In this document: piece after piece, positions 1-64,000 of the stretch
How positions within the stretch are numbered: position 1 is the first letter of the stretch
Layout: each line of letters opens with the position of its first letter
DNA from: Mizuhopecten yessoensis
Lineage: Eukaryota
Direction of reading: 5' to 3'
Assembly: GCF_002113885.1 (NCBI RefSeq)
Contig: NW_018408623.1
Coordinates: 369,333 to 433,332, forward strand
DNA length: 64,000 bases
Position numbers and translations under genes: made by a program
Notes under the pieces: model-generated
What the model was told of the DNA's origin: nothing
The model's database searches: none
The model's input: only the letters and a program-made list of their open reading frames with translations

Positions 1-647
1 GATCCTGTATAGTAGTGTATTGAAGAGGAACGGAAGGAGGCGTTGTGATTGAATCATTTGCACAATTAAATATATTTAGCGTGCTGTGAAATGTGAAACT
101 TATCAATTAACCAAATAAAATTTCCCTGTATTTCTGAAATACCACAAAAACTGATAAAAGGCATTAAGGACGATTAAACCGACAAAAATCATGTCTAGTG
201 TGTAAAATAAATAACTCTATCATAGACTCAAGCAAGGTTGATAACTGCATGAATAACAAGTATAATGTGTAAGGGAGATAACCCTAACATATCACTGGTA
301 AGGTAGATAACTCTTTTATAAATCACAAGAATGGTACAAAATATAGCATACAACCTTAAATTGAAATGAGTATACTCAAATTACGGACTATTGATCAGTT
401 TGAGCAAACATTGATAAGCTTCAATATGACCCGACATTGAATGAAATGGCTCAAAACTTTGTCTAACTTTGTATAGACTCTATCTCATGATCGCAAACTC
501 GAAATCATAATATTCAACATCGACTAAAGTGTATAATTTGTGTATAGTCGCAAGCTCAAACTGATAATAACATCGTCTTATTTGGGGATAAACTTTGAAT
601 TTTCTCTGTGTCATAGCTATAACATTCAACGCGTCTAGCTCGTTTCA

Positions 648-2390
648 AGCTCAAAAACAATAGTGTACAGTGTCTAACTTTGTATAATTTGTACCTCGTC
701 CCCAGCTGGAAATAACAATAACGTACATTGTCTTACTTTGTATAACTTGTATCTCGTCCCCAGCTGGAAATAACAATAACGTACATTGTCTTTCTTTGTA
801 TATCTTGTACCTCGTCCCAGCTGGAAATAACAATAACGTACATTGTCTTACTTTGTATAACGTCTATCTGGCGCCCAACTCAAAACAACAATAACGTACA
901 TTGTCTTACTGTGTATAACGACTATCTGGCCCCCAACTCAAAATAACAATAACGTACATTGTCTTACTTTGTATAACGTCTATCTGGCCCCCAACTCAAA
1001 ACAACAATAACGTACATTGTCTTACTGTGTATAACGTCTATCTGGCCCCCAACTCAAAATAACAATAATGTACATTGTCTGACTTTGTATAACTTATATC
1101 TCGCCCCCAACTCAAAATAACAATAATGTACATTGTCTGACTTTGTATAACTTATATCTCGCCCCCAACTCAAAATAACAATAATGTACATTGTCTGACT
1201 TTGTATAACTTATATCTCGCCCCCAACTCAAAATAACAATAATGTACATTGTCTTATTTGTATAACTTGTTTCTCGTCCCCAGCTGGAAATAACAATAAC
1301 GTACATTGTCTTATTTGTATAACTTGTATCTCGTCCCCAGCTGTAAATAACAATAACGTACAATAGTAACATTGTCTTACTTTGTATAACTTGTATCTCG
1401 TCTCCATCTGGAAATAACAATAACGTACATTGTCTTACTGTGTGTAACGTCTATCTGGCCCCCAACTCAAAATAACAATAACGTACATTGTCTTACTGTG
1501 TATAACGTCTATCTGGCCACCAACTCAAAATAACAATAACGTACATTGTCTGACTTTGTATAACTTATATCTCGCCCCCAACTCAAAATAACAATAATGT
1601 ACATTGTCTGACTTTGTATAACTTATATCTCGCCCCCAACTCAAAATAACAATAATGTTCATTGTCTGACTTTGTATAACTTGTATCTCGTCCCGAGCTC
1701 AACAACAATAACGTACATTGCCTGACTTTGTATATCCTGTCTCCTGCATACACACACGCAAGCACTCATACACTACACACATGGAGGCACGTCCATAAAT
1801 GACCGTAGCTGTAAATAGGAGTTAAACAAAATGAAACCAAACCAAACCAAACCATAGCTCAAAATAACAATATTGTACATTGTCCGACTTTGTATAACTT
1901 ATATTTCCTCCCCAACTAAAAAAACAATATTGTACATTGTCTGACTTTGTATAATTTATATTTCGTCCCCAACTAAAAATAACAATATTGTACATTGTCT
2001 GACTTTGTATAACTTATATTTCGTCCCTAACTAAAAATAACAATATTGTACATTGTCTGACTTTGCATAACTTGTATTTCGTCCCCAACTCAAAATAACA
2101 ATAATATACATTGTCTGACTTTATATAACTTATATTTTGTCCCCAGCTCAAAATCACAATAATATACATTGTCTAACTTTGTATAACTTGTATCTCGTTT
2201 CTAGCTGAAAATAACAAAAATCTACATGGTCAAACTTTGTGCATCTTGTAATTCGTCCCCAGCTCAAAATAACAGCGATCTACATTGTCTTAATGTTTAA
2301 AATTTGTATCTGTCTCAAGATGAAAATATCAATAATTAACATTTTCTAATTAACTTTTTATAACTTGTAGACAAACTTATGCTCAAAATA
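648..2390. repeat. 58-59 bp minisatellite (~30 copies, degenerate edges)
   Basis: Unit ~ctcaaaataacaataatgtacattgtctgactttgtataacttatatctcgcccccaa; period measured 1111->1169. The minus-strand ORFs at 651-1765 are by-products of it. Confidence 0.95.
1733..1853 (+). mobile_element. 5'-truncated SINE/LINE 3' tail inserted in the minisatellite
   Basis: ...cacgtccataaatgaccgtagctgtaaataggagttaaacaaaatg(aaacc)n; the same tail recurs at ~20455-20576 and 34265-34327. Confidence 0.75.
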
Positions 2391-3638
2391 CCGATATTCA
2401 ACTTATATCTTTAGAAGTTTGTATAACCTCTATTCCTTATCAAGCTAACAATACCTGTCTACGAGGGCCACCGATGTACATGTTATAAGACAGATATAGG
2501 GTCCTTTTCTACTGGCCGACATGCCTCATTCGTGTAGAGGAGATAGATGCATCACTTGTCTGTATAAGAATTGTTCGTCATAATGATCGAACCTGGGGAT
2601 TCATTGGGGGTAACTCATTGTTAGATAATGTTATTAATTCTGACTGTTTATCGCAAGAATGTTTGGTTTTCTCTCCACAACCCATGTATATTTAATTGGT
2701 ATCATCGAAGGAATTTTAGAAAGATGAATGAAAACTCATTATAACAATATCTGTTTGCATTCGAGGAAAAAATTTATTATAACAATTCAAGATATTTATT
2801 CAGAGAAAAAAATCTATACAGTTTTGTTTCATTTTTGACAACAAATATACATGTTAGGCTTACCTTTTTACTGAAAAATAAACATTTTATCAAATAAACT
2901 TATATTTCTTGCATCCATATCTGAGTAGAATTGATACATTTAGTTAAAGTAGGTAAAACTGGTTTTATATACAGTTTTAGGCGTTTGATCGTTTTTATTA
3001 ATGGTGCTATACTTTTCTATATAAAATTACAGTTATTACTACAATGTGTATGTCTACTGAACAGTTATCTCGGCCGTGTCTTACATTTCGATCTAATACA
3101 TGTCACATTATTGTAGCAGATATTAATTGAATAATAACGGTATTTGTATTAAATAATAAGATTTAATGGTTGAAGACAACATTTAATCTTACATATCAAT
3201 TAATTCTAAACGTCAAATGCCAAGATAGAAATCTTAGGGCGAAAAGTAGGCGTGTCTCGTCAGACTCGACCCTTGGGGCCCCTCACATCCCCCGGCAAGG
3301 GTCAACAGACGATAAGACAAAGTGGATTTAGTAAATCGGTTGTATTTTTATATTTCATTCTTGTGTTACATGTCTCTTGTCGACAGTTCAGCTAACATGT
3401 GTAGTGTATGACAGTGCTGTACAACTCTATCAATATGGATTTTATTGATACATAGATAGACATAGTTCTTACTTCAAAGACGAGACAGTTTTTATGACTA
3501 TTTGTGTCAATGAAAAGTGTTATGGAATACAAATTAGTTTTGAAAAAAAGAAATATTATATTGTTTTAACTTCTACAAATAACGAAGAAATCCATTTTTT
3601 CTAGGAATCCAGGATAGTTTTTATTAAGTCGAACCAAC

Positions 3639-3945
3639 ATGGATCCAAATGTTCGAGCTACTTTGTTGGAGATGAATCGCAAACGAGGAAAATTCCGGAC
3701 GGAGGCTTTGAAGCGATCACATGAAAAAGTGAAAAAAGAACTGACCGGAAAGTTGAAGTTGAAAAAAGTTTGGAAAACAATTAACTCAGTAGTGCCGAAC
3801 CCGAGTTGTTCTATGCAATGTACCAGCTCATTTTTACACGAACTGTTCCCATTCTGGGGCATTATGAGGAAATACAGTATACGGAGGTTTTTATTGTCTG
3901 ACTTTCTGGCCGGTCTGACCGTGGCCATCGTCCATATACCACAGG
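3639..3945 (+). CDS. SLC26: SLC26 coding exon 1 (MDPNV...HIPQG)
   Basis: ATG 3639; donor G|gtacgt, phase 1. Possible upstream acceptor ttttctag at 3604 would imply a 5' UTR exon. Confidence 0.9.
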
Positions 3946-6900
3946 GTACGTATTGTACATATATTATTTACATTGGGTACGTTTCGTTCAGAGATCATAT
4001 ACCGCAGTATATGTATTGTATTTGGTTATGCAAATTGCTATGTACAAATCTATTATACATGTTAACTATTGTATAGGGTCTATTTTACACAGGGTACGTA
4101 GTATACATAGCTCAGATATCACAGGGTACGCATTACATATAAACAGGGTACATTTAACACACGATACGTACTGTACAGGACATATTGAACGCAGATAACT
4201 AATTGCACAGTGTACACTCAATACAAGCTACACATAAGGGTACTTTTTGTACTGGGTACATTATTGCAAGGTACGTATTGTGCGGGGTACAGGGTGCATT
4301 TATTGCAATATACGTATTGTGTGGGTACATTTGTCACAAAGTATATTACAGGTTCCAATCAAGACGGGTACATATCATACAAGGTATATTATACACAGTC
4401 TATTTTTACGTCAATAATTTTGTAACGATTATGCTATATTTGTTATAAAGATATTCAGTGATATATCGAAACATAAAATATGATCAGATCCGCCTCCCCG
4501 TATATGTAAAACAGATCTTTACTTATTTTTTAGGAATGGCATACGGACTGCTTGCAGAGTTACCTCCCGTTTATGGACTTTACAGCTCTTTCCTTCCAGT
4601 CCTGACATATTTCTTCTTCGGCTCTTCTAAACATATATCTATGGGTAAGTTTACACATCAAAACATATATCTATGGGTAAGTTTACACATCAAAACATAT
4701 ATCTATGGGTAAGTTTACTCATCAAAACATATATCTATGGGTAAGTTTACACATTTAAACATATAATTTAAACATATATTTATGGGTAAGTTTACACATC
4801 TAAACATATATCTATGTGTAAGTTTACACATCTTAACATATATCTATGGGTAAGTTTACACATCAAAACATATATCTATGGGTAAGTTTACACATCTAAA
4901 CATATATATGTGGGAAAGTTTTGACATCTAAACATATATCTATGTGTAAGTGTTGACCTCTGAACACATTCCTATGGGTAAGTGTTGACCTCTGAACACG
5001 TTCCTATGGGTTAGTGTTGACCTCTGAACACATTCCTATGGGTTAGTGTTGATCTCTGAACACAATCCTATGGTTTAGTGTAGACCTCTGACCATAATCC
5101 TATGGGTTAGTGTTGACCTCTGACCACAATCCTATGGGTTAGTGTTGACCTCTGACCACATTCCTATGGGTTAGTGTTGACCTCTGAACACATTCCTATG
5201 GGTTATTGTTGACTTTGACCACATTCCTAAGGGTAAGTGTTGACCTCTGACCACATTCCTATGGGTAAGTGTTGACCTCTGAACACATGTGTTGACCTCT
5301 GACCACATTCCTAAGGGTAAGTGTTGACCTCTGAACACATTCCTAAGGGTAAGTGTTGACCTCTGACCACATTCCTATGGGTAAGTGTTGACCTCTGAAC
5401 ACATTTGTTGACCTCTGAACACATTCCTGTGGGTTAGTGTTGACCTCTGATCACATTCCTATGGGTTAGTGTTGACCTCTGAACACATTCCTATGGGTAA
5501 GTGTTGACCTCTGAACACATTCCTATGGGTAAGTGTTGACCCTGAACACGTTCCAATGGGTTCGTGTTGACCTCTGACCACATTCCTATGGGTTAGTGTT
5601 GACCTATGACCACAATCATATGGGTAAGTGTTGACCTCTGAACACATTCCTATGGGTAAGTGTTGACCCTGAACACATTCCTATGGATAAGTGTTGACTT
5701 CTGACCACATTCCTATGGGTAAGTGTTGACCTCTGACCACATTCCTATGGGTAAGTGTTGACCTCTGAACACATTCCTTTGGGTTAGTGTTTACCTCTGA
5801 ACACATTCCTATGGGTAAGTGTTGACCTCTAATCACACGTAACACGTGTCAAAGTGTTAGTATTGACATCTTATCACATCCTCATGTGCAAGTGTTGTCT
5901 TGTAAACCTGTTCCTGAGTATAAGTTTGACTTGTAAACCTATTCCTGTGTGTAAGTGTTGACTTGTAGACCTGTTCCTGTGTGTAAGTGTTAACTTCTGA
6001 CCACATTCCTATGGGTAAGGGTTGACCCTGAACACATTCCTATGGGTAAGAGTTGACCTCTGAACACATTCCTAAGGGTAAGTGTTGACCCTGAACACAT
6101 TCCTATGGGTAAGGGTTGACCCTGAACACATTCCTATGGGTAAGAGTTGACCTCTGAACACATTTGTTGACCTCTGACCACATTCCTATGGGTAAGGGTT
6201 GACCCTGAACACATTCCTAAGGGTAAGTGTTGACCCTGAACACATTCCTATGGATAAGTGTTGACTTCTAAACCTGTTCCTGTTTGTAAGTGTTGACTGG
6301 TAAACCTGTTCCTGAGTAAAAGTTTGACTTGTAAACCTGTTCCTGTTTGTAAGTGTTGACTGGCAAACCTGTTCCTGTGTTTAAGTTTTGACTTGTAAAC
6401 CTTTTCCTGTGTGTAAGTGTTGACTGGTAAACCTATTACTGTGTGTAAGTGTTGACTTGTAAACCTGTTCCTGTGTGTAAGTGTTAACTGCTAAACCTGT
6501 TCCTTTGTGTAAGTGTTGACTTGTAAACCTGTTCCTGTGTGTAAGTGTTGACTTGTTAACCTGTTCCTGTGTGTAAGTGTTGACTTGTAAACCTGTTTCT
6601 GTGTGTAAGTGTTGACTTGTTAACCTGTTCCTGTGTGTAAGTGTTGACTGCCAAACCTGTTCCTGTGTGTAAGTGTTGACTTGTTAACCTGTTCCTGTGT
6701 ATAAGTGTTGACTGCTAAACACGTTTCAATGGTTACGTGTGTACACCTTAACACTTATTCACGTGCAAGTGTTGCCCTGTAAGTTTGTGTCTATGTTTTA
6801 TTATAGAAATCTAAGCACGTGTCAAAGGGGAAATGTGTACATCTAAGCACATGTTATGTGCTGAATGGTAGTTGGGTTGAGTATACATCTGAACTAGTGT

Positions 6901-9900
6901 TGGCATCTACAGACGTGTTAGTATTTATAAGTGTTATATACATGTGGATCACATGCAGAGCAAGGCCCATAACTCTTAACACCCAAAGTCTAAACACTTT
7001 ACGAGTTGATAGAATGACTGCATAGCTATACTAGTTATGTCGACGATTACTCCCATCGAACATTCACACGTGATGACACCACTCACCTTGTAATCAATAT
7101 ACGTCCCGTCACTGTTGTACTACTGTTTAATGCCCTAGGTCCACATCTAGTCAAGCTGATGATCCGGAACCATGCTCCCGTGTCTGCTTTGTCAATTAGT
7201 TTACTGTGAGAGCGTGTACCTCTGTAATTTAGTATTATGTTACAATTTTTATTTTTATCTACGTTTTTTATCAAGTAAGATTAGTTATGTATGACAAAAT
7301 TGATTGGTTCCGGTTTTTTGCAAACTGTGCTACGGTCTGTTCAAAATTTTTTTTTTCGCAATTACTCAATTGCTAGAATTCCTCATTTATGCCGTTGATA
7401 AAACCATGACAAAACAAAACATATTTTTTTTCTTTGAATAATTAAGAAGTATGTCGTTTCTAGGAACATTTGCGGTGACAAGTTTGATGATCGGTTCAGT
7501 GGTCCAGGAGGGTATCGAGCGGTACGAAGCTATGCATGCCGGTGCTGTCGCGGCTAACTCCTCGGCGGGCGAAGTGTGGGACGTCATTAACGTTACACAA
7601 ACGACGATCTACAGTACGAACGCCTCCGGGGATAGCGTCAGGATACCTCAGGATTCTGGCGGGAATGCGGAAGCAGGCGCCTTCTCCGAACTAGACCAAA
7701 TGAAAATAGCATATGCAATGTCGGCTACCTTTGTCGTTGGCGTTTTTCAGGTGCGTTTGAAGTGTGCCAACATTGAAGTTGATAGGTTGAAAAAAAGAAA
7801 GAAAAAGGAAGATATTGATATGATACTATTGATAATTTCAATAAATATGTACATGTTACTTTTCACGTTCTTTGCCGTCCTCCTACCTCTGACTTTGAAT
7901 GTTTCTTCTTAGTGATAACGTCTTTGGAGAAAACATTGACACAGGACAAGGTTTCCTTCGCTTTCACTTATTACGGTAGATTTTGTGGGTTCAAAGACGT
8001 GTCCCGACCTTAGTTTCATTATTCTTCAGTATATGTATTCAGGAAAAAACCGGTCAGATTATAAATGAATCATTTTCGAGATTGAATTCTCGTTACAGAT
8101 GCATGTGACCTCCAATATTCGTATTGTTTATTAACCTGTTTGTCCAAAGTAGTACACAACACCAGCATGGCAGGTTTAGTGATGTTATTCTCTACCAGAA
8201 GTTTAGGTGACACGTTAAAACATTATACACTAATCAGTCAAGGGCTTGAACTTGAGGTCGTGTTCTAGTTTCGAACATTTGTCATGCCCCATTCGTTTTT
8301 AGAGTCTTGGAACCGTCACGTTAACTTGTAGATGTTCTGTCTCTCTCACACACAGCTGCTGATGGGCGTGTTCCGTCTGGGATTTCTAGCCTCGTTCCTG
8401 TCCGACCCGCTGATAAGTGGATTCACCACGGGTGCTGCAGTGCATGTATTTTCCAGTCAGGTGCATCACCTCTTCGGGGTCTATGTTCATCCCTACCACG
8501 GTCCATTGCGTCTCATATACGTTAGTATATTCTTAATATTCTCTTTTGTACCTGATATTTAACGCGGTCTTGCGCGTTATGTGACGTGCGTGTCACAAGT
8601 GAAAGTTTGAGCTTGAATTTTATTATAAAAGTAATTGTTCAAAGGCAGTATGAATTTGTTCGAAACTTCAAACAGTTTGAACATGGCATTCAGTGCCCAA
8701 GACTTTATTTAAAATGTATTAAATATTGAGAATTTGAGTGGCTTGTAATTTGTAAACGCCCCTGCACGTCTCGTCATCACTGATGCCACTTATCGATTCA
8801 CGCCACGAGTAACAGCATGACGTCACGACTATTGTTTTCTTTCTCGGAGAAAAGCGTCCCAAATCGATGACAAAATGTGAATAAATGATGATTATAACAG
8901 CGGTAGATTGTTCATTAATTTGAAATTAGAAAATTTAGTGAAGTTAATTTCCATCGTGTCACGTGACTTTGCCAGAGCGATCGCCAATCACGTGTACTCT
9001 GCTTACCGAAGTAAAACTGTTCAAGAGAGAGACTCTTCAGCAAATTAATCGTTCACATTTTTTTTGATGAATTGATGAAATATGATCACTTTCACGAGTA
9101 GTTTACTATTAATGTGCAGAAGAGCATTTGTTACGCATATGTGATGTAATTGTTTTTCGTCATTGAAGTTAAAGTTTGTTATTATTACTACGTCAATGGT
9201 TTCAACCAAAATAACGCGGAGAAAAACAGCCTCGCGAAAAACTGTAACATAAACAGAGCAAAACGTCAGTGATATGGTGACCCAGGCCGTATGCATAAAT
9301 CCGCTCTCGTGCTCAAACTCAAATTTTATGTTCAGGTCCAATTTTAAATTTAAGTAACAAAATACATTTTCATATTCTTCAATATTTTGTGGATACCTAA
9401 CATACATTTGAAGCTGAAATATTTCATTTTCAATCTGTGTACGAATGCTTGTCATCTAGATTTATTTTCAACTACAATTGAGCGGAAGCTGGCAAACCTA
9501 ATGTATTTCTGACTGTGTTCTCTCCTTATTTTGTGCGTAATGAGAATAGTACATACACAAAATAATACCAGGTGCTTCCTTTTCTCAATATGAATTATTT
9601 TGTGCAGTTTTACAGAGATTTTTTCAACAATATCCACACCATAAACCCGGTAACAGCCACAGCCTCTGTGACCTGTATCTTCATCCTCATACTCATTAAG
9701 GAGGGGGTGAACTACAACCCGTCCTGTCAACGCGACCTACCAGCACCCATACCCATAGAGCTTATTGTGGTAAGTCATATTCGTACTTTAATATTTTGGA
9801 AAAGAGTTTAGTTGAACAGTTGTAAGATTCAACATAAACCGGTGCTTGCAATGACACTTGTTCACAAACACAGCCCGACCTACCAGCTTGTTGTAGTCGG

Positions 9901-12900
9901 TAACATTTGTCCTTCCTGTTCAACTACAGCGCCGTCGAACAGTCCCTACACAATGTCATATAGAACTCACTGTTGTAAATAATCATCACTCTCCGAAAGT
10001 AATCTGATTTATTAAACACATGGTCTTCATTTTGGTATTTTATCTTGCCGTTTATATCCGATCTACCAGCATATGTAACCATAGAACTCTTTTGGCCACA
10101 TTATGTTCATCGTGCACAACCTTGTCTCCTTGTAGTGTAAAAACTACCTCAGAGTTGTACATCAGGTAGAGCGTCAATGAGAGCGCAAAAAGGCGCTAAA
10201 ATAAGCGCACCACTGAAAAAAGTATGTTTCCTGTAACCCACTTGCCTCGCGAACTCGACCATAGTTGTGAAATGAGGTGCAAGTTGTGCAAATCTGCAGA
10301 TATTTGAATAAGTAATCCCCCAAAAAGTTAATCAAAGGAATGGTGAATAGGTGATAATAGTCCCAGTACCTAGCAGCAACCGATGCTGTGGTGACATTCG
10401 TTCCATCCCTGTACCTAAGTTTAAGAAACTCGCGAGGCTTCAATTTCGACATCGCATCACGGAAAGATGTGTATAGATCTACGATCAGTATTGCAAGAGC
10501 TTACATTGATCATGTTTCAAATACGAAACCCATTACAAATTACACTTCCGGTATCAACATAACGCCTAATAATGAATTGCCTAATAAGCTACTGTCAAGA
10601 TAAAAACTATCAAGTTATCAACATCGGATGCGTTTTTTATAGCAATGTACTATTTATATTTCCTGGTATGAATTTAATATCGGCTGGTTTCTTTCTTTCA
10701 AAGGTCATTGCCGCTACTGTGATATCGTACTATACGAAAATAAACGAGGAGTTCCAAGTAGACGTGGTCGGCATGATTCCAAGAGGGTAAGTCACGTACA
10801 GCTGTATGGCGGAAAGACATCGTGTTGGCATGCTCTATCAGTTTCTATACCTCGAGGTGCAGGCAAAAGTGTGCGTAAAAGAGAACAAAAATGCGTCAAT
10901 GTATCAGTGTCATAACTTATATGTGATTGTGATGTATTATGTAGATTAGCATATGGTATGCTACATTGTCATACGTTATGTAACATTTTTAAATATTTAA
11001 TCTTTCGACACATTGTCTTACTTCAATTTTTCGTTAAACATCTATTAACGTTGCTATATACAATATAACTTTTTCATTCATTATCTTAAAATACCACACA
11101 GGAAGAAACATCATATACAATTAAATGTCGTACGTAATTTGACTTTGTAATAGTTACATAATCTGATAATATAGTATCTTATTTATCAATGTGCTACATA
11201 AATTCACATTTGACATTGTCGGAAATTGCGTATTAATGTCGTCTTTGCTAAGTTGACATGGATAAGCATTGTAAGTGATTGAATTTGCCTTCAAAATCAT
11301 TTAACTATAGCCTCGATCAGAACTGTTGTTTACGGTAATCTATATAAGATATCTATTCTACTCTAACTCAGCCTGCCCCCGGCCAGCATCCACAATCTGC
11401 GGTTCGTGGGGGAGACATTCGCAGACGGTCTTATAATGGGCTTCGTGGCCTTCACCATCTCCTATGCCATGGCCAAAATACTGGCTGAGAAACACGACTA
11501 TCCCGTAAACACAAACCAGGTACGCCACTGTTTGTTACTGCGTGTGATTGTGTTTGACTAAGTGTCGAGTTATGTTTGTTACTGTGTGTGATTGTGTTTG
11601 ACTAAGTGTCGAGTTATGTTTGTTACTGTGTGTGATTGTGTTTGACTAAGTGTCGAGTTATGTTTGTTACTGCGTGTGAATGTGTTTGACTAAGTGTCGA
11701 GTTATGTTTGTTACTGCGTGTGAATGTGTTTGACTAACTGTCGAGTTATGTTTGTTACTGCGTGTGATTGTGTTTGACTAACTGTCGAGTTATGTTTGTT
11801 ACTGCGTGTGATTGTGTTTGACTAACTGTCGAGTTATGTTTGTTACTGCGTGTGATTGTGTTTGACTAACTGTCGAGTTATGTTTGTTACTGCGTGTGAT
11901 TGTGTTTGACTAACTGTCGAGTTATGTTTGTTACTGCGTGTGATTGTGTTTGACTAACTGTCGAGTTATGTTTGTTACTGCGTGTGATTGTGTTTGACTA
12001 ACTGTCGAGTTATGTTTGTTACTGCGTGTGATTGTGTTTGACTAACTGTCGAGTTATGTTTGTTACTGCGTGTGATTGTGTTTGACTAACTGTCGAGTTA
12101 TGTTTGTTACTGCGTGTGATTGTGTTTGACTAACTGTCGAGTTATGTTTGTTACTGCGTGTGATTGTGTTTGACTAACTGTCGAGTTATGTTTGTTACTG
12201 CGTGTGATTGTGTTTGACTAACTGTCGAGTTATGTTTGTTACTGCGTGTGATTGTGTTTGACTAACTGTCGAGTTATGTTTGTTACTGCGTGTGATTGTG
12301 TTTGACTAACTGTCGAGTTATGTTTGTTACTGCGTGTGATTGTGTTTGACTAACTGTCGAGTTATGTTTGTTACTGCGTGTGATTGTGTTTGACTAACTG
12401 TCGAGTTATGTTTGTTACTGCGTGTGATTGTGTTTGACTAACTGTCGAGTTATGTTTGTTACTGCGTGTGATTGTGTTTGACTAACTGTCGAGTTATGTT
12501 TGTTACTGCGTGTGATTGTGTTTGACTAACTGTCGAGTTATGTTTGTTACTGCGTGTGATTGTGTTTGACTAACTGTCGAGTTATGTTTGTTACTGCGTG
12601 TGATTGTGTTTGACTAACTGTCGAGTTATGTTTGTTACTGCGTGTGATTGTGTTTGACTAACTGTCGAGTTATGTTTGTTACTGCGTGTGATTGTGTTTG
12701 ACTAACTGTCGAGTTATGTTTGTTACTGCGTGTGATTGTGTTTGACTAACTGTCGAGTTATGTTTGTTACTGCGTGTGATTGTGTTTGACTAACTGTCGA
12801 GTTATGTTTGTTACTGCGTGTGATTGTGTTTGACTAACTGTCGAGTTATGTTTGTTACTGCGTGTGATTGTGTTTGACTAACTGTCGAGTTATGTTTGTT

Positions 12901-15900
12901 ACTGCGTGTGATTGTGTTTGACTAACTGTCGAGTTATGTTTGTTACTGCGTGTGATTGTGTTTGACTAACTGTCGAGTTATGTTTGTTACTGCGTGTGAT
13001 TGTGTTTGACTAACTGTCGAGTTATGTTTGTTACTGCGTGTGATTGTGTTTGACTAACTGTCGAGTTATGTTTGTTACTGCGTGTGATTGTGTTTGACTA
13101 ACTGTCGAGTTATGTTTGTTACTGCGTGTGATTGTGTTTGACTAACTGTCGAGTTATGTTTGTTACTGCGTGTGATTGTGTTTGACTAACTGTCGAGTTA
13201 TGTTTGTTACTGCGTGTGATTGTGTTTGACTAACTGTCGAGTTATGTTTGTTACTGCGTGTGATTGTGTTTGACTAACTGTCGAGTTATGTTTGTTACTG
13301 CGTGTGATTGTGTTTGACTAACTGTCGAGTTATGTTTGTTACTGCGTGTGATTGTGTTTGACTAACTGTCGAGTTATGTTTGTTACTGCGTGTGATTGTG
13401 TTTGACTAACTGTCGAGTTATGTTTGTTACTGCGTGTGATTGTGTTTGACTAACTGTCGAGTTATGTTTGTTACTGCGTGTGATTGTGTTTGACTAACTG
13501 TCGAGTTATGTTTGTTACTGCGTGTGATTGTGTTTGACTAACTGTCGAGTTATGTTTGTTACTGCGTGTGATTGTGTTTGACTAACTGTCGAGTTATGTT
13601 TGTTACTGCGTGTGATTGTGTTTGACTAACTGTCGAGTTATGTTTGTTACTGCGTGTGATTGTGTTTGACTAACTGTCGAGTTATGTTTGTTACTGCGTG
13701 TGATTGTGTTTGACTAACTGTCGAGTTATGTTTGTTACTGCGTGTGATTGTGTTTGACTAACTGTCGAGTTATGTTTGTTACTGCGTGTGATTGTGTTTG
13801 ACTAACTGTCGAGTTATGTTTGTTACTGCGTGTGATTGTGTTTGACTAACTGTCGAGTTATGTTTGTTACTGCGTGTGATTGTGTTTGACTAACTGTCGA
13901 GTTATGTTTGTTACTGCGTGTGATTGTGTTTGACTAACTGTCCAGTTATGTTTGTTAACATTGTTTCTGCTTTTGTAAATAAATGATAACGAAAGTTGTC
14001 AGTTTGTATAAAAGACAATGTAAATATACATTATACTGTGAAATAAGATATTATCGTGGAGCCTACATTTCGTGGTTCCCGAAAAAACACCATTTCGTAT
14101 GTGCATGAATTCATGGATTATGAGTATCCACTCATACGGATAATAGTTTTAAACTGTGTTACACTTGTAATTACTTCGTGAACCTATGAATTATTGGATA
14201 AAGGGCAACCACGAAATAAACGAAATTAAAAACCTCACAAAAGTAAGTGATTTCACAGTAAATGTCCGATTGTATTGTATTTTTTTCATTCGCAGAAAAC
14301 TATCTAAATTGCATTGTTTCCTACACGATACATGCTATGCATTTTAAATTACAAAAAAATAAAAATCGATATAAATATTTGCTGTTTATGAGGTATTCAA
14401 AGACGAAGTTCCGATGTTTTACTTCTGACATTTGTTTTGTAGGAACTTGTTGCTAACGGGATGTGTAACTTTCTTGGCTCGTTCTTCTCGTGCTTCTGTT
14501 CGGCCGCCTCTCTGTCCAGGAGTCTTGTACAGGACAATGCTGGGGGCTGTACCCAGGTAAGGCCATCCTAGAATTATATAACCATGGCATATAATACATA
14601 ACACATGGTTTGTCGATGCATATGTATGATATAGATATACGTTGTTGATTTTTATTAACGTCTATGAATAATGACAAGGTGAAAATAAAGTAGATTTTTG
14701 TTTTGGTCTGTTTATGATAATTACATAAATGTGATTTGGTAATTGAAAATAAATGACACTTGATCGATTTAATTTGTATTTAGTTTTCATATCTTAAAAT
14801 ATCATAGAAGAAAATCAATGCTGTCTTTTTCAGATGGTGGGAATATTTTCGTCCTTCGTTCTTCTCATCGTGTTGCTATATATTGGACCTATGTTTTCGT
14901 CGCTTCCGAACGTAAGTACCTTAACAATAATTACTATTGTCATCAGTTAAGAGATAAACAGGTTGTGAACATATTTCAATCAGCGAACAATTGCCTCATT
15001 ATACTAGCTGTGACATAATCAGCTAATTGATATACTTTCAGGAAATGCACAATTCACTCATTACCTGTAAAGCAATTTTCTGATTGTTTTGCCTGGTATT
15101 AGTAGAGGATTATTGTTTTATGGACTAAATAATTTAGTTCAGGATATTTTCTCTTCTGTGTGAAAAATTATTGCAAACTGCATGGTCCATTGTAATGGCG
15201 TGTTGGTAATCATAAATTGCACCTTTCAAATATCATTTAAATATCAGGTGTCAATTTTACATACACAGACAAACACTTGACTTATTGACTTTCGCATTGT
15301 TACATAATGTTAAATGTAATGGCTTTTAAATGTCAAAACATGATTTACGAAAATTCGAAATGTCGAAAAATGTGAAGCAATGTATGATTAATTACTCTAT
15401 TCTCGAACGCGGACATATTTTTTTCTGAATTCGTTATGCAAAAGTTGGATGTTAGAACGATATTATATAACAATGTGGCATTTGAACAATGCCATGCGTA
15501 ATTGTTTCAATTGATAATTCAAAACGCAACCAGCATGACATTCAGGAGATCTGTACATAAATCTTTCGTATCCAATATATGCCAAGTAATCTGTCATGAG
15601 GAACTGACATCGGTAATTAATGATATTTCAACTTATTCAATTATTTCTGTGTATCTATGATCAATTTATAAAGTATCATAAACAATTTGGTCATTTTATT
15701 TATAATTTATAGTTTGTATAGTGTTGGATATTGAAACCAACATTTCCGTTATAATACCACGCTTACTGAAACTGGAGAGTCCTTGTATAATTGATAAGTG
15801 TAAACCACTCATGTTTCTTTATCATTATCGGATATTGTTTACCATACAATATCCGAGAATAGCTCGAGCTCGTGCTATTATCCCGATTGACTTAAAAAAA

Positions 15901-18900
15901 CCGAAATAGGTGCAGATATATATATGTTTTATAGATTTTTTCTCGTACGATTATGTCAGCTTTTAGTTTCTGAAATATTCTCGACGCTTTTGGTGAAACA
16001 TCTACATGCTATGTCTGTTTAATGATATCAAGAAAAAAAAAAAAAACAAAAAAAAAAACAACGTATGCGACTAATGGAAAATCTTGTTTTTAAGTGCATA
16101 AAACCAAACAAAAAGTAAACATTTTTTTTCACCATAACGCCATTTCGTTCATTTAGGACCCATAAGGTCAAATGAATTCAAAAATGCATGTCTTAAGTGT
16201 TCCGAATCATATCTAGAGAAAGGAGAAATATGTCTTTAAAACCTTTTCTAAAAATACTTTAAAACTTTTGCCTACAACAGATATTTATTATCTGTATTAA
16301 CTATTATTTCATGCAAACCTTGCCAATGAAGTTGATCTTTCGATAACGTTTTAAATAAACTATTTATATAAGACTGTTTTTAAGCCTTTCACTTCTTGAG
16401 TAGTTATTTAAAAATGAAACATGAGCATAACACGTAAGTAATTTTATGCCATTGACAGGAAGCGTTGATGCCACGAGGGTATGACACTCATTAACATTGC
16501 GGTTCATTATCACCTGCCAGGTATCGGTAGGTCCCATACACAGGTGATTAGGACGGTCCTAACACACCCATGTCGTCTACTTGTCGACCAGGAGGTATTC
16601 ACTAAAACACAATAATGTTATTTACAGCGTGTTAGATAGTGACAATGATGTCACTTGATATCGTGCTAAACAAACAAGAGACTCATCCCAAAATGTTACT
16701 TTTGTTTGAACGGTTTTATAATCAATATGTTGAACTGTTAAATTTGTATGTTTAGTAACCGTTAACATAGTATTTGTATCGTGCTCCAATTATAACGTGC
16801 TCTTGAACTCTTTTATCGCAGCGTAAAGTGTTTCAAAAATATCTAAAACCGATATCAATATTTCACCTACCTATAAATAATTCAATACTGCCATACTGGT
16901 AGTATTGTATATGTTAACACGCGTACACTACGCGCCCGTAGATGTCCCTTTATGTCGCTAGCGTGTCCTACAAATCAATTAACTTTCGGGTATCCCTACC
17001 TACAACTGATAAAGCACCTCTTTTTTCTGGCACTAGCGAAATACTACAAAAAGAGCGTAAAAGTAGGACAAGCCCCACATGAGTTTCCTTATGAATGGAG
17101 ATGAATGCAGTGTATAGGACAATGGTATCTACTATAAGGTATCTTCTGACGAACCCGTCCATGTTCTAGGTCGTCCCGCGAGGCCTCACAGTCACGCGCT
17201 GGAACGACACAGCGCGTGAAGCCAACTAATATGGTATCGAGGCCAATAAGTGACAACGCGTTCCATTGTCATCATCAACTTCAGTCCGTCGTATGTTATA
17301 GGTGAAAGGCATTCGTACAATTCTTAGGGGATTTGTAGTACATATTGATATGGGGACTCACTGCGATTATGTGGTAGGCATATACATTACCGCTACATAT
17401 ACACACAAATGGAAACCAAATATAAAGCGCCAGGTAACACGTAGAGCGGGCAATGTCGCTCTACTATACATAGTAACACAGGTATCGACATGTAACCGTC
17501 ATGCCCTCCGCCTACTCCAGATGATTATGCTATGAATATTTAATACAAATACATTTCTACCTGTTCATGTTTCTTACTTTGACAGTGCATCCTGGCCTGT
17601 ATTGTCATCGTCACATTGAAAGGCATGTTTAAACAGTTCAACCAGATGCGAGTCCTCTGGAGGCTGTGCAGGCGAGACTTTGTAAGTGAAAGCTTAACCC
17701 TTATTGCATGTGTCGCTATGACAAGGTGATGGGAAACTAATCGAAGATCGGAAAATAAATAATCTATGCAAGAGTGATCTACCGTGACATTGGAAAAACA
17801 AAACGTCGCTTGTGGCTAAGTAATGATTGGAAGCTGCATGCAAATTGACTTCAATATTGGCGGTCACGGTAGTGGATAGACCGATAAAGGATAAACCTAA
17901 CGCGACTGTCATGTCACCAACAATAGGGTTGTGTCTGCAATACCTGGATCTGCTTCATTCAGTTTGAGTTTCTAGATTATATCGCTGCATTTGAACCATT
18001 CTTTTTTTGTGATGTAATTCATCAGTGCCTTTTTGAACTGACACGCGGATAGCTTGCTCTATGTCAGGTGTGCCAGCTGATATTACCCGATACGTTAGTC
18101 TCTCAAGTTTTGTAAATATGCCGAAACAAAAGCGTGATTCTATTAGTTGTGGAAACAGGCAGAACACTATGGATATACATTCTTACCGTTTTTCATCATA
18201 AAATTGAATTTTGTATAATTTGGAATTAAAAAGATCTGAGGATTATTACTTTGGAAATTCTATGAATGTAATCATATTGGACCAAGACAATGTGAAAGGT
18301 TCTCAATTATAAATCAATGGAGCCCACATCACCTCGGCATGCTCCAGTATGGACGAGATGGACGAAAAAGACCAAGAGGTACGCTTCTCACTTCCATAAC
18401 TCTGGTATCTCTACAGAAGTAGATAGTGCTCTATGTTGTTTTAACGTATCACAGGAGTGTATATTCCCTGAGTTTTACTCCTTTTTTCCTTAACTCACTT
18501 GTGTTTTACTTTTGATGATTCTATTTCCTGCAATTTTGTTAACAGAACGGCATACTACTATGTCTTACCATTCATTTTAAGCATAATGAAATCTATTCAT
18601 TGATAAAGGTATGACATAGTATCAAGATTCTTAACACTCTTATCATAAATTGAAACATGTTTGGTATCATCTTTGTGACGTTTTTTGTAAAATATTGATA
18701 ATAAGGATGTGTATTCTCTTGTGACTATTTATGTACATTGTAAACATAATATTGAAGATGTCATTTACATTTTAGTCTTATAAACTACAGTATACATATT
18801 GTTCGACATTTAGTACACTGAGTTCTATTTAAACACAATGCCAGCCCCCTATTATTGAAAGACTGACTAACGAGTCGTTTAAGCAAATTTGCAAAATTTG

Positions 18901-21900
18901 GGTTAAAGATGTTAAATCATGTAATAAGTTATATACTGTTTTCGTATATTTTTGTCTTCAGATGATTATTTAAAAAATAATCTATATTCATGCAATTTTA
19001 GTTTTAAATTTCAATATTTTTTAATACAACCAAGATGGAACCTTGAGTTTGTTATGGTTAAGTTATTTGGTTTTTGAGAAAATATTTTTTATTTATTAAG
19101 TATATGACATTGTGTAATCGGATTGTTCATGGTTCAGCTGAGACTGGACCTCACGCTGTACCTCTGTTGATACACGAATGGTAATGGGAGAACGATTATC
19201 ACATAGCCTGTTGTCCCATCCTATCGATCTATAGAAATAGATACATGTACGAATTATACCAAGTAAATTAGCGCGAATATATCAACAAGCGAATATGTGT
19301 TTGTATATTATATGGATTATATATATATGTTAACAGAATATAAAAGTTGCAGAACTACTGCTAACGCGAACAGTTTAAAAGGGTAACAATGTAAACCTTT
19401 CAGCACGCGAAATGTTTAACTTTTACAGTAATTAACATGACTATGCGGAAATGTTTAACTTAGCAGAATAATAAGTAACTTCTGAATATAAAATGTTACC
19501 AATGAAACAATGTTAAAATGCCATTCAAACATGACGATAATCATACTTATAGTCTACACAACTGTCAAACATCCGATAGCTTTTACCGCATACTCACAGT
19601 AAGGGAGAAAGTTACATAGTATATACTTTGATAAAATCGAAGATTGATTTATCCAACAAGGGTACGGTCGATATGACATCGTTACAGCTATAACCCGCGT
19701 TTCATTATTATAAGAGATTGATACGAAAGTCCTAGATATGCGGAATCATGCTCTTTAATCACACCTGATTAATCGTACAATCGAGGAATTGGTAACATCA
19801 CTTGTATTTCAGAATTTTTTTATTTTTGCGTATGGCTGTGAAGAAGGTAAATAGCAAATCTAAATATCTCGCGAATAAATATCATAACACAAGAAAGCAG
19901 GTTTTTCTTATGTAATTGTTTAATTCGCAAATTCAATTCTAAGTAATAAACTAGTTTCCTTTACAACTGTTAATCTTAACAAATAAGTCGTTTCCATTAG
20001 GAGTTTAAATATTCACGAACATGCATTTTCCTTCACAAATTTAAATATTCGCGAATACGTCGTGTAATGTAGGGATTAATTTACAGTAAATCAAGTGATT
20101 TCCAATCAATACACAGCTTACCATTAACACGTGGTATTGAAAAGCACTCCTTTGACCTTGAACGACATGCCCTTTCTGGAGAGTTAGTTGCTGAAAGAAT
20201 TTGTTTTATTAATAGCATGATTTTCACTGGTTTTGATGATTTCTGAAAAACTGTATGTATGCTAGGCGTTTTTTTTTGCTAGGATACTAACCCGTTTTGA
20301 GATAATGAATACTTGTACATCAGTTCTATAACTCCTAGTTAGCACTTATCAGGTTGTAGTTGAACAAAGCTTGTTGCTATATATTAATACTATCTATGTT
20401 CAGAGGTCTGTCGGCATCAAATCCGCGCTATCGCAGGGAGGCAAATACACCAACATATCCTGCCTCTAGCACACATACACAAGCATGCATACATTACACA
20501 CATTACGCATGTGGAAACACGTCCTTAAATGACTTTAGCTGTTAATTGGACGTTAAACAAAATAAAACCAAACCAAGCTAATCGTTTTGGCTTCCTTTGG
20601 CTAAGTTCTGACTGTTTATTGTAAACACTCAAACATTGAATCTGACCATTGTTTGATTTTCCTTTCTCCCTTATAAGTCAGTTTAGTGTGAACATAAAAA
20701 ATAACTTTTTATTTGTCAAAATATCGAAATTCTTTTTACAATGTTAAACCTTTTATTTCATTGTTTAAATATTAATACGTAGTTGTTTTGTTATGCACTA
20801 AAAGATAATATGAATGCTTTTTCATACAAAATCCCATTTCAATATGTTGTATGTTGTAATAGGTTAGATGTTGTTGCTATGCTTATACATGGGACGAGTC
20901 TACTTTAAAATCAGGGACCGAGGTTATACCTAAGCAAGGAACAGATTAAAATTGTTCGACTAAATGGTTGTTTAGACAACTATTTAGGAAAGACTCATAC
21001 TATGAACAAAATTATTTACTTTTTTTCCAGCCCAGCATTTATCTTCAAACTGTAATTCACTTGAAATATATGTATCGTTAAGAACTTCTTTGATATGGAG
21101 ATATAATCAAAACGCCTTATGTCTTTCCATGATTGCGGAAAACTGTTAGGAATCCATTTTAAATTAAGCATCGAGTAACTACTTTAGTGATATTTTGTAG
21201 ACGAAAATTTACTGCAGCGTAATGTTTCATCATCAGACATCTTGCTATAAAAAAACCGGAAAAACTAACATTCCAGACCAGCTTGAATGAAAACATCAGC
21301 AAGAGTTTTACATGAATTGACTTGTTTGTGTGTGCCGCTTATTATCTAAAAATGATTTAAGAATCATGAAGTAAGTTAATTGAAAAACTTAAAACTGATG
21401 ATGTTATAAAATACTCTGTAAGCTATATCGATTATTAATTTTATGTATATAAAGTTTAACCATTGCATGTATTATATGGAATATACGACAGTGATATGTC
21501 GTGAAATCAACAATATACTATTAAATACTACACATATTATGCAAAGTAATAACTGTAGTGATAGGCTGGCCAGCCTGGAAAATGTTGTAATTAACACCGT
21601 TCTATGTATAATTCGCATTATTGGAACTGCATGATATCTCTACTCTAAATAATTGTACTGCATAAAATGCTTTTACAAAGCGAAATGTTTACTAATTACA
21701 AAACTGTGTATTTCCCAATAAATGAAATATATCAAAACGTGTTAGACCCATCTAGTTAGTTCGATTTCGGAATCTTCGTTTGGTATCTAAATGACATTTT
21801 TACGACAAACATTACTGTATTTCCGTTTAATGAATATTTTTTTGCCCTGAACACGGGTTGTTATATTAGCTATGTAACATGCCTATACTTGTCACAAACA

Positions 21901-24900
21901 GCTCGTAAGGTGATATTAGGTTCTAGGTCGGGGACGATACTGAGGGGCGTCCAACCGTATCCTAATAACCTGGCGCCATGGTAATGATGACACAAAACTT
22001 TAATTATTTAATACAAGTTCATGAATAATGGTAAAGAGACTTTTTCGGGATGTCATATCAAAACTATTTGTATTTTTCTGTATGTGTGTTGGCTTTATGA
22101 ATCATAAATGTTTCAGTGCATGGCCGATGTTATTGTCGGGCACTATGATTCACATACGAAGAAGACACTATACTTTAGATCTAACATAAGAATTCAACTG
22201 TCTATGCAACAAACACCGGAACCCTTCACATATACCTATTTTAGTAGGTTCCGGCTACACAAATTGCACTAAAAAAATAAATAAGCAAACGAATATATTA
22301 CTTTTTGTATAAATTAAAACGCTTCTGTTACAATGAAATAGAAGCCGTGACGTAATAACTAGTATTTGAGAATTTAAAATTCCTTTCGGCCTTTTTAGTC
22401 ACTGGTAAGTATACAATGACAGACTTACATCAATATGCATGTATTTATTGGAAATACTAAACAATTTATCTGCATGCTAATACAATTCGAATTTCTCGTT
22501 CGCTTACAAAATCAGTTAATTAAAGACATCTAAGCCAAATCGGTCTAAATTGACATTCTAGCTAGATAAGAATATCACAGGTCTGTTCTACTGTAAGAAT
22601 GCTTCCGACGACGGTGTTTGCATTATATTTGACAATTTTGCGGATTTCTACTGCGTTTGTTTTGATATTTACAGAGCCATGCACCTTTCACTTTATGTCA
22701 CGGAATACATATCTGATAATTAAGGCTAAGGATTCAATCGACTGATTGATTCCCTAGTTTGGCTTTATGACATATACTGGTCATTACTAGAAGATGTTAC
22801 TACTGTCCGTTCGTGGATTAATTTACTTTTTACTATTCATTATTATGCAAAGCTTTTGACGCGATATAGCAGCAATGTTATTAACTGCCTTTTAATGACA
22901 TGGATGCACGATCGGGACCTCACTTTTTGTGCACGAGAATTTCTCTGGCAACATTTTACAGTACCCTCGGGGAAAGCAGTTACAGCCACAGTGCCCTCGG
23001 GGAAAGCGGTTATAGCCTTCTTACCCTTCTTATGTTTGTCGCTCAATCTATGAAGTGCACGACCAACGACATCAATAACCTAAACGCCATGAAATTGATT
23101 AGGACGAAACTTGAGAAGGAGTTTTATCTCGAGGGATGAGCATGCTTTCATATACGTCCGAGTGATAACACTTAACATGATATATATTACATTCCATAGA
23201 ATCATCGTGCGCCTCACGTGGACTCATTTACACGTTACATCTGAACACGTGATACTATGCAGAATGTAATTGATAGACGAATACGATTCCTTGATATGAT
23301 ATATGAGTATTCAAATGCGTAGAATTATAAGGTTTATTTCAAAGTCAAGCTTTACAATGATCGTAATTGCCCCTGATACTGATATTCACGAAAATGACTC
23401 TCTAGTTTCAATAAAGTTCAACCATTGAACTTGTCAGTATTAATTATTTTGATAGAGTTCAAGCTGTTTTGAAGACATACGCTAGTACCTAACGCGGTGT
23501 ACGTCAGTACATATTTCACTTAACGTGTTTTGATAATGGACACGTATAAAGGGTCTCCTGATACTATTGTTAAACTACCATGCACTATGTACTGTTTATC
23601 GGCTTTAGAGCACCATTTATTATTTTCTATTAATGATGCAACGAATTCAATAGTATTATGTACAGGAGCTTATTCAATGTACAATGTAAAGCATACGTTG
23701 TTAAACATTTTGGTTGCTATTATTGATTTCTTTTTACATTAAAACTTATGTTTACACGTTCACTGTGTGAACCCACTAAGTTGGTTAATTGTACTCTAAA
23801 CACAAATTGTGTCACATAATTTGTCTATGACGCAAATATTAATTTTAACAGGCTGTGTGAATTTGTCCGTTTTTATTCTTTTCATGTTAAATCGTATATT
23901 TCTGATATTGTTCACTGAATGATACTCTTGACACTTACAGACTGTACGATGTTATTTTTCATTGATTGGTGTTTCCTTACACTTATTACGTTACAGACTG
24001 TATTGTATTTTTCATTGATTGGTTTTTCCTTACACTTATTACGTTACAGACTGTACGATATTATTTTTCATTGATTGGTTTTTCCTTACACTTATTACGT
24101 TACAGACTGTACGATATTATTTGTCATTGATTGGTTTTTCCTTACACTTATTACGTTACAGACTGTTTGGTTTGTAATAACATCCACATATTTGTACTTT
24201 TGCACACTTATTATGGTTAACGCTGTTACATAGTGCTATTGTTTACTTAACGGATCTCGTGATGTTTATTATGTAACAGGCTAACGATGTAAAGTTTTAT
24301 ATTGTTTATTGATTGGTTGTCTTAAAACGTATTATGTTACAGGCTGTTTGGTTCGTGACGTTTGTCGCCACCGTGGTTCTAGATGTTGCCCTTGGTCTGC
24401 TTGTTGGTGTCATATTTGCACTGTACTTCATAGTGAGGAATTCACAAAAGTAAGTGTCCTAATTGGTAAATATATGCAACATATATACATGTAGTTTCTT
24501 GTGTAGACAAAGAGATTAAACACGAAAGGAGGAATACATTCACATTTTGAACAGCAATCATTCGTGAGAAGGCATGCAATTGCTAACATATTTGCTAACA
24601 AACCTAACTTACGTTAAAAACCAAAAAGCTATATAAACAATTTATCTTCATTTCTTTTTTAATTTGTAATTTAAACCACATGGCTGGGGTAAAAGGGACC
24701 AAGATACATGTACAAACGACCCTCCAATACCAAACCAAAAAGCTATATTTGAGTGTAAATTTAAGATACCTATGACAACTGATTCGGTAATGTTTGATGT
24801 GTCGATATAGTAAAGAAATTTTCCATACAGGCTACAATTATAAATGGGTTTTTTTTTTGTAGGCCGCATGCCTGTATACTCGGGAGAGTTCCTGGAACAT

Positions 24901-27900
24901 CGACGTACAAGGACATGAAACGAAACCGACAAGTAAGTCTTCCCTACTTGGCTATCATAATATGATATAAACAATATATAGTAAGATAGATGCTTTTTGG
25001 CATTTTTCTTTGGTTCAGAGCAAATAATGTAAAATATGTTTTGATATCATGCATTGCTGTTTTTAAGAAATGAATATATATATATATATTCACGTCTTAA
25101 ATCTCATTTATTCTCTTTCGTGACAGTCACTTTGAACCCAATGCCGCTGTTTAGAGTCATTAAAGCTCACCATGTACTGAATTTCTGTGTTACAATCTCA
25201 ATTATTAGATACCGTGTGCCTAGGTATAGCCTTCCTTGACACACATAACGTTCATTATCCCTAAAGACGCATCACGTTCGAACTTTCTTTGTTAAAGTTT
25301 CTTTATCACACACCATTAACCTAGTCTTCCTTAATTTGTCACACACCATATAATAAGTCTGTCTTGTCACACATTATGGTCCGAACGTTCCTTGACAAAA
25401 CATGTACCAAGTTTCTTCCCACATGACAGTCATATAGTCTTCCTTACTTTGCCACACATATTATTTATCAAATTTGACTTACCGTTCACCATGTAAGTAG
25501 TCTTCATTACTTTGCCACACATATTATTCATCAAATTTGGCTTACCGTTCACCATGTAAGTAGTCTTCATTACTTTGCCACACATATTATTTATTAAATT
25601 TGACTTACCGTTCAACATGAAAGAAGTCTTCATTACTTTGCCACACATCTTATTCATCAAATTTGGCTTACCGTTCCCCATGTAAGTAGTCTTCATTTCT
25701 TTGCCACACATATTCTTTATCAAGTTTGTCGTACAGTTCGCCCAGTACGTAGTCTTCATTGCTTTGCCACACACCATGTACTATGTATATCTAACCACAG
25801 ACCATGTACCAAGTATACCTAACCACACACCATGGACCACGTATATCTAAACACACCCCATGTACCAAATATATCACAACACACACCATGTACAAAGTAT
25901 ATCTAACCATACACCATGTACCACGGATATCTAACCACACACAATGTACCAAATATATCTAAACACACCCCATGTACCACGTATATCTAACCGCACACCA
26001 TGTACCAAATACATCTAAACACACACCATGTGCCACGTATATCTAACCACATACCATGTACCAAGTAGATCTAAACACACACCATGTGCCACGTATATCT
26101 AACCAGACACCATGTACCAAGTGGATCTAACCACACACCTTGTACCAAGTGTATCTTACCACTCACCATGTACCAAGTGGATCTAACCACACACCATGGA
26201 CCACGTATATCTAAACACACACCATGTGCCAAGTATATCTAACAACACACCATGTACCATGTATATCTAACCACACCCCATGTACCAAGTATATCTTACC
26301 ACTCACCATGTGCCAAGTATATCTAACAACACACCATGTACCACGTATATCTAACCAGACACCATGTACCAAGATTATCTAACCACATACCATGTACCGA
26401 GTATATCTAACCACCCACCATGTACCAAGTGTATCTTACCACTAACCATGTACAAAGTATATCTAACCAGACACCATGTACCAAGTATATCTAACCACAC
26501 ACCATGTACCAAGTTTATCTAACCACACACCATGTACCAAATATATCTAAACACACACCATGTACCAAGTATATCTAACCACACACCATGTACCAAGTAT
26601 ATCTAACCACTCACCATGTACGCAGTCTTCCTCACTCTGTCACACAGTATGTAGCAAGTCTTTCCGAGTCTTTTTTCACATATCATGTACTAAGTCTCTT
26701 TTGACACACACACTGTACAGTTTTGCTTTGGTTAGCAAGTATGTAATCTGATTGTGTGAATTAGGTCTTTTTGAATATTTTTGAAATACGAGTTCAACGT
26801 CTTTTTCCCCCAGGTATATGAGTTACCAGGAATAAAGATATTTCGGTTCGAGTCCTCCTTGTACTTTGCTAATGCGGAACAGTTCCGGGATCGCCTTTAT
26901 GAGAGAACAGGACTTAATCCCAGGAAACTCAAAGGAAAGAAGCAAAGAGCATTGTACAAAGCTCTACTACAGAGGAAGAGGGAACAGGAGTTAGCGGAAG
27001 TAGAGGAACGACACATTAAGTCAAAGTCCAAAAAGGATAAGGTAGGGCAACTGTGGTTTTTTCCCAAAATGTTATTACGCAAGTTTCAGATTGATAGTTT
27101 TACAATATTATAAATATTCAAGATTTATCGTGCATGTAGGTTTCATCATATTCTAAAAGGTAAAACTGTGACATGTTGTGAGAGATCTGTTTTATTTTGT
27201 TGGGATGCATTTCATATGATATTAAGTGGATGCTGATAACCTTAGTTGAGGGTATTTCTCATCAATAGAAAGCAAGGAAATGAGAACAGCATGCAACATT
27301 ATTATTAAATATCTCCATTACTCTTCCGTACAGAAGGAGCTCGAGCGTCAGAAGAACGCCATAGAGATAGAAATAGAAGATGAGATACCAGAGGAGTTAA
27401 CTGACGAACATAAAAACTTGCTGATAGAACAGAAGAATGAAATCGTGGACCTATTTTCTAAGGCGTGGATACCTCCTATACACACCCTCGTTATAGACTG
27501 TTCCGTCATAGATTACGTGGATACAAGTGCTGTCAAAATCCTAGCCCAGGTAACGTGTTTGTGACGTCATAGATTGTGCAGTTAGGGTTATATAGCAGAA
27601 CGGTGATTCATTGTTTAAGTGTGTCTGACACTTTAATGAAGTGCCTTGAAACTGCAGGTGTGACTTGATAACTGGTCATCAATGTCACATTCATATACAT
27701 GCTACCTTATAAGTACTTTGTTTCTGATATAAAACTCGACGCTTACCATTATGATTCTTTGTTCAATATGCTGTTTATATTCTTTTGTTAGATAAGCAAT
27801 TATATACACTGTTAAATTATAGATCCGCTGTACAAATATCAACATAAAAGAAATTTTACATGTGCATTTACCTAAGTATTTGATCATTGTGTTGGTTTTA

Positions 27901-30900
27901 GAGTTGTATTTTCGTTTTTATATTTATCGATTTTAACACTGCAAACTTGTCATATCAAAAGATTTTTCTATGTATTAAATGCGTCGGCTTACAAACAATT
28001 CGAGTGTGATTAAGTTCGATACGAGTATTTACATTGCTTGAGATGAGTTAAAAGGGATCGATTTTTACGTATACTTTATAATTACAGATAGTCAACGAGT
28101 ACAAAGATGTGGGAATAAAAGTGTTTCTAGCAGGTTTGAGAGGTGAGTAAAGAGCAGTAATATGTTAACCAGTGAAACAGAGAGTTAAAGTACCATGTAA
28201 AATAGTTCTATTGCTGGAGAGATTGGTAAAGAGCAGTAATATGTTAACCAATGAAACAGAGAGTTAAAGTACCATGTACAATAGTTCTATTGCTGGAGCG
28301 ATTGGTAAAGAGCAGTAATATGTTAACCAGTGAAACAGAGAGTTAAAGTACCATGTACAATAGTTCTATTGCTGGAGAGGTTGGTAAAGAGCAGTAATAT
28401 GTTGACAGTCAACAACAATTACAAATAACATACACACTAATTGTAATTCTTGCAGTTAGATATAGAGAGATAGATAAAGAAAAATGGTAAAGTACACGTG
28501 AAACAGAGATTACAAGTACGATGTACATTGATAATGTATTATGAATACTTACTACATAAAATTTTAATCCTTGCATGGATTTGAAATTGATATAACAATC
28601 ATCATATGATTCGTGATGAATTTTACATTAAATGATAAATGAGACTGTTAGTTCCCCGATATTTCAGGTAAATGTGACAGTTCGGCAATTAAAATGTCAC
28701 AAAATTAATATTAAAACACATTGATAGTGCGCTCTATCGATTCCCCTCCTAATTCCAGATGACATGCATATTGATAATTGATGTATAATACGTATACTTA
28801 TATTTCTATAACTTATTTAATTTCATAGATGATTATAACGGTTAATCAAGCGGCGTTAAGTTCAAATTAGTGTTAGTATAATTCGTTATTGTGTAATGAA
28901 TGGAACAGTCTAAGTTTTAAAAAGTGGTCTATGGACTCCTGGCTGATATGAATGCCATGTGAATTAGATAGAGGTATTCCGTCTTTGCGTATTGCAGAGT
29001 TATCTTATCTTGTGAGCAGGGATTGATTGTTACGTCATTGGTTTGTGTGAGAAAATTACGTCGTTTTCTCAAAAATTGATGACGTTACTCTCACAAACAA
29101 GTGACGTAACAATCAATACCTGCTCCCAAGAGAAGATAGCTCTGCAATACGCAAAGACGGTATAGCGTAGCAATGTCATAGAGTGGTGAACAGAACGATA
29201 TGCATATTCAAGGCTAGTTGAATACCTTTCTGAAGTTCCTAAAATAATTGACATAAACAGTAGCTAAATAGTTGCCGTTGTTGTTTCTAATGTGGCTGTA
29301 GTAGTTTATGAAGTCAGTGCATTACCGGTGGTTTCTATTTCACATTATGATTTTCTTCAGAGGACGGACGGAACATCCTAAAGAAGGCCGACTTTTACCA
29401 CGAAGTCGAGTACAACTGTCTGTATTACACTGTACACGAGGCTGTAGTCATATCACAGGAAATCCATGCACATGTATGTATCTAGTCTTCTATGTTACAC
29501 TGTACACGAGGCTGTAGTCATATCACAGGAAATCCATGCACATGTATTTATCTAGTCTTCTATGTTATCACAGGAAATCCATGCACATGTATTTATCTAG
29601 TCTTCTATGTTATCACAGGAAATCCATGCACATGTATTTATCTAGTCTTCTATGTTATCACAGGAAATCCATGCACATGTATTTATCTAGTCTTCTATGT
29701 TATCACAGGAAATCCATGCACATGTATTTATCTAGTCTTCTATGTTATCACAGGAAATCCATGCACATGTATTTATCTAGTCTTCTATGTTATCACAGGA
29801 AATCCATGCACATGTATTTATCTAGTCTTCTATGTTATCACAGGAAATCCATGCACATGTATTTATCTAGTCTTCTATGTTATCACAGGAAATCCATGCA
29901 CATGTATTTATCTAGTCTTCTATGTTATCACAGGAAATCCATGCACATGTATTTATCTAGTCTTCTATGTTATCACAGGAAATCCATGCACATGTATTTA
30001 TCTAGTCTTCTATGTTATCACAGGAAATCCATGCACATGTATTTATCTAGTCTTCTATGTTGCCTACAAAAAAGGAAACACAATATTAACATATTTAAGG
30101 ATGACAACTAAATTTAATGAAATATGAAACAGTTCATTCTAGATTTGTATCAAGTTCCATTGAGGTATAAACCCCAGTATCACGACATAGGAATCCCTTT
30201 TTTAAATACTTGGTTTTGTTTGCAATTATGGACATATGACATGAAACGTGTAGAACGAAAATGTAAGTTTGCTATAAACATAAACCGAAGTCACAGTATC
30301 CCTATTAAAACTACACAAAAAAGCCATTTGATGATAAATATTAAAAAGCAAATTCTAGCCGTCAAATAAGCTTTGTTCATACTTGATATTTGAAAAAGTG
30401 GTGTCAATATTTGGCCCCCACTTTCATTTCTTTTATTCTTTTGCCATATGTAGATACATAAAAATGATCAATAACTGCATAAATGATTATTCATAACTAC
30501 TACTGATAACCTGAGGACCTCCTTGCATAACACCAGGTTAAATGACCGATACATATTGCAAGCGAATGTTATTTTGAAAATTAATAGTGACAGTGTATTG
30601 AGTATATAATTTCTGTTACTTTGATACTAAATGTGTCATATTGGTATACATGAGGTAAGCGTAGTGATACTTTTAATTAGGACAACATGCACATTTTCGC
30701 AAAATTTCAAATATAACCAACATTGTCAACTTGCCTATATACAGTTACAATGGTAGTCTATATTTGAAACTTCTTAAAAAATCTTCCCATATATGTATTC
30801 TGTCTACAGAATTATTTTTATATAATATCAAAACCGGTAAGGTACTTTTTTAGCATGCCAAACATGATCAATGCCCAATTTCACATAATCTTGAAGATTT

Positions 30901-32824
30901 GACTATCAATGTTTATTATGATAAATACCGATACATTTTCTGTTTTTGTATCATACCATAACACTTTATTATATTAAGCATGTTTTAAAGTTATGTGCAG
31001 CAGTAATAACTCATGAATTTCTATTCTGCCAAAGTAATCTTTCCTCTGGAGAGCTACTTAAGGTTGAGATTGTGTTATAGACACAGATATGCAATTATGT
31101 AAGAACAATAAAATAATCTTAATAATAAAACTATTATACACTTTACTATATCTCCCACAACGAAGTTAGGGGTGGGGGTATACTAGAATCAGCTTGTCTA
31201 TCCGTCTATCTGTCCGTAGAAAAAGTTTGTCCGGACAACTCCTTCTTAAATTATTGACAAAACCGGTTGTCAATTTTTTTGAAATTACTGATGTTAAAAG
31301 GTATTTTTGGTAGCCAACTTTTCAGAAGAAAAATAGACTAGTTTTAGAACTATATGAATTAACGTGTCAAAAATGGAAACGATCTCATTAGAAATGAAAT
31401 TTTACACACTTTTCTGCTTAAATCTTCAATAAAAAGAACAATTCTTTATTGAAATAGTGTAATGTTCGGAATAAAAATAACAGTTGGAATATGTTGCACA
31501 CGATGATGATATCATTTTATAGTAATCATGTCATTTAAATGCTCTAGGAGGAATTGTATTACCGCACCTTTAACACACACACAGGTGTAAGTCAATGAGG
31601 CCCCATTTATCATCAAATGAATTCTGAAACTAACTGTTCCTATTTAAGCTTCCTATACCCATACCTTTTTGGATTTATCTTGTTTTGAAATTCCAAGCGG
31701 GGGCCGACGCTAATGTTAAATCTCCCTAAGCGTTGACCCTACCTTTGAAAATAGCATCGTCTATAAATTGTAAAGCGTATCATGCAATTGTCAAGAAAGC
31801 TGTCGCCTAAATGTAGAATTCGGATCGTTTTGATATACTTAGCACTTTTGTGATAGCGACAGCGCAGACTTAGTAACGGTCGAATGAATTGAGCGACAAG
31901 ATTCTGTTTTGAAGTCAGTTACATTTTGGTTGTAGAATATTATTTCCACTTTGCGTTAAGTTTGAAACAAAGATCATGATGTGTTTCGTGATTCGCATAT
32001 TTGACCTAACGATGGGTATTGACGATCAGAGTGTAAAAGTTTTTATGTTAATTACGAAATAATTATGCATATTTAATTACAAAACATTGATATATTTATT
32101 ATACACGATTTCAGCTTGTAACGTCAGATCCCAAGTATCTTCAGATGGTAAAGCGAGAGTTCGGAGACACCTCTTCCTTTACTAATCTAACAACAGTGGG
32201 AGAGTCTTCCGAGGAAGTGGACATGACTACTCAGGTAAGATATTGGGTCTAGAAACACTCTTTAAAAATATTTGTTTTCGTTATTGTGTATCACATAATT
32301 TATTCGCAAAGATTCGAACTTGAAAGAATATTTTACTCTGGCGAAATAAAAAATGGGAAGATAAAAGAATTTGAAATCAATTCACCAAACAAATAATAAG
32401 AAAAAACCCATTTACACTATATAGCAAGAGACGATTAGTCAACAAGAGTGCTCTCCCTTTAAGCTATATTCCAGGGTATATGTTGAATAGTATATAATCA
32501 CATTCCTGAATCCAAGATAAACTGCATCTCTCCTCATGATAAATATTATAAAACGAAGATTTGTTTTTTAACTTAATACCATTCAAAACTTAGTAAACAT
32601 TTATATACATGCAGTGACTTTGGGAATTGGAATTCGCAAGAAATCAAGTTAAGACTTTGACAAACATACCAAAGCATTATTCATTACAACTATGATTCGG
32701 AAAAAAAATGAAAACAAAAATGAAATGCTTCAATGAAAGAGACATACATCCAGATATGTAGCAAACGTTATTTCACATCGTTTTTATGGTTGTAAATATA
32801 TTTATTTTCCTATTTCAGGTGTAA
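3639..32824 (+). CDS. SLC26: SLC26 family anion transporter (prestin/pendrin-like), spliced model, 821 aa
   Basis: join(3639-3945,4534-4644,7464-7750,8356-8520,9608-9769,10704-10786,11372-11519,14443-14556,14834-14911,17586-17681,24343-24449,24863-24932,26814-27041,27334-27549,28088-28142,29361-29473,32115-32234,32819-32824) = 2466 nt; all introns GT-AG with consistent phases. Motifs: [72 protein letters not shown] and [11 protein letters not shown]. Exact paralogue not assignable. Confidence 0.95.
3941..4400. repeat. decayed tandem repeat of the exon 1 donor junction (cacagggtac...)
   Basis: Recurrent acagggtac/acgggtac at ~4090, 4121, 4143, 4362. Confidence 0.55.
4534..4644 (+). CDS. SLC26: SLC26 exon 2 ([19 protein letters not shown]...KHISMG)
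   Basis: ttttag|GA ... ATGG|gtaagt; 111 nt, phase 1-1. Confidence 0.95.
4629..6720. repeat. 32-bp minisatellite containing the exon 2 3' end and splice donor (~65 units, three sub-families)
   Basis: aaacatatatctatgggtaagtttacacatca -> tgaacacattcctatgggtaagtgttgacctc -> taaacctgttcctgtgtgtaagtgttgacttg; period 4641/4673/4705. Confidence 0.95.
7464..7750 (+). CDS. SLC26: SLC26 exon 3 ([10 protein letters not shown]...VGVFQ)
   Basis: tttctag|GA ... CAG|gtgcgt; 287 nt; long TM3-TM4 loop with NSS/NVT/NAS sequons. Confidence 0.95.
8356..8520 (+). CDS. SLC26: SLC26 exon 4 ([10 protein letters not shown]...LRLIY)
   Basis: cacag|CTG ... TAC|gttagt; 165 nt. Confidence 0.95.
9608..9769 (+). CDS. SLC26: SLC26 exon 5 (FYRDFF...PIPIELIV)
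   Basis: tgcag|TTT ... GTG|gtaagt; 162 nt. Confidence 0.95.
10704..10786 (+). CDS. SLC26: SLC26 exon 6 (VIAATVIS...VVGMIPRG)
   Basis: ttcaaag|GTC ... GG|gtaagt; 83 nt, phase 0-2. Confidence 0.93.
11372..11519 (+). CDS. SLC26: SLC26 exon 7 (LPPAS...[12 protein letters not shown])
   Basis: ctcag|C ... CAG|gtacgc; 148 nt; not in the ORF track. Confidence 0.95.
11529..13957. repeat. 44-bp near-perfect minisatellite, 55 copies
   Basis: Unit tgtttgttactgcgtgtgattgtgtttgactaactgtcgagtta; starts ~10 nt after the exon 7 donor. Confidence 0.98.
14034..14260. mobile_element. MITE with TACTGTGAAAT...ATTTCACAGTA termini
   Basis: 11-bp terminal inverted repeat plus internal tttcgtggtt/aaccacgaaa; related relics near 43810-43910 and 58985. 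Confidence 0.75.
14443..14556 (+). CDS. SLC26: SLC26 exon 8 (ELVANG...[16 protein letters not shown])
   Basis: ttgtag|GAA ... CAG|gtaagg; 114 nt; contains the TM10 anion-site SLSRS motif. Confidence 0.96.
14834..14911 (+). CDS. SLC26: SLC26 exon 9 (MVGIFSS...GPMFSSLPN)
   Basis: tttcag|ATG ... AAC|gtaagt; 78 nt. Confidence 0.95.
17182..17271. other. GC-rich three-way-junction plus kissing-loop structure candidate
   Basis: Stems 17182-87/17239-44, 17192-201/17210-19, 17221-24/17232-35, 17251-56/17266-71; TGGAACG and CGTTCCA are complementary. Confidence 0.4.
17586..17681 (+). CDS. SLC26: SLC26 exon 10 ([18 protein letters not shown]...RDF)
   Basis: ttgacag|TGC ... TTT|gtaagt; 96 nt. Confidence 0.95.
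20398..20576 (+). mobile_element. SINE fragment, same 3' tail family as 1733-1853
   Basis: cacgtccttaaatgactttagctgttaattggacgttaaacaaaataaaaccaaacc. Confidence 0.75.
23930..24170. repeat. ~56-bp repeat resembling the exon 11 acceptor region (~4 copies)
   Basis: ttgattggtttttccttacacttattacgttacag|actgt versus the real ttgattggttgtcttaaaacgtattatgttacag|gctgt. Confidence 0.85.
24343..24449 (+). CDS. SLC26: SLC26 exon 11 (AVWFVTF...VRNSQK)
   Basis: ttacag|GCT ... AA|gtaagt; 107 nt. Confidence 0.95.
24863..24932 (+). CDS. SLC26: SLC26 exon 12 ([17 protein letters not shown]...Q)
   Basis: tttgtag|G ... CAA|gtaagt; 70 nt. Confidence 0.95.
25430..25770. repeat. 63-bp tandem repeat (~5 copies)
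   Basis: catgtaagtagtcttcattactttgccacacatatt... period 25490->25553; explains ORF 25430-25777(-). Confidence 0.9.
25771..26620. repeat. 28-bp minisatellite (~30 copies)
   Basis: Unit accatgtaccaagtatatctaaccacac. Confidence 0.93.
26814..27041 (+). CDS. SLC26: SLC26 exon 13 (STAS start, [22 protein letters not shown]...KDK)
   Basis: ccccag|GTA ... AAG|gtaggg; 228 nt. Confidence 0.93.
27334..27549 (+). CDS. SLC26: SLC26 exon 14 (KELERQ...[19 protein letters not shown])
   Basis: tacag|AAG ... CAG|gtaacg; 216 nt. Confidence 0.93.
28088..28142 (+). CDS. SLC26: SLC26 exon 15 ([18 protein letters not shown])
   Basis: ttacag|ATA ... G|gtgagt; 55 nt. Confidence 0.93.
28147..28403. repeat. 79-bp tandem repeat (3.3 copies) abutting the exon 15 donor
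   Basis: gtaaagagcagtaatatg at 28147, 28226, 28305, 28384. Confidence 0.92.
28975..29164. mobile_element. palindromic (fold-back) MITE
   Basis: ~75-bp arms: ccgtctttgcgtattgcagagttatc...ttacgtca / tgacgtaa...gatagctctgcaatacgcaaagacgg; TA-flanked. Confidence 0.85.
29361..29473 (+). CDS. SLC26: SLC26 exon 16 ([11 protein letters not shown]...[17 protein letters not shown])
   Basis: cttcag|AG ... CAT|gtatgt; 113 nt; STAS end motif TVHEAV. Confidence 0.92.
29426..30061. repeat. 45-bp minisatellite made of the exon 16 3' end and donor (12 intronic copies)
   Basis: tatcacaggaaatccatgcacat|gtatttatctagtcttctatgt at 29521+45n; the first duplication is 70 bp. Confidence 0.97.
31147..31250 (+). mobile_element. 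Helentron/DINE-1-like (HINE) 5' end relic
   Basis: tatatctcccacaacgaagttaggggtgggggtatact (subterminal inverted repeat) followed by a gtct/gtcc microsatellite, the typical HINE layout. Confidence 0.6.
32115..32234 (+). CDS. SLC26: SLC26 exon 17 (LVTSDPKY...DMTTQ)
   Basis: tttcag|CTT ... CAG|gtaaga; 120 nt, open, phase 0-0. Confidence 0.8.
32819..32824 (+). CDS. SLC26: SLC26 terminal exon coding part (V-stop)
   Basis: Strong acceptor ttttcctatttcag|GTG TAA; gives C-terminal TTQV. Confidence 0.7.
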   Translation: M

Positions 32825-34264
32825 ATCTCAGCCTTGGTGAACTAATGCTGGTTGTATGAACTCCTACAGAGTTACAACAATGGATACTTTTGTGTAAACA
32901 ATAAACAATGTGTCCGGTAATAAGCCCATTCGTGAATATTCCATGTTCAATGTATGATGTTGTCCCTGTGAAACAACTACCGAGACTCTGGCGAATTAGC
33001 ATTGACTGAAGAGGGGGAGTAAGATAGACAACTCCTTGATGTTTATAACGAATATGGTAAACTTCTACCTGCATCCTTGAAGCGATCAATATGTTCGTCA
33101 TTTTATAATGTTGCAGACGGACCTTTGAACCATGTGCCTTGATAAAATTAACCATTTGCTTAAGGAAAGTGAAGTGTGTAAAGGAAAATCTGTTTTATGC
33201 GTAATTTCATGTGTTATATATAAGCATTCATGAAGGACACGTTCGTCATAAAATGGGTTACATCGAACTCACTATATAATGAAATACATTCGTTACCCTG
33301 TTATGCAATTGTCCCTGTGTCCAGTATCACTATACATGTAATGTCCGGTGGGAAATAAAACACCACTCCATGTGTTAAACATGAGTATAGTGTTCACTAT
33401 TAAACAGATCATGAATTATTCATCTATCTTTATCAGATGTATATAAAATAATTTTGGTACATAATTATGTAGGTGTTAATGTTAAATACATAATCTGCTC
33501 AACTGTTAAAACCGTTAACCTACGATTACTAGAATATTTGATTACTTCAGACTGAGAAGCGTTAAATGTACATTTAGCGAGATGTGCTATTTTTTTTCAT
33601 TTGAATTGTTGATACCATGACACGACAGTAAGGGAATACATGTAGAGTTTGTGCAGGTTTTTAATTGTGATTTATAAATATACACTTTTTGCAATAGCTG
33701 TGTTCACTTCATGTTCACATCGATGTTATCCTGAATCTATGCACAATATCATTTTGTACAGTTTGATTAAACAACACTATCTACGAGATATTTTTCGTTT
33801 GAGTTTGATTATTTTAAGTGATGTTTTACTGAATAGAAACCCGAGTCTCAATATATCGAAAACTTCGTCTTAACATTTGGTTTCTGTTTGTATGTTTTCC
33901 TTAATTTTATTAATTAAGCGCCTGAAATTGGGCATGATGTTCTGCCTGAAATCTCCACATTAATTTACTATTGAGCACATTGGGATTTGTTTTTCGAACA
34001 CTTTTCTCAAAAATCCGTATTTTATCCATATAACTATGACCATGAAAGTATCTAACGACACGCTAATTGTTCAGTGATATTATAAAATCCCGATCTTGAA
34101 TGTTATATCAATTAAACTCCATTCCAGATAGTTTTTTCCTATACAAAGTATACGCCCGGAGCTCGTGTAAATCTGGCATATGTTGTAGACCGAAAGTGGT
34201 TTGCTCATCGCATCGTCTCGACACAGAAGCATATTTAAAATCACGGCATACCTTCACCATAGCT

Positions 34265-34327
34265 CGTCCTTAAATGACCTTAGCTGTTAATAGGACGTTA
34301 AACAAAATAAAACCAAACCCTACCAAA
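34265..34327 (+). mobile_element. SINE/LINE 3' tail fragment (third copy)
   Basis: cgtccttaaatgaccttagctgttaataggacgttaaacaaaataaaaccaaacc. Confidence 0.7.
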
Positions 34328-35689
34328 TCGTTGTTCAATATATCAACAGATTTTAGCTAGAAATTNCCCACCCCCCCACATTATCAAACCGGACATGAAA
34401 TCTTCAGATAACATCGAGCTAAGTGCATTTGACGAAAAGTGGACCCCCGTTTACTACAAATAGTAACTTGATATAATTATAATTGCGTGATTGACGTGAT
34501 TGACCAAATAGAAGTATCAATAACCGATTTTACTGGTGACATCGTGAGTCAGCAGGCACATATTGATACATTTAAGTTAATTCACTCCATGTATCTTCAT
34601 AAACGTTTCACTGTTTGTACACACAAACGTATCAAATATACAAAACAAGATGACAACCTTCACCTTTAAGGTTACCCGTGACAATAAACCGTCTGTGAAT
34701 TCATACAGTGTATATATGGCGATTAGAACAAGGACATGAACTGATTGCTGCTTTTGACAAATGAGGTGATGCGTGACAACAAAACAAAGAACTCAAGAAA
34801 GATATATTGATAAAACATAACCTCTCATCAACAATAACAGGAAGAAGAAGTAAGGAATCTTAAATATCATATTTTAGCAATCATTTACAACATGAAATAC
34901 GATGCAGTAATTCTACTCTGTGAGTGAACCTGCCATCATGGGAACATTCTCTATGTATTGTGAAGTAAAGTCTGCTTCTGTCGGGTCGCTTGTTAAAGCG
35001 TGAGAACTTTGGCAGTATATAATGCATAGATTGATATGACATAGTTTGAAACTCTTTTGAAAGTTTGCCAAGTCATTGAATGACCGGACTATTTGTTAAT
35101 TTTCAAAAGAAAGGACGACTTTTGAATTTACACACACTAAGTGTTGTTAAGGAGATATCAAACCTTGGTGTCCTGGTTACATGTAAGCGACCCGTAAATA
35201 AACATGTTTAGAACAAAGATTGTAACAAAAATGGCTTGCGAAGTGATACACATCTTGTTTTCACGCTCGTATAATCGCCCAACCTGACACGGTATATACA
35301 ACAAAGAACAATTTAAAAAAGGTAACACTGGGATCAATATATGGACAGAAAATTCAGGGTAACAACTGGCTACGCCAAGATGTCATTTGAACATATTCTG
35401 TATAATAAAATTCGTACACTTAATAAAAAAGCACTCTTCAGTAAAAATGTTCCTGTAAAACAAATATAAACCATCTATTTATTTCTGATACCACCATTTT
35501 ATTCCAGACAAGACTAATAAAATAACAATATAAATAGCAATGGTTTATTTGCACAAAAAGCCTCCGGACCACCATTTTGACGTCAAACAATTGTACATGT
35601 ATATTCAAAGTAAATCTATTAGTTTTTTTTTTTTATATAAGTACAAAAATTGACAAGATAAAAGGATCTAAGAAAGGGTTTGGAGTTGA

Positions 35690-36021
35690 GCATTTTTTTT
35701 TGTCAACACGCGGGTGTTAAATGACTTTCAAAATGGCATGTCATTGTATAAACACGAACGGAAATGTTTCTACAAGCTCTGACCAGTTAACATGTCCCGG
35801 TATGCACCATTGCTGCGCTGCTATTTAAAGAGCCAGCGAATCAGTAGTCAATACAGGCCGAATTTGTATACCGTTAGGTCGGTTGAGTAAATTAGGGCAA
35901 TATACACTAGCACACCTATAATATGTGTGTTTTCCAGTGTTGCGATCTGGAGTTGTCATAACGAGCAAGGAAACAACAATCTTGTTGGCAGAGATTGAAG
36001 AGGATCCGCGATGTTGTGAAT
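35690..36021 (+). promoter_or_regulatory. putative promoter/5' UTR of receptor gene A
   Basis: Block shared with 51235-51560; TATA-like TATAATA at 35917-35923; uORF ATG TTG TGA at 36011. Confidence 0.4.
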
Positions 36022-36035
36022 ATGGCATCGGGAAG
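36022..36035 (+). CDS. receptor A exon 1 (MASG-R)
   Basis: ATG GCA TCG GGA AG|gtaaga; phase 2 matches the next exon; identical coding sequence in copy B. Confidence 0.7.
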
Positions 36036-39000
36036 GTAAGAAGCATATACCATTTTGTAATGTTTAATGCGTTGCAGTCTTGGTAATATTATGCTTGAGT
36101 TAGGATAGGATTTACTCATATAAACTGTCATAACGTTAAAGTCCTAACTAGTTTCGATATACATGTGTAAACTACTATACATGTAGTATCTTGCAAATTC
36201 AGGTGCAATATCAATATAGAAGTATGAATAAATATGGTTTCTTTTTCTTTTTCTAAAAATTATAGATACATCAAAGTCATGGGTTGGCATGAATAACGTT
36301 ATAAATTACTGAAGTATATGTGTGTATTGCGCCAGAATACATATCTAGTCATGCGTGAAGTATGTTTAGTCAATGTTAAACCCTACTCAAGGTAGACTAT
36401 CTATATACAATCAGCAACATTACAATGAAGCGCATTAGCTTTATTTACATTAAGATTAAGTAACAGTATGCAAAAATGAATAACTCTGCATCAAACAGCT
36501 GTTTCCTCCTTCAACGATTCCTCTTTAGTCAATGCTCAGGTCAAAAAGTTTGAAATCCAAATAGGTCTTAACTACTGTTGAAACGGAGGGGAGCTTCAAT
36601 TCCTTTTAATTAATGTATTCAAAAATTAAGAACAATACTAGTCAATTTCAAAATTAACAGTACCATTAAGGAGAGCTGACTCTGATTTGATATCAACATT
36701 ACCAGGGGGAAGTGTCAGATCTATTTACATATCAACATTATCATGGGGGAGTGACATATCTATTTAGATATCAACACCATTATAAGGGGGTGACATATCT
36801 ATTTATATATCAACATAACCATTAGGGGGTGACATATCTATTTAGATATCAACATAACCATTAGGGAGTGACATATCTATTTAGATATCAACATAACCAT
36901 TAGGGGGTGACATATCTATTTAGATATCAACATAACCATTAGGGGGGGACATATCTATTTAGATATCAACATTATCATAGGGGAGTGACATATCTATTTA
37001 GATATCAACACCAGCACGAGGGAGTGACATATCTATTCAGATATCAACATAACCATTAGGGAGTGACATATCTATTAAGATATCAACATAACCATTAGGG
37101 GGTGACATATCTATTTAGATATCAACATTATCATAGGGGAGTGACATATCTATTTAGATATCAACACCAGCACGAGGGAGTGACATATATCTATTCAGAT
37201 ATCAACATTATCATGGGGGAGCGACATATCTATTTAGATATCAACATCACCATGAGGGAGTGTCATATCTATTTAGATATCAACATTACTATGAGGGAGT
37301 GTCAGATCTATGAAGATATCAATATTACCATGAGGGAGTGTCATATCTATTTAGATATCAATATTACCATGAGGGATTGACAGATCTATTTTGATATCAA
37401 CATCACCTTGAGGGAGTGTCAGCTATATCTAGATATCAACTTTACAACAGGGGATTGATAGACTTATTTAGATATCAACGTTATTATGGTAGAATATCAG
37501 ATTTGTTAAGATATCAACATTACCATAAGGGGGTGACATATCTATTTAGATATCAACATAACCATTAGGGAGTGACATATCTATTTAGATATCAACATAA
37601 CCATTAGGAAGTGACAAATCTATTTAGATATCATTATTACTATGAGAGTGTGTCAGATCTATTAAGATATCGACGTTTTCATGCGAGAGTGTCAGATCTA
37701 TGTATATACCAATACAACCATGAGGGAATGTCAAATGTATTACAATATAAACATTACCATGAGAGTGTGTCTGATCTATTTAGATAACAACATTATCATT
37801 GGGGAGTGACATATCTATTTAGATATCAACATAACCATTGGGGAGTGACATATCTTTTTAGATATCGACGTTACCATTAGGGAGTGACATATCTATTTAG
37901 ATATCAACATAACCATTAGGGAGTGACATATCTATTTAGTTATTAACATAACCATTAGGGGGTGACATATCTATTTAGATATCAACATAACTATTAGGGG
38001 GTGACATATCTATTTAGATATACACATAACCATTAGGGAGTGACATATCTATTTAGATATCAACATATCCACGGGGGAGTGTCATATCTATTTAGATATC
38101 AACATCACCATCAGGGAGTGTCATATCTATTAATATATCAACATTATCATTGGGGATTGTCAGATTTGTTTAGATATCAATATTACCATGAGGGAGTGTC
38201 ATATCTATTTAGATATCAACATTACTATGAGGGAGAGTCAGATCTATTAAGATATCAACATTATCATGGATGAGTGTCAGATCTGTTTAGATATCAATAT
38301 TACCATGAGGGATTGACAGATCTATTTTGATATCAACATCACCATGAGGAAGTGTTAGCTATATCTAGATATCAACTTTACAACAGGGGAGTGATAGACT
38401 TATTTAGATATCAACGTTATTATGGTGGAATATCATATTTGTTTAGATATCAACATTACCATAAGGGATTGACAGATCTATTTAGATATCAACATCACCA
38501 TGAAGGAGTGTCAGCTATATCTAGATATCAACTTTAAAACAGGGGAGTGATAGATTTATTTAGATATCAACATTACAATGATTAAATGTCATATCTATTT
38601 TGATATCAACATTGCCATGCGTGAATGTCATATCTATTTAGATATCAACGTTACCATTTGGGAGTGACAGATCTATTTTGATATCAACAATACCGCGGGG
38701 GAGTGTCAGAGCTATTTAGATATCAACAAAACCACGAGGGAGTGATGGATCTATTTAGATATCAACATTTCCATGAGGGGGTATCAGATATATTTAGTTT
38801 TAATATTTCCAAGAGAGAGAGAGAGAGTTAAATCTATTAAGATAACAATATAACCATGAGTGAGTGTCAGATCTATTAAGATATCAATGTTTCATTGAGG
38901 AGTGTTAAATCTATTGAGATATCAACATTACCATGAGAGAGAGAGTTTGGTGTATTTAGATGTCAACATTACCATAGGGAGTGTCATATCTATTGAGATA

Positions 39001-42000
39001 TCAACGTTTCCTTGAGGGAGAGTAATATATCTATCTAGATATCAACATTATCTTGATGGATTTCAACATTACCATAGGGAGTGTCATATCTATTGAGATA
39101 TCAACGTTTCCTTGAGGGAGAGTAATATATCTATCTAGATATCAACATTATCTTGATGGATTTCAACATTACCATAGGGAGTGTCATATCTATTGAGATA
39201 TCAACGTTTCCTTGAGGGAGAGTAATATATCTATCTAGATATCAACATTATCTTGATGGATTTCAACATTACCATAGGGAGTGTCATATCTATTGAGATA
39301 TCAACGTTTCCTTGAGGGAGAGTAATATATCTATCTAGATATCAACATTATCTTGATGGATTTCAACATTACCATAGGGAGTGTCATATCTATTGAGATA
39401 TCAACGTTTCCTTGAGGGAGAGTAATATATCTATCTAGATATCAACATTATCTTGATGGATTTCAACATTACCATAGGGAGTGTCATATCTATTGAGATA
39501 TCAACGTTTCCTTGAGGGAGAGTAATATATCTATCTAGATATCAACATTATCTTGATGGATTTCAACATTACCATAGGGAGTGTCATATCTATTGAGATA
39601 TCAACGTTTCCTTGAGGGAGAGTAATATATCTATCTAGATATCAACATTATATTGATGGATTTCAATATTACCATGGCGGACTGTTAGCATTATTTACAT
39701 ATCAATATTTCAACGAAGGACTGTTAGCTTTAATTAGATATAAATATTACAACGAGGGACAGTTAGTCTTATCTAAATTTCAACATACCCATGTTATTTG
39801 ATCAACTCAAATGTATATACTTTATTCAAATCAAGCAAGTATACGTGGCACTATTCCAACAAACCATTGCATACGTCAATTAAGTCAGGGTAACATTGCC
39901 ATTGTGATCCTGTATGTCGACTTTGAAGATCATTTAGTCAATTTAGAACATCTTCTCCTCAAAATAGTTTCTTTTATCAGTACTTTTGGCTCTTCCACGA
40001 TATACACTCCCTCATACCAAACTACCGGAACGCTTTCGTTCTCTTGTTACGGGAGGTTTCCCCCAATAAAGGTAAACGTCATTATCAATATACAGATGTA
40101 AACAATTTTGTAGCATATTTTGCGAGAAGACAAACGAATACCAAAATGAAATCATTCCAGGATAAAAATGTTAAAAAGGTAAACAACATCTTGGTTGAGT
40201 TTGATGGTAAGATTTCCCAGCACACTGTACACTAAACTGTGCCCTTATATTTTTACTGATTTGTTTTTGTTTTCATATGAGGCTGAATTTACTGTCAAAC
40301 TTTATTGTCTTTTCTATTTCATTCGCTTTTCTCGATCTTTTGACAGAACAAGCAAGGTCGGTTTACTAATGCGGTGTACGATAAGTGGGGGAATTTAATT
40401 TTCCGTTCGTTAACGTTTCCTTTCTTGATAGTACCCTCCATGGTTCCCGAACCTACGGTGTTTAAATGTTGCAGTGTATACGCCATTCACGAGCTTCATC
40501 TAAATATCATGATTTACGTGATATATGTTGACTGCTGGCAGACAAATATACAAGGCGGGATTTCCCAGTATGCAGGTTGATTAAATAATTTAATGGTCAC
40601 CATCACAATTTCATTTGGAAATGTGCTATATCGGTATGTGTCTTTGTTTGATATGGTCGATGGTTTTGAAAATGCGCATAAGTCTATCATGCTATTTTGT
40701 TGTCACTTCTAGCTATAAGGACGTGACATTAGTTGGATTTGACCTCGATTTGTATGACGGGTGACGTCGATGAAGCAGACGATACCGAGTCTTCTCCTTG
40801 TACTTTTTTAAGGGTCACCAAGCAACAGTTTTTTTCTATAGTCTGCCATAGTTTTGTCGATTTCGAGTACATTGTAAAGAACTCTTGTCTAAATTTAATT
40901 TGTTAATGCAGAAAACAAAACTAAGTTTATAATATCTACTGCACTATATAACCATTTCGGTCATGTCTTAAGCATGTATTTGCAATGTGATACCATTCAT
41001 AAATGTCACTGCCGAAATAGAAATGCGTTTAAGGTGATCTACAAATATGTATTCATCACGAAGTAAAACCAAGACACGTCCTTTAACTTCAGAAAATTGT
41101 TTTTTTGCAAGAAGGCATACATCATATTTGGGATAAGATATATGTAATTCTGATGTGGTTATAAAACCTAGTATATAAGTACTTACGATAATAAGCATAC
41201 CTAAGAGTCTTATCTGCTAAATGGTAGAAATCCTTATAGTTTCATGAAGAAATAAAGGAGTCGTTACATCTTAGTGTTTTGTTCGAAATTAGGTACTGCA
41301 TTAATACACTTGTATTTAAAATATCCACAACAAATGGAGAGCGCTATACCAAAAATATTTGTTGGGCTTTTAACATAACACATTCTAAACTGGAATATAT
41401 AACCACATTTAACCGTATAAAATGTAATACTTAAACAGAATCAGTTCGGTGTTAAGCCTTTTTTGAGCATAGCTTGTGACACTTTATCGGCATTTATGTC
41501 TAGATCTTTTTACGATCCTTTAGGCTATTTAGTTTGAACCCCACGCGATTGTGCAAAACAATCAGTTATATGTATCCAAATGTATTTTTCAATCACTAAA
41601 CAATTCACCATTCATAGACAATCTCTCTCACAGAGGCAGGTCAACTACAAAGCGTATCCTCATCTTTATTGAAGTATTCGGCTTTATTTCAGCTTATAAT
41701 ACATTGAATTTAAAATGGCATGTTTCTATATCGATGCGACATCGAGACCGAGAGAACAAGGGGCGAAAATTACATACGAAACAGAATGCTTTGTACGATT
41801 TTCTAACTGAAATCTGATGTCGTGTAGTAGGGCTAAAGTAGAACACCTATATAACACCGGAAATACCGACAAACGGATAACTCGCATGCTGTTGCAGATA
41901 TTTAAACTAAGCATACGCAATACTAGGCATGCTTATGCTGGATAAATAGGAGTATGTGTGTATATGTTATCGAGGTGTAGTTAACTGTTTAATTGTATCT

Positions 42001-45000
42001 ATTTGCACGTTATCAGTATAACCTTATATTCTAGTTGAATCGATATTAAAAGAATTGTTTATTTTGTGTAGGGGGAGGGGAATGGAAGGGAACCAACTAT
42101 CAATTTTATGAAACCTGGTCGATAAAACGTTGGCAAAATACGAAAAGGAAAGAACGACATGGATACCATTGTCTTTGTCAAGGGACAGGTTAAATGTTCT
42201 AAGAAAATTCCCTAAAATGTTAATATGGATGGACTTCCTGTTTGGCGCTTTTGAAATCTAACCAATACCAATCGGAATGTATGCATGCAAGCAATCGTAT
42301 AAGAGACCGGTTTGCCAATTTATGTAAATATGCAGTCATATTTGAAGAATTAGTGAATAAATCAATCTGTCAAAGTCTGACTGTTTGTAATGTTATTAAC
42401 GTTACTTGGTGCGTGGTCATAATCCTGCAATGCTTAGAATGTATTCTGGAAGAATAAATATATCATATATATACATTTTTAAACGTAAGAATTCTAAACT
42501 CTTGCATTCGCAGTTGACAGTTGTTTATCTAACGTAAATTGTAAAGGTTATCAGTAGCAATGATTAATGTAAATAACAAAAACAAATGGTGAGTTGTCAT
42601 TAAGGTTGATAACACACTTAAGGATCCGACTCTTCTCCTGAAAACTGTAACCACCCACAAGGAACTGTTTTTCTGACATGACCATAGCGTTGGTAAATCA
42701 TTTCTGAAAAGAAAGTAACGCTTCATGGGATTTGAGAAATATGTTTCAGTTTTATGAAAAATGAAAATCAGGGGTTGGGGTTTCTGTATATACGTTAAAT
42801 CACAGAGCAATAGGATATAACCCTTAAAAGGTTCTCCCTCATATGACGTTACAGACCAGATGATATTTTTTTGTATGACTTCCAGCACGATCTCTTGTCT
42901 GGGGAACTTTCAAATACACAAAGAACTTAATATTTTACGAAAAGTCTAAAATGTTCCAATTCCAATAAAATACGAAATGATTTAGTTCACGTCTGTCCCC
43001 AAAACGTTTGTAAAGGCTAGTTAAATGATTGAAATAAGGCATATTTGTCCCCGCTCAAGGCTATATCGCTGAAGAGCCTTCACCGATATAATTATTTGGT
43101 AGTCATGTGTTTTATTGACTTTTCCTTCTTGAACAATGTTGTTATGTTTTAAAGAATGATAGAAAAGGATGTTTTACGCATATTTAATCGAGGGGCCTAC
43201 CCTAACGAATTGTTGTAGATGAAAAAGTTATGTTAAGACGCCACTTTTAAACAACAATATAACGTGTATCGAAACAGTAATTCACAAACCTTAATACAAA
43301 CAAATGTCTTGCAAGCAAAAAGAATCACTTTGTAATTTATGAAATTGACGTAAGCAACGCTTATTTTGAAATTCATTTAGTACATTACGGTTGTTTATAA
43401 ATAATGTCACAAGTAATGGACTACGTCATCATATCATTGCCACCACTGATGTTGCCTCAGAAAGAGACCTGGGCTCGAATTCAAACAAAGTTAAGATTAG
43501 ATATTTGTTTATGCTATGATACAACACTAACAAATATTCAAATTTAAAGCATCAAATAACTTTGATTACATGTAACTACAGTATTCAAATAGTAAACCAT
43601 AACGTCTTGCAGCTACTCGGGTAGACGGTTTAATGTAACAGCCCCCTACAATTACAACTGCAATTAGTCACTCGTTGTACATCTGATAAATACATTATTA
43701 GCGCTGTGGACCTTTATGGACGTTGTTTATTAATGTTGATTGCAAAACAAACGAAATAGAAAATAATGTTTGAATAATTATTTTCGTTTAACATATATCA
43801 AAAAAATGTATAGTTGGGCATTTTCGCAGGAGATTTATTTTTGCTATTTCGCAGTCACAAACGAACTAGTGCAGATCGGGAAAAACCACGAAATTAAACA
43901 AATATACAGTAACAGAAGTGATAAGTATCCATGAATACTACTGACACCATTCTGTTATTTTTCAAAACTGCTGCGCTGGACATCCATATTTAAACATAAG
44001 AAAAGTACATAGCTTTATACATCTTCCTCAATTATTATTTTTCAACTAAAAGAATATTCATACCTACTCAGAACATCTTAAAACATAATGATTTAATCCC
44101 CGATTTGACTAAGATTGAAACTGGCTACGAACTTATCATATTTCGACCGAATTTTGGTAAGTAGCTTATTGTGATACTGTGGAATATATTTGAAGGAAAT
44201 CTTTTATAATCATTATACATTAACCCCCTTCTCTCGTCATACTAAAGACGAGAAATGCTTTGTTAATGAATAAGAGACATAGGCATATATGTTTTGATTG
44301 AGGTATGTCGTTGATATGACTTGAGGACAATATCTTTAGATATAAGATAAAACCAAAATCACGTCAACAAGTGTGAGAAGACATAGTTTTGTACCTAAGC
44401 CTTCGTGTGTAAGTATAGTGGGCTCGAACAAACTAGTAGTCTGTGTGACCACAGGTGTATGATATCAATTGCGGTATTACGGCTATGTACGAAATAATTA
44501 TCTACGAATATCGCCTGCTCACCATAAACTACACCTGTTACTTCATAACCAATCTTACATTCAACGGCAAATTTAATCTTCATATTCATACTATAAACTA
44601 ACATCCAGTTTACCAACAAATATCAAAAGCATTTTGCAGGAGAAACATATGTTTTAGCGTATTCTTACTGAATACTATTATTGATAGAATGGGCGTCATG
44701 GATGGTTATCAAATTAAACTGTCCATTGGGCATGAATGTATCACAACAGTCTATCACATTCACTTTGTATCTAAACGAACCACAGCTAGTGCTAGTAGTA
44801 TCAAAAGGTGCACACGTAGTAATTGTATGTTATATTTTTCTTTACAGAATTTTTGTGATTGGTTTCTGGATGTGTCTGTTAACATTTACTGTTCATAGTG
44901 ACTCAAGGCACTTCAGTAAGTATATTTTATATGAAACAGTCGCTTAATTACAAATAATGTTGTTTAATTGTACATGTCATTGGTTTCGTGGTCCATCGCA

Positions 45001-48000
45001 ATTTTTAATACTTATGAATCAATATCAATGATGTTAGCAATCACAAAGCAGTTACTATGCCCTATTTAATGTCGTTATCATACTGTGTATCAGTTATCGC
45101 CAAAAGGTAACGTAAACAATTAACCGTCCATCACTTCAACATATCGGTTACCTTGATTCAATTACCTTACAGCGTTTACATTCCAACTCTTTATTTTTGT
45201 GAATTCCTTAAAATGCGATATAAGAATTCCAACGATTTTCTTGCGAGGATTCAATACGTAAAATGAACAGTATCATATATCCCTTGCTAAAATATTCTCA
45301 CACCATAATATATTTCCTGAAATTAAAGCGATTTACGATATATCTTTTTATCATGTTAAAATGAAATCAGGATAATTTCAGCATTTATTAAATTGATATA
45401 CATTAATGCAATACTAATCTATGGCAGTATCACTTTTATTGACATTAGTTTGCAAAATGTCTTTCATTTTTTCTTTCAAAAGTCACTCCTTTTTACATAA
45501 GATTCCATTTAAATTCCTTAAAATTATGACAACCTATATATTTTTTTTGCGGCAGAAAATTTACATTACTTCAAAGCAATATAACTACAAAATTTGAGGA
45601 AATTCTACTGAGAAATGGGGACACAATCCTATTACCTTAAATAGGCGAGGTCCGTTTATAAAATACATATTTTTAGTATAGAACATCACATTGAATAACA
45701 GTGGTATATTCTTTCATGTCTGAAATGTACACCAGAATCGATTCATTGATATGAAGTTTTTTTTGCTATTATGTAGTTAAGTATTGCTAAATTAAGACGA
45801 TTATTTCATGAGAGATACATTATGTATTATAGTAGTTCGAGTAAACGACATTTCCCCCCTTACATTTGAATTGTTGGCGTGTCATTGTCCAATGAATAGA
45901 GATTCTTGTTTCATTGGTATCGATTTCATATCTTCATAATGCATAATTTAAGTAATATAGTGGTCATATATAGGCTTAGGAAAATATAGTTGATAATAAT
46001 ATCATCTAAATCAAGAAACGTTGATACCTTAAATCATTTTATTGTTATTTTGCCAGATGGGATAACGTTGGAACCTATTATCATTTATTATCATTTTGAC
46101 AGATGGATAGATTTATACCTGTTATCATTTTGTGCTATTTTAACAGATTGGATAGATTTGATACCTATTATCATTTATTATTACTTTGACAGATGGGATA
46201 GAGTTGATATCTGTTATCATTTTGATTTGCTTTGACAGATAGGGAAACGTTGATACCTTTTATCAGTTTCTTATATTTTTACAGATAGGATAACGTTAAT
46301 ACCTGTTAGTATTTTATATTATTTTGCTGGTTTGAATAGCGTTGGAACCAGTTATCATTTTATATTATGTTGACAGCCGGATACTTTTGATACCTATAAA
46401 CATTTTATATCATTGTAACAGATGGGATAACGTTGATACAGTTTTGCAGCTGTTGGAATGCCAGTATTACCCGGACTGGGAACGATTTATATGTAGATAT
46501 AACCTTCGTTAAAAAATGCTGGGAATCACCATTGAAAAAATATGGAGGTTTTCAAATCATCCCTTACAAAAGTACCATGTTATTCAAGATTAGCGTTAAA
46601 GAATCCCTACAGAAGATGTTAAAGGTGAAAGAGTTAAAGTGCCAACTAAATGTAAGTCATACACGTATTTCTCTTCGGCAATTCGTCGTATTTTGTAGAA
46701 GCGTATTTGAAAACATTATCTATTTGCGATCTTCGTATTACTATGTAAATATTCATCGCAATAGAGTAGAATCCGAGAGCTGAGTACGTGACAAATCCTC
46801 GTGATTTAATTGTGACGTTATACGATACGTCATTGATATCAAATATAGGACTACTGTCACTGCATTAACATGCTTATCACTTGCAAGTGTAATACAGAAA
46901 AAAATGTATTATACTAACCTTTGTCACTAAAACAATGGGTAGTACTTATTGAGATATATTCAATTCCTTTTCCATAATTTCTAAATAGCTGTTTCTATTT
47001 GTATTCATATTTTTACAGAAAGGCTGTTTTACTACTATTTCTATGGTGAGAGACACAAGTTTGGAAGTAAGTAATAGATGTTCTAGAGAAGAATATTGAT
47101 AAATGGTGTTTTGTTTATAATGTGAAAATGTGGATTTTCAAGAACTGTCTGTAGCGTTTCAAAGTTTAAATTTCTATATCATTTATAGTTTAAATGCCCA
47201 TCTTATTGTTACAATTGTGAAAAAAGGGAAAACTTTTACTTTTTAATTGTGCCAAATTTAAGGATTCCTGTCCGACTAGTTTTTTTTTATATACACAGTA
47301 ACATCCCCTTAATTCCGTATTGGATATAACTATAGCACAGTTGGGGTGGCACACATCCGTTGACCAGGAACTCAGTGGATTGCAGCGATCGCCTAACATT
47401 GTGAAGTCCAAGGTTCGAATCCTGGTCCAGTCCTGCTGTATATTTACAATCACTATTGATTCAACGTTTTACCGTTCTCTCTTTTGTTTCATGACTTCGC
47501 GCAATCTAAGGTTTCCTTTTCAGAAGTTTTCTTATAAGTCTTCATTTCCATTACTTATATTTGTGTAGTCATTATAGCAGTATATGCATTTATGCTAAAC
47601 AGAACGCAAATAAAATTTGACACTGGTTTTTTTCTCTGAATTTACAGATTATTCCCTTTTGTAACTCTTGTGATAGTTGTATGGGAAAAGAAACAGGTTG
47701 GTATACAATACAATACGTCTGAATTTTAATTAGAAATTATTGAGAAGAATTTATTTACCAACATATACGTTTCAAACTTGAAAGATAAATCCTTATATAT
47801 CAATCAGCGATATGTTACTATTCAACATGCTTTCAAAAATTCTACAATAATGGCTAGCAATCCCTACCAATGCATATCGTTCTAACACTCACTTAGTGAA
47901 AGGAACGACAATTCTGATTAGTGAATGAATGGCCATAACAATGATTTGGTCACGTGAATACCCAATTAGCGATAATATACAGAATTTCAATACATTATAC

Positions 48001-49866
48001 AATTAAAGTTAATTGAAGTACTACATAAATTACTAGAGTGTATGAAAACGATTATTCCAACATTTTACTCCTTAAGAAAATATTCCCACTTGTCATCTCG
48101 ACAATCTGCAGTGACAACATTGTTTTTCAGATTATATCAGCTACACACATCAGAAGAGGAGCCGTGTTCCGGAAGTTGTCACTACTAAACCAAAGAACCC
48201 GCTCGCCCCAGAATCCTACAAATCACGATTTCTGGTCATGGCTGGTGTTGTCACAATTGTTGCTACCATAGCTACATTTGTTATCATCATGTTGGTATGC
48301 CGAATAAACAAAAACAGGATCCAGCGAAGAGGTAATATATTATTTCTCAACACTTGATTACCTTAATAATTATGTTAGAAACATACAGATGATATGAAAA
48401 ACAAAATATATTGTGATTATGATGACATCTGTGTTTTGCTATGTGTTCAATTAGACTGTTGTTTATTTCGTTAAATGTAACAAAATTATAATCAGATCAT
48501 ATGAAAAACAAATATTGTGATCGTGATGACATCGTCGCTATGCGTACAATGAGACATTTTGTAATTTCGTGTGAAGTGTAACAAAGAATATATACAACAA
48601 ATGCAGTTTTTAATGAAAATTAAAACAAAATTAATGGACTTTGAGAAATTATCATGTCCATCTGTAGTTGTAAATAGTGACGCATTAACTGCTTCAATAT
48701 CAATTTACAAATTGATCATTTTCAGGACCTGAACAACAATCGTTAGTGGATGTAGGGAGTGATACCACAGATGCACAAACAGGTAATACGGTTTTAATAT
48801 GCTTATGTAAGGATTGCATAGGACTTTTCCTTTGTTTATATTTTTGCTTAATTTTCATCGATTTAGAATTCGAATTACGTATTTGTAATAAATAAAAACA
48901 CAACTAAACTGAAACAGAAAAAATAGTCACCTACATTAGTTCTTAAACTTTCTACTAACTAAATGTAAACAAAAACAACAACAAAACCATAATCCGAGCT
49001 TCATCTCGATCAAATACAAGGATTTTCACGTCCTGACATCGAGAACACTGGTAGTGACAACATAACCACAAAGCACACAAGCACACAAGTGATAACAAAC
49101 ATTTTATAAGCACCAATGGTTTAAGATTCACTTTCTTATTGAGATAAAGTTCGATGCACAAATGTGTTTCATTTTTTTTATAGATGTTTCCATACCTATC
49201 GAACCAAACAGTCCTACAGAACAACCCAACACACGAATTCGAAGGCAGTCCGTGAAAATTGGTGTTTTCCACCCTCATATTCCGAAGGAGTTATCTTCTC
49301 AAGCGACCGAAAACCCTTTGGACGCACATGTGCAACGTATGATAAATATCCTTACTTCTGTACAAGAATTAGACGTTAATTATTTAACAACGAATTTAAC
49401 CAATCTATTTGAAGGGATTGATGAAGTGAGCTCTTCGCCAAAGATAATTCTTGTTCTTTGCGATAGGTTTAGTGAACTCTGCCACGAAGGAAGTGCTCAG
49501 AACGGGAATATTACCGAAGAGAAATGGACAGATACTGAAAGTAATCTTTTGAAAAGAATAAGAGAAAAATATTACCTAAATAATACTTGTTTGTATTTTG
49601 TAAATTTCAAACATTTTAAACAACAGAACAACGCCCTTGCTGATGCTCGAGTTATGTTTACTAGCCAGTCGTATAAGGTGTTCAGTATTGACTATTTGGG
49701 TCAAAGTGACGACCACTTCAAACAGCTTTTGGATTCAATTTTGTCTGATGTCATCTGTGACTCTGAAGCACGGAGCATACGAATCATGTCGCTTTTAAGT
49801 CAAGATTTGAACACAATTCATGTCAGTGATGCAATTGAACAGAGATTTATGTCGTTGTGCGAGTAG
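36022..49866 (+). CDS. IL-17-receptor-like type I membrane protein with SEFIR/TIR-like tail, copy A, spliced model 449 aa
   Basis: join(36022-36035,44848-44915,46422-46651,47019-47066,47648-47696,48131-48331,48726-48782,49184-49866) = 1350 nt, GT-AG, phases 2,1,0,0,1,1,1. Signal peptide MASGRIFVIGFWMCLLTFTVHS; ectodomain ending LEIIPFCNSCDSC; TM FLVMAGVVTIVATIATFVIIMLVC followed by RINKNR; cytoplasmic beta/alpha pattern. Family call is motif-based inference. Confidence 0.75.
36655..39795. repeat. ~39-bp minisatellite, copy A, in receptor intron 1
   Basis: Unit ~gatatcaacataaccattagggagtgacatatctattta; explains ORFs 37102-38537. Confidence 0.95.
38963..39670. repeat. 100-bp higher-order repeat, 7 near-identical copies
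   Basis: tcaacattaccatagggagtg recurs every 100 bp from 38963 to 39563. Confidence 0.95.
39960..40870 (+). mobile_element. decayed Penelope-like reverse transcriptase relic (copy A)
   Basis: Fragments CP.IFTDLFLFSYEAEF, FLDL, YDK...FPFL, YGV match the CAPLLADLFLYSYE / KLYDKRDDFNFPIVNFPFL type; many stops and frameshifts. Confidence 0.75.
44848..44915 (+). CDS. receptor A exon 2 (signal peptide IFVIGFWMCLLTFTVHS-DSRHF)
   Basis: tttacag|A ... TTC A|gtaagt; 68 nt; conserved in copy B. Confidence 0.85.
46016..46440. repeat. ~44-bp minisatellite built from the exon 3 acceptor and exon start (copy A, ~10 units)
   Basis: ttttgacag|atgggataacgttgatacc repeated; the last unit is the modelled acceptor. 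Confidence 0.9.
46422..46651 (+). CDS. receptor A exon 3 (GITLIQFCSCWNAS...KCQLN)
   Basis: taacag|AT ... AAT|gtaagt; 230 nt. Confidence 0.85.
47019..47066 (+). CDS. receptor A exon 4 (KGCFTTISMVRDTSLE)
   Basis: ttttacag|AAA ... GAA|gtaagt; 48 nt, phase 0-0. Confidence 0.8.
47362..47432 (+). mobile_element. tRNA-derived SINE head relic (copy A)
   Basis: A-box-like gaactcagtgg and B-box ggttcgaatcc; no intact cloverleaf. Confidence 0.6.
47648..47696 (+). CDS. receptor A exon 5 (IIPFCNSCDSCMGKET)
   Basis: tttacag|ATT ... ACA G|gttggt; 49 nt, phase 0-1. Confidence 0.8.
48131..48331 (+). CDS. receptor A exon 6 (stalk and TM helix)
   Basis: ttttcag|AT ... AGA G|gtaata; 201 nt; 24-residue hydrophobic helix then basic residues; different frame from the listed ORF. 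Confidence 0.87.
48726..48782 (+). CDS. receptor A exon 7 (GPEQQSLVDVGSDTTDAQT)
   Basis: ttttcag|GA ... ACA G|gtaata; 57 nt, phase 1-1. Confidence 0.7.
49184..49866 (+). CDS. receptor A exon 8, SEFIR/TIR-like cytoplasmic domain
   Basis: tttatag|AT; longest ORF in the window; VKIGVFH / HVQRMINIL / LDVNYL / KIILVLCDRF / LYFVNF / YKVF / FKQLLDSI. Confidence 0.85.
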
Positions 49867-50734
49867 TAAATGAAAGGTACATCTTCAAGGTTTCCTTACA
49901 TCAACGAGCTCTGGCAAAACTTTGTGTTGAAATCTCAAAAGACGTGAGTGTTTCAGAATATAAACACGTACATTGTATCACGTGCTTTGTCATGTTGAAT
50001 TTGAGGTTTTATCTTAGCACGAGAAACGCGAAAATGACACTGCAGATGAAATCATATTTCATGTACTACCAAAATGTCTGTGAAAGATTTACTGTTTGTG
50101 ATATTGTTGATCTCTTCATTATTTATTTTCACAGTAATTTAATGACGATATTTTGAAATCGCTTTATAAACAATACAAGTTGTTTTTATATATATTTGAT
50201 AATTGAAAATAATAAATAATCATGTGAAGTATGTAAGTGAAGAAATGATAAGATAGAACGACAGACTTAAAACTAGCAGCTGTCACCCATCAAACTGATC
50301 TTCAGAAACAAACTTAAAGAGCCCTGTGAAGGGTGAAAGCTACTAGTGCTTTGTTGGTCGTTATATCTTAATTTCTGTATTTAATAATGTGTCCCGATAT
50401 AATTAAAAAAACACGAAGAACTTTGCACTTGTAAATGTAATTAAGAACAGGAGATTCGAGCACTTTATGTATTTGGACGACTTCCTCAGGAGGTGAAAGT
50501 CCAGGTGAACTACTGGTGCTCAAATACTATTTCTTGTAAAGAGAACGTATATGAACTTCACGTTTATCGATATTATTGATATATATGTATGTTAATACGA
50601 TACATATATATTTACCATCGCATGGGGCTAACTAATGGCCATCAGGATTAATATCAAATATTGTTTCTATACATCACTAAGATGTTAAGGGACAAAAGGT
50701 TTAATAAAATTATACCAATTTTATCAGATACACT

Positions 50735-50790
50735 TGTTTTGTTGTTGTTTTGTTTGTTTTTGTTGTTGTTGTTGTTGTTCATGTTGTTGT
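50735..50790. repeat. (GTT)n microsatellite near the duplication junction
   Basis: gttgttgtt run; explains the poly-Val ORF at 50750. Confidence 0.9.
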
Positions 50791-51560
50791 TGTTGTTGTT
50801 TTTCTATATACGATCATTGGTAGTGTGAAAGCACTGTATCTGTCGTCATCATGCTACAGTGTTTATTTAAGATTCAGTGTGTTGTCATGGACATCTCGTG
50901 CAACACGTTTTGTTCGGTATGAAAGGGAAGAGAATATTTACTTTGAGTTTTGAATTTGTGATGTACCTTAGTGATAAATATCTCATTTTTACGCACAGAT
51001 AATCGCTCAACCTTACACGTCATATACAACCTCAAACACAATTTCAAAATATTAAAAAAGGATCAATATATGGAGGATAGAAAATCAAGGTCATCATGTC
51101 AGTTGTAAATATTCGGTATAATAAAATTCTTATACTAAAACAAAACGCTCTTCAGTAATTAATTTCGATCGTAAACCACTTATATTTTCCTGATAAGACT
51201 AATAAATGTGTTAAAGACAGGTTTGGAGTTCAACACATTTTTATTGTCAACACGCGGGTATTAAATGACTTTGGAAATGGCTCTTCATTTTATATACAAG
51301 AACGGAACTTCTTCTACAAGCTCTGACCAGTACACATTTCTCGGTATGCACCATTGCCGTGCTGCTATGTCAAGAGCCAGCGAATAAGTAGTCAACAGTC
51401 GACTTTGTATACCCGTTAGGTCGGTTGAGTAATTTAGGGCAATACACACTAGTATACCTATAACATGTGGTTTTTCTATTGTTGCGATCTGGAGTTGTCA
51501 TAACGAGTAAGAAAATACAATCTTGTTGGCAGAGATTGAAGAGGATCCGATGTTGTGAAT

Positions 51561-51574
51561 ATGGCATCGGGAAG
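51561..51574 (+). CDS. receptor B exon 1 (MASG-R)
   Basis: ATG GCA TCG GGA AG|gtaata. Confidence 0.65.
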
Positions 51575-51974
51575 GTAATAAGCATGTACCATTTTGTGAT
51601 AATTTATGTATTGCAGTATTGATATTAATGTGCTTGCGTTAAGATTTAATTTACTCATATAATGTCATAATATTAGGGTCCTAACTAGTTTCTATATAAA
51701 GGTGTAAATTGCATGACGTACTTTACCATATCAATATAGATGGATGAATTATCAGATTTTTCTTAAAACTGAAAATATATCAAAGTCATGGGTTGGCATG
51801 AATAACGTTATCAATTATTGAAGCATATATGTGTATTGCGCAACAATACAAATCTAGTCATGCATGAAGTATGTTTAGTCAATGTTAAACCCTATTCAAG
51901 GTAAACTATCAATATACAATATACAATGAGCAACATGACAATGAAGTGCATTTGCTATATATACATATCAGCAT

Positions 51975-54900
51975 GTCTAAGAGGGAGCGTTATCTCTATT
52001 AAGATACCAATATTACAACGATAAAATGTTAGCGCTATTTAGATTCAAACATTACCACGAGGGAGTGTTTGCTCTATTTATATACTAGCATGACATGAGG
52101 ACACGATACCTCTATTTAGATATATGAACGTAACGTACAAAGTTGTGATAGAACCTTTAAAATTTAGTTATAGAAAAAGTATGCCAATATCACATATCAA
52201 CATAACCATTAAGGACTGTAAGCTCTATTCACATATCAACATAACCATTAAGGACAGTAAACTCTATCCACATATCAACATAACCATTAAGGACTGTAAG
52301 CTCTATTCACATATCAACATAACCATGAGGGACCGTTAGCTTTATTTATGTATCAACATAACCATGAGAGACCGTTAGCTTTATTTACATATCAACATAA
52401 CCATGAGGGACTGTTAGATATATTTACATATCAACATAACCATGAGGGACCGTTAGCTTAATTTGTATATCATCATAACCATTGAGGACCGTAAGCTCTA
52501 TTTACATATCAACATAACCATGAGGGACCGTTAGCTTTATTTATGTATCAACATAACCATGAGAGACCGTTAGCTTTATTTACATATCAACATAACCATG
52601 AGGGACTGTTAGATATATTTACATATTAACATAACCATGAGGGACCGTTAGCTTTATTTATATATCGACATAACCATGTGGGACCGTTAGCTTTAGCTAT
52701 ATATCAACAGAACCACGAGGGACCGTAAGCTTTATTTAGATATCGACATAACCATGAAGGATCGTTAGCTTTATTTACATATCAACATAACCATGAGGGA
52801 CTGTTAACCTTATTTACATATCAACATAACCATGAGGGACCGTTAGCTTTATTTATGTATCAACATAACCATGAGGGACCGTTAGCCCTATTTACATATC
52901 AACATAACCATGAGGGACTGTTAGATATATTTACATATCAACATAACCATGAGGGACCGTTAGCTCAATTTGTATATCATCATAACCAGTGAGGACCGTG
53001 AGCTCAATTTATATATCAACACAACCGTGAGGGACCGTTAACTTTTTTTATATACCAACATAACCATGAGGGACCATTAGCTTTATTTATACATCAACAT
53101 AACCATGAGGGACCATTAGCTTTATTAATATATCAACATAACAATGAGGGACCGTTAACTTTATTTATCTATCAACATAACCATGAGGGACCGTTAACTT
53201 TATTTATATCAACATAACCATGAGGGACTGTTAACCTTATTTACATATCAACATAACCATGAGGGACCGTTAACTTTATTTATATATCACCATAACCACG
53301 AGGGACTGTTAGCTTTATTTATATATCAACATAACCATGAGGGACCGTTAACTTTATTAACATATCAACATAACCATGAGGGACCGTTAACTTTATTTAT
53401 ATATCAACATAACCATGAGGGACCGTTAGCTCTATTTATATATCAACATAGCCATGAGGGACCGTTAGCTCTATTTATATATCAACATAACCATGAGGGA
53501 CCGTTAGCTCAATTTGTATATCATCATAACCATTGAGGACCGTAAGCTCTATTTATATATCAACACAACCGTGAGGGACCGTTAACTTTTTTTATATATC
53601 AACATAACCATGAGGTACCGTTAACTTTATTTATATATCAGCATAAACATGAGGGACCGTTAACTTTATTTATATATCAACATAACCATGAGGGACCGTT
53701 AGCTCTATTTATATATCAACATAGCCATGAGGGACCGTTAGCTCTATTTATATATCAACATAACCATGTGGGACCATTAACTTTATTTATATATCAACAT
53801 AACCATGAGGGACCGTTAACTTTATTTATATATCAACATAACCATGAGGGACCGTTAACTTTATTTATATATCAACATAACCATGAGGGACCGTTAACTT
53901 TATTTATATATCAACATAACCATGAGGGACCGTTAACTTTATTTATATATCAACATAACCATGAGGGACCGTTAACTTTATTTATATATCAACATAACCA
54001 TGAGGGACCGTTAACTTTATTTATATATCAACATAACCATGAGGGACCGTTAACTTTATTTATATATCAACATAACCATGAGGGACCGTTAACTTTATTT
54101 ATATATCAACATAACCATGAGGGACCGTTAACTTTATTTATATATCAACATAACCATGAGGGACCGTTAACTTTATTTATATATCAACATAACCATGAGG
54201 GACTGTTTACTTTATTTATATATCAACATAACCATGTGTGACCATTAACTTTATTTATATATCAACATAACCATGAGGGACTGTTAGCTCTATTTATATA
54301 TCAACATAGCCATGAGGGACCATTAGCTTTATTTATATATCAACATAACCATGTGGGACCATTAACTTTATTTATATATCAACATAACCATGAGGGACCG
54401 TTAACTTTATTCATATATCAACATAACCATGAGGGACTGTTAGCTCTATTTATATATCAACATAACCATGAGGAACCGTTAACTTTATTTATATATCAAC
54501 ATACCCATGAGGGACTGTTTACTTTATTTATATATCAACATAACCATGAGGGACTGTTAGCTCTATTTATATATCAACATAACCATGAGGAACCGTTAAC
54601 TTTATTTATATATCAACATAACCATGAGGGACCGTTAACTCTATTTATATATCAACATAACCATGAGGGACCGTTAACTTTATTTATATATCAACATAAC
54701 CATAGGGGCCGTTAACTTTATTTATATATCAACATAACCATGTGGGACCATTAACTCTATTTATATATCAACATAACCATGAGGGACCGTTAACTTTATT
54801 TATATATCAACATAACCATGAGGGACCGTTAGCTCTATTTATATATCAACATAACCATGAGGGACCATTAGCTTTATTAATATATCAACATAACCATGAG

Positions 54901-55318
54901 GGACTGTTTACTTTATTTATCTATCAACATAACCATGAGGGCCGTTAACTTTATTTATATATCAACATAACCACGAGGGACCTTTTACTTTATTTATCTT
55001 TCAACATAACCATGAGGGACCATTAGCTTTATTTATACATCAACATAACCATGAGGGACCGTTAACTTTATTTACATATCATCTTAACCATGAAGGACCT
55101 TTCACTTTATTTACATATCAACAATATCATGACGGAGAGTAAACTTTATTTATATATTAACATTACTATGAGGGATTATTATGATATCAACATTATCATG
55201 TAGAAGAGGGAGAGTTATTTACATATCAACAATACCGTGACGGACTGTAAGCTCTATTTACATATCAGAGCTACCATGAGGGACTGTTAGCCTTATTCTA
55301 ATTTCAACATAACCATGA
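51975..55318. repeat. 39-bp minisatellite, copy B
   Basis: Unit tatcaacataaccatgagggaccgttaactttatttata; explains the YQHNHEGPLTLFI ORFs. Confidence 0.96.
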
Positions 55319-55449
55319 TGCTTGATCGACTCAATTGTATATATTTTATTCAAATTAAGCAAGTATGCCTGGTACAACTCTAATAAAGCATTGTCTACGT
55401 CAATTAAGTCAGGGTAGCATTTACATTGTGTCCCTCAATTTTTTGTTTT

Positions 55450-56110
55450 TCTTTTATCAGTACTTTTGGCTTTTTCCCTATATACACTCCCTCATACCAC
55501 ACTACAGGAACGCCTTCGTTCTCTTGTTACGGGAGGTTTTCCACCAATAAAGGTGAACGTCATTATAAATAAACAATTTTTGTAGGAGATCTTGTGAGAA
55601 GAACAAGGAATATCAGAATGAATTAATTCCAGGAGAAATATTTTACAATGGTTAACAATATATCTTGGCTGAGTTTGATGGTAAGATTTCCACTGTACAC
55701 ATTCATAAACTGTGCCCTTATTCTTGCTGATTTGTTTTTTGTTTTCCTATGAGGCTATCGAACTATATTGTCTCTTCTACTTCAGGCGCTTATTGTGATT
55801 TTCAATTTCTTGACAAGCAGAAACAGCCTACTATTAAGCTGTACGATAAGCGGGGTGATGGTAATTTTCCTTTCGTGAACGTTTCCTTTCTTGATAGTAA
55901 CATCCATGATTCCCGAACCTACGGTGTTTAAATGTTGCAGTGTATACGCCATTCACAAGCTTCATCTAAATATCATGATTTACGTGATATATGTTGACTG
56001 CTGGCGGACAAATATACAAGGCGGGATTTACAAATATGCACGTTGATGATACTATACATAATTGCATGGTCACCATCACGATCTCATTGGGATTTATGAT
56101 ATATCTTTGT
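55450..56110 (+). mobile_element. decayed Penelope-like RT relic (copy B)
   Basis: NCALILADLF, KLYDKRGDGNFPFVNVSFLDSNI, YGV. Confidence 0.75.
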
Positions 56111-57829
56111 GTGTCTTAACCTCCTAAGTTTCAGAAAAAAATGTTTTTGCGAGAAGGCATACACCATATTTAGGATAAAAATAAACGTAATGCTGATGTT
56201 GTATAAAACCTAGTATATAACTACTGATGATTATTTTGATACTAATAGAGTCTTATCTGTTAAATGGTAGAAATACTTTTTCATGAAATATGAAGGAGTG
56301 TTTTGTGCGATGTTATAAACTGGATTAATACACAAATTAACAATTTGTTCTTCCCCAATTTGGGAGCACTGTACTGAAAATATCTGTTGGACTTGTAGCA
56401 TAACACATGCTAAACTGAAATGTTTAACCAAATCTTACCGTACAAAATGTAATGCTTAACAAAGAAACAGTTAGCTGTTAAGCCTTTTTTAAACATAGCC
56501 TGAGACACTCGTTTTACGATCCTTTACGCTATTTAATGGAAACCTCACGCGATTGTGCAAAATAATCAGTTATTAGTATCCAAATTATGTTTAAATCACG
56601 AAACAATTAACCATTTATAGACAACCTCTATCACAGAGGCAGACCAACTACAAAGCATATCAATGTCTTATCTTTATAGGTTGATCACATGTCAGCCTAT
56701 AAAATAATGAATTCAAAATGGCATGTTTCTTTATCGATGCGGAAATCGAGACAGAGAAACATGAGACCAACATTTACATACGAAGCAGAATGCTTTGTTC
56801 AATTTTCAGAGAAATTCATAATTAATAAGAGATTTCTAACTTAGACCTTGTGTCGTTCAGTAGGGCTAAAGTAGGACGCCTACCTAACCCCGGAAAAACC
56901 AAAAAGGGATAAATCGCATGCTGTTGCAGATATTTGTTGGGCTTTACAATTGTATTAACACAGAGATGTCAGCAATTGACTTATTGGGATAAAATATGTA
57001 ATCTTTAAATATGGAAATTGATATTCCCACACGCCCTGCAGGTTAGTACAAATTTTATTCCGGTACACGTGTACTGAAACTCAACATACGCAAAACTAGG
57101 CATGCTTTGACTTGATACATAAGAGTACTTATTTATATGTTATCGTGGTGTAGTTAACTGTTAAATTATATTTATTTGCACGCAATCAGTGTAACCTTAT
57201 ATTGTAGACAAAATGCCAACCAAATTTGTCTTAAGAATCGTGTTGATAAAAGGGTGTTGCATTTATTATGTGTATATAAGTATATATCAGGCGATATTTA
57301 AAGTGCTTGTGTACCCAAAAAACAACACTGATGTTCTAGAGCAGAAATAACAATTGTATGAAGCATTTTAGCAACCATATGTAGAAACTTTTTAGCGAAT
57401 TTTGAGACGCCTTCAATAACATCAAGGGGACAATGAAATGAGCAACACCAATTTTACCAGTAAAACATGCGAAACATCCACTAATTTCATTAAGAGTATA
57501 TATAACATCATCGATTGGTACTATGCTTGAATTTATAAAAAAAATGCCTGGGAAGGGGAGGGCACCAATTATCACCCTTATGCCCAATTATCCATAAAAC
57601 TTGGGCAAAATATGATTAAGGAAAGATTAGCATGGACACCATGACCTTTACCAAGGGTTGCGTCGAATCTACAGGTAATTTGTTCCAAGCAAATTCCCTA
57701 AAATGTCATTTTGAACGGGTTTCTTCTTTTGCGCTTTTGAGAGCTGACCAATGCCATTGGAATGTATGCATATAAGCAATTGTACTCTAGAACGATATGC
57801 CAACTTTTATGTAAACTAGATTGGTGATT

Positions 57830-57888
57830 GTCGATTACTGGACTACAAATTGTGCTTCTAGCGCTTTAATCAACTGAACTACCTGGTC
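57830..57888 (-). mobile_element. tRNA-derived SINE head relic
   Basis: Minus strand gaccaggtagttcagttgattaaagcg, similar to the heads at 47362 and 63340. Confidence 0.45.
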
Positions 57889-59971
57889 GACAGACATGAA
57901 CTGACTCCAATATATAAGTTATATTCAAAAGGAAATAAAGGCGAGGTCACTGCATGTACATACCATCACAGTGCAGTAATAGGAAGAGAACATTTAATAG
58001 GTTTCCTTCGTGTGACGTCACAGATCAAATGGTATTTTTGGTATACAGTACTTATAAGGAAAGTGATATTTTTTCTATGTTATTGGATTTATCAATTTGT
58101 CTGTAAATACCTAAAGTGAGGATAAACAAAATTGTAACTGCTTTTACTATTTTGTTGACATTTGAACGATATAATTACTTCCAGCATGTTTTCTTATCTG
58201 AGAAGCTTTCAAATACACAAATAACTTAATAATTTTCGAAAAAATCTAAAATATTTTAATTTCAATGAAATACGAAATGATTAAGTTATTCACCTCTGTC
58301 TCCAAAACGATTTTAAAGGTACTTTTATGTTTCTTTTAAATCCATAAGGCAAATTTGTTACCGCTCCAGGTTAATTCACTGGAGGATTCATGTGTTTAAT
58401 ATAGCCTACTCCGATAAAATTATCTGGTAGTCATGTGTTTTAATTGACTTTTTCTGCTCTGCTCCTTAAACAATATTTTAAAGAATATTAAAAAAAGATG
58501 TTTCGCGTATAACTGATCGAGGGGCCTATCTTAAATAATAATTGTAGATAAAAATGCAATGTTAAGACACTATTTTTGGACAGCATTATACGTGTATCGA
58601 AACAGTCATTCACAAACCTAAATAAATATCATGCGATCGAAAAGCAAAGCTTTGTAATTTATGAAATTGACCAAAGTAAGACTTGGTTTAAAATTCATTA
58701 TTCATTATGGATCCAATTTCCGAAATGTCCAGATTAGACTGTTTATGCTACATGTATAATACAACAATAACAAAATTCAAAATTACAGCTCTTAGAAACT
58801 TTGATTACAAATAATTATAGTATTCAAATAAATATTTACATAACGTCCTGCAAATACTTGTTTTTTCAAGTGTGATAACTCACTCGTTCCTCATCTGATA
58901 AATTAATACGTAGGTAGAACTAGGGACTTGTTTGGACGTGTTTGGCGAATGTTGTTTGTAAACCCTATACCAGGTATAATAATACTGTATAGTTTGGAAT
59001 TTTCGCGGGAGATTATTTTTGCTATTTCGCAGTCACTAACGAACTAGTGCTGACGTCATTAGTATCCATTAATTCTACTGAAATTATTCTAAAAACAAAA
59101 TAAAAAAAATTGCTGCGGTGAACCTCCATATTTAAATAGAGGAAAAGTACATCTTTCTCGATTTTTTTTTTCAATGAATAAAATATCCATACCACCACAG
59201 TACAACATAAAACATATGATTTAACCCCCGATTTGACTAAGATTGAAACTGGATTTTTTAAAAATTATTTTTAGACCCAATTATGGTAAGTAGCATATTG
59301 CCATACTGTGGATATGCTTTAAGGAAATCTTTCATAATCATTATAAGTATACCCCTCCTCTCATAATACTAAACACGAGAAATGCTTTATTAATAAATAA
59401 GAGACATTGGCCTACATATTTGGATCGAGCAATGTCGTTAATAAGTAAATGAGTGAGAGAAGACATGGTTTTGTACCTAGTCATTCGTATGTGATTATAG
59501 TGGGCAGCGAAAAACCTAGTAGTCTGTGTGACTTCAGGTGTATGATTGTAATTGCAGTGTTACGGCTGTGTCATATTGAAATGTTTGAAGATTTAAGTAA
59601 GTATATAATTGTCTACGAAGATCGCCTGCTCACGATGAACTACACATACAACGACAAATTTAATCATATCCAGTTTATAAAATAGTAGCCAATTACTAAC
59701 AAGTATCAAATTCATTTTGCAGGAGATGCAGTTACTCACAGAATGGACGTCACGGATGACTGAACAGCTCATGCGTCGATGGTTTCAATGATATCATTGA
59801 ATTGGCGTACACAGTAATGTATGACTGTAACTGGTCGATGCTCAAATTAAACAAGGGGCAAAAGTGTATCATCACAGCCCATCACATACACTTTGCATCT
59901 GAACGAACCACTGCTAGTGAAAGTATTAAATGTGCGCACGTAGTAATTGTATGCAATATTTTTCTTTACAG

Positions 59972-60039
59972 AATGTTAGTGATTGGTTTCTGGATGTGTC
60001 TGGTAACATTCACTGTTCATGGTGACACAAGGCACTTCA
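59972..60039 (+). CDS. receptor B exon 2 (MLVIGFWMCLVTFTVHG-DTRHF)
   Basis: tttacag|A ... A|gtaagt; 68 nt. Confidence 0.75.
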
Positions 60040-61156
60040 GTAAGTATGTTTCATATGATAAAATTCCTTAAATTTGAAGGGATTTAATTACAAATTTATG
60101 TTGTTTAATTTTACATGTCATCGTGGTCAATCGCAATTTTGTATACTTATGAATCAATATCAATGATGTCAGCATATCACAAAGCAGTTACTATACCCTA
60201 TCTAATGTCGATAAAATACTGTATACCAGTAATCGTCCAAAGGTACCGTAAACAATGTACTGTCCATTTGCTCAGTTACCTTCATTCAATTACCTTACAG
60301 CTTTTACATTCCTACACTTCATATTCGTGAATTCCTAATATTGCGATAAGAATTCCGATGATTTACTTTCGAGGATTTAATTCGTCAAATGAACAGTATC
60401 CTATATCCTGTTGCTTAAATATGCTCAAACCATAATATATTTCCCGAAATTAAAGCGATCTTTCTAATATGTTAAAATTGAACCAGGAAACAAATAAAAA
60501 CTTCAATTCAGTCAGTTAATTTTTTGTCATCAATGAAGATTTATAATTAGTTTTATCAACCACGCTTATCAATAGATCTTCTCACCTGAAAACCGTCCTG
60601 ACGTTTTGTAAGACATAATTAAATTAAATTATCACCATTCCCTTCCTAGTAATAACGAGAGACAGAGGACAATACTGGCAATTAAAACAAGAATATTGGG
60701 CATGATAAGATAGAATATAAAAAGTATTCCATTTGCCAATACATCAGGGAAAATAACCTTGAGGTTTGATTGTATATGAAAACATTGAGAGACAAAGATT
60801 TCCATTTTCAGGATGGAACACCACCTTGAATAACAGTGGTATATACTTTCATGTCTGAAATGTACACAAGAACTGAGGCATTGATAAGGTTTGGTGTGCT
60901 GTTATGTAGTTAAGTATTGTTAAATTAAGAAGATTTTTTCATAAGAGATATTATACTAGTTCGAGTAAACGACATGTCGCCACATAGACTAGACTTGTTG
61001 GCGTGTCATTGTCCAATGAATAGAGATTCTTGTTTCATTGGTATTCATATCTTCATAATGCATAATTTGCAAGTAATGTAGCTCAAGTAGCAACATGTCA
61101 GTGGTCTAATGTAGGCCTAGGAAAATACAGTTGATGATAATATCATTTTAATCGAG

Positions 61157-61858
61157 AAACATTGATACCTATACTCATTTTATTGTTATTTGGCCAGATG
61201 GGATAACGTTGAAACCTATAATCATTTATTATAATTTTGACAGATGGGAGCGTTGATACCTGTTATCATTTTGTGTTATTTTGACAGATTGGATAGAGTT
61301 GATACCTGTTATCATTTTGTATTATTTTGACAGATGGATAGAGTTTATACCTGTTATCATTGTATGCTATTTTGCAAGATGGGATAACGTTGAAACCTAC
61401 TATCATTTTATGCTATTTTGCCAGATGGGATAACGTTGAAACCTACTATCATTTTATGCTATTTTGCCAGATAGGATAGAGTTTATACCTGTTATCATTT
61501 TGTGTTATTTTGACAGGTGGGAAAGCGTTGATATCTTTTGTATCATATTATAGTATTTTGACAGATGAGATAGCGTTGATACCTATTATCATTTATTATT
61601 TTGTTGACAGATCAGATAGAGTTTATACCTGTTATCATTTTGTGTTATTTTGACAGATGGGAAAACGTTGAACCCTAATATCAGTTTCTTATATTTTTAC
61701 AAATAGGATAGCGTTGATACCTGTTAAAATGTTATATTATTTTGCTGGATGGAATAGCGTGGGAACCAGTTATCATTTTATATCATGTTGACAGTCGGAT
61801 AATGTTGATACCTATTATAATTTTATAACATTTTAACAGATAGGATAACGACGATACA
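61157..61858. repeat. ~44-bp acceptor-derived minisatellite (copy B, ~16 units)
   Basis: ttttgacag|atgggata(a/g)cgttgatacctgttatca repeated up to the modelled acceptor at 61839. Confidence 0.9.
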
Positions 61859-62069
61859 GTTTTGCAGCTGTTGGAATGCCAGTATTACCCGGACTGGGAA
61901 CGATTTATATGTAGATATATCCTTCTTTAAAAATTGCTGGGAATCACCATTGAAAAATCCTGGAGGTTTTCAAATCATCCCTTACGAAAGTACCATGTTA
62001 TTCAAGATTGGCGTTAAAGAATCCCTACGGAAGATGTTAAGGGTGAAAGAGTTAAAGTGCCAGCTAAAT
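61840..62069 (+). CDS. receptor B exon 3
   Basis: ttaacag|AT ... AAT|gtaagt; 230 nt, open. Confidence 0.75.
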
Positions 62070-62457
62070 GTAAGTCATACATTCATTTCTCTCCGGCAAA
62101 TCGTCGTATTTTGTAGATTCATAAGCGTATTAAAATAAAAACTATTTATTTGCGATCTTCGTATTACCATGTTTATTCAACGCAATAGAGTAGAATCTGA
62201 GAGCTGAGATCATGACAAATTCTCGTGATTTAATTGTGACGTTATTTGATGCGTCATTGATATCAAATATACAAAACTTACATGCTTATCACTTGCAGGT
62301 GTAATAAAAAGAAAATGTCTTCTTATACTAGCCTTTGTCACTAAAACAATAGTAAATGCTAATTGAAATATATTCGGGTCCTTTTCCATAATTTCTAAAT
62401 AGCTGTTTCTATTTGTATTTATGCATATACTCTATAATGTTCTATATATGTTCACAG

Positions 62458-62505
62458 AAAGGTTGTTTTACTATTATTTCTATGGTGAGCGACACAAGTT
62501 TGGAA
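62458..62505 (+). CDS. receptor B exon 4 (KGCFTIISMVSDTSLE)
   Basis: ttcacag|AAA ... GAA|gtaagt; 48 nt. Confidence 0.72.
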
Positions 62506-62543
62506 GTAAGTAATATGTGTTCTAGAGAAGAATATTGATAAAT

Positions 62544-62996
62544 AAATAAATAAATATATAACATTTGATGTAGAGCCCTATCTCGCTAACATAAGCCACT
62601 CTAAAGCGCGTTACAGTACATAAATATACAGTTAATACAATTAGCATATATATATTAATCAATACAATATTGAGGAATTCGCAGGAGCTGCCTTATCAGG
62701 CGCTAACTACTAGTCCTATGCCACCTGGCTAACATCTCCCTATGTGTGTATGCCTGTGTGTATGCTGGAGATTATTGTGTTGTGTTTGTAGTGGGACCGT
62801 GCTTCCAACGGTTACATTTATAGTGCCACCTCACTTGAATGCTACAGCACAGATACCGCAACACCCACCCCAGACCATTTTATACTCCACCTGGGTTGTT
62901 GGAGGTGCGTACGGCGACTTCGGGGATCGAACCTCGGCCGCCGGCTTGGAAGGCCGGAGTGTTAACCACTCGACCAATCCGCCCATAAAGAAAAAT
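62544..62996 (-). mobile_element. full-length tRNA(Gly)-derived SINE, specific to copy B
   Basis: Head GGCGGATTGGTCGAGTGGTTAACACTCCGGCCTTCCAAGCCGG...GGTTCGATCCC (A and B boxes, TCC anticodon loop); L2-like tail tgtaacgcgctttagag...(ttta)n; empty site in copy A at ~47100 (gataaat|ggtg). Confidence 0.88.
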
Positions 62997-63339
62997 GGTG
63001 TTTTGTTTATAAATGTGAAAATGTGGAATTTCAAGAACTGTCTGTAGCATTTCAAAATTCAAATTTCTATATTAAAATGACTCGACAGATTTTTTTTTAT
63101 AGGGAATAGCAGATGAATTAACGCCATTTGTTTATATATATTTTAAATGCCCATCGTATTGGTACAAAGTGATATCGCCTACTTCGTCGTCTACTTAGAA
63201 AGCAGGGAAAACTTTATTTTCTTTATTCTGCCAAAGTTAAGGATCCCTGTCTCACTGAGATTTTTTGTATATACAGTTACCTCCCCTTAATTCCGTGTTT
63301 GATATAACTGTAGCACAGTTGGGGACGCACACACCCTTT

Positions 63340-63411
63340 GACCAGGAAGCTCAGTGGATTCAAGCGATCGCCTAACATTGTGAAGTCAAAGGTTCGAATC
63401 CTGGTCCAGTC
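63340..63411 (+). mobile_element. tRNA-derived SINE head relic (copy B)
   Basis: gaagctcagtgg ... ggttcgaatcc; paralogue of 47362-47432. Confidence 0.6.
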
Positions 63412-63705
63412 CTGGTGTATAATTCCAATCACTATTGATTCATCGTTTTCCCTTTCCCTCCTTTGTTTCATGAATTGCCGCAAGTTAAGGTTTTCAGAAG
63501 TTATTATCAAAGCTTTAGTCATGCCGGCAAAATCAGATTATTGGCAGTAGTAGTAAGGGGATCATTATAACGAAATGTTCATAGTATTATGGTCTTCTTA
63601 TGAACCTTCATTTCCATTACTTCTATTTGTGTAGACATTATAGTCATTTAGGCTAAACAGTATGCAAATGAAATTTGACACTGCTTATTTTCTCTGATTT
63701 TACAG

Positions 63706-63754
63706 ATTATTCCCCATTGTAAATCTTGTGATAGTTGATATGGAAAAGAAACAG
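63706..63754 (+). CDS. receptor B exon 5 with in-frame TGA (IIPHCKSCDS*YGKET)
   Basis: tttacag|ATT ... ACA G|gttggt; 49 nt as in copy A. Confidence 0.65.
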
Positions 63755-64000
63755 GTTGGTATACAATGCAATACGCCTAAATTGTAATTAGAAATTATTG
63801 AGAAGGAATTATTTACAAACATATACGTTTCAAAATGGAAAAATAATCCTTTTATACCAATCAGCGATATATTACTATTCAACATGCTTTCAAAAATTTT
63901 AAAATAATGGCTAGCAATTCGTTCCAAGATATATCGTCCTAACACTCACTTAGTGTAAGGAGCGACAACTCTGATTAGAGAATAGATGGCCATAACAATG

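What the first reader, a model, noticed from the sequence alone, without database searches (positions are those of the whole stretch)
36022..49866. Minimal IL-17R-like receptor: one short ectodomain plus a divergent SEFIR/TIR-like domain
Seen: signal peptide (1-22), 147-aa ectodomain with 8 Cys, TM helix (170-193) and a cytoplasmic alternating beta/alpha domain. LEIIPFCNSCDSC resembles the membrane-proximal FN3 end of IL-17RA (VQIQPFFSSCLNDC). KIILVLC, LYFVNF and FKQLLDSI occupy SEFIR-like positions, but the usual F-I-S-Y-S and Trp marks are missing. Established: IL-17 receptors normally have at least two FN3-like domains. Inference: a half-size, fast-evolving receptor or co-receptor family. 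Its 14-57 nt micro-exons make it easy for annotation to miss.
Basis: partly seen in the sequence, partly recalled or inferred. Interest (0 to 1): 0.8.

Follow-up and report, generated by a model that had tools for sequence, protein, structure and literature searches.

The report
Scallop-only receptor with hidden TIR/SEFIR domain
This is a real, weakly expressed scallop gene for a small membrane receptor whose outer part is predicted to be a single fibronectin-like domain and whose inner part is predicted to have the TIR/SEFIR fold used in innate-immune signalling, but no sequence test shows that it descends from interleukin-17 receptors.

Summary

**Support for the model**
- An Argopecten RefSeq protein and an intronless transcript contig show the same one-ectodomain layout.
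- Ectodomain exons are conserved in Pecten and Ylistrum.
- One RNA run has sparse reads over exons 4-8.
- Exon 1 has no RNA support.

**Distribution.** The family appears scallop-restricted: four clusters among 1.8 billion representatives. The genome holds a tandem near-copy (B) and an older paralogue (C) with no detectable signalling domain.

**Family tests**
- Sequence methods (Pfam, PDB profile, hhalign against SEFIR and TIR sets) find nothing significant.
- The ectodomain model (pLDDT 82) is a generic FN3-like sandwich. IL-17RA ranks 2-3 in Foldseek but is not singled out by VIA-align.

**Verdict.** A lineage-specific receptor with one FN3-like domain and a STIR-fold domain hidden from sequence searches. 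Descent from IL-17R is possible but unproven. The scan had not reported it on other DNA.

The parts
36022..36035 (+).
   Evidence: Frame joins exon 2. The 14 nt plus donor are identical in paralogue B at 51561-51574, with about 100 nt of well-conserved upstream sequence. No RNA evidence (one search did not cover it).
44848..44915 (+). Copy A exon 2: hydrophobic core of the signal peptide
   Evidence: Homologous exon in B (59972-60039) and in P. maximus (L009:6434-6499). In A, codon 2 is ATT where the others have ATG. No reads.
46422..46651 (+). Copy A exon 3: main part of the ectodomain (FCSCW, CW and C-x-L-N motifs; 4 of the 8 Cys)
   Evidence: 46-70% identical to the corresponding exon or segment in three scallop genera, and 32-36% to P0004; Cys and Trp invariant. 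The acceptor lies in the last unit of a 46-bp minisatellite.
47019..47066 (+). Copy A exon 4 (48 nt), ectodomain strand
   Evidence: RNA depth 0.28 in X24.
47648..47696 (+). Copy A exon 5 (49 nt): IIPFCNSCDSC, membrane-proximal Cys cluster
   Evidence: The P-x-C-x2-C-x2-C motif is conserved in all orthologues and in paralogue C. RNA depth 0.57 in X24.
48131..48331 (+). Copy A exon 6: stalk, TM helix (aa 169-193) and basic stop-transfer stretch
   Evidence: RNA depth 0.3-1.2 in X24.
48726..48782 (+). Copy A exon 7 (57 nt), juxtamembrane linker
   Evidence: Two X24 reads join exon 6 to exon 7, but with the paralogue-B form of the exon. A similar segment is present in the P. maximus RefSeq protein and absent from the Ylistrum model.
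49184..49866 (+). Copy A exon 8: 227-aa cytoplasmic part holding the STIR-like (TIR/SEFIR-fold) domain; stop codon at 49864-49866
   Evidence: AlphaFold pLDDT 79.8, pTM 0.77. Best structural matches are TIR and SEFIR. RNA depth 1-3.6 in X24.
49867..50400 (+). 3'UTR (runs on beyond 50400)
   Evidence: X24 reads at depth 0.5-2.5 up to the end of the stretch laid, and 5 reads run over its ends.
51561..63754 (+). Paralogue B, exons 1-5 (51561-51574, 59972-60039, 61840-62069, 62458-62505, 63706-63754); exons 6-8 lie beyond the window. TGA at 63736-63738 replaces the last ectodomain Cys.
   Evidence: B-specific letters appear in X24 reads.
46017..46439 (+). 46-bp minisatellite made of repeated copies of the exon-3 acceptor (TTTTGACAG|ATGGGAT)

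Best explanation
The locus encodes a scallop-restricted type I membrane receptor. A signal peptide is followed by one FN3-like beta-sandwich of about 120 aa held by eight conserved cysteines, a short stalk, one TM helix, and a cytoplasmic domain of about 170 aa. That domain is predicted to adopt the STIR fold (the TIR/SEFIR superfamily), although its sequence has drifted beyond recognition.

Inferred mechanism, modelled on IL-17R/ACT1 and TLR/MyD88 assemblies:
- Ligand binding clusters the ectodomains.
- The clustered cytoplasmic domains nucleate a homotypic STIR-STIR assembly with an adaptor, either a SEFIR adaptor such as CIKS/ACT1 or a TIR adaptor such as MyD88. Both kinds of domain are present in this genome.
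- That assembly feeds NF-kB-type signalling.

The gene sits in a small cluster: A, a recent tandem copy B, and an older paralogue C that keeps the ectodomain and TM helix but has no detectable STIR domain. This fits a receptor plus co-receptor or decoy set.

Shown: the gene structure, its conservation, low-level transcription, and the two predicted folds. Inferred: ligand binding, oligomerisation, the adaptor and the pathway. Whether the domain descends from SEFIR or from TIR is unresolved.
For: - The gene model is open and canonical.
- The orthologous full-length protein P0005 and the intronless transcript ORF P0004 have the same layout.
- The ectodomain exons are conserved in P. maximus and Y. 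balloti.
- X24 reads lie on exons 4-8.
- Cytoplasmic model: pLDDT 79.8, pTM 0.77, five strands alternating with helices.
- In the ESM Atlas shape search, 5 of 10 rows are SEFIR families, including a molluscan IL-17R cluster with TMq 0.59 over 182 aa.
- Every named hit shown in the language-model feature search is TIR_2 or SEFIR, but at weak scores.
- Thirty-eight invariant residues across six sequences, many of them in the predicted strands and helices.
- The genome holds canonical SEFIR and TIR genes that could supply partners.
Against: - No sequence-level support. Pfam finds no TIR or SEFIR hit even at E<=10. The PDB profile search finds nothing. hhalign gives probabilities of 0.2-1.5% against scallop and mollusc SEFIR and TLR-TIR alignments.
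- Both models come from shallow alignments (6 and 9 rows). Only the best of five models reaches about 80 pLDDT; the others score 42-67 and 47-77.
- Foldseek against PDB gives no hit at E<=0.001 for either domain.
- Expression is very low in the four runs sampled, and the 5' exons of copy A have no reads.
- dN/dS between A and B is at or above 1 in both domains, and B carries a stop codon. One copy may be decaying.
Confidence: 0.65

Rival explanations
1. The reader's reading, a sub-case of the best explanation. The family is a shrunken IL-17 receptor: its single ectodomain is the membrane-proximal D2 FN3 domain, and its cytoplasmic domain is a degenerate SEFIR that still recruits a CIKS/ACT1-type adaptor, perhaps as a co-receptor for the expanded bivalve IL-17 cytokines.
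For: - Both domains independently bring up IL-17R. IL-17RA chains 4hsa_C and 3jvf_C rank 2-3 of 350,542 chains for the ectodomain, with the joint-highest TMq (0.51-0.52) and the lowest rmsd (3.5 A) among the ten best-ranked matches; the VIA-align alignments of IL-17RA chains fall on D2, residues 179/194-305.
- SEFIR structures give the longest alignments to the cytoplasmic model (152-153 aa in PDB, 182 aa to a molluscan IL-17R cluster) and the best Foldseek TM-scores.
- The model has a short helix plus a low-confidence loop inserted between strand C and the long helix C, and only four residues between strand B and helix B. A long CC' insertion is named as a SEFIR mark in PMC4014126. The absence of a BB loop is a SEFIR trait from my own knowledge.
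- The whole domain lies in the last exon, as the SEFIR does in L003, L004 and L007.
- IILVLC resembles the strand-C motif YIIVLC of the scallop IL-17RD-like SEFIR. It is the only stretch hhalign paired.
- Bivalve IL-17Rs vary widely in ectodomain size (PMC8353272).
Against: - The SEFIR Pfam model and a 49-sequence mollusc SEFIR profile give no significant match.
- No separate helix B' appears in the model.
- The W-x3-E and F/W-x2-LL motifs look TIR-like.
- The Cys motif differs in spacing from the IL-17RA motif, which I know only from memory.
Confidence: 0.35
2. Also a sub-case of the best explanation. The cytoplasmic domain descends from a TIR domain, making the protein a SIGIRR- or IL-1R-accessory-like receptor with one small ectodomain. 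It may keep the catalytic-type glutamate, and so act as a scaffold for MyD88-type adaptors or as an NAD-cleaving TIR.
For: - The non-significant hhalign alignment to scallop TLR TIRs runs over 138 columns in the right order. It pairs W114/E118 with the TIR helix-C WCxxE and HFxxLL with box 3 FWxxL. E118 is invariant.
- TIR genes are far more numerous than SEFIR genes in this genome: at least 39 against 6 exons.
- There is a weak Pfam hit to a nucleoside 2-deoxyribosyltransferase family, a TIR-like fold.
Against: - There is no Pfam TIR or TIR_2 hit.
- Box 1 and the box 2 Pro-Gly BB loop are absent.
- A 14-residue insertion follows strand C.
- The Atlas shape search favours SEFIR families.
- The hhalign probability is only 1.5%.
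Confidence: 0.3
3. The cytoplasmic domain is a generic flavodoxin-like or nucleotide-hydrolase-like fold, or the model is an artefact of a shallow alignment. In that case the protein is an adhesion or orphan membrane protein unrelated to STIR signalling.
For: - No sequence test is significant.
- Foldseek E-values are all above 0.001, and flavodoxins head the E-value order.
- Four of the five AlphaFold models have pLDDT of 67 or less.
Against: - TIR and SEFIR fill all top ten places of an exhaustive structural search and stand 3-4 Z units above generic flavodoxin and GTPase rows.
- An independent Atlas shape search and a language-model search both point to the same superfamily.
- A position directly behind a TM helix in a type I protein is typical of STIR receptors.
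Confidence: 0.15

Closest known systems
IL-17 receptor family (IL-17RA to RE; bivalve IL-17Rs)
   Same: - Type I topology.
- FN3-like membrane-proximal domain with a Cys cluster just before the stalk.
- The cytoplasmic STIR-fold domain is encoded in the last exon.
- The model has an insertion between strand C and helix C, and has no BB loop.
- IL-17RA and ACT1 SEFIR are among the three best structural matches.
   Different: - One ectodomain domain instead of two or more.
- No Pfam SEFIR or IL17R_fnIII hit, and no profile-profile signal.
- No helix B' in the model.
- A TIR-like W-x3-E motif.
- Ligand and adaptor are unknown.
IL-1R-family TIR receptors with small ectodomains (IL-1RAcP, IL-1RAPL, SIGIRR)
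   Different: - The ectodomain here is FN3-like with eight Cys, not an Ig domain.
- TIR boxes 1 and 2 are absent.
- There is an insertion after strand C.
- No sequence similarity was detected.
Molluscan 'IL-17RD-like' SEFIR proteins (P0007, P0060; mussel IL17R-C in PMC8353272)
   Same: They are lineage-specific bivalve membrane proteins with a reduced extracellular part and a STIR-superfamily domain behind the TM helix.
   Different: - They have a canonical SEFIR (96-106 bits for the three scanned) and almost no ectodomain, about 36 aa with no signal peptide.
- They are conserved across Mollusca.
- The present family has an ectodomain, a cryptic domain, and is found only in scallops.
Class II cytokine receptor D2 / FN3 domains (IFN-gamma R1, IL-10R, IL-20R2)
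   Different: - Those receptors have two such domains and signal through JAK-binding tails.
- There is no sequence similarity.

Membership tests
IL-17 receptor family | Cytoplasmic SEFIR domain recognisable by sequence (Pfam PF08357) | tested here: not met
   There is no hit at E<=10 for the window protein or any of the 5 relatives. The genome-wide SEFIR scan finds 6 other exons but not this locus. hhalign against 4 scallop SEFIRs gives probability 0.2%, and against 49 mollusc and scallop SEFIRs 0.7%.
IL-17 receptor family | SEFIR-type structure: five-stranded parallel sheet, long CC' insertion between strand C and helix C (PMC4014126); no BB loop (own knowledge) | tested here: inconclusive
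IL-17 receptor family | Short rigid helix B' between strand B and helix B (PMC4014126) | tested here: not met
   The DSSP string of the model goes from strand 62-66 straight to helix 71-82. This comes from a model of moderate confidence.
IL-17 receptor family | Ectodomain of two or more FN3-like domains (IL17R_fnIII_D1 and D2) | tested here: not met
   There is a single domain of about 120 aa in the window model and in full-length P0005 and P0004. Pfam gives no hit on the ectodomains. The D2 model also fails to find the canonical scallop receptors exon by exon, so that particular blank is uninformative.
IL-17 receptor family | Specific structural likeness of the ectodomain to IL-17R D2 | tested here: inconclusive
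IL-17 receptor family | Binds IL-17 cystine-knot cytokines and recruits ACT1/CIKS | not testable with these tools
   This needs binding and signalling assays.
TIR domain family | Sequence match to Pfam TIR or TIR_2; boxes 1-3 | tested here: not met
   There is no Pfam hit, and hhalign against 11 scallop TLR TIRs gives probability 1.5%. The box 1 (YDAFxSY) and box 2 (RDxxPG) motifs are absent from the alignment. Only a box-3-like F/W-x2-LL is present.
TIR domain family | TIR fold | tested here: met
TIR domain family | Helix-C W-x3-E with the conserved (in NADase TIRs, catalytic) glutamate | tested here: inconclusive
   W114 is present in 5 of 6 sequences and E118 is invariant, at the start of helix 109-131. 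They pair with the TIR WCxxE only in a non-significant hhalign alignment. No structural superposition was available.
FN3-like / cytokine-receptor beta-sandwich | Seven-stranded beta-sandwich | tested here: met
   The model of the Argopecten orthologue's ectodomain has pLDDT 82, pTM 0.74 and seven strands. FN3 and cytokine-receptor D2 domains dominate both searches, together with a few unrelated beta-sandwich domains. The window's own ectodomain was not folded, because it is split over four exons.

The most novel reading that the evidence does not exclude
Scallops evolved a private cytokine-receptor module from an IL-17 receptor. It kept only the D2-like FN3 domain and remodelled the SEFIR into a sequence-orphan STIR domain that combines a SEFIR-type CC' insertion with a TIR-type W-x3-E helix. 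The module consists of a signalling receptor (A, and perhaps B) and a STIR-less partner or decoy (C) in one syntenic cluster. If so, it would be an unrecognised branch of the STIR superfamily that Pfam-based surveys of bivalve immunity cannot see.
Probability: 0.3. Interest if true: 0.55.

Novelty: new variant of a known kind. Interest (0 to 1): 0.4.

Why it matters
Surveys of bivalve innate immunity count IL-17 receptors and TIR proteins by Pfam hits (for example PMC8353272). This family shows that such surveys can miss receptors whose signalling domain is visible only as a fold.

If the STIR assignment holds, scallops have an extra, lineage-specific receptor cluster: two near-identical copies and a tail-less paralogue. 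Such a cluster might pair with their expanded IL-17-like cytokines or with another ligand.

It also gives a test case for how far a TIR/SEFIR domain can drift while keeping its fold. It is a practical annotation fix as well, because three RefSeq models of this gene are truncated or fused to transposon-like sequence. It does not open a long-standing question.

Tried and rejected
**Searches that found nothing**
- Pfam on every exon and on all family members found only chance hits.
- PDB sequence searches with the cytoplasmic profile, the ectodomain profile and the P0004 ectodomain found only chance hits.
- hhalign of the family against scallop SEFIRs, a 49-sequence mollusc SEFIR set and 11 scallop TLR TIRs gave probabilities of 1.5% or less.
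- The family profile, searched against the window's own genome, found only copies A and B.
- A word search with the ectodomain found only Argopecten isoforms.
- The language-model search on the ectodomain gave no usable hit, and the Atlas's own low-confidence model matched only generic sandwiches.
- A paper search for the RefSeq identifiers found nothing. An earlier-findings search by words also found nothing.

**Attempts that failed technically**
- PF16578 (IL17R D2) against the genome found nothing above cut-off anywhere, so it cannot be used as a test here.
- I tried to add exon 4 and exon 5 fragments to the ectodomain alignment. MAFFT misplaced them, so the fold used alignment A4 without them.
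- I tried to read the juxtamembrane Cys motif of canonical scallop IL-17R genes from genomic DNA upstream of L004 and L007. The exons were too fragmented to interpret.
- I looked for exon 1 in Pecten and Ylistrum by DNA similarity and found nothing significant.

**Ideas rejected**
- Extra ectodomain exons hidden in introns 1-2: the orthologous transcript and the RefSeq protein are contiguous from signal peptide to domain.
- Paralogue C carrying the same tail: tblastn found no match in 20 kb downstream, and its orthologues are only 254-255 aa.

Full report
**What is there**

The window is AT-rich eukaryotic DNA, about 33% GC. The assembly has 987.6 Mb in 82,659 contigs, and every relative of the gene is from Pectinidae. 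From my own knowledge, that size and contig count fit the Yesso scallop assembly. This is an inference.

Eight + strand exons, all with GT-AG introns, give an uninterrupted frame of 449 aa:
- 36022-36035
- 44848-44915
- 46422-46651
- 47019-47066
- 47648-47696
- 48131-48331
- 48726-48782
- 49184-49866

The protein has a hydrophobic N-terminus (residues 1-22), eight Cys between residues 23 and 168, a TM segment at 169-193 followed by basic residues, and a 227-aa last exon.

The joined model was assembled only inside scripts, from window coordinates. I used it there for translation, residue counts and local tblastn against loci already fetched. It was never sent to a database or fold tool. Searches used single exons by reference. 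The ectodomain fold was run on an orthologue, and the whole-protein fold was left out.

**Is the model real?**

Orthologues give independent support:
- An exhaustive phmmer search of the last exon against 1.84 billion cluster representatives found only four clusters.
- The four clusters are Ylistrum balloti (280 aa), Pecten maximus (312 aa), Argopecten irradians (357 and 443 aa) and a 495-aa ORF from a public run's assembly.
- The 443-aa Argopecten protein and the 495-aa ORF have the same order as the window model: signal peptide, one Cys-rich domain, TM, conserved tail.
- The 495-aa ORF lies uninterrupted on a 1967-nt contig, so that contig is a transcript.
- The shorter Pecten and Ylistrum RefSeq models begin at the Met inside exon 5. 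The missing exons lie upstream in their genomes: exons 2-5 in Pecten and exons 3-5 in Ylistrum.

So the small exons are indeed being missed by annotation, and no second ectodomain is hidden in the long introns.

RNA from this species is sparse. Of four RNA-seq runs, only X24 has reads on the gene, at depth 0.3-3.6 over exons 4-8 and the 3'UTR. The four variant positions in those reads are exactly the A-to-B differences. The two reads that join exon 6 to exon 7 carry B's form of exon 7. Both copies are therefore transcribed at a low level.

Exons 1-3 of copy A have no reads. Three points argue for exon 1:
- Its 14 coding bases and donor are identical in A and B, behind a conserved upstream block.
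- The Argopecten model also has a short first coding exon, with an Arg at the position that corresponds to the exon 1/2 junction of copy A; its exon boundaries themselves were not examined.
- Copy A has ATT where B, Pecten and Argopecten have an ATG at codon 2 of exon 2, so A needs the upstream ATG.

**Genomic setting**

Copy B is a tandem duplicate about 15.5 kb downstream. It is 95% identical to A in the tail and 85% in the ectodomain, and carries TGA in place of the last ectodomain Cys at 63736-63738.

About 7 kb beyond B lies an older paralogue, C. It has the same ectodomain Cys pattern and a TM exon, but no matching tail within 20 kb. Its Pecten and Ylistrum orthologues are only 254-255 aa.

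dN/dS between A and B is 2.6 over 107 ectodomain codons, 0.7 in the TM exon and 1.3 in the tail. The counts are small and were not tested for significance. They fit either diversifying selection on the ectodomain or decay of B.

**The cytoplasmic domain**

Sequence methods are blind to it:
- Pfam finds no TIR or SEFIR hit at E<=10 for any of six family members.
- The PDB profile search finds nothing.
- The Pfam SEFIR model finds six other exons in this genome but not this one.
- hhalign gives 0.2-0.7% against SEFIR alignments and 1.5% against scallop TLR TIRs.

AlphaFold2, using the six-sequence alignment, gave a best model with pLDDT 79.8 and pTM 0.77. It has five strands alternating with helices.

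Structural searches with that model:
- Foldseek against PDB gave no E<=0.001. Flavodoxin-like folds head the list, and the highest TM-scores belong to SEFIR entries.
- Chain 9ot1_E is ACT1 SEFIR. Its length and residue range match the construct in PMC12828022.
- Generic flavodoxins and GTPases scored about 8.
- In the ESM Atlas shape search, five of ten rows are SEFIR families. They include IL-17RB, CIKS and a molluscan IL-17R cluster with TMq 0.59 over 182 aa.
- A language-model feature search returned only TIR_2 or SEFIR among named hits, at weak scores.

I take the STIR (TIR/SEFIR) fold as likely, at about 0.8. Two caveats apply: the alignment is shallow, and four of the five models were poor.

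**SEFIR or TIR?**

For SEFIR:
- Longer structural alignments and the Atlas result.
- A short helix plus a flexible loop between strand C and the long helix C. This is the CC' insertion that PMC4014126 names as a SEFIR mark.
- A four-residue link between strand B and helix B, so no BB loop.
- The IILVLC strand, which resembles YIIVLC of the scallop IL-17RD-like SEFIR.
- The domain lies whole in the last exon.

For TIR:
- The best Z and the lowest rmsd.
- W114-x3-E118 at the start of helix C, with E118 invariant, like the TIR WCxxE.
- A box-3-like F/W-x2-LL motif.
- No separate helix B' in the model.

None of this is decisive, so I leave the lineage open.

**The ectodomain**

There are no sequence relatives outside the family. 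The model of the Argopecten ectodomain has pLDDT 82, pTM 0.74 and seven strands. It is an FN3-like sandwich.

The two domains each bringing up IL-17R is suggestive, but it is not a demonstration.

All eight Cys are conserved across the family and in paralogue C. The motif before the stalk is P-x-C-x2-C-x2-C. Its likeness to the end of IL-17RA D2 is short, and I could not test it with a tool-supplied IL-17RA sequence.

**How it most likely works**

By analogy with the IL-17RA/RB/ACT1 and TIR filaments (PMC12828022), ligand-driven clustering of the ectodomains would bring the STIR domains together. They would then seed a homotypic assembly with a SEFIR or TIR adaptor. The genome encodes both kinds. 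Paralogue C would act as a partner or decoy without a signalling domain. All of this is inference.

**Comparison and novelty**

Bivalve IL-17 receptors are known to vary in ectodomain size, and one conserved molluscan SEFIR group has no ectodomain at all (PMC8353272). A reduced receptor is therefore not surprising in itself.

What is new is a scallop-restricted family, annotated only as uncharacterised, whose two domains can be assigned only by predicted structure. I file it as a new variant of a known kind (STIR-domain receptors), not as a member of the IL-17R family. The sequence-level SEFIR test and the two-domain ectodomain test both failed.

Interest is moderate. Neither my near-place nor my word look-up in the scan's earlier notes showed this family noted on other DNA.

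Noticed in passing
window 46017-46439 (copy A) and 61162-61850 (copy B): A 46-bp minisatellite, 9 copies in A and 15 in B. Each unit is a pyrimidine tract plus TTTTGACAG|ATGGGAT, that is, a repeated copy of the exon-3 acceptor and first codons. The used acceptor is the last unit, so the array offers many in-register cryptic acceptors.
   Followed up: partly
window 63736-63738: Paralogue B has TGA where A and all orthologues have the last ectodomain Cys (TGT). B is nevertheless transcribed, since B-specific letters and B's exon 7 form appear in X24 reads.
   Followed up: partly
G000:C5296 about 442137-445300 (outside the window; L012, L014, L019): A third, older paralogue C has the same ectodomain Cys pattern (FCSCW, CW, P-x-C-x2-C-x2-C) and a TM exon, but no detectable STIR tail. 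It is conserved next to the gene in Pecten and Ylistrum as 254-255-aa products.
   Followed up: partly
window 44851-44853: Copy A has ATT at codon 2 of exon 2, where copy B, Pecten and Argopecten have ATG. Copy A alone therefore depends on the ATG of the 14-nt exon 1.
   Followed up: yes
window 45374-45640: All four RNA runs place reads here that fit only partly and continue into unrelated sequence. This is an expressed repeat or transposon fragment inside intron 2, not an exon of this gene.
   Followed up: no
window 36685-39675 and 52194-55175: Large 39-bp minisatellites (60 and 77 copies) and a 100-bp repeat lie in intron 1 of copies A and B.
   Followed up: no
window 3639-4076 and 7451-7912: These ORF pieces look like the N-terminal part of an SLC26 sulfate transporter (my own reading; Pfam gave no hit on the fragments). 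In P. maximus the gene upstream of the orthologue carries Sulfate_transp and STAS domains, so synteny seems conserved.
   Followed up: partly
P0006 (Argopecten irradians isoform X2), residues 225-435: In this RefSeq isoform the STIR-like tail is replaced by an unrelated sequence that resembles a transposon recombinase N-terminal region (my own reading; no Pfam hit). It is probably an annotation artefact.
   Followed up: partly
P0007, P0060 (molluscan 'IL-17RD-like'); L003: This conserved molluscan group of SEFIR proteins has only about 36 extracellular residues, no signal peptide, a TM helix and a canonical SEFIR. It is a SEFIR membrane protein without an ectodomain.
   Followed up: partly
window 12001-14000 and 29492-30127: The first region has strong GC skew (+0.41) and AT skew (-0.47). 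The second is a perfect short tandem repeat that produces long artificial ORFs.
   Followed up: no

What the first reader, a model, noticed from the sequence alone, without database searches (positions are those of the whole stretch)
63706..63754. In-frame TGA at the last ectodomain Cys of paralogue B: receptor/decoy pair?
Seen: A reads TGT GAT AGT TGT ATG GGA (C-D-S-C-M-G); B reads TGT GAT AGT TGA TAT GGA, with frame and exon length preserved. The stop falls at the end of the folded domain, one exon before the TM exon, giving a 130-aa signal-peptide protein. Inference, in order: recent pseudogenisation; a secreted decoy paired with the signalling receptor; or, least likely, readthrough or selenocysteine (CxxU), for which no SECIS can be assessed because B's 3' end is outside the window.
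Basis: partly seen in the sequence, partly recalled or inferred. Interest (0 to 1): 0.7.

Follow-up and report, generated by a model that had tools for sequence, protein, structure and literature searches.

The report
Segregating stop codon in duplicated scallop receptor
The stop codon is real, but it appears to be one common allele of a young duplicate of a scallop-only immune-type receptor gene, with an intact allele in other animals, so it is an ordinary loss-of-function polymorphism and not a receptor/decoy pair or a selenoprotein.

Summary
The TGA is there (window 63736-63738), in a 49-nt exon of copy B of a tandemly duplicated, scallop-specific gene. The gene encodes a small single-pass receptor with an FN3-like ectodomain, a TM helix and a TIR/SEFIR-like tail.

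The TGA replaces a Cys that is kept in paralogue A and in the orthologues of three other scallop genera (C-x-x-C-[DE]-S-C-M-G). The change is a 4-nt cluster, TATG>ATAT, which equals +A/-G. Every other B exon, every splice site and the downstream TM and TIR-like exons are intact. No SECIS lies within 6 kb downstream.

Contigs of two independent DNA runs break exactly at the A of the TGA. A k=31 bookkeeping reproduces their ends only if one sample is heterozygous (TGA / A-like TGT ATG GG) and the other holds only the intact A-like allele.

So the stop is a genuine but segregating nonsense allele of a young, fast-evolving duplicate (omega 0.9-2.6 against A). It is not a fixed receptor/decoy pair, not selenocysteine and not an assembly error.

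The 130-aa product would lack the eighth Cys, and its mRNA is a predicted NMD target. RNA data (a few reads, none on this exon) cannot test that. This scan had already noted copy A on the same window.

The parts
63736..63738 (+). In-frame TGA of the reference B allele, codon 131 counted from the exon-0 ATG. It replaces the third Cys of the C-x-x-C-x-S-C motif.
63738..63741 (+). The 4-nt cluster that differs from A and from the inferred intact B allele (ATAT against TATG, equal to +A and -G). It gives Cys-Met > stop-Tyr.
63768..63768 (+). Intronic G (A has A) that appears linked to the TGA allele. It is the last variant position of the bubble in sample X8.
63706..63754 (+). B exon 4 (49 nt, phase 0 to phase 1), the membrane-proximal Cys-knot exon.
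62458..62505 (+). B exon 3 (48 nt), intact.
61840..62069 (+). B exon 2 (230 nt), the main part of the FN3-like ectodomain, intact.
59972..60039 (+). B exon 1 (68 nt), the signal peptide. It has its own ATG at 59973, as in Ylistrum.
51561..51574 (+). B exon 0 coding part (ATG GCA TCG GGA AG|gt), identical to A's.
47648..47696 (+). A exon 4, with the intact TGT ATG GGA.
36022..49866 (+). Paralogue A. Exons: 36022-36035, 44848-44915, 46422-46651, 47019-47066, 47648-47696, 48131-48331 (TM), 49184-49866 (TIR/SEFIR-like).
51931..56117 (.). 39-bp satellite array in intron 0 of B. A has the matching array from about 36612 into the 40 kb range, so the array was duplicated with the gene.

Best explanation
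Copy B is a lineage-specific tandem duplicate of a scallop-only single-pass receptor gene (signal peptide, FN3-like ectodomain closed by a C-x-x-C-x-S-C stalk, TM helix, TIR/SEFIR-like cytoplasmic domain). The reference genome carries a nonsense allele of B. A clustered 4-nt change (TATG>ATAT) turned the invariant third Cys of the stalk motif into TGA and the next Met into Tyr. The allele is still segregating: other animals carry a B allele that reads TGT ATG GG like copy A.

The nonsense allele is most likely a loss-of-function allele. Translation stops after 130 residues, before the TM helix and the signalling domain. The product would have seven Cys instead of eight. The stop lies 16 nt before one exon junction and 217 nt before the last one, which by the usual 50-55-nt rule makes the mRNA a target of nonsense-mediated decay.

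Shown: the sequence, its derived state, the intact rest of the gene, the absence of a SECIS, and fast protein evolution of the pair. Inferred: the polymorphism (from contig ends, not from letters read), and NMD and loss of function (from general knowledge).
For: 1. TGA at 63736-63738 in frame, with exon length and splice sites kept.
2. It is derived. Paralogue A and the orthologous 49-nt exons of Ylistrum balloti, Pecten maximus and Argopecten irradians all read C-x-x-C-[DE]-S-C-M-G with TGT or TGC at this codon. The Logan transcript P0004 keeps C-K-G-C-G-S-C.
3. It is the only disabling change. All seven B exons are open with canonical splice sites. A and B differ by 46 indels in 3.66 kb of intron but by only two in 1.27 kb of exon, both of 12 nt. 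Both copies were therefore kept as coding genes for most of their history.
4. The duplication is lineage-specific. The genome has only two copies. The three other scallops have one copy between the sulfate transporter and a distant paralogue, and this window has the same flanks.
5. Polymorphism. In DNA runs X8 and X14 (different studies) contigs stop at L009 2737, the G of TGA. They restart at 2769 in X8 and at 2746 in X14. Depth shows nothing laid over 2738-2745 in X14 and one extra stretch of about 90 nt in X8. With k=31, a heterozygote (reference / A-like at 2738-41 and 2768) predicts ends 2737 and 2769 and a 91-nt reference branch. A sample with only the A-like allele predicts 2753 (= 2737 + the 16 unaligned letters of X14's record) and 2746. 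The reference allele alone predicts no break.
6. No SECIS in 6 kb downstream at E<=10, nor in a narrower and laxer search of the 3' UTR.
7. Relaxed or diversifying evolution. Omega between A and B is 2.6 (ectodomain) and 0.9 (cytoplasmic), against 0.1-0.4 between species. All eight listed coding SNPs of B in X8 and X14 are nonsynonymous.
8. Trace RNA only. There are about 1-3 reads on B exon 5, intron 5 and exon 6 in 1.87 Gb of raw RNA-seq, none on exons 2-4, and no splice joints.
Against: The intact allele was not read letter by letter. It is inferred from contig boundaries and depth arithmetic. The read-laying output hides 45 difference rows and 261 loose ends, and it does not say on which side of X14's record the 16 unaligned letters lie. 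X8 and X14 could be pools rather than single animals. Expression of either allele, NMD and absence of a truncated protein are untested. A stop allele at what looks like intermediate frequency (reference, one of two in X8, none in X14) could also be kept by selection. The frame-preserving form of the change (+1/-1 within 6 nt) is odd for a plain null mutation, though a single clustered event explains it.
Confidence: 0.7

Rival explanations
1. Allelic soluble decoy. The TGA allele is expressed and makes a secreted 130-aa FN3-like ectodomain that competes with the full-length A and B receptors for ligand, and it is kept at intermediate frequency by selection.
For: The stop falls after the last predicted beta strand of the ectodomain, in the lower-confidence stalk. 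The signal peptide and the four ectodomain exons are intact. The allele is seen in the reference and fits X8, so it may be common. The ectodomain evolves fast (omega 2.6).
Against: It removes the eighth Cys of a motif invariant in five homologues and leaves an odd number of Cys. No RNA read covers exons 2-4. The stop is followed by two exon junctions, so NMD is predicted. The truncation is not shared by any other species or by copy A. The reference haplotype carries further unusual changes in the now untranslated exon 6: a 12-nt insertion in a conserved motif and F>S at a conserved hydrophobic site.
Confidence: 0.1
2. Fixed young pseudogene. The TGA is present in all B haplotypes, and the contig breaks in X8 and X14 have another cause.
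For: The alternative allele's letters were not seen directly. Contig holes 'prove nothing' according to the tool's own warning. Expression is near zero.
Against: The reference sequence shares no 31-mer with A near the exon, so no break is expected. Three boundary numbers (2737/2769; 2746; 16 extra letters) and two depth sums match the two-allele models exactly.
Confidence: 0.1
3. Cryptic-donor rescue. The mutation makes GAT A|GTTGAT, which resembles the exon's own donor CAG|GTTGGT. Splicing there would drop 21 nt, keep the frame and skip the stop.
For: This rests on sequence only. The shortened exon would be 28 nt, and both 28 and 49 leave remainder 1 on division by 3.
Against: The site has A at -1 and A at +5, both poor for a donor (general knowledge of the MAG|GTRAGT consensus). 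No splice joints were seen in RNA.
Confidence: 0.03
4. Assembly or sequencing error in the reference.
For: An +A/-G pair within 6 nt looks like a local alignment or consensus slip.
Against: X8, from another study, shows contig ends (2737/2769) and about 90 nt of extra laid depth. These fit a branch carrying the reference letters and do not fit a sample with the A-like allele only.
Confidence: 0.03
5. Recoding. The TGA is read as selenocysteine (C-x-x-U) or read through.
For: The TGA aligns with a conserved Cys, as in Cys/Sec pairs, and the frame is kept downstream.
Against: There is no SECIS at E<=10 in 6 kb downstream or in the 1.35-kb 3' region searched alone. The neighbouring Met changed in the same event. 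The codon is polymorphic with TGT. The next base is T, not the C of known leaky UGA contexts (general knowledge).
Confidence: 0.02

Closest known systems
Segregating nonsense alleles of young or redundant genes ('polymorphic pseudogenes'; human CASP12 and segregating olfactory-receptor pseudogenes, recalled from general knowledge)
   Same: There is a single derived premature stop in an otherwise intact gene. An intact allele exists in the same species. The gene belongs to a fast-evolving, partly redundant sensory or immune class.
   Different: The polymorphism is inferred here from contig ends in two samples and has not been genotyped. The mutation is a 4-nt cluster, not a point change.
Dispensable, lineage-specific immune-type genes in bivalves (presence-absence variation in Mytilus, PMC7653742)
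   Same: It is a young, taxon-restricted, tandemly duplicated gene of a bivalve that is functional in some individuals and not in others.
   Different: The gene is present in all three samples. Variation is a stop codon, not a deletion or hemizygosity.
Soluble decoy receptors made by truncation (IL-1R2 or soluble IL-17RA-type forms, recalled from general knowledge)
   Same: A signal peptide plus ectodomain without TM or signalling domain would result.
   Different: Known decoys are fixed genes or regulated splice forms with a complete disulfide set. This is an allele that loses an invariant Cys, and no expression is shown.
Cys/Sec pairs in C-x-x-U selenoproteins
   Same: A TGA aligns with a conserved Cys in a C-x-x-C context.
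   Different: There is no SECIS, the context is extracellular and structural, and the codon is polymorphic with TGT.
IL-17 receptor / STIR (SEFIR + TIR) superfamily
   Same: It is a single-pass receptor. The ectodomain model is FN3-like, with IL-17RA among the best TM-scores (0.46-0.47). The cytoplasmic model matches TIR (Z 10.6) and SEFIR (Z 8.7-9.3) domains.
   Different: There is no Pfam SEFIR or TIR match even at E<=1. Flavodoxin-like folds score nearly as well. There is one ectodomain instead of two or more.

Membership tests
Segregating loss-of-function (nonsense) allele | The premature stop is derived relative to paralogue and orthologues | tested here: met
   A and three other genera have TGT or TGC followed by ATG GG; only B has TGA TAT GG.
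Segregating loss-of-function (nonsense) allele | An intact allele exists in the same species | tested here: met
   This is indirect. The contig ends and depths of X8 and X14 match k=31 predictions for a heterozygote and for a carrier of only the A-like allele. The letters were not read.
Segregating loss-of-function (nonsense) allele | The rest of the gene is intact | tested here: met
   All exons are open, splice sites are canonical, and exon indels are only 12-nt ones.
Segregating loss-of-function (nonsense) allele | The transcript of the stop allele is reduced (NMD) or gives no functional protein | tested here: inconclusive
   Only about 1-3 RNA reads lie on B, none on exon 4, and the genotype of the RNA sample is unknown.
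Fixed (unitary) pseudogene | Several disabling mutations, fixed in the species | tested here: not met
   There is one stop only, and it appears polymorphic.
Soluble decoy receptor | Complete, independently folding ligand-binding domain | tested here: inconclusive
   The beta sandwich is complete in the model, but the eighth invariant Cys is lost. The spliced B ectodomain itself was not folded.
Soluble decoy receptor | The truncated form is expressed and secreted | tested here: inconclusive
   No reads lie on exons 2-4 in the RNA runs laid. Protein is not testable here.
Soluble decoy receptor | The truncated form is conserved or fixed | tested here: not met
   It is absent from A and from three other genera and is allelic within the species.
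Selenoprotein (UGA = Sec) | SECIS element in the 3' UTR | tested here: not met
   Rfam cmscan at E<=10 on L006 1-6000 and on 2050-3400 gave no SECIS family.
Selenoprotein (UGA = Sec) | TGA kept in the population or in orthologues | tested here: not met
   Orthologues have Cys codons, and an intact TGT allele is inferred.
IL-17 receptor family (SEFIR) | SEFIR domain recognisable by sequence (Pfam SEFIR model) | tested here: not met
   There is no SEFIR or TIR hit at E<=1 for A, B or three orthologues.
IL-17 receptor family (SEFIR) | STIR (TIR/SEFIR) fold of the cytoplasmic domain | tested here: inconclusive
   The model has pLDDT 69.5 and pTM 0.70. The top VIA hit is the IL-1RAcPb TIR domain (Z 10.6), SEFIR scores Z 8.7-9.3, and flavodoxin-like folds reach Z 9.4. 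Foldseek found nothing at E<=0.001.
IL-17 receptor family (SEFIR) | FN3-type ectodomain like IL-17RA D1 | tested here: inconclusive
   The A. irradians ectodomain model has pLDDT 75.6. Matches are FN3 and cytokine-receptor hits at E 0.01-0.05, with IL-17RA at TMq 0.46-0.47.

The most novel reading that the evidence does not exclude
The two B alleles form a balanced receptor / soluble-ectodomain polymorphism. The TGA allele would make a secreted 130-aa FN3-like protein that damps signalling through the full-length A and B receptors. Selection would keep both alleles, so that individuals differ in the set-point of an innate-immune pathway.
Probability: 0.07. Interest if true: 0.6.

Novelty: new member of a known kind. 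Interest (0 to 1): 0.25.

Why it matters
The importance is modest.
- It shows that the reference assembly carries a null allele of a gene that seems intact in other animals. B should therefore not be annotated as a dead pseudogene, a decoy or a selenoprotein from the reference alone.
- It is a clean small example of birth-and-death evolution in a scallop-restricted TIR/SEFIR-like receptor family: lineage-specific duplication, amino-acid changes in excess, and a segregating knockout.
- TGA homozygotes, if they exist, are natural knockouts for asking what copy B does.

Tried and rejected
- The repeat finder on the whole window returned only the 39-bp satellite. A BLAST of the window against itself was used instead.
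- My first exon-2 acceptor ('gcag|C') did not fit the phase of exon 1. The Ylistrum locus showed the true acceptor 28 nt upstream.
- I considered that copy A had lost its start codon, because it has ATT where B and Ylistrum have ATG. I rejected this after finding a shared upstream exon with an in-frame ATG in both copies.
- The search for homologous proteins gave one hit only. The exhaustive representative search gave four.
- RNA run X19, listed as a 'holder', covers only repeats (L009 1401-2000, 2201-2600, 5601-6000) and says nothing on B.
- Foldseek against the PDB gave no match at E<=0.001 for either model.
- A relative-rate test (B-derived 21 against A-derived 10 nucleotide changes) is not significant (p=0.07), and less so if the two clusters count as single events.
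- Omega > 1 in the ectodomain is not significantly above 1 by my own rough binomial estimate (2 synonymous of 23 changes, p about 0.15, not run in a tool). It is far above the between-species 0.1-0.4.
Exons were used one by one, and the natural A. irradians protein stood in for the ectodomain.
- For the k-mer bookkeeping only, a model allele (B with A's letters at five positions) was built inside a script and not printed.

Full report
**What is in the sequence.** The window is G000:C5296:369333-433332 of a 988-Mb, 82,659-contig genome.

At 63706-63754 there is a 49-nt exon between a 'ttacag' acceptor and a 'gttggt' donor. It reads ATT ATT CCC CAT TGT AAA TCT TGT GAT AGT TGA TAT GGA AAA GAA ACA G. 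Its paralogue at 47648-47696 reads ...TGT GAT AGT TGT ATG GGA... with the same length and the same splice sites. The difference at the stop is a block of four adjacent letters, TATG in A and ATAT in B. This can also be written as an inserted A plus a deleted G five bases on.

**The two genes.** A BLAST of the window against itself, extended with 20 kb fetched downstream (L006, L007), shows a tandem duplication of about 15-16 kb. Copy A runs from about 35.7 to 50.4 kb. Copy B runs from about 51.2 to 66.7 kb in continued window coordinates. The duplication includes a 39-bp satellite array in the first intron.

I read the exons from the sequence and checked them against the orthologous loci of other scallops:

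| Exon | Copy A | Copy B | Content |
|---|---|---|---|
| 0 | 36022-36035 | 51561-51574 | ATG GCA TCG GGA AG, identical in both |
| 1 | 44848-44915 | 59972-60039 | signal peptide |
| 2 | 46422-46651 | 61840-62069 | main ectodomain |
| 3 | 47019-47066 | 62458-62505 | ectodomain |
| 4 | 47648-47696 | 63706-63754 | C-x-x-C-x-S-C stalk |
| 5 | 48131-48331 | L006 229-429 | TM helix |
| 6 | 49184-49866 | L006 1423-2099 | cytoplasmic domain |

All phases fit. Every other B exon is open and every splice site is canonical. The genome holds only these two copies.

**What the gene is.**
- Pfam finds no domain in A, B or the orthologues, even at E<=1.
- An AlphaFold model of B's exon-6 product was built with five homologues in the alignment (pLDDT 69.5, pTM 0.70). 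It gives a three-layer alpha/beta fold.
- In an all-against-representatives search, its best match is the IL-1RAcPb TIR domain (Z 10.6, rmsd 3.1 over 135 residues). Plant TIR, TRIF, MyD88, IL-17RA/RB/ACT1, a prokaryotic SEFIR domain and IL-17RB SEFIR follow at Z 8.4-9.7. Flavodoxin-like proteins score almost as well. Foldseek alone found nothing significant.
- A model of the ectodomain of the natural A. irradians protein (pLDDT 75.6) is an FN3-like sandwich. It has weak matches to FN3 and cytokine-receptor domains, and IL-17RA is among the best TM-scores (0.46-0.47).
- Homologues were found only in Ylistrum balloti, Pecten maximus, Argopecten irradians and one Logan transcript of unknown species.

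**The stop is derived, and the Cys is invariant.** The orthologous 49-nt exon is present upstream of the annotated start in Y. balloti and P. maximus, and inside the A. irradians model. All of these read C-x-x-C-[DE]-S-C-M-G, with TGC or TGT followed by ATG GG at the codons in question. The transcript P0004 has C-K-G-C-G-S-C. Full-length family members have eight ectodomain Cys. The truncated B product would have seven.

In the three other genera there is a single copy between a sulfate-transporter gene and a distant paralogue of about 250 aa. The same two neighbours flank the A-B pair here. The duplication is therefore specific to this lineage.

**B is not an old pseudogene.**
- A global alignment of A and B shows 46 indel events in about 3.66 kb of aligned intron. 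The 1.27 kb of exon holds only two, both of 12 nt. At the intron rate about 16 would be expected, so frame-breaking changes have been removed from both copies for most of their history.
- Between species, omega is 0.1-0.4.
- Between A and B it is 2.6 in the ectodomain (21 nonsynonymous against 2 synonymous changes) and 0.9 in the cytoplasmic exon.
- Polarised with the outgroups, both copies carry derived replacements, B more than A (19 N + 2 S against 8 N + 2 S). The difference is not significant.
- This supports the sister note s1-519587 on an excess of amino-acid changes. It fits either relaxed constraint or diversifying selection after the duplication.
- One oddity stays open. Synonymous divergence between A and B (about 0.03) is well below intron divergence (0.07-0.23). 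This suggests exon-centred gene conversion.

**Is the TGA real, and is it fixed?** I had one call of read laying and used it on L009 (continued coordinates 61001-67000; L009 position + 61000 = window coordinate). I laid two DNA runs from different studies (X8, X14), one RNA contig run (X19) and one raw RNA-seq run (X24).

What one search shows at the exon:
- In both DNA runs a contig that matches B-specific sequence ends at L009 2737, the G of the TGA.
- The next contig starts at 2769 in X8 and at 2746 in X14.
- The depth of bin 2601-2800 in X14 (23.1) is exactly the sum of the two flanking contigs, so nothing was laid over 2738-2745.
- In X8 the bin (18.1) needs one more stretch of about 90 nt at depth about 14.3, which is also the extra depth seen at 2784.
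- X14's left record has 16 letters that do not align.

I then did the k=31 bookkeeping for three models:

| Model of the sample | Predicted contig ends | Observed |
|---|---|---|
| Reference B + A only | no 31-mer shared with A near the exon, so no break | breaks in both runs |
| Heterozygote: reference allele + allele A-like at 2738-2741 and 2768 | common contigs end at 2737 and restart at 2769; reference-only branch of 91 nt (2708-2798) | fits X8 |

Three boundary values and two depth sums fit without any free parameter. I conclude that the reference allele exists in an independent sample, so it is not an assembly error. I also conclude that a B allele reading TGT ATG GG, with A at 63768, segregates with it. 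X8 fits a heterozygote and X14 fits a sample lacking the TGA.

This is an inference from contig ends. The letters of the intact allele were not shown to me, many rows of the output are hidden, the side of the 16 letters is not stated, and the samples could be pools.

**Other features of the reference haplotype.** X8 and X14 both lack a 12-nt insertion (K-I-M-Y) that the reference B has inside the conserved F-T-S-Q-S-Y-K-V motif. Both have Phe where the reference has Ser at a conserved hydrophobic position. All eight coding differences listed for B in these samples are nonsynonymous, and three of them match A. The list is truncated, so this is only suggestive.

**RNA.**
- X19 covers only repeats.
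- In 1.87 Gb of X24 there is about one read on exon 5. It carries the B-population variant 3389A, so it comes from B and not from A.
- There is also a partial read in intron 5 and about one read on exon 6.
- There are no reads on exons 2-4 and no splice joints.
- B is at best barely transcribed in that sample. Nothing can be said about the TGA in RNA or about NMD.

**Recoding.** Rfam found no SECIS at E<=10 in the 6 kb after the window's end, nor in a separate and laxer search of the 1.35 kb after B's stop codon. Orthologues have Cys, the adjacent Met changed in the same event, the codon is polymorphic, and the base after the TGA is T. Selenocysteine or programmed readthrough is very unlikely.

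**Verdict.** The important correction is that the stop seems to be an allele, not a property of the gene.

The most likely mechanism is plain loss of function of one B haplotype. Translation ends before the TM helix and the TIR/SEFIR-like domain. An invariant Cys is lost. The mRNA has two exon junctions after the stop, the last one 217 nt downstream. By the usual rule for nonsense-mediated decay (general knowledge, not tested in molluscs here) it should therefore be degraded.

A secreted decoy made from this allele is not excluded, but nothing speaks for it beyond the position of the stop. A weak cryptic donor created by the mutation (GAT A|GTTGAT) could in principle skip the stop in frame. 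There is no evidence for its use.

This kind of event, a segregating nonsense allele in a young and partly redundant immune-type duplicate, is well known. It also fits the picture of dispensable lineage-specific genes in bivalves (PMC7653742). I score it as ordinary, with some local value for annotation and as a possible natural knockout.

All searches used single exons by reference or natural database proteins.

Noticed in passing
window 36612 to about 41000, and 51931-56117: Long arrays of a 39-bp satellite (more than 100 copies each) sit in intron 0 of both copies and were duplicated with the gene. The two arrays are about 70% alike, and B's array is 85-95% alike internally.
   Followed up: partly
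L006 8925-9137 (continued coordinates 72925-73137): A third, distant paralogue lies downstream of B. Its ectodomain exon has the same F-C-x-C-W ... C-W ... C pattern (26-29% identity to A and B). It is conserved in synteny in P. maximus and A. irradians, where the gene model is about 250 aa. It may be a short family member without the TIR-like domain.
   Followed up: partly
L010 6437-10016; L008 7674-10016: The NCBI models of P. maximus (XP_033744833.1) and Y. balloti (LOC132545222) start at the Met right after the invariant Cys (M-G-K-E/K-T). Yet intact signal-peptide and ectodomain exons lie upstream in frame. These models look truncated at the 5' end.
   Followed up: partly
L006 1880-1960 (continued coordinates about 65905-65916): The reference B allele has a 12-nt insertion (K-I-M-Y) in a motif conserved in all homologues. 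Both other DNA samples lack it. The reference also has Ser at a conserved Phe/Leu/Trp position where both samples have Phe.
   Followed up: partly
A and B exons against introns (window 44848-50166 and 59972-66400): Synonymous divergence between A and B (about 0.03) is several-fold below intron divergence (0.07-0.23). Exon 6 with its flanks is 93% identical. This may reflect exon-centred gene conversion between the copies.
   Followed up: partly
window 63238-63413: A tRNA-derived SINE-like element lies in intron 3 of B (and of A at about 47250-47430), with at least 40 copies of 74-78% identity across the genome.
   Followed up: no
window 62401-63000 (L009 1401-2000): A very highly repeated element is inserted in intron 3 of B and is absent from A. 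Its k-mer depth is 10^4-10^5 in DNA runs, and it is well covered on both strands in RNA-seq.
   Followed up: no
window 36004-36012 and 51543-51551: A three-codon upstream ORF (ATG TTG TGA) ends 10 nt before the exon-0 ATG in both copies.
   Followed up: no
window 24861-32243, with a 45-nt tandem repeat at about 29537-30043: The 3' exons of a sulfate-transporter (SLC26/STAS) gene lie here, syntenic with P. maximus and A. irradians. A 45-nt periodic repeat lies next to one of its exons.
   Followed up: no
L006 3440-3562: A near-perfect palindromic hairpin gives weak hits on both strands to several unrelated miRNA families (best 39.8 bits, below gathering). It is probably a MITE-like inverted repeat.
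   Followed up: no
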